From Thermoleophilia bacterium (GTDB lineage: Bacteria > Actinomycetota > Thermoleophilia > UBA2241), in the NCBI GenBank assembly GCA_016933475.1, contig JAFGAW010000009.1, forward strand, positions 1 through 60,003: a stretch of 60,003 nucleotides of DNA. The letters are read 5' to 3'. A program made the position numbers and the translations under genes. Positions 1 to 60,003 of this stretch are shown one piece after another (position 1 is the first letter of the stretch; every line of letters begins with the position of its first letter). The notes under the pieces were generated by a model. The model had not been told where the DNA came from and searched no databases. It saw nothing but the letters and a program-made list of their open reading frames with translations.

Positions 1-1427
1 AGCTCGTGGGCGATGGGGTCGGCGTCGGTGACGCGCAGCACGTAGCTGACGATGCTGTTGCCGGCCGAGCCGCGGCCCGAGTAGAGGATGCCGCGGCCGC
101 GAGCGAACTCGACGATGTCGCGCACGGCGAGGAAGTACTCGGCGAAACCGAGCTCCTCGATGACGCGCAGCTCGCGCTCGAGGCGAGAGGTGACCTCGGG
201 GGTGAGCACGCCGTAGCGCTCGGCGGCGCCGGCGAAGCAGTGCTTCCAGAGCAAGGAGAAGGCGGTCTCGTCGGGCGGCAGCGGGTAGGCGGGGAAGAGG
301 AGCCGCCCGAGGCCGAGGTCGAGGTGACAGCGCTCGGCGATGCGCGCGGCGCCGGCGACGGCGTCGGGGTACCGCTGGAAGAGGCGGCGCATCTGGGCCG
401 CGCTCTTGAGGTAGAGCTCGGCGTTCTTGCGCCCCAGGGGGTTGGGCAGCGGCTGGCTGGCGGCCTCAGCGGCGAGCACGTCGTGCAGGGGGGCGTCGTG
501 CTGGTGCGTGTAGTGGACGTCGTTGGTCGCGACCGTGGGCAGGCGCAGCTCGCGGGCGAGCAGGTGGAGGGCGCGCAGCCACTTCGTGGAGTCGGGGAGC
601 AGCTCGTGCTGCAGCTCGACGTGGAAGTCGCGGCCGAAGAGCTCGCGGTAGACGGAGGCCGCGCGGCGGGCGCCCTGCGGGTCGCCGGCGAGGAGGCGCG
701 ACCAGACCTCGCCGCGCCGGCAGCCGGAGAGGGCGACGATGTGGCCGCCGTGGGCGGCGAGGGTCTCGAGGCGGGCGAGCGGCGGCTCGCCCGGGTGCTC
801 GAGGTGGGCGGCGCTGATGATGCGGCAGAGGTCGGACCAGCCCGCGTAATCTTTGGCGAGCAGCACGAGGTGGTGGCCGCCGGCGGCCCTGGCGGCGGCC
901 GGCGGCATTGTCGCCGCCGCCTTGAGGTGCCGGATGCGGCCGTCGTCGCCGAGGGCGGCGCCGGGCGGCGTGGCGGGCGCTCCGGGCGGGGGCGGGGTCT
1001 CCGGGGGGCGCTGCGCTCCATGTCGACCCGGTGGGTACGGCCGCCCTTCGGGCGCGCCCACCCGACATGAGCCCCCGTCGACCCCACCCCCGCCCTCCGC
1101 ACCCGCGAGTCGCCGCCCGGCGCCGGGGAGCCCGCGCGGGCTCGGCCGCCGATCGGCCGGCTGCCGGCCGCCGACCCGGCTCGCGGCGTCCGTGCGCCGC
1201 CCGGCGTCGGCGACGGGCTCGACGGTGAGCTCGACGCCGGCGATCGGCTTGACGCCGGCCGCCTCGCAGGCCTGGTAGAAGCGCACCGCGCCGTAGAGCC
1301 CCTCGTGGTCGGTGACGGCGAGCGCCGGCATCTCGAGGCGCGCCGCCTCGGCGACGAGCTCGTCGATGCGGCAGGCGCCGTCGCCGAACGAGAAGACCGT
1401 GTGGGTGTGCAGGTGGACGAAGCTCAC
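1..1427 (-). CDS. dnaE2: DNA polymerase III alpha-type replicase, N-terminal ~475 aa from the PHP domain onward. Probably the SOS-inducible DnaE2 type. The 3' part lies outside the window.
   Basis: This minus-strand frame is missing from the ORF track because it has no stop inside the window. My translation from GTG at 1427 reads VSFVHLHTHTVFSFGDGACRIDELVAEAARLEMPALAVTDHEGLYGAVRFYQACEAAGVKPIAGVELTV ... LVLLAKDYAGWSDLCRII ... GRGSAGNSIVSYVLRVTDADPIAHEL at the window edge. The frame is the same (position mod 3) at both ends. A LexA box lies 88 nt upstream. Confidence 0.8.
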   Translation of the reverse strand, partial: MSFVHLHTHTVFSFGDGACRIDELVAEAARLEMPALAVTDHEGLYGAVRFYQACEAAGVKPIAGVELTVEPVADAGRRTDAASRVGGRQPADRRPSPRGLPGAGRRLAGAEGGGGVDGGSCRVGAPEGRPYPPGRHGAQRPPETPPPPGAPATPPGAALGDDGRIRHLKAAATMPPAAARAAGGHHLVLLAKDYAGWSDLCRIISAAHLEHPGEPPLARLETLAAHGGHIVALSGCRRGEVWSRLLAGDPQGARRAASVYRELFGRDFHVELQHELLPDSTKWLRALHLLARELRLPTVATNDVHYTHQHDAPLHDVLAAEAASQPLPNPLGRKNAELYLKSAAQMRRLFQRYPDAVAGAARIAERCHLDLGLGRLLFPAYPLPPDETAFSLLWKHCFAGAAERYGVLTPEVTSRLERELRVIEELGFAEYFLAVRDIVEFARGRGILYSGRGSAGNSIVSYVLRVTDADPIAHE

Positions 1428-1514
1428 GCGCTCGCTGGTCGCGGGGTGGGCGCCGCGACCGCGGCCGGTGGGGTGGCTCAGGCCGCGGCGCCCGTGGTTC
1501 GGACCTCTCGATGG

Positions 1515-1538
1515 TGACACGAACATATGTTCGTGTCA
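1515..1538. promoter_or_regulatory. LexA (SOS) box, Gram-positive/actinobacterial type
   Basis: Perfect 24-nt palindrome TGACACGAACATATGTTCGTGTCA with core CGAAC-ATAT-GTTCG (1520-1533). It lies between divergent dnaE2 (start 1427) and the TrkA-C gene (start 1669). Confidence 0.8.
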
Positions 1539-1668
1539 ATGCCTCGTCGGGTGCTGTGGCCCAGCCGCCGGCGGGGATCAGATCGACGGTCGTGCCCCCC
1601 GCCCCCCCGCCCGGCGGCTCTCCCTCTTCCCCTGTTCGACCCGGACACTCGTGAGCTACACTCTCGGT

Positions 1669-2157
1669 ATGAGCGAGATCGAGGAGACCCGCCTGCCCGG
1701 CGTCGGCATCCGTTTCGAGTTCCCGCTGGAGAGCGGCGACCATCTCGTGACCATCAATCACAACAGCGGACGGGCCGAGATCCTGCTCTGCGACAGGGAC
1801 GACCCCGACGTCTGTCACGAGGTCCTGCGTCTCGCGAGGGGTGATGTCAAGGCGCTCACCGAGGTGCTCAGCCAGGCGCGCGTGACCGAGGCCGCGTCGA
1901 TGCGCCCCCAACTCCTGATGGAGGGGCTGACCATCGACTGGGTGAGCGTCGACGCCGCATCGGCCTGCGGCAACTGCAGCCTCCACGACATCGAGCACCA
2001 GGACGAGGGGGCCGCGTCCATCGTCGCCGTTCTCCGGGACGGCAAGATGATCGTCGCCCCGCCCTCGTCCTTCACGGTCAGACCGGGCGACGTGGCCGTG
2101 GTCGTCGGCACGCCGGAGGGGGCCGAGGCTCTGGGCCGCCTGCTGCGCTCGGGGTAG
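1669..2157 (+). CDS. TrkA-C domain regulatory subunit of a cation:proton antiporter (KhtT-like)
   Basis: MSEIEETRLPGVGIRFEFPLESGDHLVTINHNSGRAEILLCDRDDPD... and a C-terminal ...IVAVLRDGKMIVAPPSSFTVRPGDVAVVVGTPEGAEAL block typical of TrkA-C. It sits 5 nt upstream of a CPA2 antiporter gene. Stop is TAG. Confidence 0.7.
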   Translation: MSEIEETRLPGVGIRFEFPLESGDHLVTINHNSGRAEILLCDRDDPDVCHEVLRLARGDVKALTEVLSQARVTEAASMRPQLLMEGLTIDWVSVDAASACGNCSLHDIEHQDEGAASIVAVLRDGKMIVAPPSSFTVRPGDVAVVVGTPEGAEALGRLLRSG

Positions 2158-2162
2158 CGGCC

Positions 2163-3338
2163 GTGGGCGGCGTCGTCGCGGTGACCCCGAGCGGGGCGGT
2201 CCTCCTCATCGCGATCGGCGCCGTGCTCGTGCTCCTCGCCCTGCTCGCCCGCCTCGCCGCCCACACCGCGTTCTCGCCGATCCCCCTCTACCTGCTCGCC
2301 GGCCTCGTCATAGGTTCCGTCGCCCCGCGCGATCTCGACGCGACCGCGATGGAGATCGGTACGCAGATCGCCGTGATCCTCCTGCTCTTCATGCTGGGCC
2401 TCGAGTACGTCGTCGACGACGTCGTCGGCAGCCTGCGCTCCAGCTTGCCGGCCGGGCTCCTCGATATGGTCCTCAACTTCCCGCCCGGCTTCATCGTCGG
2501 TCTCCTCATGGGGCTCGGCGGGCTGCACGCCGCCGTGCTGGGCGGGGTGACCTACATCTCTTCGTCGAGCATCGTGGCCAAGGTGCTGGACGACCTGGGA
2601 CGGCTCGCCAACCGGGAGACTCCGGGGATGCTGGCGATCCTCGTGCTGGAGGACCTCGCGATGGCCCCGTACCTGCCGCTCATGGCCGTGCTGCTCGCCG
2701 GAGGGAGCATCGTCGCCGGCGTCGGCTGGGCCGCGGGCGCCACGGCGCTCGCCTTCGTCGCGCTCTCGCTGGCCCGCCGGCACGGCTCCTCTCTCGGCCG
2801 GCGCCTCGCGCACCCGAAGAGCGAGGTCGTGCTCCTGAGCGTCATGGGGCTCCTGTTGATGGCCGGGGGCGTCGCCGAGCTGGGCCATGTCTCCGGCGGG
2901 GTCGTGGCTTTTCTCGTGGGGCTGTCGATCTCGGGATCGATCGCGCAACGCGCCCGCGAGCTGCTCGGTCCGCTGCGTGACCTGTTCGCGGCGCTGTTCT
3001 TCATGTCGTTCGGGTTCATGGTCGACGAGACGGCGATCCCCGGTGTGCTCGGTGTGGCTCTGGCGCTGTGGGCGATCACCGTCGCGACCAAGATGGGGAC
3101 CGGTTGGGTGGCGGTGCGCGGCAGGAGCGGCGTCGCCGGCCGCCTGCGGGCCGGCACGGCGCTCGTCGCCCGCGGCGAGTTCTCGATCGTCATCGCCAGC
3201 CTCGCGGGGACGACCGGCGTCGACCCGCGTCTGGCACCGTTGGCGGCGGTGTACGTGCTGCTCACCGCCGTGAGCGCGCCGCTGCTCACGCGCTACGCCG
3301 ATCTGCTGGCGCCGCGCCGCCGTCGCCCATCCGGCTGA
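2163..3338 (+). CDS. Cation:proton antiporter, CPA2/Kef-type membrane subunit
   Basis: 391 aa polytopic membrane protein (IPLYLLAGLVIGSVAP..., LLLFMLGLEY..., RGEFSIVIA...). GTG start. Paired with the TrkA-C gene. Confidence 0.8.
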   Translation: MGGVVAVTPSGAVLLIAIGAVLVLLALLARLAAHTAFSPIPLYLLAGLVIGSVAPRDLDATAMEIGTQIAVILLLFMLGLEYVVDDVVGSLRSSLPAGLLDMVLNFPPGFIVGLLMGLGGLHAAVLGGVTYISSSSIVAKVLDDLGRLANRETPGMLAILVLEDLAMAPYLPLMAVLLAGGSIVAGVGWAAGATALAFVALSLARRHGSSLGRRLAHPKSEVVLLSVMGLLLMAGGVAELGHVSGGVVAFLVGLSISGSIAQRARELLGPLRDLFAALFFMSFGFMVDETAIPGVLGVALALWAITVATKMGTGWVAVRGRSGVAGRLRAGTALVARGEFSIVIASLAGTTGVDPRLAPLAAVYVLLTAVSAPLLTRYADLLAPRRRRPSG

Positions 3339-3346
3339 CGCCGCAT

Positions 3347-3372
3347 CGCGGCCTGCCGCGGGACAGGCCGCG
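3347..3372. terminator. Hairpin between convergent genes (candidate bidirectional terminator)
   Basis: CGCGGCCTG (3347-3355), 8-nt loop, CAGGCCGCG (3364-3372). No clear T-tract. Confidence 0.35.
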
Positions 3373-3470
3373 GCGCCGATGGTCGCGTGACGCCGACCGT
3401 TCAGTTCGCGACGGCGGCTTCTTGATGCGAAGCGGCTGAGCCATGACGACGGCTTCGCCGCGCACCGCGG

Positions 3471-4226
3471 CTACCTCGCGACGGCGGCCTCGGCGAGGTC
3501 GTTGACGACGACGTCGGCGCCGTTGGCGGCAAGGCCCTCGGCGTTGCCGCCGCGGTCGATGCCGATGACGAGGGCGAAGCCGCCGGCGCGGCCCGCCTTT
3601 ACGCCGGCGACCGCGTCTTCGACGACGACGGCGCGCTCGGGGCCGACGCCCAGGCGCCGCGCTGCCTCGAGGAAGACGGCGGGGTCGGGCTTGCCCGGCA
3701 GGCCCATCTCGGCGGCGACGACACCGTCGACCTGGGTCTCGAAGAGGTCGCGCACGCCGGCCGACTCGAGGATCATCGTCGCGTTCTTGCTCGCCGAGAT
3801 GATCGCCACGCGGATTCCGGCCGCGGTGAGCTCGCGGATGAACTCGATCGTGCCCTCGAAGACCTGTGCCCCGCGCTCCTCGATCGCGGCCACGAAGTGG
3901 ACGTTCTTGCGGTTGCCGAGGCCGCACACCGTCTCCGCGCCGGGCGGGTCGCCGGGGTCGCCCCAGGGCAGCTCGATGCCGCGCGAGGCGAGCGTGTCGC
4001 GCACCCCGTCGTAGCGCGGCTTGCCGTCGACGTAGCGCAGGTAGTCGGCCTCGGTGAAGGGCTCGAAGCGCTCGCCGGTGCGCCGCCCGCGCTCCTCGAA
4101 GTAGGCGTTGAAGAGCTGTGTCCAGGCGGCGCCGTGCAGGCTCGCGGTCTGGGTGACGACGCCGTCCATGTCGAAGACCACGGCGTCGATGTCCTGCGCC
4201 CGGATGACGACCTTCGGCTCGCTCAC
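3471..4226 (-). CDS. HAD-superfamily hydrolase, beta-phosphoglucomutase-like
   Basis: DAVVFDMDGVVT (motif I), IISASKN (motif II), GKPDPAVF and VVVEDAVAGVKAGRAGG (motifs III/IV). 251 aa. Stop is TAG. Confidence 0.85.
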   Translation of the reverse strand: MSEPKVVIRAQDIDAVVFDMDGVVTQTASLHGAAWTQLFNAYFEERGRRTGERFEPFTEADYLRYVDGKPRYDGVRDTLASRGIELPWGDPGDPPGAETVCGLGNRKNVHFVAAIEERGAQVFEGTIEFIRELTAAGIRVAIISASKNATMILESAGVRDLFETQVDGVVAAEMGLPGKPDPAVFLEAARRLGVGPERAVVVEDAVAGVKAGRAGGFALVIGIDRGGNAEGLAANGADVVVNDLAEAAVAR

Positions 4227-4460
4227 TGTGCCTCCCCTCGCGGGTCTCGGCCCGCGGCCGGCGTGACGACTGCAGGGTCGGTCCCCCTGCGGGATGGTCG
4301 CGCCTCGGCGGCCGCCTGTCCAGTGGCAGTCTGCCCGCCGCCGCCGGTTCTCTCCCGCGAGCGGACCGGTGCCGGCGTGGACGGGGGCGTGCCGGCGGCC
4401 GCGCGTGAGGGCGAGACGGCCGGGGGAGGCGACCCGCCCCGTCGGCTGCGTCGCGGCGCG

Positions 4461-4814
4461 TCAACTCAGGATGCGCTCGAGGGTCCAGCGCCTGGCGAGG
4501 CGGTCGTAGCAGAGCTCGAGCACGCGACCCTCGGCCTCGACGCGCCAGTACGAGCGGCTGACCCGGGTCGCCTCGCTCCACCACCCCGTCTCGACGACCC
4601 AGCGCTCAAGCACGCGGCGCACGCGCCAGCGGCGGCGGCGCCAGCCGAAGGACGAGGGCTGGCGCCGCCGCGCGTCCCAGGTGACGCCGATCGGCTCGGG
4701 GCCTCGACGGCCGGAGGGTCGCGGGGTGGGCGCCTGCTCCTCGGGGGTCGGTCGGCCGGTCACGTGCTGCTCCGTGGTCGCTGGATGGTCGTGCGGGGAT
4801 CTCGAGTGTGGCAC
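4461..4814 (-). CDS. Hypothetical small protein, candidate SOS-regulon member
   Basis: 117-aa ORF whose first possible start (GTG 4814) lies inside a LexA box. An alternative GTG is at 4763. The C-terminal half is Trp/Arg-rich and looks non-random (WRVRRVLERWVVETGWWSEATRVSRSYWRVEAEGRVLELCYDRLARRWTLERI). I am not sure of any family. Confidence 0.5.
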   Translation of the reverse strand: MPHSRSPHDHPATTEQHVTGRPTPEEQAPTPRPSGRRGPEPIGVTWDARRRQPSSFGWRRRRWRVRRVLERWVVETGWWSEATRVSRSYWRVEAEGRVLELCYDRLARRWTLERILS

Positions 4815-4832
4815 GAACGTATGTTCGTGTCA
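4809..4832. promoter_or_regulatory. LexA (SOS) box
   Basis: TGGCACGAACGTATGTTCGTGTCA is 22/24 identical to the box at 1515-1538. Core CGAAC-GTAT-GTTCG at 4814-4827. Confidence 0.75.
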
Positions 4833-4996
4833 ACGTCGGGCGGAACGACCGCGGAGGCGTGTCTGTCGCCTCAACGGAACAGCCGTGTGCGTGCGCCGCT
4901 TGTCTCGGACGAGCGACCGTGACTATGATTGTCGCATCTTAGAGCGACGCTGGGGGGCGACGCTCGCGCATCCGCGCCTGCGGAAAGGGGAGAGCT

Positions 4997-6859
4997 ATGG
5001 GAAGCACGAGTCACCGTCGCACGCCGATCCTCATCGTCCTGCTGCTTCTGGCGGCACTCGCGGTCTCGCTGGTCGCGGGTCTGGCGAGCGCCGCCGCCGA
5101 AGAGACCGCGTCGCCGGCGGCAGGCGACGAGAAGGTCATCTACCGTGTCGGCTGGCCCGACGAGCCGGACAGCATGAACCCGTACATCGGGTACACGGCG
5201 GAGGCGTTCGAGATCTGGTACCTCAACTACGATGCGCTCATCGGCTTTGACGCGGCCACGCTCAGCCCGATGAAGGGTGAGGAGTCGACGGGCCTCGCTA
5301 CCGACTGGACGACGAGTGAGGACGGTCTCACCTGGACCTTCACCCTGCGCCAGGACGCGGTGTTCAGCGACGGCGAACCCCTGACGGCCGATGACGTCGC
5401 CTTCTCGTACAACTACGTCATCGAGAACGACCTCGAGAACTGGACCGCGTACACGAACCTCATCGAGCAGGCGACCGTGATCGACGACTACACGGTCGAG
5501 TTCACCTGCTCGAAGCCCAAGCCCGACATGATCCGCCACTACGTGCCGATCGTGCCCGAGCACGTCTGGTCCAAGATCAGCCCCGAAGACGCGGCCGAGG
5601 GCTTCCAGAACCTCCCGACGATCGTCGGCTCCGGACCGTTCATCTGCACCGAGTGGAAGAAGAACTCGTACGTGAAGATGGAGGCCAACCCGAACTGGCG
5701 GGGCCCGGCGCCGAAGATCGACGAGATCTACTTCGTCTACTTCACGAACACCGATACGATGGTGCAGGACCTCAAGTCCGGCAACATCGACGGCGCCGCC
5801 GCCCTCGGGGCGGGTCAAATGGCGCAGTTGGAGAACGAGCCGGGCATCACCGCCGAGGCGATCTCCGTCGACGGCTTCAACGAGCTTGGCTTCAACTGCT
5901 ACGACAGCGACGACAGCAAGGCTCACCCCGCCTGCCGGGACTGGAGGTTCAGGCAGGCGCTCGCCTGGGCCGTCGACCTGCAGAAGGGCGTCGACCTCGT
6001 GTGGCAGGGGTACTCGCCGCCGGGCACGACGATCATCCCGCCCAACTACTACAAGGACCCGGACTGGCATTGGGAGCCCCCTGACGACGTCAGGTACACC
6101 TACGACCCCGAGAAGGCCAAGCAGCTGCTCGACGAGGCCGGGTATCTCGACTCGGACGGCGACGGGGTCCGCGAGTACGACGGGAAGCCGATCAAGCTCA
6201 GCCTGATCGCGCGCACGGAGTCGAACGAGAGCCAGCAGTGGGCGAAGCTCTTCGCCGGCTGGTTCAAGGACGTCGGCGTCGAGATCAAGATCGAAGTGAT
6301 GGACGAAGGCGCCCTCATGGACCGCATGTACAACTACGAGGGCGACACGTTCGCACCCGACTTCGAGCTCTTCCTCTGGGGCTGGTACCTCGACTTCGAC
6401 CCCGGCTCCATGTTGAGCTATATGACCGCGGACCAGATCGAGAACTGGAGCGACTGCAACTGGTCCGACCCCGAGTACGAGGAGCTCTACCTCCTCCAGG
6501 CTGAGGAGCTCGACACGGAGACGCGCCTCGGGTACATCCACCGCATGCAGGAGATCCTGTACGAGCAGTGCCCGTACATCGTGACCGACTACGGCCCCGA
6601 CTTCGAAGCGTGGAACACCGACAAGTGGGAGGGCTACATCCACATCCCCGAGCCGAGCGGCAACGTGCTGCTCCCGCCTTTCGGCAACGGCTGCGGCTAC
6701 ATGAACTTCTTGAGCATCCAGCCGAAGACGGCCGACGCGGCGGTCGACGAGGGCGGCAACACGGCTCTCTGGATCGCGCTCGCCGTGGGCGCGGTGATCG
6801 TGGCCCTCATCATCGTCTTCGTGCTCCGCGCGCGTAAGCCGCAGGCGGTGGAGGAGTGA
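4997..6859 (+). CDS. ABC transporter substrate-binding protein, family 5 (peptide/nickel type), with an N-terminal signal and a C-terminal TM helix
   Basis: 620 aa. Signal-like N-terminus MGSTSHRRTPILIVLLLLAALAVSLVAGLASAAA, family-5 blocks (YRVGWPDEPDSMNPY, GSGPF...W, YDPEKAKQLLDEAGY) and a C-terminus NTALWIALAVGAVIVALIIVFVLRARKPQ. RBS GGGGAGAG upstream. Confidence 0.9.
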   Translation: MGSTSHRRTPILIVLLLLAALAVSLVAGLASAAAEETASPAAGDEKVIYRVGWPDEPDSMNPYIGYTAEAFEIWYLNYDALIGFDAATLSPMKGEESTGLATDWTTSEDGLTWTFTLRQDAVFSDGEPLTADDVAFSYNYVIENDLENWTAYTNLIEQATVIDDYTVEFTCSKPKPDMIRHYVPIVPEHVWSKISPEDAAEGFQNLPTIVGSGPFICTEWKKNSYVKMEANPNWRGPAPKIDEIYFVYFTNTDTMVQDLKSGNIDGAAALGAGQMAQLENEPGITAEAISVDGFNELGFNCYDSDDSKAHPACRDWRFRQALAWAVDLQKGVDLVWQGYSPPGTTIIPPNYYKDPDWHWEPPDDVRYTYDPEKAKQLLDEAGYLDSDGDGVREYDGKPIKLSLIARTESNESQQWAKLFAGWFKDVGVEIKIEVMDEGALMDRMYNYEGDTFAPDFELFLWGWYLDFDPGSMLSYMTADQIENWSDCNWSDPEYEELYLLQAEELDTETRLGYIHRMQEILYEQCPYIVTDYGPDFEAWNTDKWEGYIHIPEPSGNVLLPPFGNGCGYMNFLSIQPKTADAAVDEGGNTALWIALAVGAVIVALIIVFVLRARKPQAVEE

Positions 6860-6901
6860 CCCGGACCTGAGCGGCACGTCCGTGCCCTTCTGAGGGCGAT
6901 C

Positions 6902-6944
6902 GGGGGGCGCCGGCGCCCGGCATGAGCCGGGCGCCGGCGCCCCC
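6902..6944 (+). terminator. Strong GC hairpin downstream of the SBP gene
   Basis: 18-bp perfect stem GGGGGCGCCGGCGCCCGG / CCGGGCGCCGGCGCCCCC with loop CATGAG, followed by TTCGTTCG. Confidence 0.6.
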
Positions 6945-7187
6945 TTCGTTCGCCCCACGACAGGGCGGCGCCTTCGTTCTCCTGCGCCCGGCCGCCGTCT
7001 CTGTTGTCCCGCGACAGGGCGGCGTCGGCAACGTGCCCGGGCGCCGACGGCGACGCGCCCGGACGGCGCCTCGCCGGCGTCGGGCCGGGTCCACCTGCGC
7101 GTCACGACCGGCGACGGCGCGACCGCGTGGACGGCCCTGGTCTGGCTCGAGGGCTGAACCCCGGTCGCCGCCCCCGTCTGGGGGTCG

Positions 7188-9365
7188 CTACCGGGTCCCT
7201 GCCGCAGCCTGCGCGGCCCCCGACGCCGTCAGGCCCTCGACGGGCGCGGCGGAGTCGCCGCCGGCGCCGCCGGCGGCGCTCGAACCGCCGGTTTCGGCCT
7301 CGTCGGCCGGCGCGACCGCCCGGCGTACGCGGTCGACGAGTGCCGCGGCGAGCGCCGGGCGCGCCGCGCCGTCGAGGGCCCGCCAGGCCGTGCGGGCGTC
7401 GCCGCGGCCGAGATCGAGGACGCCGACGGCGGCGCGGTGCCGCTGCAGCCAGCCGTGCACGAGAAGGATCTCGTCGATACGTGTGCTGGGGAGCGGCGGC
7501 GCCGGCGGCGCGGCGGCCGCCAATTCGGCGAGGAAGTCGAGCGCCGCCGTGTGGTCGAACCCGGCGACGCGCACCTCGCGCTCGACGACGACCGCGCCGC
7601 CCCGTACCCCCCAGAGTCGCGCCCGACCTCGCGTGCGCGCGGGGTAGACGAGGACCGCCTCTTCGCGGACGGCGGCCGTGAGGCGCCTGATGGAGCGCAG
7701 GGCGCGCTCGGCCAGCTCGCGCTGCTCCTGCACGTGCTGGGCCTGCTCGAAGGCGAGCAGCTCGACGAGGTGCGCCTGACGCGCGACGAGGCGCGCGTCG
7801 AGGTCGGCGCCGTCGCCGTGCAGGACGCGGCGCACCTGCGACACCGCCTCGTCGTACTCCCCGTTCAGCTCGCGGCGGCAGGGGGCGAGGCAAGCGCCGG
7901 TGCCGGCGCGCGGGCAGGGGTGGTCGCCGTGACGTCCGCGTCTGCCGGTGCGCGCGCGGGCGCTCGCGCTCCGCGCCCCGCTCGAGCCGTCGCTCCGGGC
8001 CAGGCTCGCGCCGCCGTCCGCTCCGTCTCCCACCCGGCCACCCGCGCCGTCTCCCACCCGGTCACCCGCGCCGTCTCCCGCGCCGGCAGTACTTGCTCTG
8101 CGGCCCGAAGCCGGCAGCCGCACGCAGGTGCGCAGCGGGTAGGCGCTCGTGAGGCAGTCGACGAAGGCGCGTGCCAGGCTCGCCTTGCGGAACGGGCCGG
8201 CGTAGAGCCCGCCGTCGTCGCGCAGGTTGGGGGTGGCGTAGAGCCTTGGGTACTCCTCGCTCGTGAGCTTGGCGTAGTGGTAGGCGGGCACCCGCGTGCC
8301 GTGCTGGTTGTAAAGCGGGCGGTGGCGGGCGATGAGGCGCTGCTCGAGCAGCAGGGCGCCGAACTCGGAGCCCGTCTCGACGACGTCGATACGCTCGAGC
8401 AGCTCGAGCGCCTGCCGCGCCCCGTAGGCCTGCCGCTGCAGGAAGTGGTCGCGGGTGCGCCGGCGCAGGTTCTCGGCCTTACCGATGTAGAGGGCGTGCC
8501 CCGCCTTGTCGCGCATGACGTACACGCCGGGCCGTGTCGGCAGGCCCTCCGTGAGGGCGATCTTGTGGTAGTTGCGCCGCGATCCTGGCTCGCAGTAGCG
8601 GGCGACCTCCTCGAGGGTGGTCATGCCCTGCTCCTCGAGCCACGAGAGGAAGAGGAGGAGCAGCTCGGCGGTCGCCTGGGCGTCCCTGAGGGCCCGGTGC
8701 CCGGGCTTGACCGCCGTGTCGAAGCGCTCGGCGAGCGCGGCCAGCGAGCAGCGCTGCTGGGGGCAGAGCTTGCGCGCCAGGCGCAGCGTGTCGAGGACGG
8801 GCCGCTGGAAGGACTGGCGGCAGAGCCGCCCGAGCTCGTAGTCGAGGAAGCCGAGGTCGAAGCGCGCGTTGTGGGCGACGAGCACGGTGCCCTCGGCGAA
8901 CTCGACGAAGCGCGGGAGGACGGTCTCGACCGGCGGCGCGCCGGCCACGGTGCCGTCGTCGATGCCGGTCAGGCGGGTGATCATCGCGGGGATGTGCACG
9001 CGCGGGTCGACCAGCGACGAGAACGTCGCCGTCTGCGCGCCGCCCTCGACCCGCACGGCCCCGACCTCGGTGATCTTGGCGAGACCCGGGGTGCCGCCCG
9101 TGGTCTCGAGGTCGACCACGGTGAAGACGACGTCGCTGAGGTCGCGACGAGTGGCGCGCCAGGCCGCAAGGCCGAGGTGGACGTCGCTCTCCCAGACGAA
9201 GCGCTCGTCATTACGCACGATGTCGTCGACGAGCGCGTGCACGAGCGCGGGGGAACAGCCGGCGACGGGGAAGAGGTGCGGCCAGACTTCGCGGTAATCG
9301 AGGGCTTCGCCGGCCTGCTCGAGCAGAGCGAAGAGCTCATCGACGGTCGTGAAGGCGAGCTGCAC
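7188..9365 (-). CDS. DEDDh 3'-5' exonuclease (DnaQ/epsilon-like) fused to a GIY-YIG (UvrC/Cho-like) nuclease domain
   Basis: FTVVDLETTGG...AHNARFDLGFL...GHRALRDAQA (Exo I-III), then GVYVMRDKAGHALYIGKAENLRRRTRDHF...LLEQRLIARHRPLYN (GIY-YIG). 725 aa. Stop is TAG. Confidence 0.85.
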   Translation of the reverse strand: MQLAFTTVDELFALLEQAGEALDYREVWPHLFPVAGCSPALVHALVDDIVRNDERFVWESDVHLGLAAWRATRRDLSDVVFTVVDLETTGGTPGLAKITEVGAVRVEGGAQTATFSSLVDPRVHIPAMITRLTGIDDGTVAGAPPVETVLPRFVEFAEGTVLVAHNARFDLGFLDYELGRLCRQSFQRPVLDTLRLARKLCPQQRCSLAALAERFDTAVKPGHRALRDAQATAELLLLFLSWLEEQGMTTLEEVARYCEPGSRRNYHKIALTEGLPTRPGVYVMRDKAGHALYIGKAENLRRRTRDHFLQRQAYGARQALELLERIDVVETGSEFGALLLEQRLIARHRPLYNQHGTRVPAYHYAKLTSEEYPRLYATPNLRDDGGLYAGPFRKASLARAFVDCLTSAYPLRTCVRLPASGRRASTAGAGDGAGDRVGDGAGGRVGDGADGGASLARSDGSSGARSASARARTGRRGRHGDHPCPRAGTGACLAPCRRELNGEYDEAVSQVRRVLHGDGADLDARLVARQAHLVELLAFEQAQHVQEQRELAERALRSIRRLTAAVREEAVLVYPARTRGRARLWGVRGGAVVVEREVRVAGFDHTAALDFLAELAAAAPPAPPLPSTRIDEILLVHGWLQRHRAAVGVLDLGRGDARTAWRALDGAARPALAAALVDRVRRAVAPADEAETGGSSAAGGAGGDSAAPVEGLTASGAAQAAAGTR
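8013..8077. repeat. In-frame 24-nt tandem repeat (about 2.7 units) inside the exonuclease gene
   Basis: CCGTCTCCCACCCGG(C/T)CACCCGCG occurs twice plus a partial unit. It encodes the G/D/R-rich linker GAGDGAGDRVGDGAGGRVGDGADGG. Confidence 0.8.
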
Positions 9366-9405
9366 GACGTCATGGTACAGGGAGCGCCCGACGGATGCAC
9401 GGCAC

Positions 9406-9462
9406 CGCCGCGGTCCGGCTGCGCCGCCGCGGTCCGGCTGCGCCGCCGCGGTCCGGCGCCGC
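9406..9462. repeat. 19-nt tandem repeat, 3 units, upstream of the exonuclease gene
   Basis: CCGCCGCGGTCCGGCTGCG occurs twice perfectly, then CCGCCGCGGTCCGGCGCCG. Confidence 0.8.
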
Positions 9463-9783
9463 CGCCGTACCGCGGCCGGCCTGTGAGTCTCGGATCCGTT
9501 GCCCGGCCCGTCCAGGTGTCGTCCGTCCGCAAGGTGTGACCGGCTGGCCGGTCTCGCCGCCGCCGCCCGGCTGCGCCGCCGCCCGTCGTCACCGGGGTGA
9601 CCGGTTCGTCACTCTCGTGCGGGATCTCCGGCTGCGGCAGACTGCCGGTGCGCGCTGCGACGGCGGCTCTCCCCCGGCGGCTCCCGTCGCAGCACGAGGG
9701 CGGGAGGTGGGGTCGCGGGGCATCGACACGCGACGAGGGGCGGTCGCCCGCGCCGCGAGCGGCGCCGGCGGCGAGAGTCGCGC

Positions 9784-9907
9784 GGTCGGGGGCCGGCTGC
9801 TGACTCCCGGGGGGCCGGCCGCCGAGGCCCGGGGCGGGCTGTCGAGGTCGGGGGCCGGCCGCCGACGTCAGGGGCCGGCCGTCGAGGCTAGGCGCCGGCC
9901 CGTCGCA
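9784..9907. repeat. Degenerate ~20-nt tandem array (about 6 units). The last unit is the 3' end plus stop codon of the 9888..10334 gene.
   Basis: Units: GTCGGGGGCCGGCTGCTGAC / TCCCGGGGGGCCGGCCGCCGAG / GCCCGGGGCGGGCTGTCGAG / GTCGGGGGCCGGCCGCCGAC / GTCAGGGGCCGGCCGTCGAG / GCTAGGCGCCGGCCCGTCGCAG. Confidence 0.7.
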
Positions 9908-10334
9908 GTGGAGCGACGGCCAGCGCGGCGAGGGCTCCCGGCAGCAGGAAGAGGGCGAAGAAGAGCAGGAGGCCCGGCCCCCAGACGAAGTCGCCGGCTC
10001 TCATCACCAGCAGCACGGCCAGCGCGGCGAGGTTCGCCGCCACGGCGACGACGGCGCCGGCGAGCGGCAGGCGCCCACTGCCGGCGGTACCCCAGGCGGT
10101 GAAGGCACCGGCCGGCGCAACGAAGGCGTAGAGCGCGACGAGGGCGACGCCCGGCACGCTCCAGACCGCCGGCGAGCCCGGCCCCTGGCCGCCGCCGAAC
10201 GAGGCGGCGAGGTAGGCGACGAGCGGCGAGAGGGCGAGGGCGACGATGCCGGCGGCCAGCGCCAGCCGGGCCCCGGTGCGCTGTGGCCCCGCGGCCGGTG
10301 CGTCGTCTCTCCTCTTCTCCACTCTCGGCGCCAT
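9888..10334 (-). CDS. Hypothetical integral membrane protein
   Basis: 148 aa with four hydrophobic segments (LALAAGIVALALSPLVAYLAA..., VALVALYAFVAPAGAF..., LAGAVVAVAANLAALAVLLV..., LLLFFALFLLPGALAALAV). No family recognised. Stop is TAG. Confidence 0.45.
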   Translation of the reverse strand: MAPRVEKRRDDAPAAGPQRTGARLALAAGIVALALSPLVAYLAASFGGGQGPGSPAVWSVPGVALVALYAFVAPAGAFTAWGTAGSGRLPLAGAVVAVAANLAALAVLLVMRAGDFVWGPGLLLFFALFLLPGALAALAVAPLRRAGA

Positions 10335-10521
10335 GGCGCGCCGATGCTACCACCCCGGCAGACCGGCCGTCGGCCGCCCGGGCGGTGCGCGCCGCAGCGC
10401 AGCCCGGACGCGCCTCGCGGCGCGGTGGGGGCTGGCTGTGGCGCGCGCCGACGCGTTCGCCTCCCCGGGTGCGGTACGCGGGCGGCCGCCGCCTGGCGAG
10501 GCCCCGGCCGCGCGGGCCTCG

Positions 10522-10549
10522 TTACAGGCGTGTCGGCGAGGGGTAGAGT
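10522..10549 (+). promoter_or_regulatory. Candidate promoter of hsp20-lon
   Basis: TTACAG, 16 nt, TAGAGT. The -10 is embedded in GGGGTAGAGT, the same decamer found upstream of asp23 (36951-36960). Confidence 0.3.
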
Positions 10550-10624
10550 CTGCGGCACAGCAACCAGGAGAGCGCCCGCGGCGGGCAGCGTGCGTCCGCG
10601 GGGCGGTGGTCAAGGAGTCCTCCC

Positions 10625-11055
10625 GTGAGCAAAGAGAAGATGCAGAGCGAGGTACTGCGCGCCTTCAACGACTCGTGTGTCGTCAGCAGTCGCTCGCAGT
10701 ACCACGGCCGCGGGTTCAAACCCGCCGCCGACGCCTACTTCGAGGAGGAGACGCGCGAGATCGTCGTGCGTTTCGAGCTGCCCGGGATGGAGCGCGCCGA
10801 CATCGAGCTCTACATCGACCGTCGCGAGCTCGTGGTGCGCGGCGAGCGCACGTTCCCGACGGCCGGCGGGCGCGTCTACCAGCAGGTCGAGATGGACTAC
10901 GGTCCCTTCGAGCGCCACGTGCGCCTGATGGTCGACGTCGACCCCGAGAGCAGCAGCGCCACCTACGAGGCCGGCATCCTCGAGGTGCGCCTCGCGCTCG
11001 TCGAGCGCGAGGGCGCGCGGCGCATCCAGATCACCTCGACCGACGAGGAGCCGGC

Positions 11056-11059
<4 letters not shown>
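10625..11059 (+). CDS. Hsp20/alpha-crystallin family small heat-shock protein
   Basis: ADAYFEEETREIVVRFELPGMERADIELYIDRRELVVRGER...YGPFERHVRL...ATYEAGILEVRL. GTG start after AAGGAG. The stop overlaps the lon start (ATGA). Confidence 0.9.
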
Positions 11060-13818
<2,759 letters not shown>

Positions 13819-13903
13819 GCCGAGGCGTCGCGGCCCCGATCGCCGCGTGCGCACTCCCGCCGCGCTTGCGCCCCCTGCGCCCGGCGAAGGAAGATGGGGC
13901 GCC

Positions 13904-15394
13904 ATGCGCCCCAGCCTGACACTGCTCGACGACGCCGCCCTCGAGCGCCTGCGCGCGGCGACGCTCGACGTGCTCGGCAACACCGGCGTCGCCTTCAAGA
14001 GTGCCGCCGCCAGGGACGTGCTGCGCGACGCGGGGGCGCGGGTCGACAAGGAGTCGGGCGTCGTGTGGATCCCGCCGGAGCTCGTCGAGGCGACCGCCGC
14101 CGCGGCGCCCCGCGAGATCGTGCTCGGGGCCCGGGACGGCACCCACGACCTGCACCTCGACGGCAGCGCGACCTACCCTACGCACGACGGCATCGGCGCT
14201 TACGTGCTCGACCACCACACGTTCGAGCGCCGCCAGGCGACCCTCGACGACCTGCGCGCCGCCACTCTCGTGGGCGACGCCCTCGACGAGGTCGGCCTGA
14301 GCTGGTACGCGGTCAACCCGAGCGGCAGCGTCGAGCCCCGCCTCGAGGCCGTGCTCGCGACGCACACGCTGCTCACGGCGAGCGGCAAGCACGCCCAGGG
14401 CGCGGTGCTCGCGCCGCAGGACGTGCCCTATGTCATGGATCTGGCCGGGCTCGCCTCGCCGGGCGGGCGCTGGGACCCTGCCCACCCCGTGTTCTCGGCG
14501 ATCTACTGCCCGGTCTCGCCGCTGCAGCACGAGGCCGATGCCGTCGAGGCGGCGATGGCGCTGGTGCGGCAGCGCGTCCCGCTCAGCGTCTACGCGCTGC
14601 CCCTCGCCGGCGCCACCGCCCCGGCGACCCTCGCCGGCGCGATCGTGCAGACCAACGCCGAGGTGCTCTCCAGCGTCGTCCTCTTCCAGCTGCTCGAGCC
14701 CGGCTGCCCCCTGGTCTACGTCGCCAACGCCGCGCTCATGGACATGCACGCGGCGAGCTACGCGGCGGCGTCGCCGGAGAGCGTGCTCATGAACCTGGCC
14801 CTGGCCGAGCTCGGCCGTTCGTACGAGTTACCGATCCTCACCGTGGGCTTCTCGACCGACGCCTGGACGCCGGGATCCCGGCTCGGTGCCGAGTCCGCCC
14901 TGATGACGGCGACCGGGCTGCTCGCCGGGGCCGACATCCTCATCGGCATGGGGATGCTGAACTCGGCCAACGCCCTCTGCCTGCCCAAGCTGCTCCTCGA
15001 CGCCGAGCTCTGGGGCGCGTGCCGGCGCCTGGAGCGGGGCGTGGAGCTCGACGACGAGCACCTCATGCTCGACCTCATCCAGCGCGTGGGCCCGGGCGGC
15101 CATTACCTGTCGGCCAAGGAGACCTCGGCGACACTGCGCGCCGGTGAGCACTGGCGCCCCGACCTGTACCGGCGCGTCGCCTACGAGACCTGGCAGGCGG
15201 CGCGCCCGCCGGCGACGTCTCCCGTCGACCCGCTGGTGTCACCCGCGGCGAGCCCGCCCGACCCCGAGTGGGACGAGGCGGTCGAGCGCGTCGAGGCGCT
15301 CCTCGCCACGCACACCCCGCCGCCGCTGCCCGACGGGGCTCAGGCGGCCATGGCCGACGTCGTGGCCGCCGCCGAGCGTGAGCTGCCGGACTGA
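13904..15394 (+). CDS. MttB-superfamily methyltransferase, non-pyrrolysine paralog (quaternary-amine/glycine-betaine type candidate)
   Basis: MRPSLTLLDDAALERLRAATLDVLGNTGVAFKS...IYCPVSPLQHEADAVEAAMAL...LAGATAPATLAGAIVQTNAEVLS.... Colinear with the Pyl-containing mttB at 22595 and with the paralog at 24829. No internal TAG (ILTVGFSTDAW at the Pyl region). Confidence 0.85.
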   Translation: MRPSLTLLDDAALERLRAATLDVLGNTGVAFKSAAARDVLRDAGARVDKESGVVWIPPELVEATAAAAPREIVLGARDGTHDLHLDGSATYPTHDGIGAYVLDHHTFERRQATLDDLRAATLVGDALDEVGLSWYAVNPSGSVEPRLEAVLATHTLLTASGKHAQGAVLAPQDVPYVMDLAGLASPGGRWDPAHPVFSAIYCPVSPLQHEADAVEAAMALVRQRVPLSVYALPLAGATAPATLAGAIVQTNAEVLSSVVLFQLLEPGCPLVYVANAALMDMHAASYAAASPESVLMNLALAELGRSYELPILTVGFSTDAWTPGSRLGAESALMTATGLLAGADILIGMGMLNSANALCLPKLLLDAELWGACRRLERGVELDDEHLMLDLIQRVGPGGHYLSAKETSATLRAGEHWRPDLYRRVAYETWQAARPPATSPVDPLVSPAASPPDPEWDEAVERVEALLATHTPPPLPDGAQAAMADVVAAAERELPD

Positions 15395-15549
15395 GCGCGC
15401 AGCGCCGTCCGCGTCACGTGACGGCGCGCCCGACCGTCTCCTGTTGGCCAGCCCGTCCTCTCCGCCGTGTTGCCCTCGGTTTGCCTGCGTCTTACGATTC
15501 AGAGCCAGTGGACCGTGCGACCGTCTCGACCTCGAATGGGGGTAGCGCC

Positions 15550-15933
15550 GTGGATGTGAAGGAGCGTGAGGCAGCCAATGTGGGTGCAGGGCTGTGGAAG
15601 GGACTGGGGATGTGGGCCTGGCTCCTCTTCCGTGTCAGCGGCCTCATCCTGGCTGGCTATCTCTTTGTCCACATCGTCGTGATCTCGCAGGGGCGGGCCG
15701 GCGCCGACGCCCTCGACGACCTGATGGAGTTCTTCCACAACCCGATCATGGTCTTCTTCGAGCTCATGCTGGTGGCCGCCGTCCTCTACCACGCGCTCAA
15801 CGGGGTGCGCATTCTCCTTATGGACCTGGGTGTCGGCATCGGTCGGCACAAGGCGATCTTCTGGGTGGTCATGGTCGTCGCCGCGGCGACGCTGGCCGTC
15901 TTCACCTGGAGCGCCTGGCCCTCGATCTTCTAG
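15550..15933 (+). CDS. sdhC: Succinate dehydrogenase/fumarate reductase cytochrome b subunit
   Basis: Three TM helices (WAWLLFRVSGLILAGYLFVHIV..., VFFELMLVAAVLYHALNGVRILLMD..., IFWVVMVVAAATLAVF). First gene of sdhCDAB. The start (GTG 15550) is uncertain. Stop is TAG. Confidence 0.7.
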   Translation: MDVKEREAANVGAGLWKGLGMWAWLLFRVSGLILAGYLFVHIVVISQGRAGADALDDLMEFFHNPIMVFFELMLVAAVLYHALNGVRILLMDLGVGIGRHKAIFWVVMVVAAATLAVFTWSAWPSIF

Positions 15934-15943
15934 CCGGAGGCCG

Positions 15944-16309
15944 ATGATGATGAGACAAGAGGTCGTGGCGCGCGACACGGGCGGGATGTGGCCGTGGCTC
16001 GGCCAGCGTGTCACCGCCGTCCTGGTGCTGGTGACGATCATGATCCACCTGATCCTCACCCACCTGTTCGCGAGCGCTCCGCTGACGTTCGACGACATCG
16101 GTCAACGACTCGCCTCCGGCGCCGTGCTGCTGAACGACGCGCTGCTGCTGTTCGCGGTCGTGTTCCACGCGCTCAACGGGGTGCGCATGGTGGTCCTCGA
16201 CTACGCGCACCTCGGCAAGGGCCGCCGCGCTTTCGACGCCCTTCTCTGGGCGGTCGGCGCGGTGTCCGTCATCTACGGCATCTGGGCCCTCTGGGTCTGG
16301 GTCAGCTGA
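15944..16309 (+). CDS. sdhD: Succinate dehydrogenase membrane anchor subunit
   Basis: MMMRQEVVARDTGGMWPWLGQRVTAVLVLVTIMIHLILTH...FAVVFHALNGVRMVVLDY.... GGAGG lies 4 nt upstream of the ATG. Confidence 0.7.
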   Translation: MMMRQEVVARDTGGMWPWLGQRVTAVLVLVTIMIHLILTHLFASAPLTFDDIGQRLASGAVLLNDALLLFAVVFHALNGVRMVVLDYAHLGKGRRAFDALLWAVGAVSVIYGIWALWVWVS

Positions 16310-16322
16310 GGGGAGTGAAGCC

Positions 16323-18032
16323 ATGCCGGACCATCAGCTGATCGTCGTCGGCGGCGGGCTCGCCGGCCTGCGCGCCGCGATCGAGGCCCAGGAGGAGGGC
16401 GTGGACGTCGCCATCCTCAGTCAGGTCCACCCCGGCCGCAGTCACTCAGGCGCGGCGCAGGGCGGCGTCAACGCGGCACTCGCGAACAACCCCGACGGCC
16501 ACGACGATTCCCCGGAGAAGCACGCCTTCGACACGATCAAGGGGTCTGACTACCTCGCCGACCAGCCGGCGGCCCTGCAGATGACGACCGACGCCGTCCC
16601 GGCTATCTACCAGATGGAGCACTGGGGCTGCCCGTTCAGCCGTTACGACGACGGTCGCATCTCGCAGCGGCCGTTCGGCGGCGCCGGGTATCCGCGCACC
16701 TGCTACGGCGCCGACAAGACCGGTCACTACCTGCTGCACACGCTCGTCGAGCAGACCTACCGGCGGCAGATCCGACAGTACATCGAGTGGTTCGTCTGCC
16801 GGCTCATCGTCGACGACGGCATCTGCAGGGGCGTCATCGCCTACAACATGACCAAGGGCGGCTTCGAGGAGTTCCGCGCCGAGGGTGTCATCATGGCGAC
16901 GGGCGGCGCGGGTCGCACGTTCGCCAAGACCACCAACTCCATGATCAGCACGGGCGGGGGCGCCGCCATGGCCTACCACGCCGGCGTGCCGCTCAAGGAC
17001 ATGGAGTTCGTCCAGTTCCACCCGACGGGGCTGTATACGACGCATATCCTCATGACCGAGGGCTGCCGCGGAGAAGGCGGGTATCTGCTCAACAAGGACG
17101 GCGAGCGCTTCATGGCGAGGTACGCGCCCAAGGCGATGGAGCTCGCCCCCCGCGACATCACCGCACGATCGATCCAGACCGAGATCATCGAGGGTCGCGG
17201 CATCGACGGTAAGGACTACGTGTACCTCGACCTGAGGCACCTCGGCGCGGAGAAGCTCGCCGACCGCCTCCCGGGCACGCGCGACCTGGCCATCCACTTC
17301 GAGGGTGTCGACCCGGTCTACGAGCCCATCCCGATCGCCCCGGCGCAGCACTACTCGATGGGCGGCATCGACACCGACGTCGACGGGCGCACGCTCATGC
17401 CGGGGTTGTACGCCGCCGGCGAGTGCGGCTGCGTCACCGTGCACGGGGCCAACCGTCTGGGCGGCAACTCACTGCTCGAGACGATCGTCTTCGGTCGTCG
17501 GGCCGGCGCCGCCGCCGCGCGCGACATCCTCGGCCGCGAGCGTCCGCTCGGGCCGGTCAAGAGCGGCGGCGAAGCCGGCGCCGCCGTCGAGTCGACCATC
17601 GCCGAGCTGGCCGCGCGCGAGGGCTCGGAGGACTTCTACGCCATCCGCGAAGAGATGAGGGAAGCGATGTTCGCCCACTTCGGGCTCTTCCGCGACGAGG
17701 CGACGATGAAGGCCGGGGTCGATATCCTGCTCGACCTCAAGCAGCGGCTCAAGAAGGCGAAGCTGCGCTACACGGGGAGCGTCTGGAACCTCGACATGAT
17801 CCGCACGATGGAGTTCGAGGGCATGGTGGACGTCGCGCTCGCTACGGCGAGCGGCGCCCTCGTGCGTACCGAGTCGCGCGGTTCGCACGCGCGCACCGAC
17901 TACACGGCCCGCGACGACGAGCGCTGGCTCAGACACACGCTCGCGTACTACCAGCCCGACGGCGGACCGCCGCGTCTCGAGTACGAGCCGGTCGAGCTGG
18001 GCCTGTACGAGCCGCAGGAGAGGAAGTACTGA
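16323..18032 (+). CDS. sdhA: Succinate dehydrogenase/fumarate reductase flavoprotein subunit
   Basis: VVGGGLAGLRAA, HSGAAQGG (FAD attachment His), HPTG, RGEGG, HGANRLGGNSLLE. 569 aa. Confidence 0.95.
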   Translation: MPDHQLIVVGGGLAGLRAAIEAQEEGVDVAILSQVHPGRSHSGAAQGGVNAALANNPDGHDDSPEKHAFDTIKGSDYLADQPAALQMTTDAVPAIYQMEHWGCPFSRYDDGRISQRPFGGAGYPRTCYGADKTGHYLLHTLVEQTYRRQIRQYIEWFVCRLIVDDGICRGVIAYNMTKGGFEEFRAEGVIMATGGAGRTFAKTTNSMISTGGGAAMAYHAGVPLKDMEFVQFHPTGLYTTHILMTEGCRGEGGYLLNKDGERFMARYAPKAMELAPRDITARSIQTEIIEGRGIDGKDYVYLDLRHLGAEKLADRLPGTRDLAIHFEGVDPVYEPIPIAPAQHYSMGGIDTDVDGRTLMPGLYAAGECGCVTVHGANRLGGNSLLETIVFGRRAGAAAARDILGRERPLGPVKSGGEAGAAVESTIAELAAREGSEDFYAIREEMREAMFAHFGLFRDEATMKAGVDILLDLKQRLKKAKLRYTGSVWNLDMIRTMEFEGMVDVALATASGALVRTESRGSHARTDYTARDDERWLRHTLAYYQPDGGPPRLEYEPVELGLYEPQERKY

Positions 18033-18751
18033 TGGCCGACATCACGTTCCACGTCAGGCGCTTCGACCCCGCCAGCGGCGAACCGCCTCACTACGAGGAC
18101 TTCGTGGTCTCCGTCGAGGGCAGCATGACGGTCCTGGAGGCGCTCTTCGCGATCCAGGAGCAGCAGGACGGCTCGCTGGCCTTCCGCTACTGCTGCCGGT
18201 CGTCCATCTGCGGCTCGTGCGCGATGTACATCAACGGCCGCTACCGCCTCGCCTGTCAGACGAACGTCCTGCACATGGGCGTGCCGAGGGTGACGGTCGA
18301 GCCGTTGCCGCACGTGCCCGTGGTGCGGGACCTCGTCTGGGACATGGACGACTTCTTCGAGAAGTACGAGTCGATCAAGCCGTGGCTGATCCGCAACTCC
18401 AAGCTGCCGGACACCGAGGTGACGCAGTCGCCGGAGGAGCGTCACAAGCTCAACATGCCCATCGACTGCATCCTCTGCGCGGCGTGCTACAGCTCCTGCC
18501 CTTCGGTGTGGGGCGAGGAGCACTTCCTCGGCCCGGCGGCGCTTCTCAAGGCCTACCGCTTCGAGGTCGACTCGCGCGACGAGGCGGGCAAGGAGCGGCT
18601 ACCCACCTGGGACAATGAGCGCGGCGTCTACCGCTGCCACACGATCACCAACTGCATCGAGGCCTGCCCCAAGGAGCTCAGCCCGACCGAGGGCATCCAG
18701 TGGCTCAAGGGCTCGGCCGTGCGCCGGCGGCTGCTCGGGCGCAAGAAGTGA
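18032..18751 (+). CDS. sdhB: Succinate dehydrogenase/fumarate reductase iron-sulfur subunit
   Basis: CRSSICGSCAMYINGRYRLAC, CILCAACYSSCP, CHTITNCIEACP. The ATG overlaps the sdhA TGA by 1 nt. Confidence 0.95.
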   Translation: MADITFHVRRFDPASGEPPHYEDFVVSVEGSMTVLEALFAIQEQQDGSLAFRYCCRSSICGSCAMYINGRYRLACQTNVLHMGVPRVTVEPLPHVPVVRDLVWDMDDFFEKYESIKPWLIRNSKLPDTEVTQSPEERHKLNMPIDCILCAACYSSCPSVWGEEHFLGPAALLKAYRFEVDSRDEAGKERLPTWDNERGVYRCHTITNCIEACPKELSPTEGIQWLKGSAVRRRLLGRKK

Positions 18752-18783
18752 GCCGCGCGGCGAGGGCCGCGAGGGGGCGAGGT

Positions 18784-18815
18784 GCGAGACGCGCGGCGGG
18801 GGCCGCGCGTCTCGC
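18784..18815 (+). terminator. Hairpin downstream of sdhB
   Basis: 14-bp perfect stem GCGAGACGCGCGGC / GCCGCGCGTCTCGC with a GGGG loop. No T-tract. Confidence 0.45.
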
Positions 18816-18867
18816 GTGACGGGCTGAGGGGCGCCGCGGCACGAGCCGAGGCGCGGGAGCGGGAGCC

Positions 18868-18910
18868 GGCGTGCCGGCCGGCGTCAGGGACCGTCGCCGG
18901 CCGGCACGCC
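18868..18910. terminator. 16-bp inverted repeat enclosing the TetR stop codon
   Basis: GGCGTGCCGGCCGGCG (18868-18883), 11-nt loop containing TCA (the stop on the minus strand), CGCCGGCCGGCACGCC (18895-18910). Confidence 0.4.
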
Positions 18911-19549
18911 GGCTCCGTCGCGCGCCTGCTCGAGCGCGTGCCGGATCAGCCCGGCCCAGTACTGCAGCACGGGCTCGACGTCGAAGGTCTGGTCTGCGGC
19001 GTACTGCATGGCGAGTCCGTCGCAGACCGCGACCGTCAGCGCCGTCAGGAGGCGCAACCGCTCGCGCAGCTCGTCGTCGGCCTCGGGCTCGAGGGCGTAG
19101 ATGTCGAGCTCGCGGTACCAGTCGAAGAGCTCCGCCATGCGCGGCCACAGGCTGGGGTCGCGGATGAGGTTGGGAAAGAGGTCGAAGAACAACCGGTACT
19201 GGCGCAGGTTGGTGACCACGCGCAGATGCTGTGCGATGAGGATGTCGACGCGGTCGTGGTCGGGGCTCGCCTTCGAGAGCTCGCGCAGCAGGCGGATGTT
19301 CTCGTCGTGCACGACCGAGTCGGCGAGCGCCCCGACGAGCCCCGCCTTGTTGCCGAAGTGGTAGCGGATCGAGGCCTTGTTCTCGCCGGCCTCGGCGGCG
19401 ATCGCCTCGAGGGTGAGGCCTTTGAAGCCCTCGCGGCCGAGCACGCGCCGCGCGGCGGCGAGGATGCGCCGCGCGGTCGGCGACAGCTCGGCCGCCGCGT
19501 CGTGCGTGACCAGGCTTGCGCCCCGGACGCGGATCCCGTTGTCGGTCAT
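18884..19549 (-). CDS. TetR/AcrR family transcriptional regulator, divergent from the methylamine island
   Basis: RRILAAARRVLGREGFKGLTLEAIAAEAGENKASIRYHFGNKAGLVGAL (TetR HTH). I chose the ATG at 19549 (MTDNG...). The ORF extends to 19630. Confidence 0.85.
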   Translation of the reverse strand: MTDNGIRVRGASLVTHDAAAELSPTARRILAAARRVLGREGFKGLTLEAIAAEAGENKASIRYHFGNKAGLVGALADSVVHDENIRLLRELSKASPDHDRVDILIAQHLRVVTNLRQYRLFFDLFPNLIRDPSLWPRMAELFDWYRELDIYALEPEADDELRERLRLLTALTVAVCDGLAMQYAADQTFDVEPVLQYWAGLIRHALEQARDGAGVPAGDGP

Positions 19550-19640
19550 CGGCGGTGCTCTCCGTCGGTCGTGGCCCCTGAGCGGTCGCGCCGAAGCGGG
19601 CGGCCATTCTCCCTGTGCAGCCTGCCCCATCGTCGCGCTG

Positions 19641-19668
19641 TTGACAACCCCCCGGGGCGGCCTAGAAT
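19641..19668 (+). promoter_or_regulatory. Near-consensus sigma-70-type promoter facing the methylamine island
   Basis: TTGACA (19641-19646), 16 nt, TAGAAT (19663-19668). It is about 190 nt upstream of the SBP ATG and about 90 nt from the divergent TetR start. Confidence 0.5.
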
Positions 19669-19860
19669 TGCCGCGAAGTTATCCAACCGGATGAATAGAC
19701 GGTCGGACGACTTCGACAGGGGGCCGGGCTCAGCCCGGCGGCCTCGACGAGGACGTGGCGTGACCCGTGCGACCAGTGCCCGGATCGTCACGCGCGCCTC
19801 GCCAGGGCACAGTCCGAGGTGCCCTCGTGCGCCCGCGCGAGGGCGGGAGAAGGGGGAAGG

Positions 19861-21051
19861 ATGACCGGCACTAGCAGACCTCCGGGGGGCGGCGCGCGCG
19901 ACGAGCTCGACAAGATCACCGGCGCGGTCGCGCGCGGCGAGCTCACGCGGCGGCAGTTCATCGAGCGCGGTGTGGCGCTCGGCCTCTCGGTGGGGGCGCT
20001 CGGCGCGGTCCTCGCCGCCTGCGGCGACGAGGAGACCGCCGAGGAGACGCCGCAGGCCTGGGACACCACGCTGCCCGAGCAGATCCACATCTACAACTGG
20101 TCCGACTACATGTCGCCGGAGTGCCTCGAGAACTTCGAGGCCGAGTACGGCGTCAAGGTCCGCGAGAGCTACTACGACGGCAACGAGTCGATGTACGCCA
20201 AGCTGCAGGCCGGGGCGACCGGGTACGACGTCATCTTTCCCACCGACATGTGGGTCACGATCCTGCGCAAGAGCGACCTGCTCCAGCCGCTCGATATGGC
20301 ACTGATCCCGAACTTCGCCAACGTCACCCAGGCGGTCTTCCAGAAGCCGGCCTTCGACAACCCCGACACCCAGGACGGCGAGAAGTACTCGGTGCCGTAC
20401 ATGTTCGGCACGACCGGCTACGCCGCGACGCTGGCCAAGGTGCCGGCGCCGCAGGACTCGTGGGGCCAGCTCTGGGACCCGGCCTACAAGCGCCAGATCT
20501 CGATGCTCAACGCTCCGCGCGAGACGCTCGGGGTCGGGCTCATCAAGCTCGGCTACTCGCCGAACACGACGAGCCAGGAGGAGCTCGACCAGGCGGTGCA
20601 GCAGCTGATCGACCAGAAGCCCCTGGTGCTCAAGTACGACTCCACGAACACGCGGCGCAGCATCGTCGAAGGCCTCGCCCTGACCCACTGCTGGGACGGC
20701 GACGTCGCCTTGGCGATCAAGGCGATCCCGGCGGAGGACGTCAGCTACATGCTGCCCAGCGAGGGCTACATCGTGTGGGCCGACGGCATCGCGATCCCCA
20801 AGTCGGCCCCCAACCCGTACGCCGCCCACCTCTTCCTCAACTTCATGCTCGACCCGAAGAACGTGGGCGCGGCGGCCGACTACATCGGCTACCAGCCGGT
20901 CGTGACCGCGGGCATGGACTACGTGACCAACGAGACCCAGGTGGCGATGCGCCCGACCGACGACGTCATCGAGGCCGGCGCGCTGGCCGAAGACGTCGGC
21001 GACTTCCAGCGCAACTACGACGACGCCTGGCGCGAGGTCGTGAGCGCCTGA
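19861..21051 (+). CDS. PotD/PotF-family periplasmic amine-binding protein with a Tat-type signal and lipobox
   Basis: TRRQFIERGVALGLSVGALGAVLAACG (twin-Arg plus LAAC), then IHIYNWSDYMSPECLENFEAEYGVKV...YDVIFPTDMW...YSVPYMFGTTG.... No permease or ATPase genes adjacent. Confidence 0.85.
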   Translation: MTGTSRPPGGGARDELDKITGAVARGELTRRQFIERGVALGLSVGALGAVLAACGDEETAEETPQAWDTTLPEQIHIYNWSDYMSPECLENFEAEYGVKVRESYYDGNESMYAKLQAGATGYDVIFPTDMWVTILRKSDLLQPLDMALIPNFANVTQAVFQKPAFDNPDTQDGEKYSVPYMFGTTGYAATLAKVPAPQDSWGQLWDPAYKRQISMLNAPRETLGVGLIKLGYSPNTTSQEELDQAVQQLIDQKPLVLKYDSTNTRRSIVEGLALTHCWDGDVALAIKAIPAEDVSYMLPSEGYIVWADGIAIPKSAPNPYAAHLFLNFMLDPKNVGAAADYIGYQPVVTAGMDYVTNETQVAMRPTDDVIEAGALAEDVGDFQRNYDDAWREVVSA

Positions 21052-21063
21052 CGACGACACGGC

Positions 21064-21102
21064 GGCCGGCGCGGCGCCGGCAGCGGGCGCGCCGCGCCGG
21101 CC
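21064..21102 (+). terminator. Hairpin between the SBP gene and mtbB (possible attenuator or partial terminator)
   Basis: 14-bp perfect stem GGCCGGCGCGGCGC / GCGCCGCGCCGGCC with an 11-nt loop. Confidence 0.35.
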
Positions 21103-21151
21103 GGCCACGACCACGGCAAGGTCCACGACAGGGAGAGGACGGGAGAGGGGC

Positions 21152-22576
21152 TTGGACGACAGGATACTGACCCGCATGGGTGACGGGTCGCTCGTCGAGA
21201 CGACGCGCGCCCAGCTGCGCGCCGACATCGAAGACGGCACCCAGCAGGCGGTGCGCCGCGCAAAGGTGCCGCCGCTCGAGCAGGGCGAGCTCGACCACCT
21301 CGAGGACATCTTCTGCTCGAACGCGCGCTTCACCGGCGTCGACCTGGGCGACGAGGTCATCTTGAGCTACGACGGCTCGGGCAACGCCGACCTCGGCTCG
21401 CGCATGACCGAGATGCTCGCCTACCAGACGCACCAGGGCGCCGACATGCTCGAGCTCTGGCACATCGACTACTCGTACAAGGCGATCAAGACGATCCTCT
21501 CGTTCGAGGCTCATGAGATGAAGATGAGCCAGCTCAACCTGACGGTCCCCATGCAGTACGGGGCCATGCCCGACCTGGGCCGGTACTCGAAGCCCGACGG
21601 GCCCATTCCCAACTGGTCCGAGCTCATGCCCCTGGGCCGCATCGAGGAGGCGCGGGCGGCGCAGCTCGAGGCCGGCGAGATGGCCACGCACGACATGCTC
21701 TTCGTCGCCGACGGCATGGTCGAGGCGGGCACCGACGGCCTCGACTTCGACACCGCCGGCGCGGCCGGCGACGGCGACTTCCTCGCCACCCTCAACGCGG
21801 TCGAGAAGATCCGCGCGAAGCACCCGCACGTCGGCATCGAGATCGGCATGGCGAGCGAGTTCGTGCTCGGCATGCACGGCGAGCTCGAGTACAGGGGCGA
21901 GCGGCTTGCCGGCATGTGGCCGCACCAGCAGGTCAAGGCGGTGGCGGCGGCCGGCGGTACGATCTTCGGGCCGGCCGTCAACGTCAACACGCGCAAGTCG
22001 GTAGCCTGGAACGTGAGCCGCGCCTGCACCTTGGTGAAGCGCTGCTGCGAGGAGTCGACGATCCCCGTGCACATGAACGTCGGCATGGGCGTCGGCGGCG
22101 TGCCGATGACCGCGTACCCGCCGGTCGACGCCGTCTCGCGGGTCTCGAAGGCGCTCGTCGACGTGACCCGCATGGACGGCTTGTAGGTCGGCGTGGGCGA
22201 CCCTGTGGGCATGTCGCTGGCCCACACGCTCGCCTCGGGCATGGGCGGGATGCGCGCCGCCGGAGACCTGGTGGCGCGCATGCAGATGACCCGGGGGATG
22301 CGGCTCAGTGAGGCCAAGGAGTACGTCGCCGGGAGGCTCGGCGTCTCGACCCTCGACCTCGTCGACCCCGTCGTCATGCACGATGTGCGCGCAGAGCTGG
22401 GCCTCGGGCGCATCACCGTGCAGGAGCTGACCTACGCCGACCAGCCCTACGCGATCGAGGCCAAGTTCCGGATCAGCGAGGTGCTGGACATCCCGATCAA
22501 CAGCGTCGAGCGCTTCGCCGCGCGCGCCGGGCTGGGGGCGCCGCGCGTGTCCGCCGCCGGCGGCGCGGCGGGCTGA
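21152..22576 (+). CDS. mtbB: Dimethylamine:corrinoid methyltransferase with an in-frame amber (pyrrolysine) codon
   Basis: ORFs 21152..22186 and 22193..22576 are in the same frame, separated by TAG plus GTC GGC. Joined length is 474 aa. Blocks as I remember MtbB: RMGDG, YGAMPDLGRY..PDGP, FDTAGAAGDGD, GMHGELEY.G..LAGMWPHQQ, MGMGVGGVPM, DGL-TAG-VGVGDPVGM..AH..ASGMGGMRAAGDLVARM, EAKEYVAGRLGV. TTG start. Confidence 0.9.
22184..22186 (+). other. In-frame UAG, predicted pyrrolysine codon of mtbB (codon 345)
   Basis: GGC TTG TAG GTC GGC. The flanking protein sequence is conserved on both sides. Confidence 0.85.
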
Positions 22577-22594
22577 GACCCCGGAGGTGCTTGA

Positions 22595-24064
22595 GTGAAA
22601 CGCAATCTGCACGCAGGACATCGCCGTAGCGGGGGGTTCAGCCTCAACGTGTTCACCGAGGCCGAGATGGACTCGATCCACCTCGCGACCCTCGAGGTGC
22701 TGGAGCGCACCGGTGTCTTCGTCGAGGCCGACGAGGCGATCGACATCTTCACCGACGCCGGCTGCCACGTGGACCGTGAGCGGCGCGTCGTCAAGATCCC
22801 GCCGCACCTGGTCGAAGACGCGATCCGCTCGGCGCCGAGCCGCTTCACGCTCTGCGGGCGCGACCCGAAGAACGACTTCGTCATGGAGCCGGGTCGCGTC
22901 GCCTTCACCAACTTCAGCGAGGGCATCCGCCTGATCGACCCGTTCACCGGCGAGTACCGCGACCCGACCAAGAAGGACATCGGGGACATCGCCCGGCTCA
23001 ACGATTACCTCAGCGAGATGGACACGCACGAGATCTCGGTCGGGGCCAGCGACGCGCCCGCCGAGACGATCTCCGTGCACAACAGCGAGCAGCAGCTCCT
23101 CAACACCACCAAGCCGATCGGTATCGGTCCGCTCTCGCGGATGGAGAGCATCGCCGTCTTCCGCATGTGCGCCGAGATCGTCGGCGGCGAGGACGCGCTG
23201 CGCGAACGCCCCATCGTCTACAACGGCGTCTGCCCGGTGAGCCCGCTCAAGCTGCCGCACGAAGTCACCGAGGTGATCATCGAGACGGCGCGCTGGGGTC
23301 TGCCCTGCAACGTGCTCTCGATGGCCATGGCGGGGGGCTCCTCACCGGTGACCCTGGCCGGCACGATGGTCACGCACAACGCCGAGGTCCTCGCCGGCAT
23401 CACGCTCTCGCAGCTTGCCGAGCGCGGCGTCCCGGTCATCTACGGCAGCTCGACCACGGCCATGGACCTCAAGCTCGCCGCCGCCAGCGTCGGTACGCCC
23501 GAGCTCGCCATGGTCAGCGCCGCCGTGGCGCAGATGGCGCGCCGCTACCTGCTGCCGAGCTTCGTGGCGGGGTTGTAGGCTGACTCCAAGGTCGGTGACG
23601 CGCAGACCGGTCACGAGAAGACCCTCACCGGGATACTGGCAGCGTTGGCAGGGGCCAACCTGATCTACGGGGCGGGGATGATCGAATCGGGCGTCACCTT
23701 CGACTGCGGGCAGTTCGTCATGGACAACGAGTTCGCGCGCATGATCAAGCACAGCGTCATGGGCATCCCGGTCGACGACGAGACCCTGGCGGTGGAGGAC
23801 ATCGCCACGGTCGGTCCGTTCGGGGATTTCCTCAGCCTGGATGCGACGCTGAAGCACATGCGCACGCTCAGCCAGCCCGCACACCTCGACCGCCGCGTGC
23901 GCGAAGACTGGCAAGACCGCGGCGCCACCGACCTGTATGCTCGCTGTACCGCCGAGGCGCGGCAGATCATCGAGGAGTACCGGCCCGAGCCGCTGCCCGA
24001 CGACGTGGCGCAGCGTATCCACGACATCGTGGAGGAGACCGACCGGGCGGCGGGTGTAGCCTGA
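22595..24064 (+). CDS. mttB: Trimethylamine:corrinoid methyltransferase with an in-frame amber (pyrrolysine) codon
   Basis: ORFs 22595..23578 and 23645..24064 are in the same frame. The 22 codons between them are all sense (ADSKVGDAQTGHEKTLTGILAA). Joined length is 489 aa. Blocks: CPVSPLKL, NVLSMAMAGGSSPVTLAGTMVTHNAEVLAG, YGSSTTAMDLK, SFVAGL-TAG-ADSKVGDAQTGHEKT, IYGAGMIESG, GIPVDDETLAVE. GTG start after GGAGG. Confidence 0.9.
23576..23578 (+). other. In-frame UAG, predicted pyrrolysine codon of mttB (codon 328)
   Basis: GGG TTG TAG GCT GAC. This is the same TTG-TAG-G context as in mtbB. Confidence 0.85.
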
Positions 24065-24145
24065 GACCGACCGGGCGGCGGGTGTAGCCTAGGCCCACAA
24101 CAGGGTCGCGGGTGTAACCTGAGACCTACCGGACGGCGGCGCCCG
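24035..24145. repeat. Tandem 28-30-nt repeat (2 perfect units plus about 1.5 degenerate) that duplicates the mttB 3' end including its stop
   Basis: GAGACCGACCGGGCGGCGGGTGTAGCCT at 24035-24062 and 24063-24090, then AGGCCCACAACAGGGTCGCGGGTGTAACCT, then GAGACCTACCGGACGGCGGCG.... It fills most of the mttB-to-corrinoid-gene spacer. Confidence 0.85.
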
Positions 24146-24193
24146 CGACGGGGCGGGCGCCGCCACCCGAGACCGACGACAAGGAGACAGGAC

Positions 24194-24829
24194 GTGAGCG
24201 ACCAGTACGGACCACTGAAGCAGGCTGTGATCGACGGCAACGCCGACCTGACGAACGCGCTGGTCCAGGCGGCCCTCGCCCAGGGGGCCGCTGCGAAGGA
24301 GATCCTCGAGGGCGCCCTTCTGCCCGGCATGGCGGTCGTCGGCGAGCGCATGAAGAGCGGCGAGTGCTTCATCCCCGAGGTGCTGCTCTCGGCGCGCGTG
24401 ATGCAGGGCGCCCTGGACGCATTGAGGCCCCTGCTCGCCGAGGGCGAGGGCGGCGGCCTCGGCACCGTGGTCATCGGCACGGTCGAGGGCGACTTGCACG
24501 ACATCGGCAAGAACCTCGTCGGCATGATGCTCTCGGGTGCCGGATTCGAGGTCATCAACCTCGGCACGGGCATCACCCCGGCGCAGTTCGTCGCCGCCGC
24601 CGAGGAGCACGGGGCGACGATCGTCGGCATGAGCGCCCTGCTCACGACCACGATCCCGCGCATGAAGGAGACCATCGACGCCCTCGCCGCCGCAGGGCTC
24701 AGGGACAAGGTCAAGGTCATGATCGGCGGCGCCCCCGTCACCCAGGCCTTCGCCGACGAGATCGGCGCCGACGGCTACGGCGCCAACGCCGGCGCCGCCG
24801 TCGACCGTGCCAAGTCCCTGGTGAAGTGA
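24194..24829 (+). CDS. Methyltransferase cognate corrinoid protein (B12-binding, MttC/MtbC type)
   Basis: N-terminal helical cap, then the B12-binding domain with VVIGTVEGDLHDIGKNLV (DxHxxG), MSALLTTT, VKVMIGGAP. GTG start after AAGGAG. Confidence 0.9.
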   Translation: MSDQYGPLKQAVIDGNADLTNALVQAALAQGAAAKEILEGALLPGMAVVGERMKSGECFIPEVLLSARVMQGALDALRPLLAEGEGGGLGTVVIGTVEGDLHDIGKNLVGMMLSGAGFEVINLGTGITPAQFVAAAEEHGATIVGMSALLTTTIPRMKETIDALAAAGLRDKVKVMIGGAPVTQAFADEIGADGYGANAGAAVDRAKSLVK

Positions 24830-26286
24830 TGCCGGAGGCCTCCGCCCCGGGGCGCCTGGCGCCCCGCGTCAGCATGCTCACCGACGACGCGTTCGTCTAT
24901 GTGCACGGGCAGACGCTCGAGCTGCTGGCGACCGTCGGCGTCCGTTTCGCAAGCGCCCGCGCCCGCGCGCTGCTGCGCGAGGCGGGCGCCCGCGTCGACG
25001 ACGACAGCATGGTGGTCCGCATCCCGGCCGAGCTCGTCGAGCGGGCCGTGGCCTCGGCGCCGCACGACGTGCTGCTCGCCGCCCGCGACGGTGAGCACGA
25101 CGCCCTGCTCGACCGCTCGCGCACCTTCGTGGGCCACGACGGCATGGGCGCCATGACGATGGACCACCGCACCGGCGAGCGCCGGCCGTCCACCGACCAG
25201 GACCTCTACGAGGCCTGCGTCGTCGCCGACGCCCTCGACGAGCTCGGCTTCTGCTGGTACGTGGCGACGCCCAACGACGCCGTGCCCGCCGTGCAGTCGC
25301 TGCAGGGCATCGTCACGATGCTTCGCGGCTCGGGCAAGCACGCCCAGGGCGACCTCAGCGACCCCCTCCTCGTGCCGTACGCGCTCGAGGCGGCGGCGGC
25401 GGCGAGCCCCGGCGGCGTGTGGGACCCGGCGAGGCCGGTCTTCTCGATCGTCTACTGCCCGGTCTCGCCGCTGCAGCACGACCCCGAGGCCCTCGACGCC
25501 GCTATGCTGCTCGCCGAGCACGGCGTGCCGATCGTCGTCTACAGCCTCGCCCTCGCGGGGGCGACGGCGCCGATCACCCTCGCCGGCACCATCGTGCAGA
25601 CCAACGCCGAGATCCTCAGCGGCCTCGTCGCCCTGCAGCTCGCGGCTCCCGGCAGCCCCTTCGTCTATGTCGGCAACTCGAGCATCCTCGACATGAAGAC
25701 CTCCACCTACGGCGCCTGCGGGCCCGAGGCGCTGCTCTTCAACCTCGCGCTGACCGAGATGGGGCACCGCTACGGCTTCCCCGTGCTCTCCGGCGGCCTG
25801 TCGAGCGACGCCAAGGAGCTCTGCATGCAGTCGGGGTACGAGGGCGGCACGATGGCGCTCCTCAGCACTCTCGCCCACGCCGACCTCTTCGTCGGCGTCG
25901 GCATGCTTGACTCGGCGCAATTCCTCTACCTGCCGAAGATGGTGCTCGACGCCGAGGTCGTCGCCCAGTGTGCCCACGTGGCGCGCGGCGTGCAGCTGGA
26001 CGACGAGAGCGTGATGCTCGAGGTGTCGGCGCGGATCGGCCCGGGCGGTCACTTCCTCGGTGCCCGCGAGACGCGGTCCTTCCTGCGCCGGGGAGAGCAC
26101 TACCAGCTCAAGGTGTTCCAGCGCGGCTCCTACGAGGCCTGGCGGGCACAGCCGGTCCCCGAGGCCGAGCGCGCGACGGCCGTGGTCGACGACATCCTCG
26201 CCACGCACCGGCCGCCGGCGTTGCCGGTGGGCGCCGAGGAGCGCATGGCCGCGGCCGTGGCCGCCGCCGCGGAGGGGCGCGGCTAG
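24829..26286 (+). CDS. MttB-superfamily methyltransferase, non-pyrrolysine paralog, translationally coupled to the corrinoid protein
   Basis: The ATG overlaps the corrinoid-gene TGA (ATGA). VYCPVSPLQHDPEALDAAMLL...LAGATAPITLAGTIVQTNAEILSG.... VLSGGLSSDAKE sits at the Pyl region, with no TAG. Stop is TAG. Confidence 0.85.
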   Translation: MPEASAPGRLAPRVSMLTDDAFVYVHGQTLELLATVGVRFASARARALLREAGARVDDDSMVVRIPAELVERAVASAPHDVLLAARDGEHDALLDRSRTFVGHDGMGAMTMDHRTGERRPSTDQDLYEACVVADALDELGFCWYVATPNDAVPAVQSLQGIVTMLRGSGKHAQGDLSDPLLVPYALEAAAAASPGGVWDPARPVFSIVYCPVSPLQHDPEALDAAMLLAEHGVPIVVYSLALAGATAPITLAGTIVQTNAEILSGLVALQLAAPGSPFVYVGNSSILDMKTSTYGACGPEALLFNLALTEMGHRYGFPVLSGGLSSDAKELCMQSGYEGGTMALLSTLAHADLFVGVGMLDSAQFLYLPKMVLDAEVVAQCAHVARGVQLDDESVMLEVSARIGPGGHFLGARETRSFLRRGEHYQLKVFQRGSYEAWRAQPVPEAERATAVVDDILATHRPPALPVGAEERMAAAVAAAAEGRG

Positions 26287-27236
26287 AGCACGCCCTCGAG
26301 CACGGCGAGCATCACGCCGGCCAGCGTGACCAGGGCGGCGGCGACCAGCCGCGCACGCACGCGCTCGCCCAGGGCGACGAAGCCGAAAGCAATGGCGAAG
26401 ACCGGCGTCGTCGCCATGATGAGCATGGTCAGCACGGGACCGATGTGCTGGACGCAGAGGTAGAAGAGCACGGTCACGAAGGTCTCGAGCGCCCCGGTGA
26501 CGGCGATCAGCCGTACGGCGGTGCGGCGCTGTGCGGGTGACAGGGCACGCGGTGTCAGCGGTATGCGACGCAGCACGATGATCGCCCCCAGGATCGCCAT
26601 GCCGAGCACCTGACTCTGGATCATCATCGTCGCTGTGACGCGCCCGTACGTCTGGCTCGCGAGGTCGATGAGGATGGGGCCGAGGCCCCAGCCGGCCGCG
26701 GTGACGAGCGACAGGACGATGACCACGGCGCGCGGGGTGGCCGGGCCGCCGGCGGCCGCCGGCGGCCCGGCCACCCCCGGCTCGAACGCCGGCCCGCCGA
26801 GGGCGTCCACGGTGACGTCCGGCTCGTCCTCCATCCAGCGCGAGATCAGGACGACGCCGGTCATGACCAGGACCAGGCCGACGAGCGTGGGTGCGCCGAG
26901 CGCCGCCCCGAGGATCGCGAAGGCGAAGAGCGCGGTCCAGACCGGGTCGGTGCTGGCGATGGGCGCGACCACGCTGACCTTGCCGACGCGCAGGGCGTAG
27001 TAGTAGGTGCTGAACGCGATCAGCCAGGTCACGATCGACGAGACGGCGATGTAGCCGGCTGCAGCCCAGTTGCTGCCGAAGCCGTTGGACCAGAGCCCGA
27101 GCACGGTGATGGGCACGGTGAGCATGGTGATGCCGATCGCGGACACGCCGCGCAGGAAAAAGTTCAGGGCCAGCGGACTGATGTACTCGAGCGTCCGCTT
27201 GTTGACGATGATGACGACCGCCCAGAGCGCCGTCAT
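26283..27236 (-). CDS. EamA/DMT-family transporter
   Basis: Two EamA-like halves of 4-5 TM helices each, joined by a Pro/Ala-rich loop. The start is uncertain: ATG 27236 truncates TM1, so the true start may lie up to about 27290 on a non-ATG codon. The stop TAG shares a CTAG with the convergent gene. Confidence 0.7.
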   Translation of the reverse strand: MTALWAVVIIVNKRTLEYISPLALNFFLRGVSAIGITMLTVPITVLGLWSNGFGSNWAAAGYIAVSSIVTWLIAFSTYYYALRVGKVSVVAPIASTDPVWTALFAFAILGAALGAPTLVGLVLVMTGVVLISRWMEDEPDVTVDALGGPAFEPGVAGPPAAAGGPATPRAVVIVLSLVTAAGWGLGPILIDLASQTYGRVTATMMIQSQVLGMAILGAIIVLRRIPLTPRALSPAQRRTAVRLIAVTGALETFVTVLFYLCVQHIGPVLTMLIMATTPVFAIAFGFVALGERVRARLVAAALVTLAGVMLAVLEGVL

Positions 27237-27416
27237 GACGAACGCGGCCAGCGTCCAGACGACGTACGTGCTCGAGATCGTCGCACCTCCGGGTCGCGCC
27301 GTGAGGGGGTCACGGTGGCCTGCCGATTCTATCGCAGGCACTGCGCCGGGAGACCGCCGCGCACGGCGCGCCGCGAAGGATATAATCCGGGCCGTTGCGT
27401 CGGGGGGAGGAGAGGC

Positions 27417-27959
27417 ATGAAGACCACTGTCGGCAGGACCGCGCTCGAGATCGTGGTCGGCGACATCACCGAGCTCGCGGTCGACGCCGTGGTGAACGCC
27501 GCGAACACCGAGCTGTGGATGGGCGCCGGCGTCGCCGGCGCCCTCAAGCGGGTCGGCGGCGAGGACGTCGAGAGAGAGGCCATGGCCCAGGGCCCCATCG
27601 AGCTCGGCGAGGCGGTCGCGACCCACGGTCACGCGCTCAAGGCGCCGTGGGTGATCCACGCCGCCGTCATGGGCGCCGACCTGCAGGCCGACGCGCACGC
27701 CGTCGTCAAGGCGACGGCCGCCGCCCTCGAGATGGCCGGCAAGCTCCGCGCCCGCTCCCTCGCTCTGCCGGCCTTCGGTACCGGGGTCGGCGGCGTCCCG
27801 GTCTACCAGTCCGCCAGCCTCATGGTGGGCGAGACGGTGCGCTACTTGAAGGCGGAGCCGAAGACGAGCCTTCGGCACGTCATCTTCTCGGTCTACAACG
27901 ACGCCGCCCGGGCGGCCTTCAAGCACGCCCTCGCCGGCAGCGCACGCTTCAACCGCTAG
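27417..27959 (+). CDS. Macro domain protein (ADP-ribose / O-acetyl-ADP-ribose binding or hydrolase)
   Basis: IVVGDITELAVDAVVNAANTELWMGAGVAGALKRVGG...VIHAAVMG...LALPAFGTGVGGVP. G-rich RBS upstream. Stop is TAG. Confidence 0.85.
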   Translation: MKTTVGRTALEIVVGDITELAVDAVVNAANTELWMGAGVAGALKRVGGEDVEREAMAQGPIELGEAVATHGHALKAPWVIHAAVMGADLQADAHAVVKATAAALEMAGKLRARSLALPAFGTGVGGVPVYQSASLMVGETVRYLKAEPKTSLRHVIFSVYNDAARAAFKHALAGSARFNR

Positions 27960-28076
27960 CCGGCGGCCGCTCGCGGCCGTCGCCGATCAGCGGGACTTCC
28001 GCGCCGATGCTGCGTCCGATCCGGCCTGCGCTGTGCCGGTCACGGTCGCCGCTGTGCCGGCCTCGGCCCCCGCGAA

Positions 28077-28151
28077 GGTCAGGCCTCCTCAGGGATCTCC
28101 GGCCCCGGTCGCTGCGACGGTCAGGCCTCCTCGGGGATCTCAGGCCCCGGT
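28077..28151. repeat. 42-nt-period direct repeat. The downstream copy is the 3' end plus stop of the antiporter gene.
   Basis: GGTCAGGCCTCCTCAGGGATCTCCGGCCCCGGT (28077-28109) against GGTCAGGCCTCCTCGGGGATCTCAGGCCCCGGT (28119-28151). 31/33 identical. Confidence 0.8.
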
Positions 28152-29377
28152 GGATGCACCCGCTCGCCGGCGTGTCGCCCGTAGACGAGCTTGATGAGAT
28201 ACGGCGAAGTCACGGTCGTGATCAGGACCATGCCGATGATGGCCGCGTAGACCTTGTCGCCCAAGGCACCGGACGCCAAAGCGATACCGGCCACGACGAT
28301 GCCGACCTCGCCGCGTGGGATCATGCCGACCCCGACCTCGCGCGCGACCCGCCGGCCCTCGCGGCGGGCGCCCAGCCTGGCCCCGTAGTACTTGGTCACC
28401 ATCGCCACCGCGGTGAAGGCGAAGATCTCGAGCAGCACGGTCGTGTCGGCGAAGGCGCGCAGGTCGAGGTAGCTGCCGATGAGCACGAAGAAGAACGGCA
28501 TGAAGAACCAGGCCAGGGGCTCGACCTTCTCCTCGACCGCGGTGTGCTGCTTGAGCTCGGCGACCACGAGGCCGGCGAGAAAGGCGCCGACGATCGCCGC
28601 CAGGCCGATGTACTCGGCGAGCAGGGAGAGCCCCAGCATGAAGACGACGGCGACCTCGAAGACGACCGTCGCCGAGAGGCGCGACGCCAGGCCGGTGAGG
28701 CGGGAGATGAGACGCGGGCCGAGCAGACCGATGCCGACGACGTAGGCGATCGCCTCGATCACCAGCAGGGTGAACTCGAGCCAGTTGCCGGTGCCGAGGG
28801 CGTAGGCGGTGACGACGCTGAGGACGAGCAGGCCGAGGACGTCATCGAGGACCGCGGCGCCGAGGATGATGCTGACCGACTTGCGGCGCTCGTAACCCAG
28901 GTCGCGCAGGACGCGCACGGTGATGCCGACCGAGGTGGCGAGCAGCGCCGTGGCCACGAAGAGGGTCTCCGTGGTGTCGAAGCCGAAGACGGGCCCCAGG
29001 ATCAGGCCGCCGGCGAACGGCATGACGGCGCCGAGGACGGCCACGAGCGCGGAGGAGACCTTGCTGCGCGTGAGCGCTGCCATGTGGGTGTCGAGCCCGG
29101 CCATGAAGAGGAGCAGGATCACGCCGAGCTCGGCGAGGACCTCGAGGAACTCGGTGTGCTTCACGACGTTCAGCAGGAACGGCCCGAGCACGGCGCCGAC
29201 GAGCAGCTCGCCGATCACCGCCGGCTGGCCGAGGCGCGCGAAGAAGCGCCCCATGACGCGGGCGGCGGCGAAGGCGATGAAGATCTGGAAGAGGATGTCG
29301 GTCAGGGCGGCGTCCTTTCGTGGACGCGAGCCGCGTCCGGTGTAAATTCCATGGCATGAATGAGGTACCGGGCGCAA
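28121..29377 (-). CDS. Cation:proton antiporter (CPA2/NapA-Kef type)
   Basis: ILFQIFIAFAAARVMGRFFARLGQPAVIGELLVGAVLGP...LLLFMAGLDT...IPRGEVGIVVA. The longest ORF starts at 29377 and would overlap the divergent gene. A shorter start near 29305 (CTG after AAGGA) is possible. Confidence 0.8.
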   Translation of the reverse strand: MRPVPHSCHGIYTGRGSRPRKDAALTDILFQIFIAFAAARVMGRFFARLGQPAVIGELLVGAVLGPFLLNVVKHTEFLEVLAELGVILLLFMAGLDTHMAALTRSKVSSALVAVLGAVMPFAGGLILGPVFGFDTTETLFVATALLATSVGITVRVLRDLGYERRKSVSIILGAAVLDDVLGLLVLSVVTAYALGTGNWLEFTLLVIEAIAYVVGIGLLGPRLISRLTGLASRLSATVVFEVAVVFMLGLSLLAEYIGLAAIVGAFLAGLVVAELKQHTAVEEKVEPLAWFFMPFFFVLIGSYLDLRAFADTTVLLEIFAFTAVAMVTKYYGARLGARREGRRVAREVGVGMIPRGEVGIVVAGIALASGALGDKVYAAIIGMVLITTVTSPYLIKLVYGRHAGERVHPPGPEIPEEA

Positions 29378-30459
29378 GCGGGCGTGAAGGGCCGAGCGTC
29401 GACGGCGCTGCCGTGGCGCGCGGCAGCTTGACCGACGTGGGCGGCCTCGCGGTCGGTCACTGGACCGACCGCGAGGCCGCCACCGGCTGCACCGTCGTGC
29501 TCTGCGGCGAGGGAGCGGTCGCCGGCGTCGCGGTGCGCGGCGCCGCTCCCGGCACGCGTGAGACCGACCTCCTCGACCCCGTCAACGCCGTGCAGCGCGT
29601 CCACGCCGTGCTGCTCACCGGGGGCAGCGCCTTCGGGCTCGACGCCGCCGGCGGGGTGATGCGCTGGCTCGAGGAGCGCGAGCTGGGCTGTGAGGTCGGC
29701 CTCTGTCGGGTCCCCATCGTCACGGCCGCCGTACTCTTCGACCTGCCGGTCGGACGCGGCGACGTGCGCCCGGGGCGGGACGAGGGGTACGCGGCCTGCG
29801 ACGCCGCGTCGGCAGCGCCGGTGCCCGAGGGTTCGGTCGGGGCCGGCACCGGCGCCACAGTCGGCAAGCTGTACGGCGTCGCCTCGGCGACCAAAGGCGG
29901 CGCCGGCGGCGACGCCGTGCGGCTCGGCAGCGGTGTCGTCGTCGCAGCGCTCGCGGTCGTCAACGCCTTCGGCAACGTCCGCGAGCCGACGACCGGCGAG
30001 GTCCTCGCCGGGGCGCGCCGCGAAGGTGGCGGCTTCGTCGACATGACGGCGTGGCTCGCGGCCAACGACGCCGAGGTCGCCGACCGCGGGCGGGCTGCGA
30101 AGGCCCTCTGGCCCGAGCGGGAGGCGCCGGGAGGGGCCGGCCCGTCCGGGCCGGCCCCTCCCGGCGCCTCCACGACCCTCGTCGTCGTCGCCACCGACGC
30201 CGTCCTCGACAAGGCCGGAGCCACCGCCGTCGCCGGCATGGCCCACGACGGCATCGCCCGCGCCGTCGACCCGTGCCACACGCAGCGCGACGGCGACGCG
30301 GTCTTCGCCCTGGCGACGGGCACCGCGGGCCGCGCCGTCGACGTCTCGGTGCTCGGCGCCGTCGCCGCCCGGGTCGTCGCCTCGGCGATCGTCCGCGCCG
30401 TGCGCACGGCGACCGCCGTTGCCGGCGTCCCGGCACTGCGCGACCTGAGGTCACCGTGA
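29356..30459 (+). CDS. P1/S58 family peptidase (DmpA-like aminopeptidase, Ntn-hydrolase)
   Basis: GLAVGHWTDREAATGCTVVL, VHAVLLTGGSAFGLDAAGGVMRWLEE, VGAGTGATVGK, GASTTLVVVATDA (self-cleavage region), HTQRDGDAVFALATG. Confidence 0.8.
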   Translation: MNEVPGASGREGPSVDGAAVARGSLTDVGGLAVGHWTDREAATGCTVVLCGEGAVAGVAVRGAAPGTRETDLLDPVNAVQRVHAVLLTGGSAFGLDAAGGVMRWLEERELGCEVGLCRVPIVTAAVLFDLPVGRGDVRPGRDEGYAACDAASAAPVPEGSVGAGTGATVGKLYGVASATKGGAGGDAVRLGSGVVVAALAVVNAFGNVREPTTGEVLAGARREGGGFVDMTAWLAANDAEVADRGRAAKALWPEREAPGGAGPSGPAPPGASTTLVVVATDAVLDKAGATAVAGMAHDGIARAVDPCHTQRDGDAVFALATGTAGRAVDVSVLGAVAARVVASAIVRAVRTATAVAGVPALRDLRSP

Positions 30460-30478
30460 GCGACGATCGCCTCGCACC

Positions 30479-31465
30479 ATGAGCGGCGACGGTCTCCTGT
30501 ACCTCACCCGGGCCGAGATCGAGAGTCTCGTGATCGGCGCTGCCGAGGTGGTCGACGCCCTCGACGCCGGCCTGCGCGAGAAGGGCCGCGGCGCGGTCGT
30601 GATGCCGCCCAAGACGTCCCTCCACGGCCCGGATCGCGCCTTCTGTCAGGTGCTGTCGGCTTGGCTGCCGGAGTCGAGCGCGCTGGGGGTCAAGTGGGTG
30701 ACGATCTTCCCTGCGAACGCGGCGAAGGGCCTGCCGGCCGTCGGCGGCCTCGTCGTCCTCAGCGACGCCTCCACCGGCAGTCCCCAGGCGATCCTCGACG
30801 GCGGCGTCATCACCGCCTGGCGCACGGGAGCGAGCGCGGCACTCGCGGCCCGCTATCTCGCCCGCCCCGATATCGACTGCGTCGGCCTGCTCGGCTGTGG
30901 GGTCCAGGGTAAGGCCAGCGTCGACGCCCTCGCCGCCGCACTGCCCGGTCTGCGCACGGTGCGCTGCCACGACGCCGTCCCGGCCGCCGCCGCCGCCTTC
31001 GTCGCCGAGGCGGCGGCCCGGCTGCCCGGCGTCGAGGTGGTGGTCTGCGACGGACCGGCCGCGGTCGCGCGCGGCGCCGGCGTCGTCGTGACCGCGATCA
31101 CCATGAGCGAAGGTGTGGCGCCACCGCTGGACGCCGGCGTGCTCGAGCCGGGCGCCCTCGCGGTGGCTCTCGACTACGACGCCGCCTGGAGCGCGTCGGC
31201 CATGGCCGAGTGCGAGCGCTTCTTCTGCGACGACACCGAGCAGGTGCTTGCGACCAAGGCGCACGGCCCGCGCCTGCAGGAGATACCCGAGACGATCTCC
31301 GGCGATCTCGGCGAGCTCGCCGCCGGCCTCGTCGAGGGGCGCCGCGACCCGGGCGAGCGCCTCTTCTGCCTGAACCTCGGTCTCGCCGTCGAGGACGTCG
31401 TCACGGCCCGGCTTGTGCTCGAGCGTGCCCGCGAGCGCGGCGTAGGCACGACGCTGCCCGTCTGA
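30479..31465 (+). CDS. Ornithine cyclodeaminase/mu-crystallin family protein
   Basis: ITAWRTGASAALAARYLARPD...VGLLGCGVQG (Rossmann)...VVVTAIT...NLGLAVEDVVTA. Confidence 0.85.
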   Translation: MSGDGLLYLTRAEIESLVIGAAEVVDALDAGLREKGRGAVVMPPKTSLHGPDRAFCQVLSAWLPESSALGVKWVTIFPANAAKGLPAVGGLVVLSDASTGSPQAILDGGVITAWRTGASAALAARYLARPDIDCVGLLGCGVQGKASVDALAAALPGLRTVRCHDAVPAAAAAFVAEAAARLPGVEVVVCDGPAAVARGAGVVVTAITMSEGVAPPLDAGVLEPGALAVALDYDAAWSASAMAECERFFCDDTEQVLATKAHGPRLQEIPETISGDLGELAAGLVEGRRDPGERLFCLNLGLAVEDVVTARLVLERARERGVGTTLPV

Positions 31466-31518
31466 GTGCCCGCAGCCGGCGACCGACCGCGATCGGCGGT
31501 CACGCCCGGTGCCCCTCG

Positions 31519-32763
31519 TCAGCGCTGGCGGCCGGCCCGCTCCTCGAGTGCGCGCAGCAGGCCGAAACACCCGGTGAGCATCATGTCGCCGTGCGGCGCC
31601 GCGAACTCGAAGGGGAGGGGGGAGCCCTCGAGCAGGGTGCGGCGGGGGCCGGTCGCGATCAGCGGCACCCCGTCGGGGACGGGCCCGTCGAGGACGGCGC
31701 CGTGCCCGCCGTCGTCGCGCACCTCGTCGTTCCCCAGGCCTCCGGCGAGGAAGCGCCGCAGACGCTCGACGAGGCCCGGGCCGTCGAGCCGGCGGGTGTG
31801 GTGTTCGAAGACTCCCGCGAGGCGCCCCTCTCGAGCCACGGCGCAGACCGTGTGCCCGTTGCCGACGTTGACCAGCACGGCGTCAGCGCGGCCCTCCGGC
31901 AGGGCGCCGTAGAGGGCCGCGGGCCCGGTGTCGGCGACGAGCAGGCGGGCGGGAGCCCCGCCCGCCTCCTCGTCGCCGGCACCCCCCGCGGCGAGCCGGC
32001 GGGCGGCCTCCAGAGCGGCTCGCAAGCGCGTGAGTTTCGCCGGTAGCCTGTCTTCGTCGTAGAAGAGCGCGCCCAGGGGCCGGCGTTCGGCGACCGCACG
32101 TGCCCAGAGGCCGAAACGGAAGACCCGGTTCGAGCCCCCGGGGCTGAACCCGTGGTCCTGCACGGCGACGGCCACGGCGTCGACCCCGGGCTCCACTTCC
32201 AGGCGGGCGAAGGCCGCGAGCAGGCTCTCGACGTCGAGGTCGCCCGTACGGACCTCGACGGCGCCGTCGCCCGCCGCGGCGAGCAGCGCGTCGACCTCTT
32301 CGTCGCTCACGACCTGCACCCCGAGGCGCCGGGCGCGCTCCGGGTCGTCGGCGAAGGTGAGCACGGCCTCCTCGGTCGCGACGAAGCCGGCGCCGGCGGC
32401 GAGGTGCCGCTTCATCGCCGCCGTCGACGCACCGCCGCCCATCACCGGCCCGCGCAGGACGACCGTCGCCCCGCGGGCCGTCGCCGCCGCGATGCGCCGC
32501 CCCACGACCTGCGTCGCCGCGGGTACGACGAGCTTGAAGGCGTTCTCGAGCGCTTCGCCGGGCTGTGTGAGAAGGATGTCGGTGGTGCCGGCGCCGACGT
32601 CGATGCACAGGGCGCGGCCGACTGTCGAGGAGCCTCGTCCGGCGACCGCGGGTGACGCAGCGACCCGACCGCTCGCGCCGGCCTGCCCGCCCGCGTCGGT
32701 CTCCCCGCCGGCACCGGCACGCCCGTTCGCGCCCGGCGCGGTCGTGCCGGCGCAGCAGGTCAC
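31519..32763 (-). CDS. DUF1786-like ASKHA-fold protein (function unknown)
   Basis: ALCIDVGAGTTDILL (phosphate-1-like motif)...LLVADTGPAALYGAL...VLVNVGNGHTVCAV.... I chose the GTG at 32763, which overlaps the upstream gene's TGA (GTGA). That leaves a Gly/Ala-rich 45-aa N-terminus. The longer ORF would overlap the GT2 gene. Confidence 0.5.
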   Translation of the reverse strand: MTCCAGTTAPGANGRAGAGGETDAGGQAGASGRVAASPAVAGRGSSTVGRALCIDVGAGTTDILLTQPGEALENAFKLVVPAATQVVGRRIAAATARGATVVLRGPVMGGGASTAAMKRHLAAGAGFVATEEAVLTFADDPERARRLGVQVVSDEEVDALLAAAGDGAVEVRTGDLDVESLLAAFARLEVEPGVDAVAVAVQDHGFSPGGSNRVFRFGLWARAVAERRPLGALFYDEDRLPAKLTRLRAALEAARRLAAGGAGDEEAGGAPARLLVADTGPAALYGALPEGRADAVLVNVGNGHTVCAVAREGRLAGVFEHHTRRLDGPGLVERLRRFLAGGLGNDEVRDDGGHGAVLDGPVPDGVPLIATGPRRTLLEGSPLPFEFAAPHGDMMLTGCFGLLRALEERAGRQR

Positions 32764-33506
32764 GCCGGGCGCCCCGGTGCGCGCCGCGCCGGGGCGCTGA
32801 AGCGGAGCTTCCAGACGCTCTTCATCGCCTCGACGACGATGTCGTTGGTCATCTTCGACTCGCCGACCTTGCGGTCGACGAAGACGATCGGCAGCTCGAC
32901 GACGCGGAAGCCAAGCTGGTGGACGCGGTAGGTGAGCTCGATCTGGAACCCGTACCCCCGCGCGTCGACGGCGTCGAGGTCGAGGGCCTCGAGCACCTCG
33001 CGGCGGAAGCACTTGTAGCCCCCGGTGAGATCATGGTAGGGGAGCCCGAGGATCGTCTGCGCGTACAGGCAGCCGCCGCGGCTGATCACGCGGCGCGGCA
33101 GCGTCCAGTTCTCGACCCCACCACCGCGCACGTAGCGCGAACCCAGGACGAGGTCGGCCCCACGCTCTATCAGGCGCAGGAAGTCGGGGATGTAGGAGGC
33201 GTCGTGCGAGAGGTCGGCGTCCATCTCGAAGACGCGCTCGGCCCCCATCGCGAGCGCGTGGCGGAAGCCGTCGATGTAGGCGCGCCCCAGGCCCTCCTTG
33301 CCGGGCCGGTGGAGCACGGAGACGTCGGGCAGCTGCGCGGCGAGCTCGTCGGCGAGCTCGCCGGTGCCGTCGGGCGAGTCGTCGTCGACGATCATGGTGT
33401 GCAGGGGGAGACCGTGGCCGTCGGCGACCTCGCGGATGCGGGCCAGCGCGTGGCGCAGGTTGGGCCGCTCGTTGTAGGTGGGGAGGACGATGACGTTCAC
33501 CTGCAC
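32760..33506 (-). CDS. GT2 polyprenol-phosphate mannosyltransferase (Dpm1/Ppm1-like)
   Basis: IVLPTYNERPNL, MIVDDDSPDGTGE, GKEGLGRAYIDGF, EMDADLSHD, GSRYVRGGG, GYKCFRREVLE, FQIELTY. Confidence 0.85.
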   Translation of the reverse strand: MQVNVIVLPTYNERPNLRHALARIREVADGHGLPLHTMIVDDDSPDGTGELADELAAQLPDVSVLHRPGKEGLGRAYIDGFRHALAMGAERVFEMDADLSHDASYIPDFLRLIERGADLVLGSRYVRGGGVENWTLPRRVISRGGCLYAQTILGLPYHDLTGGYKCFRREVLEALDLDAVDARGYGFQIELTYRVHQLGFRVVELPIVFVDRKVGESKMTNDIVVEAMKSVWKLRFSAPARRAPGRPA

Positions 33507-33671
33507 AGTATATCCGCCCCGGGCAGGGTCCCGAGAGGCGTCGGGCGGGGTCCTCGAGGCCCTGAGCGGGGGTTCCGCGACGGCTCTCCAGCGCCGCCCG
33601 AGGGTGCCTTCAGGCGGCGCTCGAGGGAGCCGTCGCGCCGCCCGCCCGACTGACCTGACGAGCGTAAGTCT

Positions 33672-33702
33672 AAGTCTCGACTAGACAGTGAGACTTTTCC
33701 TT
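33672..33702 (+). terminator. AT-rich hairpin plus T-tract in the lowest-GC patch of the window
   Basis: AAGTCTC, 11-nt loop, GAGACTT, followed by TTCCTT. There is no upstream + strand CDS. It lies about 25 nt before the predicted nrdR promoter. Confidence 0.25.
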
Positions 33703-33742
33703 CGCCGGTGGGCGGAAGGAGGGGTTGCGCAAGGGGTCGAAT

Positions 33743-33790
33743 GCACTATATTGGTGTCCCTGCTTGCTGAGGACACCACATATTGTGGTC
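33743..33790 (+). promoter_or_regulatory. Two NrdR boxes overlapping the nrdR-nrdJ promoter
   Basis: GCACTATATTGGTGTC (33743-33758) and ACACCACATATTGTGGTC (33773-33790), centres about 31 bp apart. Candidate promoter TTGCGC (33725), 16 nt, TATATT (33747). Confidence 0.75.
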
Positions 33791-33818
33791 GGGGCAAGTC
33801 CATTCTCGATGAGGGCCG

Positions 33819-34388
33819 ATGCGCTGTCCCTATTGCGGAAGTGATGAGAGTCGCGTGGTCGACTCCCGCGACTCCGAAGCCGGCGACGCCGTGCGTCGCC
33901 GGCGCGAGTGCCTGGAGTGCGACCGTCGCTACACGACCTACGAGCGCGTCGAAGACGTCCCGCTCGTGGTGGTCAAGCGCGACGGCCGCGAAGAGATGTT
34001 CGCTCGCGCCAAGCTCCTTAACGGGCTGCTGCGCGCCTGCGAGAAGAGGAGCGTCGACCGCGAGCGCCTCGAGCGCGCGGTCGACGAGATCGAGACCGAG
34101 GTGCGGCAAGGCGGGCGCGACCGGGTGAGCACGCAGGAGGTGGGTGAGCGCGCGCTCCTGGCGCTGCGCGAGATCGACAAGGTCGCCTACGTGCGCTTCG
34201 CCTCGGTGTACCGCCAGTTCGACGATCTCGAGGAGTTCCAGCGCGAGCTCGCCCGCCTGGAGGAGGCGGGCGCCGACCCCCTGCCGGGGGAGGAGCCGCT
34301 GCCGGGGCTCGACGGCGCCGGGCTCGACGGCGAGCTCGAGGCGCTCGTCACCGAGCGCCGCCGCAACGCGACAAGACCGACTCCCTGA
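33819..34388 (+). CDS. nrdR: Transcriptional repressor NrdR
   Basis: [45 protein letters not shown] (Zn ribbon) plus an ATP-cone. Confidence 0.95.
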
Positions 34389-34419
34389 CGGGGACAGAGG
34401 AAAGAGGGGCAGGCGACAG

Positions 34420-36651
34420 ATGTCGAACGCAGTGATCGAACTCACGCCCAATGCGCTGCGTGTGCTGCAGCGGCGGTATCTCAAGAAGGGGGAGAACGGG
34501 GAGCTCCTCGAGACCCCCGAAGAGATGTTCCGCCGCGTCGCGCACGCGATCGCCCAGGCTGAGCGGCTCTACAACCCGGCCGCGCCGGTCGAGGAGTGGG
34601 AGGAGACCTTCTACGAGCTCATGACCGCCCTCGAGTTCCTCCCCAACAGCCCGACGCTCATGAACGCCGGCCGCGAGCTCGGGCAGCTCTCGGCCTGCTT
34701 CGTGCTGCCCGTCGGCGATTCGATGGACTCGATCTTCGAGGCGGTCAAGAACACCGCCCTCATCCACAAGAGCGGCGGCGGCACCGGCTTCAGCTTCTCG
34801 CGCGTGCGCCCCAAGAACGACCTCGTGCTCAGCACCAAGGGCGTGTCGTCGGGTCCGCTCTCCTTCATGAGCGTCTTCGACGCCGCCACCGAGACCATCA
34901 AGCAGGGCGGCACGCGGCGCGGCGCCAACATGGGCATCATGCGCGTCGACCACCCCGACATCCTCGACTTCATCACCGCCAAACAGGACGACGCCAAGCT
35001 CAACAACTTCAACATCTCGGTCGCCGTCACCGACTCGTTCATGCGCGCCGTCGAGCACGACGAGGAGTACGCCCTCGTCAACCCACGCTCCGGCGAGGTC
35101 GTGAAGAAGCTCAACGCGCGCAAAGTCTTCAAGACCATGGTCACCCTGGCGTGGAAGAACGGCGACCCCGGCATCGTCTTCATCGACCGTATCAACGCCG
35201 ACAACCCCACGCCGCAGCTCGGCGACATCGAGAGCACGAATCCATGCGGTGAACAGCCGTTGTTGCCGTACGAGTCGTGCAACCTGGGCTCGATCAACCT
35301 GTCGCGGGTGGCCGAGGAGGGCCACGTCGACTACGGCCGTCTCGGGCGCATCGTCAAGACGGCGGTCCGCTTCCTCGACGACGTCATTGACGTCAACCGC
35401 TACCCGCTGCCCGAGATCGAGCAGATGACCAAGGGCAATCGCAAGATCGGCCTCGGCGTGATGGGCTTCGCCGACCTGCTCCTCAGGCTCGGCGTGCCCT
35501 ACGACTCCGACGAGGCCTGCACCATCGCCGGCGAGCTCATGACCTTCATCCACCAGGAGGCGCGGGCGGCCAGCGAAGAACTCGCTGCCGAGCGCGGCGT
35601 CTTCCCCAACTTCGAGGGCTCGATCTACGACCGGCCCGACATGCCGCGCGTGCGCAATGCGACCACGACCACCATCGCTCCCACCGGCACCATCAGCATC
35701 ATCGCCGGTTGCTCGAGCGGCATCGAGCCGCTGTTCGCGCTCTCCTACGTGCGCGCCAACGTCCTCGACGACGAGCGCATGGTCGAGGTCGACCCGTACT
35801 TCGAGCAGGTGGCGAAAGAGCGCGGTTTCCACAGCCCCGAGCTCATGGCGCGCATCGCCGAGCAGGGCACCGTGCGTGGCCTCGACGAGGTGCCGGTCGA
35901 CGTGCAGACGACCTTCGCCACGGCGCACGACATCACGCCCGAGTGGCACGTCAAGCTGCAGTCGGCCTTCCAGTCCCACACCGACAACGCCGTCTCCAAG
36001 ACCGTCAACTTCGCCAACTCGGCGACCAGCGACGACGTCGAGAAGGTCTACCTGCTGGCCTACAAGTCGGGCTGCAAGGGCGTCACGATCTACCGCGACG
36101 GTAGCCGCGAGGAGCAGGTGCTCAACGTCGGGCAGAGTCTCAAGAAGAAGGACCCCGGCCACGGCATCGCGACCACGCGGCCGTCGCGGCCCCGGCTTCT
36201 CACCGGGCAGACCGAGCGCATGGAGACGGGCTGCGGGCACCTCTTCATCATCATGAACGAAGACGAGTACGGCCCGCGTGAGGTCTTCGCCAACATGGGC
36301 AAGGCCGGCGGGTGCGCCTCGTCCAACACCGAGGCCCTTGGGCGCCTCATCTCGCTCGCCCTCAAGAAGGGCGCCGAGCCGAGCGAGGTCGTCGAGCACC
36401 TCAAGGGCATCCGCTGCCACGTGCCGTACGGCATCGGCCCCAACGCGACGCTGAGCTGCGCCGACGCCATCGGCAAGGCGATCGAGCGGCGCTGGGTGAC
36501 GGGCGCCGCCGCGGCGGCGCACGGCACGCCCGAGCCGCAGCTCTCGCTGGTCGAGGTCGCGCAGGGCGCGTGCCCCGACTGCGGCGGCGTGATCGAGCAT
36601 GAGGGCGGCTGCGTGGTGTGCCGGTTGTGCGGGTTCTCCAAGTGCGGGTAG
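34420..36651 (+). CDS. nrdJ: Adenosylcobalamin-dependent ribonucleotide reductase (class II)
   Basis: [65 protein letters not shown]-terminal CPDCGG...[13 protein letters not shown]. 743 aa. Stop is TAG. Confidence 0.95.
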
Positions 36652-36929
36652 GCCGCTGAGCTCGACTGCGTCGGCCCAGACCACCTCCGCGGTCCTCGCT
36701 CTGCTCGGACGGTGGCTGAGTGCCGGGGAGCACTGCGTGACCCCGGCGACGCAGCCACTCACTCCCGACTACGCCGGGAGTGGCCGGTAGAGGACCGGGT
36801 CTGGTTTCGGTCACCCGGTGGGCTGCCGTGCTCCTTGCTCTGCTCTGACTGCGGGCAAGCCGCTCGGCCTTGTCGCGCCGGCTGAGACAGGAGCCGCGGT
36901 CTGCGCTTGCCTCGGCGCCTGGCGGTCTG

Positions 36930-36960
36930 TTGACGCACCTCGGCCCGCGCGGGGTAGAGT
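36930..36960 (+). promoter_or_regulatory. Candidate stress-type promoter of the asp23 cluster
   Basis: TTGACG, 19 nt, TAGAGT, with the -10 embedded in GGGGTAGAGT (36951-36960). That decamer is identical to the one upstream of hsp20. Confidence 0.3.
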
Positions 36961-37015
36961 GAGAGACGCGGGCCGGCAGGCGCAGTGCCGCCGGCCGATG
37001 AACGAGGAGGAGCGC

Positions 37016-37399
37016 ATGTCCGAGACCCCCAAGCCGGAGGCGCCCGGCGAGAGCGGCGGCGTGCAGATCTCAGACGCCGTCGTCGCCAAGATCGCCCATC
37101 AGGCCCTGCTGCAGGTCGAGGGCGTCCACGGGCTGGGCGCGTCGGCTCTCGGCGTCTTCTCGGGGCTGCGCGGTGACAGGGGCGCGCAGGGGGTCTCCGT
37201 CGACCTCCGCGACGACCTCGTCGACATCGACGCCCACATCGTGGTCGAGTACGGCGCCAATATCCCCGAGGTCGGCGAGACCTGCCGGGCGGCGGTCAAG
37301 CAGCAGGTCGAGGCCGCGACCGGCATGACGGTCCGTGCCGTCAACGTCGTGGTCACCGACATCCACTTCCCGGAGCAGGCACCTGGCGACGACGGCTGA
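37016..37399 (+). CDS. Asp23/Gls24 family envelope stress protein
   Basis: VQISDAVVAKIAHQALLQVEGVHGL...GVSVDL...IDAHIVVEYGANIPEVGETCRAAVKQQVEAATGMTVRAVNVVVTDI. GAGGAGG RBS. Confidence 0.85.
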   Translation: MSETPKPEAPGESGGVQISDAVVAKIAHQALLQVEGVHGLGASALGVFSGLRGDRGAQGVSVDLRDDLVDIDAHIVVEYGANIPEVGETCRAAVKQQVEAATGMTVRAVNVVVTDIHFPEQAPGDDG

Positions 37400-37985
37400 C
37401 AGCCGTCGCGGTCGCCCTCCGGCGACCGATCCCCTGGCCCGTGCCGCGGCCGTCGCTCTGCTGGCGATCGCCGCGGTCGTCGCCGTGCTCGCCGCCGCGC
37501 GACTCGTGGCTCTCAGCGTCGGCTGCGGCTTCTCGCCCATGGTCGATCTGCCCTGGCCGGAGGGCTACGGCGAGCGCGCCGCGCTCGCCGTAGCCGCCGC
37601 GGCCGTGGTCACGGGGCTCCTGGTGCTGCTCGTTCGTGACGACGAGCCGCGACTCTGGCTCTGCGGCCCGGGCGGTCCGGCCTGCGAGGGGTTCCCCGGT
37701 GGCGTGCTGCTGCCGGCCGCTGCTCTCGAGGCTGCTGCCGAGGAAGCCGTCGCCGACCATCCAGACATCCTGGGTGCGACGGCCACGGCGCGTGGCGACG
37801 CACGCCGACTGCGGCTCCACCTGCGCGCCGTCGCGCGCCCGCTCGTCGACGAGCAGCGCGTGGGCCGCGAGCTCGAGCAACGCGTCGAGGGCGCCCTGCA
37901 CCCGATCCTCACCGCGGGCGGCCTCGAGGTCCGGGTCCGCGTGCGCGGCGTGAGGGTGAAGCGTCTGGCGAGGTACCTGCCATGA
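37335..37985 (+). CDS. Hypothetical membrane-anchored protein, AmaP-like (Asp23 cluster)
   Basis: One TM helix (AAVALLAIAAVVAVLAAARLV) followed by a soluble domain. Its position after asp23 is typical. The start is unresolved: the longest ORF overlaps asp23 by 65 nt. Confidence 0.45.
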   Translation: MPSTSWSPTSTSRSRHLATTADSRRGRPPATDPLARAAAVALLAIAAVVAVLAAARLVALSVGCGFSPMVDLPWPEGYGERAALAVAAAAVVTGLLVLLVRDDEPRLWLCGPGGPACEGFPGGVLLPAAALEAAAEEAVADHPDILGATATARGDARRLRLHLRAVARPLVDEQRVGRELEQRVEGALHPILTAGGLEVRVRVRGVRVKRLARYLP

Positions 37986-38524
37986 GGGCCGCGCGTGCCG
38001 CGGCCGCCGCGGCCGGCCTCGTCCTGCTCGCGCTGCTCGGCGCCGTCGTGGTCCGCGAGGTGGCGCTGGCCGCCGACGAGACGCTGGAGTGGAGCATCCC
38101 GCTCTGGGACCACCTGACGAACGCCGGCGCGACCTGGAAGGCCGTGGCTGCCGCCGCCTTCGCGGCGCTGGGCGCGATGCTGCTCGTCGGGGCCATCCGC
38201 GTGGCGCTCCCGCCCTCGACGCCGGTCGTCGAGTTCGGCGAGGGCGGCGCCAGCACGCGGGTCGACGTCGCGACGCTGCAGTCCATGCTGGCCCGGCAGC
38301 TCACCGGAGCAGCGCCGGGTCTCCGGGTCGAGCGTGTCTGGCTCGACCGCGGGCCCGACGGCTGGCGCGTCTGGGTGCGCGCCGAGGTGCCGCGTGTCGA
38401 GCTCGAGGCGCTGCGCCGCCGTGCAGCGGCCGTCGCTGCCGATGAGCTGCGCCGGGCCGGCGGCCTGCCCCTGGCACGGCTCGACCTTGAGGTCCGCCGT
38501 GTGACCGTGCGATCGGGAGGTTGA
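37982..38524 (+). CDS. Hypothetical membrane-anchored protein, second AmaP-like paralog
   Basis: ATGA overlap with the previous gene. Two hydrophobic segments, then ...RVDVATLQSMLARQLTGAAPGLRVERVWLDRGPDGWRVWVRAEV.... Confidence 0.5.
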   Translation: MRAARAAAAAAGLVLLALLGAVVVREVALAADETLEWSIPLWDHLTNAGATWKAVAAAAFAALGAMLLVGAIRVALPPSTPVVEFGEGGASTRVDVATLQSMLARQLTGAAPGLRVERVWLDRGPDGWRVWVRAEVPRVELEALRRRAAAVAADELRRAGGLPLARLDLEVRRVTVRSGG

Positions 38525-38706
38525 AGATGAGAGCCGCACACGCCGGTCTGCTGGTCGGTCTGGCCGCCGGGATCGTCTGGGCCTGGCTCGGCTTCGCCGC
38601 GCTGGTCCTGACGCTGGTCTGCGGGGCGATCGGGTGGGTCGCCGGCCTCGCGCTCGACGGCGACCTCGACCTGCAGAGCCTCATCGACGGCCTTCGCCGG
38701 CGGTGA
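38521..38706 (+). CDS. Small integral membrane protein (DUF2273-like, Asp23 cluster)
   Basis: 61 aa with two TM helices (GLLVGLAAGIVWAWLGFAALVLTLVCGAIGWVAGLAL). Start is TTG 38521 or ATG 38527. Confidence 0.55.
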   Translation: MKMRAAHAGLLVGLAAGIVWAWLGFAALVLTLVCGAIGWVAGLALDGDLDLQSLIDGLRRR

Positions 38707-39560
38707 TCGTGCCGGCGGGGCCCGGCGAGGGCCGGCCGCTGACGGCCGACTTGCCGCTGCCCGTGCGGCCGTCCCTGGTCGCCTCCGACCTCGACGGCAC
38801 GCTGCTGCCACCCGACCTCACGGTCGACCGCGAGCTCGTCGCCGCGATCGGCGAGCTCCGGGGGGCCGGTGTGGCCTTCGTCGTCTGCACCGGGCGCATG
38901 GTCAAGAGCGGCGGCGCCGCGGCCGAGAGCCTCGGGGCCGGCGGCGGTCTCATCGTGTCCTACTCGGGCGGCGTGGTCGCCGACCTCGCCAGCGGCGAGT
39001 GGCTCGTCCACTTGCCGCTCGAGAGCGCCGCGGCGCTCGACGTGGTGCGTCACGCGCGGCGTCTCGGCCGCCACCTCAACGTGTTCGTCGACGACCAGCT
39101 CTACGTCGAGCAGGACGACCGCTGGACGGAGTGGACGACGTCGTACCTCGGGATCGACGTGCGCGTCGTCGGCGACCTGCTCGAGCTCGTCGAGGAGCGA
39201 GCGCCGACGAAGATCGTGCTCGCCGCCGACCCCGGTGAAGTCGTGCGCCTGCTGCCCGAGCTGCGCGCCCGTTGGGACGGCACCCTCAACGTGAGCCGCT
39301 CGCAGCCGCACTTCATCGAGATCAACGACCGCCGGGCGAGCAAGAGCGGGGCGCTCGAGTGGTTGCGGGCGAGGCTCGAGAGGTATGGTCCGGCCGTCGC
39401 CTGCGGCGACGGCCTCAACGACCTCGACATGCTGCGCTGGGCCGACCTCGGCGTGGCGGTGGCCGAAGGCGACGAAGAGGTGTGCGCGGCGGCCGGCCTC
39501 GTCGTGCCGCGCGCCGGGCTACCCGAGCTCTTCCGCCGTCTCGCCGCGCTGCCGGCCTGA
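38703..39560 (+). CDS. Cof-type HAD-IIB phosphatase
   Basis: LVASDLDGTLL, FVVCTGR, ...KSGALEWL..., ACGDGLNDLDML. The GTG overlaps the upstream TGA (GTGA). Confidence 0.85.
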   Translation: MIVPAGPGEGRPLTADLPLPVRPSLVASDLDGTLLPPDLTVDRELVAAIGELRGAGVAFVVCTGRMVKSGGAAAESLGAGGGLIVSYSGGVVADLASGEWLVHLPLESAAALDVVRHARRLGRHLNVFVDDQLYVEQDDRWTEWTTSYLGIDVRVVGDLLELVEERAPTKIVLAADPGEVVRLLPELRARWDGTLNVSRSQPHFIEINDRRASKSGALEWLRARLERYGPAVACGDGLNDLDMLRWADLGVAVAEGDEEVCAAAGLVVPRAGLPELFRRLAALPA

Positions 39561-39875
39561 GCGCGCCGGCCCGCCCGGCTTCTTGCGGCGCGATCCCCCG
39601 CCCGATCGGCTGGCCTTACCGGCCGTCTGCACCGACCTGACCGCGGCTCCCCTACGACGACCGGGAGGCGGTCTCCGGACGACGAGGAGAAGGCGGCGCC
39701 TGGAGGGTCGGCGCCGCCTTCGTGGGGACGGGCACCCTGGTGGGTGGGGGTGCCGCTTCGATCCCCTGACGGGTCGCGTGGCACAGGTTACGACTGTACG
39801 CACGCACCAATGATGATAGGCCCGCGCCGTGGCCGAATCAAGGCTGTAAAGGTCTGCATGGAGTGAAGAATTGTT

Positions 39876-39889
39876 GCGCCCTTCGGCGC
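39876..39889 (-). terminator. Weak hairpin downstream of the methyltransferase pair
   Basis: On the minus strand: GCGCC-GAAG-GGCGC followed by AACAATTCTTCA. It lies in a low-GC patch. Confidence 0.25.
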
Positions 39890-39933
39890 CCCCCGTCGCA
39901 GTCCGGCGTCGCCCGTCGCCCGAGGGTCGTGCG

Positions 39934-40764
39934 TCAGCCTGCCGGCCGGCGGGCGCGAACCGAGAAGCTCAGGGGGTAGTCCTCCTCGCGCCCGGGGATG
40001 CGCTGCCAGCCGTCGGCGCCCTTCTCGAGGTAGGCGAAGGCGAGACCGTGTGTGAAGGGGAACTCGTGCAGGTGTTCGATCTCGAGACCGGCCTCGATCA
40101 GTCGTGTGACGACCTCGCCGAGAGGGTGGTTCCACTCGTAGGTCACCGTGTTGCGCGTCGCGGCGTCGGGGTCGGCGTACGAGCCGGGCTCGTCGAAGCG
40201 CTGCGGCTCCGGCCCCTGGAAGTAGGGGTAGCCGAGGCGGAGGTCGTCGGGGCGTGCCGCGTCGTCGAGGATGAAGGCCAGCGGGTGGAACTCGGCGATG
40301 TAGAAGGTGCCGCCGGGTCGGACGTAGTGCGCGGCGACCTGCGCCCAGCGGCGCAGGTCGCCGAGCCAGGTGAGGACGCCCCAGGAGGTGAAGACGACGT
40401 CGAACTCGCCCTCGAGGACGTCGGGCAGGTCGTAGACGTTGGAGCGCAGGAAGCGGGCGCGGCTCGAGAGGCCGACCTCGTCGGCCAGGCGCCGCGCCAG
40501 CCCGACAGCCTCCTCGGAGAAGTCGATGCCCGTCACGCTCGCCCCGCGCCGGGCCCAGCTCAGCGTGTCGAGGCCGAAGTGGCACTGCAGGTGCAGCAGC
40601 CGGGTGCCCTCGCCTACGTCGGGGCCGAGCTCCTCGAGCTCGATCGACGTCAGCGTCTCCGCGCCGCGCTTGAAGCCCTCCACGTCGTAGAACGTCGAGG
40701 CGGCGTGCACCCCGGTGAGCTCGTCCCACACGGCCATGTTCGCGCGCAGCCACTCCTCGAGCAT
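39934..40764 (-). CDS. Class I SAM-dependent methyltransferase (paralog B)
   Basis: LLHLQCHFGLDTLSWARRGASVTGIDFSEEAVGLAR (SAM motif I/post-I), FDVVFTSWGVLTWL, GGTFYIAEFHP. Confidence 0.85.
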   Translation of the reverse strand: MLEEWLRANMAVWDELTGVHAASTFYDVEGFKRGAETLTSIELEELGPDVGEGTRLLHLQCHFGLDTLSWARRGASVTGIDFSEEAVGLARRLADEVGLSSRARFLRSNVYDLPDVLEGEFDVVFTSWGVLTWLGDLRRWAQVAAHYVRPGGTFYIAEFHPLAFILDDAARPDDLRLGYPYFQGPEPQRFDEPGSYADPDAATRNTVTYEWNHPLGEVVTRLIEAGLEIEHLHEFPFTHGLAFAYLEKGADGWQRIPGREEDYPLSFSVRARRPAG

Positions 40765-40767
40765 TCG

Positions 40768-41742
40768 TCACTCCTCGTCTTCGGTACAGGGGCCACGGGC
40801 GGCGCTTGCGTCGGCGGCGCCGGCGCCGGTCTCGGTCGCCTCGTCGGAGGCGGGAGCGAAGGCCGGGGCGCCGGCGCGGTCCGGCATCACCGCCATCAAG
40901 CTGTAGCTGAAGGGGACGTCGGCCCGCCTGCCGCCGCTGCCGTCGGGCAGCCACCACCAGCGCTGCTCGTCCTTCTCCATGAGTTCGAACACCGGCGACA
41001 CCGAGAAGGGTGCCTCGTGGAGGAACTCGAGACGCAGCCCGGCCCCCAGCAGCGCGCCGACGACCTCGGCGAAGCTGTGGCTCCAGCTGTACGAGACGTG
41101 CCCGGTGGTGTCGGCCGACGGGTCGGCGTACGAGCCCTCGATGGGGTCGACCACGGGGTGGTCCGGTGCGGGCAGGTAACGATAGCGCAGGCGCAACTCT
41201 GCAGGCCCGGTCGTCTCGTCGAGGCAGTAGGCGAGCGGATGGAGCTCGGCCATGTAGAAACGGCCGCCGGGCTTGAGGTGCGCCGCGCAGAGCCGCGCCC
41301 AGACCTCGAGGTCGGGCAGCCACTCGATCGCGCCCCAGCTCACGAAGACGATGTCGAAGCGGCGCCCGCCCAGGTGGCGGGCGGCGTCGTAGACGTCTGA
41401 CTCGATGAACGTGGCGCGGCCGGCGAGGCCGACCTCGTCGGCCAGGCGCCGCGCCAGCGCGATCGCCGTGCCCGAGAAGTCGACGCCGACCACCTCGGCC
41501 CCGCGCCGCGCCCAGCTCAGCGTGTCGAGGCCGAAGTGGCACTGCAGGTGGAGCAGGGTCGTGCCATCGGTGACATACGGCCCGAGCTCCTCGGTCTCGA
41601 GCGGCCAGAGCGAGCTGCGCCCGGCCTTGAAGCCCTCCACATCGTAGAACTCGGTGCCCTCGTGGATCCTCGCCCACTCGTCCCAGAGCGCGAGGTTGGC
41701 GCGCCGCGCCTCGTCGGGCAGCGGGCTGCCCGAGCCCGGCAC
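40768..41742 (-). CDS. Class I SAM-dependent methyltransferase (paralog A) with an acidic Ala-rich tail
   Basis: LLHLQCHFGLDTLSWARRGAEVVGVDFSGTAIALAR, FDIVFVSWGAIEWL, GGRFYMAELHP. There are long near-identical nucleotide stretches with paralog B. Confidence 0.85.
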   Translation of the reverse strand: MPGSGSPLPDEARRANLALWDEWARIHEGTEFYDVEGFKAGRSSLWPLETEELGPYVTDGTTLLHLQCHFGLDTLSWARRGAEVVGVDFSGTAIALARRLADEVGLAGRATFIESDVYDAARHLGGRRFDIVFVSWGAIEWLPDLEVWARLCAAHLKPGGRFYMAELHPLAYCLDETTGPAELRLRYRYLPAPDHPVVDPIEGSYADPSADTTGHVSYSWSHSFAEVVGALLGAGLRLEFLHEAPFSVSPVFELMEKDEQRWWWLPDGSGGRRADVPFSYSLMAVMPDRAGAPAFAPASDEATETGAGAADASAARGPCTEDEE

Positions 41743-41781
41743 GTCGCGCCCCGTCGCGACATCGTCTCTGTGACCGTCGTT

Positions 41782-41900
41782 GCTCAGTCCTCGTCCTCCT
41801 TCGGGCGGCCTCTGCTCAGTCCTCGTCCCTCCCGGGGCCGCCTTCGGTCAGTCGTCGGGACTCGTGTGCCCGGTATCGCTCAGTCCTCTTCCTCGACCTC
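41782..41900. repeat. About 32-nt-period array (4 units). The last unit is the 3' end plus stop of the 41880..42089 gene.
   Basis: GCTCAGTCCTCGTCCTCC (41782), GCTCAGTCCTCGTCCCTCC (41814), GGTCAGTCGTCGGGA (41846), GCTCAGTCCTCTTCCTCG (41878). On the coding strand each unit reads GGAGGA(C/A)GAGGACTGAGC. Confidence 0.75.
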
Positions 41901-42089
41901 GTACACGACCGTGCGCACGAGGCCGATCGTCTCACCCTCGGCTCCGTTGGTCGTCGTGTCGCTGATACCGTACACCGCCTCGGCCTCCTCCGCGTTCAGG
42001 AAGTCGGCGACGCGGGCGTCCAACTCCTCCAACTCGCGCACCGTCTCGAAGATACGGATGGGGGTGGCGAAGGTCTTCACTTTGATCAT
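41880..42089 (-). CDS. Hypothetical small acidic protein (69 aa)
   Basis: MIKVKTFATPIRIFETVRELEELDARVADFLNAEEAEAVYGISDTTTNGAEGETIGLVRTVVYEVEEED. A strong GGAGGA RBS lies 5 nt upstream. The longer track ORF (to 42299) looks like an artefact. Confidence 0.5.
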   Translation of the reverse strand: MIKVKTFATPIRIFETVRELEELDARVADFLNAEEAEAVYGISDTTTNGAEGETIGLVRTVVYEVEEED

Positions 42090-42391
42090 GACGGTCCTCC
42101 TGGAGGTCGCTCGCGTGGCGGCGTCGGTGCCGGTGTGGATGGATACCCGGCGTGGCGGCCGGTGACGCGCGGCGCCGTCACGGTAGGTGTCGCGTGCCGC
42201 GTGCGCGCCCGACTTCACGGGGGTGGCGGCGCGGCACCGTGCTCCGAGTCCTCGCACGGACGGCGTCCCGGTCTCCCGTGCGCCGCCCGTTGTCAACAAC
42301 CGTCACGTATCTACTCGAGGACTCTTCTCATTAGTACGACATCGGTGTAAAGTGCGCGAGGGGGTCAATACGCATATGAGGGGGTCGCGCG

Positions 42392-43081
42392 GTGACAGTC
42401 CAGAATGACACCAGCGCCCGGAGTCTGGGCAAGCTGGCCGACGCCTTCGGCGACCCGACGCGGCGAGCGATCCTGCACCACGTCCTCGAGGCCGAGACGC
42501 CCGTCTCGGCGGGCGAGGTCGGCGACGTGTTCGGCGTGCATCGCACCGTCGCCCGCGCCCATCTCGAGAAGCTCGTCGAGACCGGTCTCCTCGAGACCGC
42601 CACCCGTCGGCGTGCCACCGGCGGGCGCCCCGCCAAGACCTACACCTCGAGCGGCGAGCGCCTCGAGGTGATGCTGCCGCCGAGGCGCTACGAGCCGCTC
42701 GCCCGCCTCCTGCTCGACGTCGTCGAGCGCCTCGCGCCGGCGGACATGGCCGCAGACCACGCGCAGGCCGTCGGTCACGACTACGGCACCAGGGTGCGTC
42801 ACGAGATCACCGGCAACGGGCAGGGCGCTCTGCGGCCCGAGGCCGTCTGCTCGTGGCTCAACCAGGCGGGTTACAGCGCCCGCTGCGAGCGCGGCACCGA
42901 CTGCGATGCCTACACCTTCGACAACTGCGTCTACCGCGAGGTCGCCGTCGAGCACCCCGAGGTCGTCTGCGCCTTCGATCGCGGTATGCTCTGCGGCCTC
43001 ACCGGGGCTTCCCCCGAGAGCCACGTGCAGACGCATAACCTGCTTGACGACGGCTTCTGCCGCTGGGAGGTCGGGCACTAG
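42392..43081 (+). CDS. ArsR-type winged-helix regulator with a Cys-rich C-terminal sensor domain
   Basis: LADAFGDPTRRAILHHVLEAETPVSAGEVGDVFGVHRTVARAHLEKLVETGLL (HTH), then ...CSWLNQAGYSARCERGTDCDAYTFDNCVYREVAVEHPEVVCAFDRGMLCG.... Stop is TAG. Confidence 0.7.
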   Translation: MTVQNDTSARSLGKLADAFGDPTRRAILHHVLEAETPVSAGEVGDVFGVHRTVARAHLEKLVETGLLETATRRRATGGRPAKTYTSSGERLEVMLPPRRYEPLARLLLDVVERLAPADMAADHAQAVGHDYGTRVRHEITGNGQGALRPEAVCSWLNQAGYSARCERGTDCDAYTFDNCVYREVAVEHPEVVCAFDRGMLCGLTGASPESHVQTHNLLDDGFCRWEVGH

Positions 43082-43176
43082 CCGGACGCGTTCCGTCGCG
43101 GGCATCACGCCCGCTGAACGTCACCGCCGGGTCCGACGCCGGCGTGGCTCCCGTCCTCTCGTCTCCCTTGGCCACC

Positions 43177-43242
43177 TCACCAGCCGGGCAGCGCCTGCTC
43201 ACCAGCCGGGCAGCGCCTGCTCACCAGCCGGGCAGCGCCTGC
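43177..43242. repeat. Perfect 22-nt tandem repeat, 3 units. The third unit is the 3' end plus stop of the PAS gene.
   Basis: TCACCAGCCGGGCAGCGCCTGC at 43177, 43199 and 43221. Confidence 0.9.
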
Positions 43243-43646
43243 TCCCCCTCGAGGGCGCGTTCAGCGTCCAGCCGCTGGTTGACCTCGAGGATGCCCTTGT
43301 AGGCGCCGTCGTCGTCGCGGACGGCGAAGTAGCGGGTCAGCTTGAAGGCGCCGTCCTCGAGCCCCCAGCCCCAGGCCTCGTCCTTCGTCCCGTCCCTGAA
43401 GGCGCCGAGGATGGTCTCGAGCCCCTCGAGGCTGCTCTCGGGGTGGCAGTCGCGCACGTCGCGCCCGATGTACCGCCCGTCGCAGGTCTTGTAGGTCTCA
43501 CCCTGCCAATAGACCAGCACATCGCGCTCGTCGGCGAAGCTGATGTCGCAGGGGAGGGTGCGGATCACGAGCTCGACCTGCTCGGGGGTGAGGGCGCCGC
43601 GCTGCCAGTGCATGGGACCGTCCTTGTCGCGGGGAAGGGCGGTCAC
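43221..43646 (-). CDS. Stand-alone PAS-like domain protein, paralog of the C-terminus of the adjacent DUF438 protein
   Basis: LTPEQVELVIRTLPCDISFADERDVLVYWQGETYKTC...RDVRDCHPESSLEGLETILGAFRDG...YFAVRDDDGAYKGILEV aligns with ...LTLDQLGRMLLALPIDFSFVDEDDRVRFYSEGERIFPR...RRVQNCHPPASVDKVQQIIDAFRAG...YFAVRAEGGAYRGVVEM in 43714..45183. Confidence 0.7.
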   Translation of the reverse strand: MTALPRDKDGPMHWQRGALTPEQVELVIRTLPCDISFADERDVLVYWQGETYKTCDGRYIGRDVRDCHPESSLEGLETILGAFRDGTKDEAWGWGLEDGAFKLTRYFAVRDDDGAYKGILEVNQRLDAERALEGEQALPGW

Positions 43647-43713
43647 ATGGTATCCGAGCGGCGCGCCCGGCGTCGACGCCGGGCGCGCCGCTCGGGAAGG
43701 TCCTCTCCGGCCA

Positions 43714-45183
43714 CTACCAGTCGAGCAGCCGGCGTTCTCCTTCGAGCGCGCGGATCTCCGTCACGTCCTGCACCATCTCGACGACGCCCCTGTAGGCGCC
43801 GCCCTCGGCGCGCACGGCGAAGTAGCGGATGTGAACGAAGCGCTCGCCGAGCTGCAGCCAGAAGTCGGCCGTGTCCTTCTCGCCGGCGCGGAAGGCGTCG
43901 ATGATCTGCTGCACCTTGTCGACGCTCGCCGGAGGGTGGCAGTTCTGCACGCGCCGGCCGATGACCCCAGGGCTGCGCGGGAAGATGCGCTCGCCCTCGC
44001 TGTAGAAGCGCACGCGGTCGTCTTCGTCGACGAAGCTGAAGTCGATCGGCAGCGCGAGCAGCATGCGGCCGAGCTGGTCGAGCGTCAGGGCGCCCGTCTT
44101 GAGCTCGAGCAGACCGCCCGCGCCGCCGTGCGATGTCGTCGCCGGCTCGGGCGTCGCGAGCGCCTCGGCGCTGCCCTCCGGCCACGCCGGCACCTCGCCG
44201 ACGAAGGCGTAGCCGATCTCCGCTTCGCCGGCCCTGATCGCTGCCCACTCGTCCTCGGAGATCTGGTCCATCGCCATCGGGTAGAGGATCTTCTCCTCCT
44301 TGTCGACCATGGCATCCGCCATGGTGGCCACGGCCTGCGCCGTCGAGACGGCGAGGCTCGCCTCGTCCTCCTGGAGCGCCGAGCGCGCCTGCTTCAGGAG
44401 GTCGCGGACGTCGTCGTGGAGGGCCCACATCACCTTGCTCGGTCCCTCGATGCCGTGGCGCTCGAGGAAGGGGAAGAGCTGGTTCTCCTTGCGAAGGTAG
44501 TGGAGGTCGACCTCGAGCAGGCGCTCGAGCGTCTCGCCGAGGGCGGACTTGAGGCGGCGCCACTCCTGCTCGACCGGCGGCTCGCCGATCGCGCCGGCGA
44601 CCTTGCGCAGCGTCGCGGTGACCTGCAGGAGGGCGCGGTTCTCGCGCTGGAAGGTGTCGACCGGGTGGCCCGGCGGCGCCGTGACGGCCTCGTGGCCGTC
44701 GAGCGCGTCGGCGAACACCTCGACGTGCACGTCGCAGAGACGCTTGACCTCGTCCTCGGGCACGCCCCCGGCGATGAGCTCCTGCTCCATGGCGGCGATC
44801 TCCGAGGCCTCGATGTCGGTGATGAGCTCCTCGAACCGGGGCCTGACCTCCTCGACCGTGCTGCCCTCGTGCAGGGCCGTGACGATCGCCTTGAGCTCGG
44901 CGAGACGGGCGGGGTCGATATCGGCGGCGCGCGTGATGTCGCTCACCTCGGGGCGCACGCCTGTCTGGGCCTCGATCTCGGCGGCGACGTCGTGCATGAG
45001 CTGGTCGAGCGGGACGTCGCCGAGCTGCGCGGCGGTCTGCAACGTCGCCATGCGCGCCATCGTGCGCCGGGCGACCGGGCTGGTCAGCTTCTTGAACTCC
45101 GGAGTGTAGTCGGCGAGAAAATCGAGCAGGAAGCGATGCTCCTTGAGGAGTGTGTGGACGGTGGTCTTGGGTGTGATCGTCAC
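43714..45183 (-). CDS. DUF438-type sensor protein: DUF1858-like N-terminus, hemerythrin-like HHE domain, C-terminal PAS
   Basis: 489 aa. TTVHTLLKEHRFLLDFLADYTPEFKKL, HPVDTFQRENRAL...KENQLFPFLERHGIEGPSKVMWALHDDVR (hemerythrin-like His/Glu), C-terminal PAS block as above. Stop is TAG. Confidence 0.8.
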   Translation of the reverse strand: MTITPKTTVHTLLKEHRFLLDFLADYTPEFKKLTSPVARRTMARMATLQTAAQLGDVPLDQLMHDVAAEIEAQTGVRPEVSDITRAADIDPARLAELKAIVTALHEGSTVEEVRPRFEELITDIEASEIAAMEQELIAGGVPEDEVKRLCDVHVEVFADALDGHEAVTAPPGHPVDTFQRENRALLQVTATLRKVAGAIGEPPVEQEWRRLKSALGETLERLLEVDLHYLRKENQLFPFLERHGIEGPSKVMWALHDDVRDLLKQARSALQEDEASLAVSTAQAVATMADAMVDKEEKILYPMAMDQISEDEWAAIRAGEAEIGYAFVGEVPAWPEGSAEALATPEPATTSHGGAGGLLELKTGALTLDQLGRMLLALPIDFSFVDEDDRVRFYSEGERIFPRSPGVIGRRVQNCHPPASVDKVQQIIDAFRAGEKDTADFWLQLGERFVHIRYFAVRAEGGAYRGVVEMVQDVTEIRALEGERRLLDW

Positions 45184-45340
45184 GCCTTCTCCCTGGATCG
45201 GTCGTCTGCGGTGCGACGCTCACCGAGCGAGAGAAGCCTACCTTGATTCGCGCCGTCTGCGGTGTCGGCATGAGGAGGAGACAGCGCGGTGCGGGCCTCG
45301 CTTCCCGGGGCGGCGGGACTCGCCGGCGCGCCCGCTACCC

Positions 45341-46039
45341 TCACCAGTACATCGGTACGGGCGGCGCCGCGAGAGCGTCCGCGAGCGCCCGGCGCCCATC
45401 GCGGAGAACCGGCGCCCCGTGCGTCACGAGCACGCGCTCGACGTCGAGCGCGGCGAGCGGCTTCAGGGTCGGCAGCAGACGGCGCTCGTACCAGTCCGGC
45501 GAGCCGCCGCTCTGGTCCCAGACGCGCAACTCGCCGGTCTCCAGGGCGACGACCGCGTCGCCGAAGGCGAGCGCCCGCAGGTCGGGGAAGTACAGGGGGG
45601 TCTCGTAGCGCCGCGGGTTGCCGATCGCCCACGCTTCAGCGATGCCGCCGGCGACCTCGACGCCCTGCCCTGCCTTGGCCTTGGGGATCTCGTTGAGCGG
45701 CGTGTCCCAGGCGAAGCGCTTGCGCACGGCGGCGTGGCCCCAGACCCGCGTCGCCAGCCGGCCCCAGTAGCGCTCGAACAGGAGCTCTGTGCTTCGCGTG
45801 TGGTAGGGGATCGACACCAGGAGCTCGAGGCGCGAGGCACCGAGTACGAGACGGTCGAGCCCCGCGAGCACGGTGTCGTGCTCGGGGTCCTGCGCGGGGG
45901 GCACGAGGGGGTCGACGAGGGCGATGACGTGGCCGACCAGGAGGGCGTAGCTCACGACCTCCTCGGCCGCCGTCCTGTACTCGGGGTGGGGGGTCGTCCA
46001 CGAGTGGATCCCGGGGACCAGCTCTGCGGGGGTGGTCAT
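45341..46039 (-). CDS. MBL-fold-like protein with a degenerate metal motif
   Basis: 232 aa. AAGGAGG RBS 6 nt upstream of the ATG. Overall beta-lactamase-fold pattern (GIHSW..., ALVDP..., LVTHGAPV), but I see no canonical HxHxDH. Confidence 0.5.
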   Translation of the reverse strand: MTTPAELVPGIHSWTTPHPEYRTAAEEVVSYALLVGHVIALVDPLVPPAQDPEHDTVLAGLDRLVLGASRLELLVSIPYHTRSTELLFERYWGRLATRVWGHAAVRKRFAWDTPLNEIPKAKAGQGVEVAGGIAEAWAIGNPRRYETPLYFPDLRALAFGDAVVALETGELRVWDQSGGSPDWYERRLLPTLKPLAALDVERVLVTHGAPVLRDGRRALADALAAPPVPMYW

Positions 46040-46262
46040 GGTCGGTCCTCCTTTCGACGTAGAGCGTTCCCCGCTGCCGCGGAGGTGAAGCAGCCGGCGG
46101 CGCCGGTACGCGCTGCCGGCTGCCCTTCTGCTCCTTGACCGCCTCGCGCAGCGCCCACTCGACCTGGGCGTTGACGCTGCGGAGCTCGTCGGCGGCCCAC
46201 TTCCCGGGCTCCGTCCAGAGTTCGGGGTCGACGCGCAGGAGGCATTGCCTGCGCACGGCCAT
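45636..46262 (-). CDS. Ribbon-helix-helix (Arc/CopG-like) DNA-binding protein. The 3' end is unresolved.
   Basis: The N-terminal 45 aa, MAVRRQCLLRVDPELWTEPGKWAADELRSVNAQVEWALREAVKEQ, fit the RHH pattern (beta strand, helix, RS.N, helix). The frame has no stop until 45636 and overlaps the MBL-like gene by about 400 nt as an Arg/Pro-rich tail. Confidence 0.4.
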   Translation of the reverse strand: MAVRRQCLLRVDPELWTEPGKWAADELRSVNAQVEWALREAVKEQKGSRQRVPAPPAASPPRQRGTLYVERRTDHDHPRRAGPRDPLVDDPPPRVQDGGRGGRELRPPGRPRHRPRRPPRAPRAGPRARHRARGARPSRTRCLAPRAPGVDPLPHAKHRAPVRALLGPAGDAGLGPRRRAQALRLGHAAQRDPQGQGRAGRRGRRRHR

Positions 46263-46385
46263 CAGTCCACCGTTCGGGGACTCGGCGCGCCCAGTCGCCG
46301 GGCGTCGGCCGCCCGGGCGAGCGATACGCAGATGAGCCCGTTGTGAAAGCGCGCGTCCGGTGATTCGCAGCGAGGACGGTGTGCG

Positions 46386-46417
46386 GGCGGCGGGGCGCTC
46401 GCGAGCGCCCCGCCGCC
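46386..46417. promoter_or_regulatory. Perfect 32-nt palindrome in the RHH/PadR intergenic region
   Basis: GGCGGCGGGGCGCTCG|CGAGCGCCCCGCCGCC. Confidence 0.6.
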
Positions 46418-46440
46418 GTCCGTCGATCGGGCCCGGGGCG

Positions 46441-46564
46441 CATGCGCTCGCCTTCGCTCGGTCCCACGCGCTCGCTGGCTGCTGCGAGCACGCGCTCGGC
46501 TTCGGATTGGCCGCACGCGCTCGCCGGCGGCTGGAATGGTGCGCTCGCCGTCCGAGCGGTGACC
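46441..46564. repeat. Iteron-like array: 5 copies of (C/G)(A/G)(C/T)GCGCTCG(C/G) at 24-27-nt spacing
   Basis: The GCGCTCG motif starts at 46444, 46468, 46492, 46517 and 46541. Units begin CATGCGCTCGCC / CACGCGCTCGCT / CACGCGCTCGGC / CACGCGCTCGCC / GGTGCGCTCGCC. Confidence 0.7.
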
Positions 46565-46633
46565 CTGGGTACGCGCCAACGGCTTGGAGTGTTCGTTTGA
46601 CAATAGTGTGTGACGCACAGTATCGTGCGGCAC

Positions 46634-46978
46634 ATGAACTGCATCGACGACGTGCTTGCGGGTCACGCGCAGGAGTTGCGTCGGGGTTCGGTGGTGCTTG
46701 CCTGTCTCAGCGTCCTGCGCGAGCCGCGCTACGGGTACGCGTTGCTCGACCTTCTGAAGGAGGCCGGCATCGAGGTCGACGGCAACACGCTGTACCCGCT
46801 GCTCCGCCGCCTCGAGCGTCAGGGCCTCCTGACCAGCGCGTGGAACACCGACGACGCCCGGCCACGCAAGTACTACAGCGTGAGCCCGTCGGGCGAGCGC
46901 GTCCGCGAGCGCCTGGCGGCGGAGTGGGCGGCGCTCGACGGCAGCATCCGGGCACTCCTCAAGGAGAAGGGCGCATGA
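46634..46978 (+). CDS. PadR family transcriptional regulator
   Basis: LACLSVLREPRYGYALLDLLKEAGIEVDGNTLYPLLRRLERQGLLTSAWNTDDARPRKYYSVSPSG. An upstream TTGACA at 46597 is a possible -35. Confidence 0.85.
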   Translation: MNCIDDVLAGHAQELRRGSVVLACLSVLREPRYGYALLDLLKEAGIEVDGNTLYPLLRRLERQGLLTSAWNTDDARPRKYYSVSPSGERVRERLAAEWAALDGSIRALLKEKGA

Positions 46979-47988
46979 ACGCAGGACGCAGCAACGACCT
47001 CGTGGAGCGGTACGTGTGGGCGGTCGCCAGGCGGCTGCCGAAGCAGGTCGGCGCCGACGTGGCGCAGGAGCTGCACGCGACGATCGCCGACATGGTCGAG
47101 GCCCGCGGCGGGGGAGAGGAAGCGGTGCGGGAGGTCCTCGTCGAGCTCGGCGACCCGGCGCAGCTCGCCGCTGGCTACGTGACGAAGCCGCGCCACCTGA
47201 TCGGCCCCGAGCTGTACCCCACGTACGTGCGACTCCTCACGACCCTGCTGCTCGTGATCGTCCCGCTCGTCCTCGTCGTCACTCTGGTGGCCGAGCTCTG
47301 GGATCCGGTCGACGGGGTGCCGCTGGGCGTGCTCGCCGGCCTGCAAGCGGCGGCACAGACCGGGGTGATGGTCGCCTTCGGTGTCACTCTCGTCTTCGCC
47401 GTCCTCGAGCGCTACGGCGTCGTGCCCGGCGCGGCCGGCGGCCGTCGCGGCGCGTGGGACCCGGCGACCCTGTCGCCGGTCGGCGGCGGCCGGCAGATCT
47501 CCATCGGGGGTCCGGTCGCGAGCATCGTCTTCCTGTCCCTCCTGCTGGGCTGGGTCGTGTGGCAACGCTCGCACTCCGTGTTCCACGTCGACGGGGAGCC
47601 CGTGGCGTTCCTCGATGGGGCCCTCTGGGATGCGTGGGTGCCGGTCTTCGTCGCCATCGTCGTCGCGGGTATCGCGATCGAGGTCTGGAAGGCCGTGTCC
47701 GGCGTGTGGACCCTCGCGCTGGTCGCGGCCAACGTGGCCGTCAACACGGCGTTCGCCGCTTTCTTCGTGGCTCTGCTCGGCACGCAGCGCGTCGTGGCTC
47801 CGGCGTTCGAAGGCGAGTTCGAGCGGCTGTCGGGCGAGCAGTTCCCCGGTGGCGTGGTCGCCTTCGCGTTCGCCGCCGTCGTGGTCGGGATCTCCGCCTG
47901 GGACAGCGTCGACTGCATCCTCGCCTGGCGGCGCCGTCGTCGCGAGGCCGCGGCCGGCGCCCGCACGGCGGCGGGCGCGGCCGGCTGA
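46975..47988 (+). CDS. HAAS/DUF1700-like membrane protein partnered with PadR
   Basis: ATGA overlap with padR. LVERYVWAVARRLPKQVGADVAQELHATIADMVE..., then about 6 TM helices. Confidence 0.65.
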   Translation: MNAGRSNDLVERYVWAVARRLPKQVGADVAQELHATIADMVEARGGGEEAVREVLVELGDPAQLAAGYVTKPRHLIGPELYPTYVRLLTTLLLVIVPLVLVVTLVAELWDPVDGVPLGVLAGLQAAAQTGVMVAFGVTLVFAVLERYGVVPGAAGGRRGAWDPATLSPVGGGRQISIGGPVASIVFLSLLLGWVVWQRSHSVFHVDGEPVAFLDGALWDAWVPVFVAIVVAGIAIEVWKAVSGVWTLALVAANVAVNTAFAAFFVALLGTQRVVAPAFEGEFERLSGEQFPGGVVAFAFAAVVVGISAWDSVDCILAWRRRRREAAAGARTAAGAAG

Positions 47989-48001
47989 GGCCGCCCGCCG
48001 G

Positions 48002-48586
48002 TCAGCGGCTGCGCAGCTGCGGGCGCGGAGCCTCGCGCAGCTCCGCACGGTTCGTGTAGGTGAGCAGCCCGAGGCAGGCGACCCCGAACATGACCACCAC
48101 GGCCGCCGCACCCGTGAGCAGCAACACGAGAGAGAACAGGGTCACGCCGGCGACGTTCGTCCAAGCATCGGGGAAGCGCAGGGCGTAGAAGAGCCCGAAG
48201 CACACGGCGAGGCCCAGCATCGCGATCGGCCCCGCGAGGGCGAGCCAGGCGCCGAAGGTCGCGGCCACGCCCTTGCCGCCCCTGAAGCGGAGCAGGGGGG
48301 AGAAGTCGTGGCCGAGGATCGGCGCCAGGGCGACCGGCAGCAGCGCCCACCCGGAGATGCCGAGGGCGAGGCGCGCGACGGCGATCGGCACGGCGGCCTT
48401 GGCGATGTCGAGCGCGGCCGCCGCGATGCCGAGCGCCGGCCCGCCGGCGCGCCAGACGTTGCCCGCGCCGGGGTTGTGGTCGGGACCGTACTCGCGGATG
48501 TCGACGCCCGACGCCAGGCGGCCGAGCCACAGGGAAAGGGGCAGCGATCCGGCGACGAAGCCGATCAGCGTCATCGCGAGTGCCAC
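48002..48586 (-). CDS. plsY: Glycerol-3-phosphate acyltransferase PlsY
   Basis: IGFVAGSLPLSLWLGRL, NPGAGNVWR, LDIAKAAVPI, ILGHDFSPLLRFRGGKGVAT. GTG 48586 lies 8 nt after GGAGG. Confidence 0.8.
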   Translation of the reverse strand: MALAMTLIGFVAGSLPLSLWLGRLASGVDIREYGPDHNPGAGNVWRAGGPALGIAAAALDIAKAAVPIAVARLALGISGWALLPVALAPILGHDFSPLLRFRGGKGVAATFGAWLALAGPIAMLGLAVCFGLFYALRFPDAWTNVAGVTLFSLVLLLTGAAAVVVMFGVACLGLLTYTNRAELREAPRPQLRSR

Positions 48587-48786
48587 GCTGGCACCTCCTT
48601 CGTCGCGCCCCGGGCGGCGCGTGTCACCCCCGAGGGCGTCGCGCCTGAGCCGCGACGCCCGGCCGCTCGCGCCGTCGCGACCCGATGCCCGGCCGCTCGC
48701 ATCGTCGAGACGCACCGCCACGGTGCCGCGCCGTCGGCCTCTGTGGAACGACGTCCTGCGCTTCTCTTTCCCCGTGCGCTGCCGCG

Positions 48787-49149
48787 CTACTTCTTCGTCC
48801 AGACGATAGTCTCGAACTCGAGCCGGTCGCCGACGATGGTCCCGACCTCGGACTCTTCGCCCTCCATGTCGAGCGAGATCTTGTCGCCGTCTACCGTGTA
48901 CCTGCCCTTGAACTCGATGTCGTCGCCGCCCATGGGGTTGGGCCCGGCGAGGGTGAACTCACCGTCGTCCAGGGTGAGGGTGAAGGACTCCATGACCTCC
49001 TCGCCCTCGGTCATCTCGTAGGTGCCGTCGGCTTCACCGCCGCAAGCGGCGAGGCCGGCGACGACCAGGACGGCCAGCGCGGTCAGTGCAAGGATGGCGA
49101 CGAGTCGCGAGCGGGCGCGTGCCCGCGGTGCGCGGCGGTGGCTGGTCAT
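48787..49149 (-). CDS. Hypothetical lipoprotein
   Basis: Signal plus lipobox LVVAGLAAC|GG, then an acidic beta-rich domain. 120 aa. Stop is TAG. Confidence 0.65.
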   Translation of the reverse strand: MTSHRRAPRARARSRLVAILALTALAVLVVAGLAACGGEADGTYEMTEGEEVMESFTLTLDDGEFTLAGPNPMGGDDIEFKGRYTVDGDKISLDMEGEESEVGTIVGDRLEFETIVWTKK

Positions 49150-49319
49150 GGGGCCTCCTGTCCTGGTCGCCGCCGCCGCTGGGGCGGGCCGGCGGTCACG
49201 TGTGCGCTGAGTACGGTTTCGGCTCGGGCGGCGTCTGACCTCTCGGGGCGAAGGGAGCGGGCTGCGTCAATCGTCGCGGGGCGGGCTGCACCAGGCGCCT
49301 CGGAGTGAGGACGCACGAG

Positions 49320-49357
49320 CCGAGGGGCGGCGGGCCGCACGGCCCGCCGCCCCTCGG
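49320..49357 (-). terminator. Strong hairpin downstream of hdrB (end of the hdr-met operon)
   Basis: 17-bp perfect stem CCGAGGGGCGGCGGGCC / GGCCCGCCGCCCCTCGG with loop GCAC, 35 nt after the hdrB stop. Confidence 0.55.
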
Positions 49358-49391
49358 CGACATCCAGGCGACGAGCCGCGCGGGGTGCCCG

Positions 49392-50258
49392 CTACGCCAT
49401 CACCGCCCGGGCGTCGATCAGGTTCTTGCTGAGGCCCAGCTCCTTGTCGCCGAGGCCGATGGCGCGGCCGACGAGTTGGCTGAGGAAGAGTACCGGCAGG
49501 CCGACCCAGGCGCTGTCCTTGCGGGCGATCTCGCTCTGGCGGCCGTCGAGGTTGGCCTGACAGAGCGGGCAGGCGACGGCGACCGCGGCGGCGCCGCAGG
49601 CACGGGCGTCGCTCACGATGCGCGCGACGAGATCGTCGACGATGCCCTGCTCGGTGAGTGCCAGCGCGGCGCCGCAGCAGTCGGTCTTGTAGTTCCAGTC
49701 GATCGCCTCGCAGCCGAGCGTCTCGACGACGGCCTCCATGCGGGTCGGGTACTCGGGGTCGTCGGCTTGGGTGACGTCGGGCGGGCGCGTGAGCAGACAC
49801 CCGTAGTAACAGGCTACCTTGAGGCTCTTGAAGGGGCGCTTGACCTTGGCGGCGAGCGCCTCGAGGCCGACGGCGTCGTGGTAGACATCGACCAGGTTCT
49901 GCACCGTGACGCCGCCGTCGTAGCCGCGCCCGACCACCGACTTGACGTCGTCGGCGACCGCCGGGTCCTGCATCTCGTGGGCGCCCGTCTTGAAGCGGCT
50001 GTAGCACGCCGCACAGGGGACGGCGACGGCGTCGAGCTTCATGTCCTTCTCGACCTTGGCGAGCTCGTTCACAGGCAGCGCCAGGGAGAGCAGGCGGTTG
50101 ATGGAATGGGCCGCCGTGTTGCCGCAGCACTCCCAGCCGGGGATCTCCTCGAGCGTCAGCCCGAGCTCCCGGGCCGTGGCCCTGAAGCTGGCGTCGAACT
50201 CGGCGGAAGTGCCGTGCAGCGAGCAGCCGGGGTAGTAGGCGAGGGTCTTGGGGCTCAT
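49392..50258 (-). CDS. hdrB: Heterodisulfide reductase subunit B-like (two CCG domains)
   Basis: YYPGCSLHG...GWECCGNTAAH; YYGCLLTRP...KTDCCGAALAL; ACPLCQANLD. The start overlaps the hdrC stop (ATGA). Stop is TAG. Confidence 0.9.
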   Translation of the reverse strand: MSPKTLAYYPGCSLHGTSAEFDASFRATARELGLTLEEIPGWECCGNTAAHSINRLLSLALPVNELAKVEKDMKLDAVAVPCAACYSRFKTGAHEMQDPAVADDVKSVVGRGYDGGVTVQNLVDVYHDAVGLEALAAKVKRPFKSLKVACYYGCLLTRPPDVTQADDPEYPTRMEAVVETLGCEAIDWNYKTDCCGAALALTEQGIVDDLVARIVSDARACGAAAVAVACPLCQANLDGRQSEIARKDSAWVGLPVLFLSQLVGRAIGLGDKELGLSKNLIDARAVMA

Positions 50259-50830
50259 CCCTTACCCCCTTCGTGCTGCTTTGCTTCGGTGAGGCTCTCG
50301 GCGGTCTTGACCATGCGCTTCATGGCGTCGGTGTCGCCCTTCTTCAGGGTCGGGTTGATCTTGCCCTTGAGAAGCATCTTCGGCCCGAGCGAGAGCCACG
50401 CGAGGACGCCCTTGGGCCGGTGCAACGCGTCGCGGGCGATGAGCTCGATCTCCCACATGCGGCCCCAGCGGGCGAACGAGTCGTAGTTGTACTTGAACAT
50501 CTGCGCCGACGGGGCGTCGGGGTGCACCTTACCCTCGCGGCGGGCGATGATCTTGAGCTCGTCCATGATGCCGGCGATGTCGATGCCCTGAGGGCAGCGC
50601 GTGGTGCACGTCTGACAGCCGGTGCACAGCCAGATGAACTTGTCCTCGAAGATCATGTCGTACTGCCCGAGCTGGACGGCGCGCATGATCTGCGCCGGGT
50701 GCATGCCGGCCTGGTCGGCCACCGGGCAGCCCGCCGTGCAGCGCTTGCACTGGTAGCAGAGGTATGGGTTCTCGGCACAGCCGGCCCCCACCTTGGTGGC
50801 GAGGACGCCGCTTGGACTGCAGGTCGCCAT
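50255..50830 (-). CDS. hdrC: Heterodisulfide reductase subunit C-like (2x[4Fe-4S])
   Basis: CYQCKRCTAGCP and CTGCQTCTTRCP. ATG 50830 lies 5 nt after GGAGG. The track ORF begins two codons earlier, at GTG 50836. Confidence 0.9.
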   Translation of the reverse strand: MATCSPSGVLATKVGAGCAENPYLCYQCKRCTAGCPVADQAGMHPAQIMRAVQLGQYDMIFEDKFIWLCTGCQTCTTRCPQGIDIAGIMDELKIIARREGKVHPDAPSAQMFKYNYDSFARWGRMWEIELIARDALHRPKGVLAWLSLGPKMLLKGKINPTLKKGDTDAMKRMVKTAESLTEAKQHEGGKG

Positions 50831-50839
50831 CCCCACCTC

Positions 50840-51784
50840 CTAGGCCACGGCCGGACGAGGCATGAGGCCGGCCGCCTCGACGATCTCGGGCACCGCGGGC
50901 TCCCACTCGATAGCCATGATGTGGACGCCGGCGACACCCTCGATCTCGGTGAACTCCTTGATCATCTCGACGGCGATCTTCTTGCCTTCGGCCTGCGATG
51001 CCGGCCCCTTCTCGACGCCCGCCATGCGGTCGACGATGGCCTGGGGCACGTCGATGCCGGGCACGAACTTCTGCATGTAGCGCGCCCCGCCGACGCCCTT
51101 GAGCGGGGTGATGCCGGCGAGGATCTTGATCTCCTTGTGCAGCCCGAGGGCGCGCACCTCCTCCATCCACTTCTTGAACTTGGGGACGTTGAAGATGCAC
51201 TGCGTCTGGACGAAGTCGGCGCCTGCCTCGACCTTCTTCTTGAGGCGCAGGGCGCGGAACTCGAACGGGTCGGCGAAGGGGTTCTCGGCACAGCCGATGT
51301 AGAGCTCGGGCGCGACCGGCATCTCCTCGCCGCACTGGAACTTCTTGTCGTCGCGCATGTCCTTGTACATGCGGATCAGGTTGAGCGAGTCGAGGTCATG
51401 GACGCCCTTGGCCTCGGGGTGGTTGCCGAAGCTCATGTGATCGCCGGTGAGGCAGAGGACGTTCTTGATGCCCAGCGTGTAGGCGCCGAGGATGTCGGCC
51501 TGCATGGCGAGCCGGTTACGGTCGCGGCAGGTCATCTGGAGGATGGCCTCGACCCCGTTCTGCTGCGCGGTGACGCCGGATGCCATGGAGCAGACGCGGA
51601 CCACGGCGGTCTGGTTGTCGGTGATGTTGACGGCGTCGACGTAGCCCTTGAGGATCTTCGCCTTCTCCTCGATGACGCCGACGTCGGCGCTCTTCGGCGG
51701 GCCGCACTCGCCGGTCACGGCGAACTTGCCCGCCGCGAGGACCTTCTCGAGGTTGGAGCCGGCTTTGAATCCGTTCTCGGTCAT
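50840..51784 (-). CDS. metF: Methylenetetrahydrofolate reductase, acetogen/MetFV type
   Basis: MTENGFKAGSNLEKVLAAGKFAVTGECGPPK...VNITDNQTAVVR...CLTGDH...AENPFADP...KKKVEAGADFVQTQCIF.... 314 aa. ATGA overlap with metV. Stop is TAG. Confidence 0.9.
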   Translation of the reverse strand: MTENGFKAGSNLEKVLAAGKFAVTGECGPPKSADVGVIEEKAKILKGYVDAVNITDNQTAVVRVCSMASGVTAQQNGVEAILQMTCRDRNRLAMQADILGAYTLGIKNVLCLTGDHMSFGNHPEAKGVHDLDSLNLIRMYKDMRDDKKFQCGEEMPVAPELYIGCAENPFADPFEFRALRLKKKVEAGADFVQTQCIFNVPKFKKWMEEVRALGLHKEIKILAGITPLKGVGGARYMQKFVPGIDVPQAIVDRMAGVEKGPASQAEGKKIAVEMIKEFTEIEGVAGVHIMAIEWEPAVPEIVEAAGLMPRPAVA

Positions 51785-52464
51785 ACCGGCTTCGCCTCCT
51801 CGCGCACCATCTTGCGTGGGCCGCCGGAGCTCGACTTGCTCCAGTCCTTCGGCGGCCGCAGCTCCAGCATCAGCTCCTCGCGCCCCTGGGCCTTCAGCCG
51901 CTCCCAGATGAGGTGCCAGGCGCACTCGATCTCTTCCTTCTCGGGGGTCGTGACCTCGCAGAGGCCGTCGTGCGACCCGCCGCAGGGCCCATTCATGAGG
52001 CTCTTCGAGCAGCGCACGACGGGGCAGATGCCGCCGGTGAGCCCGATGCGGCAGTCGCCGCAGGCGGCGCAGCGCTCGAGCCAGACGGCGTGCTCCTGCG
52101 GCATGCCCAGCATGTTGGTGTTGACGGCCGGCATCACGAGCTTGGGGGCGAACTTCTCGGCCATGCTCTGGATGCCGATGCCGCAGGCCATGCTGAGCAC
52201 GACGTCGGCCGCCTCGACCTTCTCGGCGATCATGTCGAGGTACTCCCACTCGCACTGGCGGATCGCGGCGGTGTGCTCGACCTCGACCTCGCGGCCGTCG
52301 GCCTGGGCCTTCATCCTCAGTTCGGTCGCGAGGATCTCGGCCTCCTTCTCGCCGCCGGTCATGCAGATGGCGACGCAGGTGTCGCAGCCGGCGACGAGGA
52401 TCTTCTTCTTGCCGGAGACGAGGTCGAGGATCTCGTCGAACGGCTTGCGTTCAGCTGTGATCAT
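51781..52464 (-). CDS. metV: MetV, zinc-finger/FeS partner subunit of MetF
   Basis: KILVAGCDTCVAIC..., CAACGDCRIGLTGGICPVVRCSKSLMNGPCGGSHDGLCEV. Confidence 0.85.
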   Translation of the reverse strand: MITAERKPFDEILDLVSGKKKILVAGCDTCVAICMTGGEKEAEILATELRMKAQADGREVEVEHTAAIRQCEWEYLDMIAEKVEAADVVLSMACGIGIQSMAEKFAPKLVMPAVNTNMLGMPQEHAVWLERCAACGDCRIGLTGGICPVVRCSKSLMNGPCGGSHDGLCEVTTPEKEEIECAWHLIWERLKAQGREELMLELRPPKDWSKSSSGGPRKMVREEAKPV

Positions 52465-53105
52465 TCGGCGGGTCCCTTCTCGGAAGTCGCGACGGGCGGG
52501 GGTGTGTCGTCTGGCGGCGCGGCTGAGTCGGCCGCCTCGTCGGCGATGGCGATGTGCTTGACGGCGTCGCGGACGAGACTGTGCGGCGACACGCCGTGTC
52601 GCCGCAGCGGGTTAGGCCCGAGCAGTCTGATGCGTTCGGTGAACTCGTTCGCCACACGGGCGAACTCGGGACCGTCGGCCGACGACATGTTGTACATCTC
52701 GATACGCTCGGGGTCGGCGCCGACTTCGGCGAGGAGACCCTTGACCAGCGCCACGCGCTTGCGCGCCCAGAGGTTGCCCTTGAGGAAGTGACACTCGCCC
52801 TCCATGCACCCGGCGGCGTAGACGCCGTCGGCGCCTGACTCGATGGCGTGCAGCAGGTGGATCACCTCGAGCTTGCCGGTACACGGCAGCTTGATGATGC
52901 GGATGGTCGCCGGGTACTGCAGGCGCAGGCTGCCGGCCAGGTCGGCGGCGGCGTACGCACAGTAGTGACAGGCGAACACGATGATCTCGGGCTCGAAGTC
53001 GGGGTCGACCGGCCGTCTCGGCTCCTGCTCGACTGCTGTGGCGTCGGCATCGACCGTGGCTTCCTGAGGCGGAGCCTCCACGGCGGCGTTCGTCTCGTCG
53101 GCCAC
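52461..53105 (-). CDS. mvhD: MvhD-like [2Fe-2S] electron-transfer protein (hydrogenase delta-subunit family)
   Basis: IIVFACHYCAYAAADLAG...IIKLPCTGKLEVIHLLHAIESGADGVYAAGCMEGECHF. Confidence 0.85.
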   Translation of the reverse strand: MADETNAAVEAPPQEATVDADATAVEQEPRRPVDPDFEPEIIVFACHYCAYAAADLAGSLRLQYPATIRIIKLPCTGKLEVIHLLHAIESGADGVYAAGCMEGECHFLKGNLWARKRVALVKGLLAEVGADPERIEMYNMSSADGPEFARVANEFTERIRLLGPNPLRRHGVSPHSLVRDAVKHIAIADEAADSAAPPDDTPPPVATSEKGPAE

Positions 53106-53106
53106 G

Positions 53107-56100
53107 TCAGCTCACCTCCATGAAGAGCGCCTCTTCCTTGGCGAAGATCTGGTTCTCGGTGTAGTGATGCAGGGTGATCGCCTTGACCGGACACTCTGCC
53201 GAGCAGATGCCGCAGCCCTGACAGGCGGCCGCCTCGATGGTGGCCTTCTTGGTCTCCGGGTCGATCACGGGCACCTCGTACGGACAGACGCGGACGCAGG
53301 TGAGGCAGGCGGCACACTTGTCCGCGTCGACCTCGGCCACGACGCCGCCGGCCTTGAGAGCCGGTTTGGCCAGGATCGTGGCCGCCCGGCCGGCGGCCGC
53401 GTACGCCTGGCTGATGGCCTCGTCGATGCCCTTCGGGTAGTGCGCCGAGCCGCACAGGAAGATGCCCTCGCTGCCGAAGTCGACCGGACGCAGCTTGGGG
53501 TGCGCCTCGAGGAAGAAGCCGTCTCGCGTGAGGGGCACCTTGAGCAGCTTGCTGAGATCGTCGGCGCCGTCGGACGCTACCGCCGGTGTGGCGAGGACGA
53601 GGAGGTCGAGCGGCAGTGTCATGTCGCGAGCCAGGAAGGGGTCGCGGTACGCGACCTCGAGACGATCTCCCTCGACACTCACCTTCGGTTTGTCGTCCTT
53701 GTCGTAGCGTGTGAAGACGATGCCGAGCTCGCGCGCCTTCGTGTAGTACTCCTCGAGGAAGCCGAAGGTACGTACCTCCTTGTACCACATGTACACCGGG
53801 CGGTCGGGGTCCTGCTCCTTCAGCGCGATGGCGTTCTTGATGCTCTGCTGGCAGCAGGTCCGTGAGCAGTACGGCCTCTCTTCGTCGAGCGCCCCCGCGC
53901 AGAGGATGAAGCCCACGGCGCGCGCTTCGGCGACCTTCTGGTCGTTCTCCTTGAGCATGCGCTCGAGGTCCATGCCGGTGACGATGCTCGGGCTGGTGCC
54001 CAGTCCGTAGATCTCCGGGCGCTCCTCCTGCGAACCCGTGGCCACGACGACGACGCCGTGGTCGATCGGCGTCCGCTTGCCGTCCGCGGCCTCGATGACG
54101 CTGGAGAAGTTGCCGATGAAGCCGTGGAAGTCGACGACTTCGCTCTGCAGGTGGATCTTGACGTTGGGGTTGTCGACGAGTCGTTGCTCGAGCTCGGCCA
54201 CGAACGTCGTCGCGTCGCCGCCGCGGATCGTCGGGCCCAACTCGAGGACGTGGCCGCCCAGCTTGGAGCCGCGCTCGACGAGGTAGGCCTCGTGTCCCAT
54301 CTCGGCGAGGGCCAGTGCGGCGGTCATGCCGGCGAGGCCGCCGCCGACGACCAGTGCCGAGTGCGTGAGCGGTACGTCGATCCGGTAGAGCGGCTCCAGG
54401 TACCGGGCCCTCGCGACCGCCATGCGGACGAGCTCCTTGGCCGCTTCGGTGGCCTTCTGCGGATCGTCCTTGTGCACCCACGACCCCTGGTCCCGGATGT
54501 TGGCCATCTCGAAGAGGAAGGGGTTGACGCCCGCCTCCCGCAGGGTGTCCTGGAAGATGGGCTCGTGCGTGCGCGGCGTGCAGCTCGAGACGACGAGCCG
54601 GTTGAGCTTCTGGTCCTGCACGGTGTCGCGCATGAGCTGCAGCGCGTCGTTGCCGCACGCGTACATGACGTCGGCGGCGAAGGCCACGCCGGGGAGCGTC
54701 TTGGCGTACTCGGCGACGTCCTCGACGTCGATGACGCCGGCGATGTTGGAGCCGCAGTGACAGACGAAGACGCCGACGCGCGCGTCCTCGTCGGTGGTGT
54801 CGCGCTCCGGCGGGTACTCCTTCTCGACGGTGAGCGTGCCGCGCGAATCGGCAAGGCGGGTCATGACCTGCGCGGCGGCCCCAGAGGCCTGCGCGACTGA
54901 GTCGGGGATGTCCTTGGGCTCACCGAAGGGGCCGATGACGAGGACGCCCTCGCGGCTCGTCGCCATCGGCTCGAACTCCTCCAGCTTGCAGAAGCCGTGG
55001 CGGTTGAGCGCGATGCCGAGCCGCCCGGCCGCCTCCTGGCCCTTGCGTGCGGGCTCGAGGCCGGCGGACAGGACGACCAGGTCGTACTCGCTGGTGCGCA
55101 TGCGCCCCTGCTCGTCCTCCCACGTGATGCTGAGGTCCTTCGTCTTCGGGTCTTCCTTGATGGTGGACGGGCGCGAGCGGATGAACTTGATGCCGAGCGC
55201 CTGACCGCGATGGTAGAAGTCGTCGAACCCCTTGCCGTGCGCGCGCATGTCCATCATGAAGATCTCGGGCTTCGCGTCGGGCACGTGGTCGACGGTCATC
55301 ATCGCCTGCTTGTTGGCGTACATGCAGCAGACGCTCGAGCAGTACTCGTGCGACTGGTCGCGCGAGCCGACGCACTGGATGAAGGCGATACGTGTCGGGT
55401 GGCTGCCGTCGGAAGGCCGCTTGATGTCGCCCATGCTCGGCCCCGACGAGCTCATCAGGCGCTCGTACTCGAGAGCGCTGAGGACGTTCGGGTACCGACG
55501 GTAGCCGTACTCGCTCGCCTTGCCGGGGTCGTGGAGGTCGAAGCCGGTGGCCATGACCACGGCGCCGACGTCGAGGGTGACCTCGCTGTCGCGGTCGTCG
55601 TGGAGCAGGGCGCCGGGCCCGCAGGCGCGGACGCACTCGAAGCACTCGGAGCAGACGGCGCAGTCGAGGCAGCGCTTGGCCTCGGCGACGGCCTGCTCCT
55701 CGGTGAAGCCCGTGTTGACCTCGTCCCAGACGGTCTTGCGCGCGGCGCCCGCCAGCTGGGGCATGGGCATGCGCGCCATCACCTCGGTCTTGGCGAGCAC
55801 TTCGTCGTCGGGTTTGGCCTCGTCCATGAGCTCGTCCCAGACGGGCACGAGCTCCTCGCCGCGGAGGTGGTTGTGGATGCTGCGCGCAGCACGACGGCCC
55901 GCGGCGACCGCCTCGATGGCGGTCCAGGGTGCGCTCGCCGCGGCGTCGCCGCCGGCGAACACGCCGGCCCGGCCGGTCGCATGGGTCTTCTTGTCGGCGA
56001 CGATCTGGCCGCGCTCGACCTCGATGCCCGAGGCGCCCTGCGCGAAGTCGTCGACCATGCTCTGGCCGATGGCGAAGATGATCGTGTCGCCGTCCAGGTC

Positions 56101-57549
56101 GTGCTCGGTGCCGTCGAGCCGTACGGGCGGCCGCCAGCCGCGAGCATCCGGCTCGCCCAGCGCGCACGAGCTGAACGTGACGCCGCAGGCCTGACCGTTC
56201 TGGTCGAGCTTGATCGCGTCGGGCATGCAGGAGCAGTTGTAGAGGATGCTCTCCGCCAGGCCCTCCTCGATCTCCTCGTCGGAGGCCGGGATCGTCGCGT
56301 CGTCCTCGATGCAGTTGATGACGACCTGCTCGGCTCCGAGGCGCAAGGCGGTGCGGCCGGCGTCGAAGGCGACGTCGCCGCCGCCGATGACGATGACCTT
56401 CTTGCCGATCTCGACCGGTTCGCCGGCGGTGGCCTTGTAGAGGACGCTGACGGCGTCCAGCACGTTGGGCGCGTCGGCGCCGGGGATCGGGAGCGTACGG
56501 CCGCCCTGCAGGCCGACGGCCAGGTAGACGGCCTTGTAGCCGTCGTCGAGCAGCGCGTCGACGGTGAAGTCGACGCCGCACTTCTTGCCGCACTGCAGGT
56601 CGACGCCGAGCGCGAGGATGCGATCGACGTCCTGCTGCAGGGCGGTCTTGGGCAGGCGATACTCGGGGATGCCGAAGCGCAGCATGCCACCCGGCTCGGC
56701 CTTGCTCTCGAACACGGTGGTCTGGTAGCCGAGCAGGGCGAGCTCGCGGGCGGCCGTCATGCCGCTCGGTCCGGCCCCGACGACGGCGACCTTCTCGTCG
56801 TACTTGACCTCGGCCTTGCCGGGCAGCGGGACGTTGGCGTTGGCGAAGTCGGTGACGAAGCGCTTGAGGCTGCGGATGGCGATGGGTTCGTCGACTTCAC
56901 CGCGGGTGCAATCGACCTCGCAGTTGGCTGTGCAGACGCGCCCGCACACGGCCGGGAAGGGGTTGGGCTCGCTGGCGACCGTGTACGCCTCGGCGAACCG
57001 GCCCTCGCGGATGAGAGCCACGTAGCCCTGCGCCGACGTCGCCGCTGCGCAGGCGCGCTTGCACGGCGAGTGACCCTTCTTGGTCACCGCGTAGGTGCTG
57101 GGGATGGCCTGCGGGAAGAGCTTGAAGATCGCCGTGCGCGTGCCGAGCTCCTCGTTGTACGTGTCCGGGACCCTGACCGGACACACGGCGACGCACTCGC
57201 CGCAGCTCGTGCACTTGTCGGGGTCGACGAACCTCGCGTGCCGGAACACCTTGGCCTTGAAATCGCCGGGAGCACCCTCGAGCTCGACGAGCTCGGAGTT
57301 GGTGATGGTCTCGATGTTGAGGTGTCGCCCGATCTCGGTCAGCTTCGGCCCCATGATGCACATGGCGCAGTCGTTGGTGGGGAAGACCTTGTCGAGCTGC
57401 GACATGTGCCCGCCGAGGGCCGGGGCCTTCTCGACGAGGTAGACCTTGTAGCCACCCTCGGCCAGGTCGAGAGAACACTGGATGCCGGCGATTCCTCCGC
57501 CCACGACAAGGGCGGCGCCGGTCGACTTGGGTGGACGGTCCGACGGCAT
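53107..57549 (-). CDS. hdrA: Giant HdrA-like flavoprotein (1480 aa): an HdrA module interrupted by a GltD/NfnB-like NAD(P)H oxidoreductase module, followed by a second HdrA module and a 2x[4Fe-4S] ferredoxin domain
   Basis: ALVVGGGIAGIQCSLDLAE...FPTNDCAMCI (HdrA N-terminus). VCGRVCTANCEVDC, VAVVGAGPSGMTAA, VIVIGGGDVAFDAG, GVFAGGD (GltD-like). IQCVGSRD...CSSVCCMY, VFVCHCGSNI, LVVSSCTPRTHE (HdrA core). ALVVGGGLAGMTAAL...CSRTCCQQ (second HdrA). CAACLTCVRVCP...CQGCGICSAECP. I chose ATG 57549, 7 nt after GAAGGAG. Confidence 0.85.
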   Translation of the reverse strand: MPSDRPPKSTGAALVVGGGIAGIQCSLDLAEGGYKVYLVEKAPALGGHMSQLDKVFPTNDCAMCIMGPKLTEIGRHLNIETITNSELVELEGAPGDFKAKVFRHARFVDPDKCTSCGECVAVCPVRVPDTYNEELGTRTAIFKLFPQAIPSTYAVTKKGHSPCKRACAAATSAQGYVALIREGRFAEAYTVASEPNPFPAVCGRVCTANCEVDCTRGEVDEPIAIRSLKRFVTDFANANVPLPGKAEVKYDEKVAVVGAGPSGMTAARELALLGYQTTVFESKAEPGGMLRFGIPEYRLPKTALQQDVDRILALGVDLQCGKKCGVDFTVDALLDDGYKAVYLAVGLQGGRTLPIPGADAPNVLDAVSVLYKATAGEPVEIGKKVIVIGGGDVAFDAGRTALRLGAEQVVINCIEDDATIPASDEEIEEGLAESILYNCSCMPDAIKLDQNGQACGVTFSSCALGEPDARGWRPPVRLDGTEHDLDGDTIIFAIGQSMVDDFAQGASGIEVERGQIVADKKTHATGRAGVFAGGDAAASAPWTAIEAVAAGRRAARSIHNHLRGEELVPVWDELMDEAKPDDEVLAKTEVMARMPMPQLAGAARKTVWDEVNTGFTEEQAVAEAKRCLDCAVCSECFECVRACGPGALLHDDRDSEVTLDVGAVVMATGFDLHDPGKASEYGYRRYPNVLSALEYERLMSSSGPSMGDIKRPSDGSHPTRIAFIQCVGSRDQSHEYCSSVCCMYANKQAMMTVDHVPDAKPEIFMMDMRAHGKGFDDFYHRGQALGIKFIRSRPSTIKEDPKTKDLSITWEDEQGRMRTSEYDLVVLSAGLEPARKGQEAAGRLGIALNRHGFCKLEEFEPMATSREGVLVIGPFGEPKDIPDSVAQASGAAAQVMTRLADSRGTLTVEKEYPPERDTTDEDARVGVFVCHCGSNIAGVIDVEDVAEYAKTLPGVAFAADVMYACGNDALQLMRDTVQDQKLNRLVVSSCTPRTHEPIFQDTLREAGVNPFLFEMANIRDQGSWVHKDDPQKATEAAKELVRMAVARARYLEPLYRIDVPLTHSALVVGGGLAGMTAALALAEMGHEAYLVERGSKLGGHVLELGPTIRGGDATTFVAELEQRLVDNPNVKIHLQSEVVDFHGFIGNFSSVIEAADGKRTPIDHGVVVVATGSQEERPEIYGLGTSPSIVTGMDLERMLKENDQKVAEARAVGFILCAGALDEERPYCSRTCCQQSIKNAIALKEQDPDRPVYMWYKEVRTFGFLEEYYTKARELGIVFTRYDKDDKPKVSVEGDRLEVAYRDPFLARDMTLPLDLLVLATPAVASDGADDLSKLLKVPLTRDGFFLEAHPKLRPVDFGSEGIFLCGSAHYPKGIDEAISQAYAAAGRAATILAKPALKAGGVVAEVDADKCAACLTCVRVCPYEVPVIDPETKKATIEAAACQGCGICSAECPVKAITLHHYTENQIFAKEEALFMEVS

Positions 57550-57829
57550 AGGCGAACTCCTTCGACGAGCGAGCGACTGGTCCATAAGCGTGGGTGACCG
57601 CAGACTCCACGACCCACCGGGATATGAGACCAGTATAGTCGAGCGCTCGCGCACCCGTCCACAAGCCCATGGCGCCTCGAGTGAGCCTCGTCAAGGGTTT
57701 GCGTGTGTACGGCGACTCCATTGGTTCCCCTCACCTGCGGGGCCGCGGCAGCGCCTATCATTGACGCGTGAGGCGCACCCCGGCGGCCGGCGGGGCCGCG
57801 CGAGCGAGTGTGTGAAAGGCAGGCCCGTG

Positions 57830-59341
57830 ATGACGACTGCACCCGCGCCCGGTCCTCCGGCCGAAGGGGCGGACCCGCCTCCGCCCGACTCCGTCGGAGA
57901 GACCGACGGCGTCGAGCCTGGCCCGGCGGGAGCCGCCCACCCACCGGCGTCGGGCCCGACCGGGGGAGCCGGTCCGCTCGGCTTCGACCCGGCCGAGATG
58001 CGTCTGCTGGGGCACTGGGTCGTCGACCGCGTCATCGAGCATCTCGAGGGGCTGCCGCGGAAGCCGGTGGTGCGGACCGGCACGCCCGCCGCGCTCGAGG
58101 CGGCCCTCGGCGGGCCGCCGCCCGAGTGCGGCGGCGACGCGCGTGAGGCGCTCGAGGTGCTCACGGGGGTCGCTCTCGAGCACATGCAGCACGGCGACCA
58201 CCCCCGCTACTTCGCCCGCGTCCCGAGTCCGTCCTCGTTCGCCGCGGTGCTCGCCGACTGGCTGGGCACCGGCTTCAACGCCATCGCCGCCTCGTGGGCC
58301 GGCGGGTCCGGTCCGACGACGGTCGAGCTCGTCGCGCTGGAATGGCTGCGCGAGCTGACGGGTCTGCCCCCGGGCACGGAGGGGATCATGACGAGCGGCG
58401 GCTCGGTGGCGAACCTGACGGCGCTGGCCGCGGCGCGGGCGGCCGAGGGGCCGGGGGTCTGCTACCTCTCCGACCAGGCCCATGCCTCGATCGGCCGCGG
58501 GTTGCGGGCGCTGGGGTTCCCGCCGGGTCACGTCCGCGTCCTGCCCTCCGACGAAGGACTGCGCCTGCCGCTCGCTGCACTGGCCGCCGCCGTCCGCACC
58601 GACGCGGCGGCCGGTGAGCGCCCGGGCTTCGTCGTCGCCACGGCGGGGACGACGAACACCGGCGCCGTCGACCCCCTGCCGGAGATCGCCGACCTCTGCC
58701 GGGCGGAGGGCCTCTGGCTGCACGTCGACGGTGCCTACGGCGCCGCGGCCGCTCTCTGCGACGCCGGCCGCCGCGCCCTCGCCGGTGTCGAGCGTGCCGA
58801 CTCGCTGGTGCTCGACCCGCACAAGTGGCTCTTCCAGCCGTACGACCTCGGCTGCGTCTTCGTCACGCGCCCGGGCGTGCTCGAGCGCGCCTTCACGATG
58901 ACCCCCGAATACCTCGCCGACGTCACGGGCACGGCGGGCGAGGTCGACCTGCGCGACCGCGGCCTCGAGCTCTCGCGCCGCGCGCGCGGGCTCAAGCTCT
59001 GGCTGACGTTCCGCGTGCACGGCGTCGCCCGGTTGCGTGAGGCGATCGCGCACGGCATCGGCCTGGCGGAACACGCCGAGCAGTCGGTGGCCGAAGACCC
59101 GCGCTGGGAGGTGGTCACACCGGCGTCCCTCGGCATCGTCACCTTCGCGCTGCGTGGGGCGGGACCCGAGGAGCACCGGGCTCGCGCCGCGGAGCTCGCG
59201 GAGAGCGGCTACGCGGCCGTGACCAGCACGCGCGTGCACGGCCGTCCGGTGCTGCGGTTGTGCACCATCAACCCGCGCACGACCCGCGACGACATCCTGG
59301 GGACGCTGGCCCGCCTGGGGGTGCGCCTCAGCGGCGTGTGA
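57830..59341 (+). CDS. PLP-dependent group II (aromatic-L-amino-acid/glutamate-type) decarboxylase
   Basis: HPRYFARVPSP, GIMTSGGSVANLTAL, VVATAGTTNTGAVDP, LHVDGAYGAAA, SLVLDPHKWLFQPYDLG (PLP Lys). Pro/Gly-rich N-terminal 50 aa. Confidence 0.85.
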   Translation: MTTAPAPGPPAEGADPPPPDSVGETDGVEPGPAGAAHPPASGPTGGAGPLGFDPAEMRLLGHWVVDRVIEHLEGLPRKPVVRTGTPAALEAALGGPPPECGGDAREALEVLTGVALEHMQHGDHPRYFARVPSPSSFAAVLADWLGTGFNAIAASWAGGSGPTTVELVALEWLRELTGLPPGTEGIMTSGGSVANLTALAAARAAEGPGVCYLSDQAHASIGRGLRALGFPPGHVRVLPSDEGLRLPLAALAAAVRTDAAAGERPGFVVATAGTTNTGAVDPLPEIADLCRAEGLWLHVDGAYGAAAALCDAGRRALAGVERADSLVLDPHKWLFQPYDLGCVFVTRPGVLERAFTMTPEYLADVTGTAGEVDLRDRGLELSRRARGLKLWLTFRVHGVARLREAIAHGIGLAEHAEQSVAEDPRWEVVTPASLGIVTFALRGAGPEEHRARAAELAESGYAAVTSTRVHGRPVLRLCTINPRTTRDDILGTLARLGVRLSGV

Positions 59342-59403
59342 GGCGCGCCCGGTCGGCGGTGTCCCGGCGCGGCCGGCGCAGCGGTGGCCGTGGGGAGCCG
59401 GCC

Positions 59404-60003
59404 TCAACGGCGCTCTGGGGCTCGGCCGAGGGTCGTCATGTAGATGACCGGCTCCTCGGGCGCGCCGACGCCGACCAGCGCGTCGGCCTCGTCGTCGTAG
59501 ATCGCCGCGATGTGACAGCTCTCGAGCCCGAGCGCGGTGGCGGCCAGGGCGAGGTTCTCGGCGATGTGGCCGACGTCGATGTAGACGTAGCGGTGGCCGC
59601 GCTGCCCGTACTTCCACATGGTGCGCGGCAGCACGGCGGACCACACCACGAGGCAGTCGCAGAGACCGGCGATGCCCTGGTCGAGCGCGGCCGCGGCGGC
59701 GCGGCGGCGGAGCTCGGGGGCCGGCGCCGTCTCGAGCTGCTCGAGCGTGTGGTCGAGGACGGCGTAGTGGTAGACCCCCGCCTCGAGGCCCTCGACCCGA
59801 TGTGCGACGAGGTAGGTCTCGACAGGGTACAGGCCGCCGGCCGACGGCGCCGTGCGGAAGGGGAAGCCGTCGGCCACCCGGCTGACGCCGCAGGCCGCCC
59901 AGACCGCGGCGCCGAGCTCGGCGAGAGTGAGCGGCGCCCCGCCGTAGCTGCGGCCGCTGTGGCGGGCGCGGAGCGCCCGCCACAGCGGGGCCTCCGGGTA
60001 CTC
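59404..60003 (-). CDS. SagB/ThcOx-type nitroreductase-fold dehydrogenase, 5' end outside the window
   Basis: The frame continues upstream of the track ORF to the window edge: EYPEAPLWRALRARHSGRSYGGAPLTLAELGAAVWAACGV...FRTAPSAGGLYPVETYLV...YIDVGHIAENLALAATALGL. Confidence 0.7.
   Translation of the reverse strand, partial: EYPEAPLWRALRARHSGRSYGGAPLTLAELGAAVWAACGVSRVADGFPFRTAPSAGGLYPVETYLVAHRVEGLEAGVYHYAVLDHTLEQLETAPAPELRRRAAAAALDQGIAGLCDCLVVWSAVLPRTMWKYGQRGHRYVYIDVGHIAENLALAATALGLESCHIAAIYDDEADALVGVGAPEEPVIYMTTLGRAPERR

Follow-up and report, generated by a model that had tools for sequence, protein, structure and literature searches.

Predicted pyrrolysine codons in the mtbB and mttB genes of an uncultured, high-GC Thermoleophilia bacterium

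Introduction

Can UAG be read as pyrrolysine (Pyl) in a bacterium of high GC content that also uses it as an ordinary stop? The question is raised by a contiguous stretch of 60,003 nucleotides from a Thermoleophilia bacterium (Actinomycetota), referred to here as the window, in which two adjacent genes resembling those of the dimethylamine and trimethylamine corrinoid methyltransferases (MtbB and MttB) are each interrupted by one in-frame TAG. An original prediction, made from the sequence alone, had taken both TAGs as Pyl codons in an actinobacterial host with a GC content of about 70%. The measured GC content is 71.3%, and the placement of the host is supported by the closest loci, which belong to uncultured Thermoleophilia MAGs and show 96-98% MtbB protein identity and 87-97% DNA identity in a genome-contig search; loci of at least 9 kb among the nearest MAGs are 87-90% identical to the window at the nucleotide level. 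The window has two syntenic counterparts, L001 and L002, which carry identical TAGs.

Results

Two reading frames with a single internal TAG

The frame at 21152-22576 (plus strand) consists of 474 sense codons and that at 22595-24064 (plus strand) of 489, and each is interrupted by a single internal stop, TAG at 22184-22186 and at 23576-23578, respectively. In the list of open reading frames they appear as the split pairs 21152-22186 and 22193-22576, and 22595-23578 and 23645-24064, as had been described. The other sequence-level statements of the original prediction were all borne out when the frames, TAG sites and context were rechecked: the mttB TAG is separated from the next listed frame by 22 sense codons, and both ambers lie in the context TTG-TAG-G. 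The features of the two genes are as follows.

21152..22576, plus strand: mtbB, dimethylamine:corrinoid methyltransferase, 474 aa if the TAG is read through (PF09505, TIGR02368)
22184..22186, plus strand: predicted pyrrolysine codon, mtbB codon 345 (TAG; conserved column; positions 1-3 of PYLIS_2)
22184..22283, plus strand: PYLIS_2 element (Rfam RF02509, 'pyrrolysine insertion sequence mtbB'; 75.1 bits, gathering 36, model 1-100 of 100)
22595..24064, plus strand: mttB, trimethylamine:corrinoid methyltransferase, 489 aa if the TAG is read through (PF06253, TIGR02369)
23576..23578, plus strand: predicted pyrrolysine codon, mttB codon 328 (TAG; aligns with X334 of PDB 7XCL; positions 1-3 of PYLIS_3)
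23576..23675, plus strand: PYLIS_3 region (Rfam RF02510, 'pyrrolysine insertion sequence mttB'; 74.9 bits, gathering 38, model 1-100 of 100)

Fourteen TAGs terminate GC3-supported reading frames in the window, and a coding-like in-frame extension follows just those of mtbB and mttB (GC2 of 0.50 and 0.43, GC3 of 0.96 and 0.88). The 12 other TAG-ended genes were dismissed as further read-through candidates, the sequence beyond their stops having a non-coding appearance. Gene callers fragment both enzymes (344 + 127 aa and 327 + 139 aa), as they do in hundreds of database entries, and recognition of the Pyl codons corrects this split annotation.

Assignment to MtbB and MttB and registration of the Pyl column

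The NCBIfam equivalog cut-offs of TIGR02368 and TIGR02369 served as the test for Pyl-dependent enzymes as against the non-Pyl superfamily. The mtbB product scores 445 bits with TIGR02368 (cut-off 369) and 585 bits with PF09505, covering profile positions 5-461 of 463, while the mttB product scores 692 bits with TIGR02369 (cut-off 525) and 328 bits with PF06253. Both therefore stand as the MtbB and MttB, colinear end to end with their families, that had been recognised at the outset. TIGR02369 also divides the window MttB from two TAG-free paralogues encoded in the window, which reach 344 and 373 bits.

Alignment of the window MttB with that of Methanosarcina barkeri (7XCL) extends over residues 2-485 (400 bits, ~47% identity) and pairs query position 328, the TAG, with X334, the Pyl residue. 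Because no MtbB structure is present in the PDB, the mtbB TAG was registered through Rfam PYLIS_2 and 25 homologues, and not through residue alignment with a characterised MtbB; it falls on the UAG of the PYLIS_2 model. The check proposed for the original prediction, that the TAGs should lie in the Pyl column, thus came out in its favour for both genes. Among the homologues fetched, the TAG shares one alignment column in 26 of 26 MtbB sequences (DGL-TAG-VG.GD), which include an archaeal copy adjoining pylSBCD (L050), and in 19 of 20 MttB sequences. In addition, more than 100 protein clusters that are 77-93% identical to MttB have a length of exactly 327 aa and therefore end at the same TAG.

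RNA elements at the two TAGs

Model positions 1-3 (UAG) of PYLIS_2 and PYLIS_3 land on the two TAGs. The mtbB element contains a hairpin at ~22248-22283 and folds better than shuffled sequences (z = -2.75). Its helix 2 shows 86% pairing across 25 homologues and four pairs changed on both sides, a signal that is confounded by coding constraint since the region overlaps a conserved peptide; the hairpin is a candidate for a role in recoding. In mttB, comparison of folding with shuffles gave no stable RNA structure at PYLIS_3 (z = -0.36), and the match is therefore essentially one to conserved coding sequence, which agrees with the description of mttB as lacking a PYLIS-like structure (PMC3639795).

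A putative methylamine-utilisation operon

The surrounding genes considered here are the following.

13847..15394, plus strand: second TAG-free MttB-superfamily paralogue (PF06253, 236 bits; TIGR02369, 344 bits against a cut-off of 525)
18884..19630, minus strand: TetR-family regulator, divergent and upstream of the operon (Pfam TetR_N, 50 bits)
19819..21051, plus strand: solute-binding protein, PotD/PotF-like, first gene of the cluster (Pfam SBP_bac_8, 85 bits)
24194..24829, plus strand: cognate corrinoid (B12-binding) protein, MtbC/MttC-like (Pfam B12-binding and B12-binding_2)
24829..26286, plus strand: TAG-free MttB-superfamily paralogue (PF06253, 248 bits; TIGR02369, 373 bits against a cut-off of 525)

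The proposed operon would comprise the TetR regulator, the solute-binding protein, mtbB, mttB, the corrinoid protein and the adjoining non-Pyl MttB paralogue. The regulator gene occupies the equivalent place in both of the syntenic loci named above, and its product is a candidate substrate-responsive regulator of the operon. The solute-binding protein gene is kept in both loci, as is the position of the corrinoid protein gene. The solute-binding protein scores 180 bits with the NCBIfam PotD-like model, under its cut-off, and the corrinoid protein 187-213 bits with the NCBIfam models MtgC, MtbC and pyl_corrinoid, all under their cut-offs. A cognate corrinoid protein is thus encoded together with the MT1 genes, as is characteristic of a corrinoid-dependent methylamine methyltransferase system.

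Both paralogues have Ser in the Pyl column. The one at 24829..26286, 30% identical to the window MttB, is probably a quaternary-amine methyltransferase; the one at 13847..15394, 29% identical, lies upstream of sdhCDAB. Among the scanned window ORFs, neither a methylcorrinoid:THF (or CoM) methyltransferase nor a RamA-type reductive activase was recognised, and both may be encoded outside the window. A candidate activase is the product of a conserved DUF1786 gene at 31519-33012. The window also encodes an acetogen-type MetFV-HdrABC-MvhD module.

Pyl machinery in related genomes

No tRNA was detected by ARAGORN in the 60-kb window, and tblastn with Thermoleophilia queries gave no match in it to PylSc, PylSn, PylB, PylC or PylD, so that the original observation of a window free of pylT and pylSBCD stands. 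The machinery is encoded in relatives. In ~40 loci of the Thermoleophilia lineage, a pylSc-pylSn-pylT-pylDCB cassette occupies one fixed chromosomal slot, always between gltX-tldD-amidase and leu genes; pylSc is the sole pyl gene on its strand and overlaps the end of the amidase gene, and pylB-pylC-pylD-pylT together with pylSn are on the opposite strand. The relatives' proteins exceed the respective cut-offs (PylSc, 313 bits against 178; PylSn, 120 against 51; PylD, 206 against 150; PylB, 424 against 348), PylC is present, and tRNA-Pyl(CUA) adjoins pylD in 25 bacterial loci. Short-read contigs have the cassette intact, with an intact PylC of 416 aa; pylC is split by a frameshift in the long-read assemblies L005 and L006.

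A query with Desulfitobacterium hafniense PylSc yielded exclusively Firmicutes among the best 120 matches. Actinobacterial PylS was reached by an exhaustive representative search and subsequent re-query with the Arg/Ala-rich P0242, and more than 120 PylSc clusters were found; the Stordalen fen MAG L028 (fen_672) is among the PylSc loci. Co-occurrence was examined by searching genome contigs with a chimeric PylSc and MtbB query, the PylSc half of which consisted of three exact patterns. In ten MAGs, PylSc and TAG-mtbB were found under one WGS prefix, three times on one contig, and in L004 they are ~300 bp apart; the MtbB copies in these same-genome links are only 39-65% identical to the window MtbB. 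A link between L001 (mtbB-mttB) and L006 (cassette) through the shared accession ERZ25039462 was not accepted as proof. These accessions denote metagenome-level assemblies and not single genomes, because ERZ25039459 holds two different PylSc contigs. By analogy with these relatives, the cassette is presumably present in the genome of the window as well.

Weighing the alternatives to Pyl decoding

The alternative that survives best is that the pyl cassette has been lost from this genome or its immediate clade, leaving orphaned genes that yield truncated, inactive fragments and are becoming pseudogenes. Such a loss would fit the window without pyl genes, the four closest MAGs (L007-L010) without a PylSc match, and the related cassette L061, which seems disrupted, with a reverse-transcriptase gene in the place where pylD, pylC and pylB are expected. 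However, the missing match in the four MAGs is uninformative, because the three exact peptide patterns of that scan are too narrow and miss variants such as P0242 (NWGIVEPW). More directly, the parts past the TAGs are free of extra stops and frameshifts and have dN/dS values of 0.07-0.26 (mtbB) and 0.07-0.24 (mttB), similar to the 0.05-0.41 found upstream. When the window is compared with its nearest relatives, dN/dS past the TAGs is 0.07-0.23 with dS up to 0.19, a constraint that would not persist after a loss predating their divergence. We therefore regard orphaned genes as improbable. The original prediction had argued against both pseudogenes and two-piece proteins; this purifying selection past both TAGs, and a TAG column retained across homologues to ~44% identity, bear it out.

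Two-piece enzymes, whose N- and C-terminal parts would be translated separately by a restart after the TAG and assembled without pyrrolysine, are less probable still. A GTG two codons past the mtbB TAG, at 22193, could provide such a restart, but in mttB the next possible start is 22 codons on, and those codons (ADSKVGDAQTGHEKT...) are highly conserved, among the most conserved of the family. Moreover, the mttB TAG column is that of the catalytic Pyl334, and the TAG codon is invariant while neighbouring third positions vary. This pattern is what would be expected if the sequence past the mttB UAG were translated in frame as part of a full-length functional protein.

We assign an equally low probability to the insertion of a canonical amino acid at UAG through near-cognate or other suppressor decoding. 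Some close MttB homologues do have a canonical residue at the Pyl column, L003 encoding Leu (CTC) and P0029 and P0040 having W or A, yet TAG is specifically kept in the 26 MtbB and 19 MttB sequences counted above, a complete Pyl cassette co-occurs in the same lineage, and ARAGORN detected no suppressor tRNA in the window. That the full-length MttB hits arise from pipeline mistranslation of TAG as L, W or A was rejected, the CTC codon being real. A sequencing or assembly error at both stops is least probable of all: the relatives' long-read assemblies do have frameshifts, such as the split pylC of L005 and L006, but identical TAGs recur across many samples, in independent assemblies of short reads as well as of long reads.

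Discussion

UAG as stop and as predicted Pyl codon

We consider it very likely that the UAGs at mtbB codon 345 and mttB codon 328 are pyrrolysine codons that give full-length enzymes by means of a cassette elsewhere on the chromosome, and, as part of the same explanation, that the source of the window is a high-GC, uncultured Thermoleophilia bacterium with a methylamine-utilisation operon. In the mechanism that we propose, each UAG would be read by tRNA-Pyl(CUA) charged by the split PylSn and PylSc, with pyrrolysine supplied by PylB, PylC and PylD, all encoded in this cassette. The resulting 474-aa and 489-aa enzymes would pass methyl groups from dimethylamine or trimethylamine to the Co(I) form of the corrinoid protein, from which they would presumably go on to tetrahydrofolate. 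Pyl incorporation itself and the two methylamine substrates are thus predicted from homology, and the organism probably demethylates trimethylamine and dimethylamine.

TAG ends 12 of 46 window genes (26%), and nearby back-up stops are absent. UAG has not been reassigned, given that roughly one in four genes of the window terminates with it; as it is also an ordinary stop, Pyl insertion would compete with termination at both sites, and constitutive suppression would be costly. In Pyl bacteria with a split synthetase, UAG remains a normal stop elsewhere in the genome, as it does in the window, and Thermoleophilia offer a case in which UAG, though frequent as a stop, would also serve as a sense codon.

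A broader proposal is more tentative and may well prove wrong: Thermoleophilia might form a large and for the most part undescribed clade of soils and peat that has inherited Pyl decoding vertically, and in which decoding is site-selective or tightly regulated, because genomes of ~70% GC keep UAG for about a quarter of ordinary stops, and in which methyl groups are delivered to MetFV-HdrABC-MvhD. If so, selectivity could be conferred, for example, by the TetR regulator encoded alongside, together with the conserved hairpin of mtbB, and the methyl groups would feed the acetogen-type module of the window.

Comparison with known Pyl systems

The in-frame TAGs at the Pyl positions of mtbB and mttB in the window are real, and soil Actinobacteria are already on record as having the trait. 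Expression of Pyl-encoding mttB and mtbB has been described for Actinobacteriota MAGs from Stordalen Mire (Ellenbogen et al. 2023, PMC10805028), and PylRS has been counted in 'two Actinobacteria' (Guo et al. 2022, PMC9630628). These reports have in common with the window the phylum, the gene pair and the inference from amber truncation. NCBI, too, already labels PylS in Thermoleophilia MAGs. The novelty implied by the original prediction was therefore overstated, and current understanding is not overturned. The searched passages of PMC10805028 and PMC9630628 contain no mention of the cassette organisation, of pylT or of the breadth of the trait within Thermoleophilia, and the window is a different genome that they do not list. 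Against the 'two Actinobacteria' of the 2022 count (PMC9630628), there are now ~40 cassette loci and more than 120 PylSc clusters. The findings lend further weight to the view that methylotrophic methanogens face competition for methylamines from Actinomycetota of soil and peat.

The window MttB is collinear with that of M. barkeri (Pyl334; PDB 7XCL, 7XCM and 7XCN), with the UAG in the identical column and a common flanking motif, VAG-x-O-xD[SA]K...D.Q.GHEKT; the two are also alike in a full-length PYLIS_3 (RF02510) and an adjoining gene for the cognate corrinoid protein. In contrast to M. barkeri, the host is bacterial and has a GC content of 71%, mttB shares its proposed operon with mtbB and with the genes for the TetR regulator and the solute-binding protein, and the methyl acceptor is probably tetrahydrofolate instead of coenzyme M. 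Likewise, the window MtbB is full-length relative to Methanosarcina MtbB (TIGR02368 / PF09505), scores over the equivalog cut-off and has its UAG at PYLIS_2 position 1, and the downstream hairpin of Methanosarcina mtbB PYLIS_2 (RF02509) appears to be retained; it differs in an Ala/Gly-rich C-terminal tail of ~17 aa.

The PylSn/PylSc split of D. hafniense, Acetohalobium arabaticum and Bilophila wadsworthia is also found in the Thermoleophilia relatives, which, like these bacteria, have pylB, pylC, pylD and tRNA-Pyl(CUA). Thermoleophilia provide a high-GC set of PylRS/tRNA-Pyl pairs (genomes of 65-73% GC) in an unusual gene arrangement. Their PylSc is ~50% identical to that of D. hafniense, and whereas the gene order in D. 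hafniense is pylT-pylSc-pylBCD-pylSn, the Thermoleophilia pylSc is on the strand opposite to the other pyl genes, in a fixed slot among housekeeping genes.

Two methyltransferase genes are split by single in-frame amber codons

The frames of the two corrinoid methyltransferase genes, for dimethylamine (mtbB) and trimethylamine (mttB), were examined by translation of the window, which reproduced exactly the single-TAG splits and product lengths of the original prediction:

21152-22576 (+), mtbB; only internal stop TAG at 22184-22186; joined product 474 aa
22595-24064 (+), mttB; only internal stop TAG at 23576-23578; joined product 489 aa

The predicted identities were likewise borne out. The joined MtbB product matched Pfam Dimeth_Pyl end to end (585 bits) and the NCBIfam equivalog TIGR02368 with 445 bits (cut-off 369), and the joined MttB product matched Pfam MTTB and TIGR02369 (692 bits, cut-off 525). 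Both TAGs lie in the context TTG-TAG-G, in a window of 71.3% GC. Only mtbB and mttB, out of 14 TAG-ended window ORFs with GC3 support, continue in frame after the TAG with a coding-type composition (GC2 0.50 and 0.43, GC3 0.96 and 0.88, respectively), the other 12 extensions being non-coding in appearance; the splits are therefore not due to chance.

The amber codons fall at the pyrrolysine position

In a search of solved structures, MttB residues 2-485 aligned with Methanosarcina barkeri MttB (7XCL, 400 bits), placing the TAG (position 328) in the column of X334, which is pyrrolysine (Pyl). No MtbB structure was found among the solved structures in the PDB. The Rfam models PYLIS_2 (RF02509, mtbB) and PYLIS_3 (RF02510, mttB), curated models that take the UAG for Pyl in known genes as their starting point, matched 22184-22283 (75.1 bits, gathering score 36) and 23576-23675 (74.9 bits, gathering score 38), each over model positions 1-100 of 100, and were the only Rfam matches across the whole window. 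When all retrieved homologues were aligned, the TAG column was shared by 26/26 MtbB copies (~44% to 98% identity), including an archaeal copy adjoining pylSBCD (L050), and by 19 of the 20 MttB copies. Both TAGs thus occupy the expected Pyl position.

Comparison of the window with five relatives gave dN/dS values 3' of the TAGs (0.07-0.26) indistinguishable from those 5' (0.05-0.41), and the TAG was invariant among the relatives compared while third positions nearby varied. More than 100 database MttB clusters (77-93% identity) have a length of exactly 327 aa, so gene callers evidently cut them off at the shared TAG. An assembly error is contradicted by this recurrence of the same end, and a pseudogene by the downstream purifying selection and the invariant TAG. 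Separate translation of the two halves is contradicted in mttB, where the nearest possible start lies 22 codons after the TAG and those codons (ADSKVGDAQTGHEKT) belong to the family's most conserved ones. All three explanations, two of which the original prediction had already argued against, are rejected on these grounds, and the two TAGs are very probably functional pyrrolysine codons, as judged from sequence comparison.

UAG usage and RNA structure

UAG is not reassigned. Ordinary TAG stops end 12 of the 46 window genes (26%; e.g. 2155-2157, the 9363-9365 region and 26284-26286), without close back-up stops (median 72 codons to the next in-frame stop), so regulation or context has to restrict suppression. 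A candidate regulator is the TetR gene that adjoins the operon. The base after the TAG is C at 8/12 ordinary stops and G at both Pyl TAGs, a sample too small for a context rule.

In the most probable mechanism, tRNA-Pyl(CUA) would be charged by PylSn and PylSc with pyrrolysine made by PylBCD, and would compete with release factor 1 at the single UAG of each mRNA; full-length MtbB and MttB would then transfer methyl groups from dimethylamine and trimethylamine to the adjacent corrinoid protein.

The RNA 3' of the mtbB UAG folds better than shuffled sequences (z = -2.75). Its hairpin at ~22248-22283, a helix already contained in PYLIS_2, is 86% paired among 25 homologues, with both bases replaced in four of its pairs, and overlaps conserved peptide. 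No such structure was found 3' of the mttB UAG (z = -0.36). This agrees with the published pattern, in which conserved structure is seen in mtbB and not in mttB (PMC3639795).

Pyl decoding machinery in Thermoleophilia

As originally predicted, the 60-kb window lacks the decoding genes: no tRNA was found by ARAGORN, and tblastn with Thermoleophilia queries gave no match to PylSc, PylSn, PylB, PylC or PylD. An exhaustive PylSc search from the D. hafniense protein (start checked against PDB 3DSQ) over 50%-identity representatives, followed by re-query with the Arg/Ala-rich homologue P0242, returned >120 PylSc clusters, the few source-named ones being Thermoleophilia or Actinobacteria MAGs. Cassette proteins exceeded their cut-offs (PylSc 313 against 178 bits, PylSn 120 against 51, PylD 206 against 150, PylB 424 against 348), and related loci carry the complete cassette, including PylC, which is split by frameshifts in long-read assemblies but intact (416 aa) in short-read contigs. 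In 25 bacterial loci ARAGORN placed tRNA-Pyl (CUA) directly downstream of pylD. Across ~40 loci the cassette occupies one slot (gltX, tldD/pmbA, amidase, pylSc, pylSn, Germane-domain gene, pylT, pylD, pylC, pylB), a fixed position that favours vertical inheritance in the lineage.

In ten MAGs, PylSc and TAG-mtbB share a WGS prefix, and in three of these the two genes are on one contig; the MtbB copies of these MAGs have only 39-65% identity to that of the window. In locus L004 the two genes lie ~300 bp apart. PylSc was not matched in the four closest MAGs (L007-L010) with three exact peptide patterns; this is uninformative because one of the patterns, NWGIVDPW, misses known Thermoleophilia PylSc such as P0242, which has NWGIVEPW. 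Assembly accession ERZ25039462 is common to the window-like locus L001 and cassette locus L006, a weak link since a sister accession holds two different PylSc contigs and the accessions are thus metagenome-level. From the continuing purifying selection and the lineage-wide cassette, we infer that the window's own genome carries it.

In the five gene-called loci inspected (L004, L005, L006, L061, L062; ~8917-10014 and 10001-10861), an upstream gene for an N-acetylmuramoyl-L-alanine amidase (PG_binding_1 + Amidase_3) shares its last 4-14 bases with the start of pylSc, and the amidase precedes pylSc in nearly all of the ~40 loci. In these loci, pylSn, pylT and pylDCB lie on the strand opposite to pylSc, and the cassette order differs from that of Desulfitobacterium (pylT-pylSc-pylBCD-pylSn). 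At L061 12472-15390 (ERZ25039459 contig_76141), the expected place of pylD, pylC and pylB is taken by an RVT_1 reverse-transcriptase gene, a gene with DUF4268 and a stretch that looks masked or low in GC, and a PylC remnant was the sole tblastn match there; a mobile element may have disrupted this cassette. In many long-read MAG loci, pylB, pylC, pylD or a second mtbB copy is broken into at least two frames (L005/L006 13192-14464; L016, L032, L056, L060, L044, L057, L059). The same cassette is intact in short-read contigs L062-L065, and frameshift errors at homopolymers, rather than pseudogenes, probably explain the broken frames.

Lineage, synteny and earlier reports

A chimeric query of PylSc and the window's MtbB was scanned over genomes, one per species. 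The closest MtbB loci were those of L007-L010, uncultured Thermoleophilia MAGs (96-98% protein identity); nucleotide identity to the closest loci was 87-90% where the locus spans 9 kb or more, and 96.5% on the 2.6-kb contig L007. The Mb-scale contigs L001 and L002 share both TAGs and the gene order of the window (sdhCDAB, TetR, solute-binding protein, mtbB, mttB, corrinoid protein, EamA, Macro, OCD, DUF1786, GT2, NrdR, RNR). Loci with pyl and mtbB also occur in MAGs labelled 'candidate division Zixibacteria' or 'Deltaproteobacteria' (L011 in CAVTJJ01, L023 and L043 in JBLMXT01); they are syntenic with Thermoleophilia loci at 70-91% identity, and the labels likely reflect mislabelled or contaminated bins.

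Of the 81 bacterial genomes in which Guo et al. 2022 (PMC9630628) counted PylRS, two belong to Actinobacteria. Ellenbogen et al. (PMC10805028) report expressed Pyl-encoding mttB/mtbB in Actinobacteriota MAGs, which they inferred from amber truncation; the terms pylS and pylT are absent from their text. NCBI already uses the name 'pyrrolysine--tRNA(Pyl) ligase large subunit [Thermoleophilia bacterium]'. The window therefore adds a genuine member to a known kind of system: the original Pyl reading is supported, and its surprise is lessened by prior publication of the trait in Actinobacteria. Full-text searches for pyrrolysine in combination with either Thermoleophilia or Actinomycetota turned up no published description of the cassette, or of how broadly it occurs, in Thermoleophilia, and the breadth and vertical inheritance of the trait there may be under-appreciated.

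TAG-free paralogues and accessory genes

Two TAG-free members of the MttB superfamily are also present:

13847-15394, paralogue with Ser at the Pyl column; TIGR02369 344 bits
24829-26286, paralogue with Ser at the Pyl column; TIGR02369 373 bits

Their low scores, the Ser and their 29-30% identity to the TAG-bearing MttB mark the amber-containing copy, rather than these, as the predicted true trimethylamine enzyme; the paralogues are likely methyltransferases for quaternary amines, e.g. glycine betaine. Of the two, one overlaps the corrinoid gene stop by 1 base (TGATG), and a TAG-free paralogue also follows the corrinoid gene in L001.

Some MttB homologues with 54-58% identity to the window's have a sense residue in the column of Pyl (L003; P0017, P0029, P0040, P0076, P0105), such as Trp in P0029, Ala in P0040 and a genuine CTC (Leu) in L003 10001-11467 (ERZ25039459 contig_8402), which adjoins two mutually identical TAG-bearing copies. 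They wholly retain the flanking motif DSK..DAQ.GHEKT and are possibly Pyl-independent derivatives of true MttB. In L041, L044, L047, L052 and L058, two mtbB copies flank one mttB, each with its TAG, the second mtbB lying at ~4400-6100. Methylamine methyltransferase genes have thus been amplified in parts of the Thermoleophilia lineage.

The window ORFs scanned included no recognisable MT2 methyltransferase or RamA-type activase. One further gene, also kept in L001 and L002, lies downstream of the operon at a distance of a few kb:

31519-33012 (-), DUF1786 protein (PF08735, 214 bits), annotated 'putative pyruvate formate-lyase activating enzyme'

It matched no NCBIfam model; we speculate that an ATP-dependent activase of corrinoid proteins, replacing RamA, could be encoded here. 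A cluster at 49392-57654 (-) comprises:

49392-50258 (-), HdrB-like CCG protein
50255-50836 (-), HdrC-like 4Fe-4S protein
50840-52255 (-), MetF
51781-52464 (-), protein with MetF C-terminal domain DUF5981, presumably MetV
52461-53105 (-), MvhD/FlpD
53107-57654 (-), HdrA-like flavoprotein, 1515 aa

We take this cluster to be an acetogen-type methylene-THF reductase complex, which would fit oxidation of methyl groups passed from the corrinoid system to THF.

Follow-up and report, generated by a model that had tools for sequence, protein, structure and literature searches.

We wanted to establish what kind of enzyme is encoded by a six-gene hdr-met operon of an uncultured soil actinobacterium, and in which direction it might run there. 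The operon lies in the window, by which we mean the whole stretch of 60,003 nucleotides that was analysed. The host is a high-GC Thermoleophilia MAG (2.5 Mb, 80% complete) with dozens of methylamine-demethylating genes. We conclude that the operon probably encodes an Hdr-type methylene-THF reductase (MTHFR), composed of MetF-MetV and a large HdrA with MvhD, HdrC and HdrB, which would be linked to NAD(P)(H) and work mostly oxidatively on methylated amines.

The six genes are read hdrA-mvhD-metV-metF-hdrC-hdrB on the minus strand, from 57549 to 49392 (Table 1). We verified the ORF coordinates. All six proteins scored well over the curated cut-offs of the expected families (Pfam, NCBIfam), in agreement with the identities given in the initial annotation, and a third-position GC of 0.86-0.95 indicated that these frames are coding. 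The packing was as tight as had been claimed, or tighter. The junctions were, in gene order, +1, -4, -4, +3 and -4 nt, and the largest gap is 9 nt if hdrC begins at the ATG at 50830. The 4-nt overlaps suggest translational coupling. A ribosome-binding site, GAAGGAG, stands directly before the hdrA ATG at 57549. Further upstream, a scan for promoter consensus found one putative site, which rests on its consensus match, while 0.4 were expected. The hairpin said to close the gene set is real. Its free energy was -51.8 kcal/mol, compared with -30.5 +/- 3.1 for shuffled sequences (z = -6.96), and 0 of 200 shuffles were as stable. There is no U-tail or U-tract at this hairpin, which is probably a terminator or a 3'-end stabiliser. 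From the tight junctions, the one promoter-like site and the one terminal hairpin we infer that hdrA, hdrB, hdrC, mvhD and metVF form one transcription unit, as the corresponding genes do in Moorella thermoacetica.

Table 1. Positions of the operon genes and of their flanking signals in the window.
Feature	Position	Strand	Length	Description	Evidence
Promoter-like site	57632..57661	-		TGGACG-18 nt-TATACT, upstream of hdrA	Consensus match only
hdrA	53107..57549	-	1480 aa	Large, HdrL-like form	Pfam, NCBIfam, structure alignments, motifs
mvhD	52461..53105	-	214 aa	[2Fe-2S] electron-transfer subunit	Pfam FlpD 1.7e-46; NCBIfam VhuD 154.7 bits
metV	51781..52464	-	227 aa	Fe-S small subunit of MetVF-type MTHFR	Pfam PF12225, 5.5e-33
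metF	50840..51784	-	314 aa	Flavin-binding catalytic MTHFR subunit	Pfam MTHFR (PF02219) 4.6e-45
hdrC	50255..50836	-	193 aa	2x[4Fe-4S] subunit	TIGR03290 74.9 bits; Fer4_17, Fer4_8
hdrB	49392..50258	-	288 aa		Pfam CCG x2; TIGR03288 140 bits
Hairpin	49320..49357	-		GC-rich, perfect 17-bp stem, GUGC loop; begins 35 nt past the hdrB TAG stop	

HdrA was matched by NCBIfam HdrA2 (960.9 bits, in four stretches), by NF009410 (523 bits) and by Pfam Pyr_redox_2 and Fer4_20. The methanogen HdrA of PDB 5ODC_A aligned to it in four blocks (query 10-158, 629-847, 921-1074 and 1326-1478). A GltD/NfnB-like module (aa ~160-640), which bears two Rossmann motifs, at 258 and 389, for FAD and NAD(P)H, splits the first TrxR-like FAD module (aa 10-158 and 629-847) within the ferredoxin domain that is inserted in the latter. 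NfnB (4YLF_B) matched HdrA at 1.4e-75, with the NfnB/GltD alignment over query 160-640. This insert is the NAD(P)H module of the operon, and an extra TrxR-like module split in this way is a trait of the large HdrA of the Moorella type. Then come an MvhD-like domain (aa 921-1060) and a second TrxR-like module, which starts at aa 1065; the C-terminal region is a 2x[4Fe-4S] ferredoxin domain (aa 1405-1460). The protein has four GxGxxG/A and four CX2CX2CX3C motifs. Both TrxR-like modules carry the Glu/Lys pair which marks a bifurcating flavin (reference E356/K409 of M. thermolithotrophicus HdrA), namely E696/K747, located by alignment with 5ODC_A, and E1196/K1238, located by alignment of module 1 with module 2.

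HdrB, HdrC and MvhD keep their cofactor motifs. MvhD has a conserved core (aa 38-168), with Cys 46, 49, 75, 100 and 105 present, and low-complexity tails; since its first ~35 residues are poorly conserved, the true start could be downstream of the GTG at 53105. Among the 13 Cys of MetV are those of its conserved GICPxxRCxK and LxNGPCGG blocks, and metV was present in 22 of 24 family genomes. In HdrC the CX2CX2CX3C motifs are at 27-37 and 71-81. HdrB has two complete CCG motifs (non-cubane [4Fe-4S]), CX31CCX36CX2C at 12-85 and a second at 150-233, and its best solved relatives were methanogen HdrB proteins (~3e-34). MetF, whose gene overlaps metV by 4 nt, fell far under the cut-offs of the canonical equivalogs (84.6 vs 293.7 bits for TIGR00676, 49.4 vs 382 for PRK09432), and MetFs in the PDB matched it only at 1e-8 to 1e-12.

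A canonical NAD(P)H-dependent MetF of the E. coli or Thermus type was ruled out by these scores and by the gene not standing alone. An RnfC2-MetVF enzyme of the Acetobacterium woodii type was rejected, as there is no RnfC-like gene in the operon. The sulfur-oxidising sHdr system (hdrC1B1A-hyp-hdrC2B2 with lbpA), recognised by a short sHdrA with a single FAD, two hdrCB pairs and genes for lipoate-binding proteins, was rejected on the 1480-aa HdrA, the single hdrCB pair and the metVF genes inside the operon. The sHdrA 6TJR matched HdrA at 139 bits, compared with 624 bits for 5ODC_A. Thus an affinity with sHdr, named in the initial annotation as a possible objection, was not found, and the Hdr subunits resemble methanogen-type HdrABC.

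Among known systems, the MetFV-HdrABC-MvhD reductase of Moorella (Mock et al. 2014; summaries in PMC9430772 and PMC7325909), an Hdr-type or type IV MTHFR, has the same six subunits. The likeness proposed at the outset held at every sequence feature examined. Moorella HdrA has 1487 aa, compared with 1480 aa here, and its domain plan is equal as judged against the published description: its N-terminal TrxR module, too, is interrupted by a GltD insertion, and its C-terminal MvhD-like, TrxR and ferredoxin part is, as here, without an inserted ferredoxin domain (PMC9430772). Its Glu/Lys pairs, E696/K750 and E1204/K1246 (PMC9430772), have nearly the same positions as ours. The gene order differs, being hdrCBA-mvhD-metVF in Moorella, as does the host, which is a Firmicute there and a Thermoleophilia MAG here. 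The methylotroph Sporomusa ovata also has an Hdr-type MTHFR, HdrCBA-MvhD-MetVF (PMC9430772). Pulldowns indicated that its MetVF contacts Hdr and MvhD subunits; the Hdr and MetVF parts formed no stable complex (PMC9430772). Unlike the protein described here, its 101-kDa HdrA is devoid of the GltD NAD(P)H module, and only one flavin shows the bifurcation signature; the enzyme is in part associated with membranes and was proposed to be quinone-linked (PMC9430772). Bifurcation is still unproven in both Moorella and Sporomusa, as is the identity of the physiological donor or acceptor (PMC9430772).

The class is therefore not new, and neither is the gene order. According to PMC7325909 (Merino et al. 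2020), an actinobacterium of clade UBA1414 from the Hakuba serpentinite has the order hdrA-mvhD-metVF-hdrCB, and there too the cluster co-occurs with Wood-Ljungdahl genes. It belongs to the same phylum as our host but differs in class and habitat, and methylamine methyltransferases are not discussed in that paper. Pyl-using methylotrophic Actinobacteriota have also been reported (PMC10805028). Given these precedents for the order, for the Wood-Ljungdahl pathway in actinobacteria and for Pyl-dependent methylotrophy, the initial description of an "unusual" anaerobic methylotrophy was overstated. The lifestyle logic of the Thermoleophilia family is also that of 'Candidatus Formimonas warabiya' DCMF (Peptococcaceae), a Wood-Ljungdahl anaerobe with 96 methylamine methyltransferase genes, 23 of them with Pyl, but DCMF is a Firmicute (PMC6778437).

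We further assessed how the operon is conserved. The order hdrA-mvhD-metV-metF-hdrC-hdrB was kept through the Thermoleophilia family of the organism. Among the best 80 loci of a genome scan with MetV, the identical order occurred in many Chloroflexota and at one Acidimicrobiia locus, and the Moorella order hdrCB-hdrA-mvhD-metVF at loci titled Syntrophobacterales, Syntrophorhabdus, Deltaproteobacteria, Planctomycetaceae and Victivallales; Moorella itself was not among these 80. The MetF phylogeny that had been recommended was run, and it placed the operon MetF in a clade of MetV-partnered, Hdr-embedded MetFs (the family clade had a support of 100, and a 62-row clade common with Chloroflexota one of 99). 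The operon was retained in family genomes in which ACS was not found (G021, 98% complete; G005, 97%; G003, 95%), so that in these its role does not depend on the making of acetyl-CoA. G021 and G019 keep it with almost no methylamine methyltransferases. In the congener G012 (95% complete, good quality) the whole operon is in about 20 pieces while the methyltransferases are kept; this breakage, if real, is evidence that the use of methylamines does not require the operon.

The genome supplied most of the surrounding pathway. Contrary to the possibility that other C1-THF genes would be missing, fhs, fchA and folD were found together on one contig, along with FdhA with a NuoG-like N-terminus and a methyl-THF:corrinoid methyltransferase. 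The search for acs and cooS genes succeeded in part: CooS is encoded, acsA is represented by a fragment, and acsB is missing, as the fragment stops at a contig break where congeners have acsB (ACS in 8/12 congeners and 15/24 family genomes). The metF gene was the sole MTHFR-family match in this 80%-complete genome. Methylamine demethylation genes with a corrinoid protein were confirmed in the window, namely mtbB and mttB, each interrupted by one in-frame TAG, with two non-Pyl MttB paralogs, and genome-wide there are 7 matches to Pyl-type mtbB and 28 or more to the MttB family. We gave no weight to the claim that the operon lies "next to" these genes. The island is ~25 kb off, as chance would predict where a genome of 2.5 Mb contains 35 or more such genes. 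The sdh genes noted in the same window were likewise present (sdhC, a cytochrome b, sdhA and sdhB; ~31 kb from the operon). No heme-copper oxidase was found in the genome or in two congeners 95-97% complete, and no Rnf among five genomes searched.

At sequence level, MetF is the flavin site that interconverts CH2=THF and CH3-THF, with MetV as its Fe-S partner, and HdrC, HdrB, MvhD and the HdrA ferredoxin domains provide a chain of Fe-S clusters. The NfnB/GltD-like NAD(P)H and FAD module of HdrA is the entry module, beside the two HdrA flavin modules. The CH3-THF/CH2=THF couple (-200 mV) may be linked to NAD(P)(H) by flavin-based electron bifurcation or confurcation. This would call for a third partner, of either lower or higher potential, namely ferredoxin or, following proposals for T. 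phaeum and S. ovata, the menaquinone pool. When the cells grow on methylated amines, the enzyme most likely runs oxidatively, as it is the only MTHFR found and the genome is packed with TMA, DMA and quaternary-amine methyltransferases. Corrinoid-derived CH3-THF would then pass, in part or completely, through FolD/FchA, Fhs and FdhA to CO2, and the remainder to CODH/ACS where present. On other substrates the enzyme may run reductively in the Wood-Ljungdahl methyl branch and, being the only MTHFR found, presumably also feeds methionine synthesis. Against this explanation we counted that methyl-THF oxidation by NAD(P)+ is endergonic, that confurcation would use up reduced ferredoxin, and that no Rnf was found in the five genomes searched. 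The G012 breakage, if real, and the operons of G021 and G019 without methyltransferase wealth also speak against it, as do the unproven bifurcation in Moorella and Sporomusa and the unstable association of the Hdr and MetVF parts in S. ovata.

The alternative that survives best, although we regard it as unlikely, is that electrons from CH3-THF (-200 mV) pass through MvhD or HdrBC to menaquinone and not to NAD(P)+ or ferredoxin. The SdhCDAB-type enzyme, working as a fumarate reductase, or a different quinol oxidoreductase would then re-oxidise the menaquinol, and the NAD(P)H module would serve only reductive confurcation. The sdh genes in the window and the failure to find a heme-copper oxidase or Rnf agree with such a link, as do the membrane association, quinone/AQDS-linked MTHFR activity and NAD+-independent methyl-THF oxidation reported for T. 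phaeum and S. ovata (PMC6895022, PMC9430772). However, the operon has no quinone-binding subunit, the sdh genes are distant, ordinary TCA-cycle genes, and the fumarate supply is unexplained. The conserved NfnB-like module argues for pyridine nucleotides as a true substrate.

We consider it improbable that the role is purely reductive, with the enzyme only converting CO2 to methyl as in Moorella on H2/CO2, and amine methyls going unoxidised straight to CODH/ACS. The truncated acsA, the frequency of ACS among congeners and family genomes, and the presence of CooS, FdhA and fhs-fchA-folD favour it. But acetyl-CoA formation from methyls needs reducing power for CO2 to CO, which known methylotrophic acetogens obtain by oxidising about 1/4 of the methyls through the same enzyme, and the operon persists in the high-quality genomes in which no ACS was found. 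It is still less probable that the enzyme is solely the MTHFR of the lineage for methionine and SAM synthesis. Its being the only MTHFR found, and its retention in G021 and G019 with few or no methylamine methyltransferases, fit such a housekeeping role. Six subunits with an estimated ~17 Fe-S clusters would be costly, however, for an anabolic step done elsewhere by a single MetF; amine demethylation onto THF yields CH3-THF directly, so that no reductase is needed for methionine; and, to our knowledge, all characterised or proposed relatives of the enzyme belong to catabolic C1 pathways. Finally, we give almost no credence to an unrelated Hdr-like system (sulfur-oxidising sHdr, DsrC-reducing HdrABC/HdrL or Flx-Hdr) merely neighbouring metVF: HdrB keeps both CCG motifs, compatible with a disulfide substrate, and in HdrL of Desulfobacterium autotrophicum and Syntrophobacter fumaroxidans, as here, GltD-like domains that bind NAD(P)H are fused to a large HdrA, with mvhD as the next gene, but those loci lack metVF and were proposed to serve DsrC reduction or sulfite reduction (PMC2702500, PMC5947623), whereas here metV and metF are embedded among hdr genes with 4-nt overlaps, an interleaving kept across several bacterial phyla, HdrA scores far lower against sHdrA than against methanogen HdrA, and hdrCB occurs once in the six-gene operon, which contains neither lbpA nor dsrC nor flx genes.

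In summary, the NAD(P)(H)-linked and mostly oxidative Hdr-type MTHFR remains our preferred reading. We tentatively propose that in the Thermoleophilia family this enzyme may run mainly backwards, as a methyl-THF dehydrogenase, and may be the single gateway to CO2 or formate for the methyls that dozens of methyltransferases, with and without Pyl, take from TMA, DMA and quaternary amines. If so, the members G021, G005 and G003, in which no ACS was found, would perform a non-acetogenic, non-methanogenic anaerobic methylotrophy, the energetics of which would depend on the three-flavin HdrA, either through confurcation or through a link from it to menaquinone and fumarate.

The six genes of the operon were delimited as open reading frames on the minus strand (see the table). 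Third-position GC was 0.86-0.95 across all six, a bias of real genes, and the junctions in operon order were +1, -4, -4, +3 and -4 nt. A putative GAAGGAG ribosome-binding site precedes the ATG of hdrA, and a sigma-70-like sequence match, also putative, lies further upstream. A perfect hairpin begins 35 nt past the hdrB stop; its free energy was -51.8 kcal/mol (z = -6.96 against shuffled sequences). The tight packing of six minus-strand genes and the 17-bp hairpin that closes the set, both described in the initial annotation, were therefore borne out. The window is contig C54 of a metagenome-assembled genome (MAG) of 2.49 Mb in 295 contigs, 80% complete and 5% contaminated, with about 71% GC. 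Both ends of MvhD, approximately 35 N-terminal and 45 C-terminal residues, were of low complexity (Ala/Glu/Pro-rich) and poorly conserved in relatives, so the annotated GTG start of mvhD is uncertain.

Features of the operon and its flanks (positions in the window), and examples of corrinoid methyltransferase genes of the same MAG (G000, with contig and positions)
Feature	Position	Strand	Remark
sigma-70-like site	57661-57632	-	TGGACG-18-TATACT; upstream of hdrA; sequence match, putative
hdrA	53107-57549	-	ORF, 1480 aa
mvhD	52461-53105	-	ORF
metV	51781-52464	-	ORF
metF	50840-51784	-	ORF
hdrC	50255-50836	-	ORF
hdrB	49392-50258	-	ORF
perfect 17-bp hairpin	49357-49320	-	35 nt past hdrB stop
corrinoid methyltransferase gene	G000:C202:22320-23693
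corrinoid methyltransferase gene	G000:C151:4863-6230
corrinoid methyltransferase gene	G000:C248:9881-11221

The family models, the plan of HdrA, the C1 genes elsewhere in the genome and the MetF tree together indicate that the initial annotation, which read the operon as an Hdr-linked methylene-tetrahydrofolate reductase (MTHFR) of Moorella-type composition, was essentially right. In Pfam, MetF matched MTHFR (4.6e-45), MetV matched PF12225 (5.5e-33), MvhD matched FlpD (1.7e-46) and HdrB contained two CCG domains. In NCBIfam, HdrB matched TIGR03288 and HdrC matched TIGR03290, while HdrA scored 961 bits on the HdrA2 model over four stretches and 523 bits on the GltD-like model NF009410. Judged by its sequence, MetF differs from the canonical NAD(P)H enzyme; the TIGR00676 model, whose cut-off is 293.7 bits, gave it a score of 84.6. 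Both CX31-39CCX35-36CX2C motifs of HdrB, the two ferredoxin motifs of HdrC and the cysteines of MvhD were intact. In searches of the PDB, MetV had no sequence match to any solved structure, and no MetFV-Hdr complex was present among the matches of HdrA, MetF or HdrB. Complex prediction for MetV with HdrB, HdrC and the MvhD core, aimed at whether MetV docks on HdrBC or on MvhD, gave a median ipSAE of 0.22, against a mark of 0.32, a value that speaks neither for binding nor against it.

We aligned HdrA to 5ODC_A, the solved protein from M. thermolithotrophicus. Residues 10-158 aligned to residues 143-291 of the solved protein, 629-847 to 289-511, 921-1074 to 2-155 (the MvhD-like N-domain) and 1326-1478 to 498-652, while residues 160-640 matched NfnB/GltD (4YLF_B, 1.4e-75). 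Therefore, a GltD-type FAD/NAD(P)H module sits inside the first HdrA module, where it splits the inserted ferredoxin domain between its two cluster motifs, and a second HdrA module follows downstream in the same 1480-aa protein. Four dinucleotide-binding motifs were found (17, 258, 389 and 1069), and the Glu/Lys pair that serves as a marker for bifurcating flavins was present in both HdrA modules (E696/K747 and E1196/K1238). HdrA is thus predicted to bind NAD(P)H at a single site and flavins at three, and the bifurcation marker accompanies two of these three.

We considered whether this 1480-aa protein was a new fusion and rejected the idea, as the HdrA of the Moorella thermoacetica Hdr-type MTHFR (162.8 kDa, 1487 aa; Kremp et al. 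2022, PMC9430772) has the identical plan and more than 100 near-full-length homologues, with 58-83% identity, were found in metagenomes. The Moorella protein has an extra ferredoxin domain and an extra, interrupted TrxR-like domain at its N-terminus, and its C-terminal part consists of MvhD-like, TrxR and ferredoxin domains without the inserted ferredoxin domain (PMC9430772). It carries eight [4Fe-4S] clusters, three FAD and one NAD(P)H, with Glu/Lys pairs at E696/K750 and E1204/K1246 (PMC9430772). Compared with this published description, the HdrA analyzed here is alike almost to the residue, so a giant HdrA belongs to the hallmarks of the known enzyme. It corresponds in type to HdrL of sulfate reducers (PMC2702500, PMC5947623).

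MetV was found in 22 of 24 genomes of the same family, and the family genomes for which the locus was fetched had the same six-gene order with a full-length large HdrA. In one congener, G012 (95% complete, 7 contigs), all six genes were recovered in about 20 tblastn pieces with a truncated metF (L044, G012:C5:685000-704900), and there was no other good MTHFR match in that genome. The genes flanking the broken operon and the mtbB copies were largely intact; the damage reflects either decay or a local assembly error. HdrA homologues with a name were mostly labelled Thermoleophilia or Actinomycetota. Elsewhere in the class, other families had a simpler arrangement, GltD-like-MvhD-like-MetVF, or MetVF alone, with metVF often 3-5 kb from acsB.

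For a wider survey, a MetV alignment was searched against one genome per GTDB species, and the flanks of the best 80 MetV loci were analyzed by tblastn. Many Chloroflexota, among them Anaerolineae, and a single Acidimicrobiia locus had the identical six-gene order. Loci titled Syntrophobacterales, Syntrophorhabdus, Deltaproteobacteria, Planctomycetaceae and Victivallales showed the arrangement known from Moorella (hdrCB-hdrA-mvhD-metVF). The order found here, hdrA-mvhD-metVF-hdrCB, had been published before for an actinobacterium with the Wood-Ljungdahl pathway (Merino et al. 2020, PMC7325909). In a quick IQ-TREE analysis of MetF with SH-aLRT support, the window MetF fell in a family clade (100) nested in a 62-row clade (99) together with the same-order Chloroflexota operons, and both clades belong to a larger, long-branched one made up of MetV-partnered MetFs (100). 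The rows of this tree included no characterised acetogen sequence because the best 80 MetV loci did not reach Moorella or cultured acetogens.

The survey also showed variants of the operon. In many Chloroflexota loci, such as L056, L069, L076, L080, L084 and L086, another hdrA gene, a double-HdrA form without GltD, lies immediately upstream of the large hdrA together with an mvhD of its own, at about 1-5 kb of each locus, giving hdrA'-mvhD'-hdrA(large)-mvhD-metV-metF-hdrC-hdrB. A third MetVF context, with no HdrBC, was observed in L038 (genome G029), L043 (G039), L111 and L125 (Ca. Brocadia). Here metV-metF follow the gene for a separate GltD/NfnB-like protein that bears a ferredoxin tail, and most of the loci also encode a short MvhD-like protein ahead of metV-metF. 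In G029 and G039 these genes lie 5 kb away from acsB. This third context suggests that NAD(P)H entry via a GltD module is the common theme. When an hdrB match had to span 250 or more residues in one HSP, contain no stop and lie within 4 kb of metV, 54 fetched loci failed (e.g. L056-L060 of Chloroflexota), many of them lacking hdrB or being cut short.

Other C1-THF genes are present in the genome. On contig C89 (L001, L002), fhs, fchA (FTCD_C) and folD are adjacent, and after them the contig closes with a NuoE-like [2Fe-2S] gene; a LarC-like nickel-insertion gene lies ahead of fhs, and the cluster is an acetogen-style methyl branch. We also found FdhA (C86; 893 aa, NuoG-like N-terminus), CooS with a CooF-like neighbour (C290), more CooS fragments at contig ends and an AcsE/MtqA-like methyl-THF:corrinoid methyltransferase (C193). 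The operon metF was the sole MTHFR match in this 80% complete genome. Neither the MAG nor two congeners of 95-97% completeness yielded a heme-copper oxidase, and no Rnf was found in five genomes searched.

Of the genes by which the initial annotation wished its reading to be checked, fhs, folD and cooS were recovered, which supports that reading. AcsB/CdhC and CdhD were searched for in the MAG and not found. A true lack of acsB was rejected. Contig C177 (1315 bp) carries the 3' part of a cooS/acsA gene, has 88% DNA identity to the stretch directly upstream of acsB in the congener G002 (L027, G002:C18:105052-108510) and ends exactly where G002 runs into acsB. Therefore, the gap is probably an assembly break. 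Eight of 12 congeners have ACS, as do 15 of the 24 family genomes.

The family has a very large expansion of corrinoid methyltransferases for genomes of 2-3.7 Mb, comparable to that of 'Ca. Formimonas warabiya' DCMF (96 methyltransferase genes). There were 1 to 19 mtbB matches per family genome (7 in this MAG), nearly every one listed with a single in-frame TAG, and at least 28 MttB-family matches in most genomes, 28 being the number scored for each genome. Expression of Pyl-type mttB and mtbB in peat has been reported for Actinobacteriota of the genus RBG-16-64-13 (PMC10805028). The position of the operon "next to" the methylamine genes, as the initial annotation put it, was rejected as a sign of a functional link. 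The distance to this mtbB/mttB island is about 25-30 kb; a spacing of 27-30 kb is kept only among congeners, as plain synteny, and such proximity is expected by chance because there are at least 35 methylamine methyltransferase genes in 2.5 Mb. The operon is present in G021 and G019, relatives with almost no methylamine genes.

We propose that electrons would pass along an Fe-S chain (MetV, HdrC, HdrB, MvhD) connecting MetF, the site of the CH2=THF/CH3-THF couple, with the GltD-like module, the site of NAD(P)(H). The 120-mV gap between the two couples could be bridged if a third partner took part in flavin-based bifurcation or confurcation. This partner may be ferredoxin, as proposed for Moorella, or instead, in line with proposals for T. 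phaeum and S. ovata (PMC9430772, PMC6895022), the menaquinone pool. The physiological redox partners of the Hdr-type MTHFR are not established in Moorella or Sporomusa (PMC9430772). Since amine methyl groups arrive as CH3-THF and no second MTHFR was found, the enzyme should run oxidatively on these substrates. Its oxidised product would feed FolD/FchA, Fhs and FdhA, and where CODH/ACS is present the leftover methyl groups may be carbonylated to acetyl-CoA in the style of methylotrophic acetogens. The operon is kept without detectable ACS in G021 (98% complete), G005 (97%) and G003 (95%), which suggests that its conserved role is oxidative or anabolic. Points against the proposal are the broken operon of G012, the retention of the operon in G021 and G019 despite their near lack of methylamine genes, and a source of reduced ferredoxin that, without Rnf, is not accounted for.

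In summary, earlier work had already described the system, the giant HdrA, the actinobacterial gene order and methylotrophy in Actinobacteriota of this kind, and as annotation the result is ordinary. The family and the abundant same-operon Chloroflexota homologues are a sequence source for expression and cryo-EM, and both are useful for reading soil and peat metatranscriptomes, in which Actinobacteriota already appear to be active consumers of methylamines that would otherwise feed methanogens (PMC10805028). No other step of the Wood-Ljungdahl methyl branch is as poorly understood as the Hdr-type MTHFR, and this lineage is a natural case, with a sole MTHFR found, entry as CH3-THF and an enzyme conserved with and without ACS. 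It raises a moderately interesting physiological question, namely whether the enzyme is a reverse-running gateway of anaerobic methyl oxidation in Thermoleophilia.
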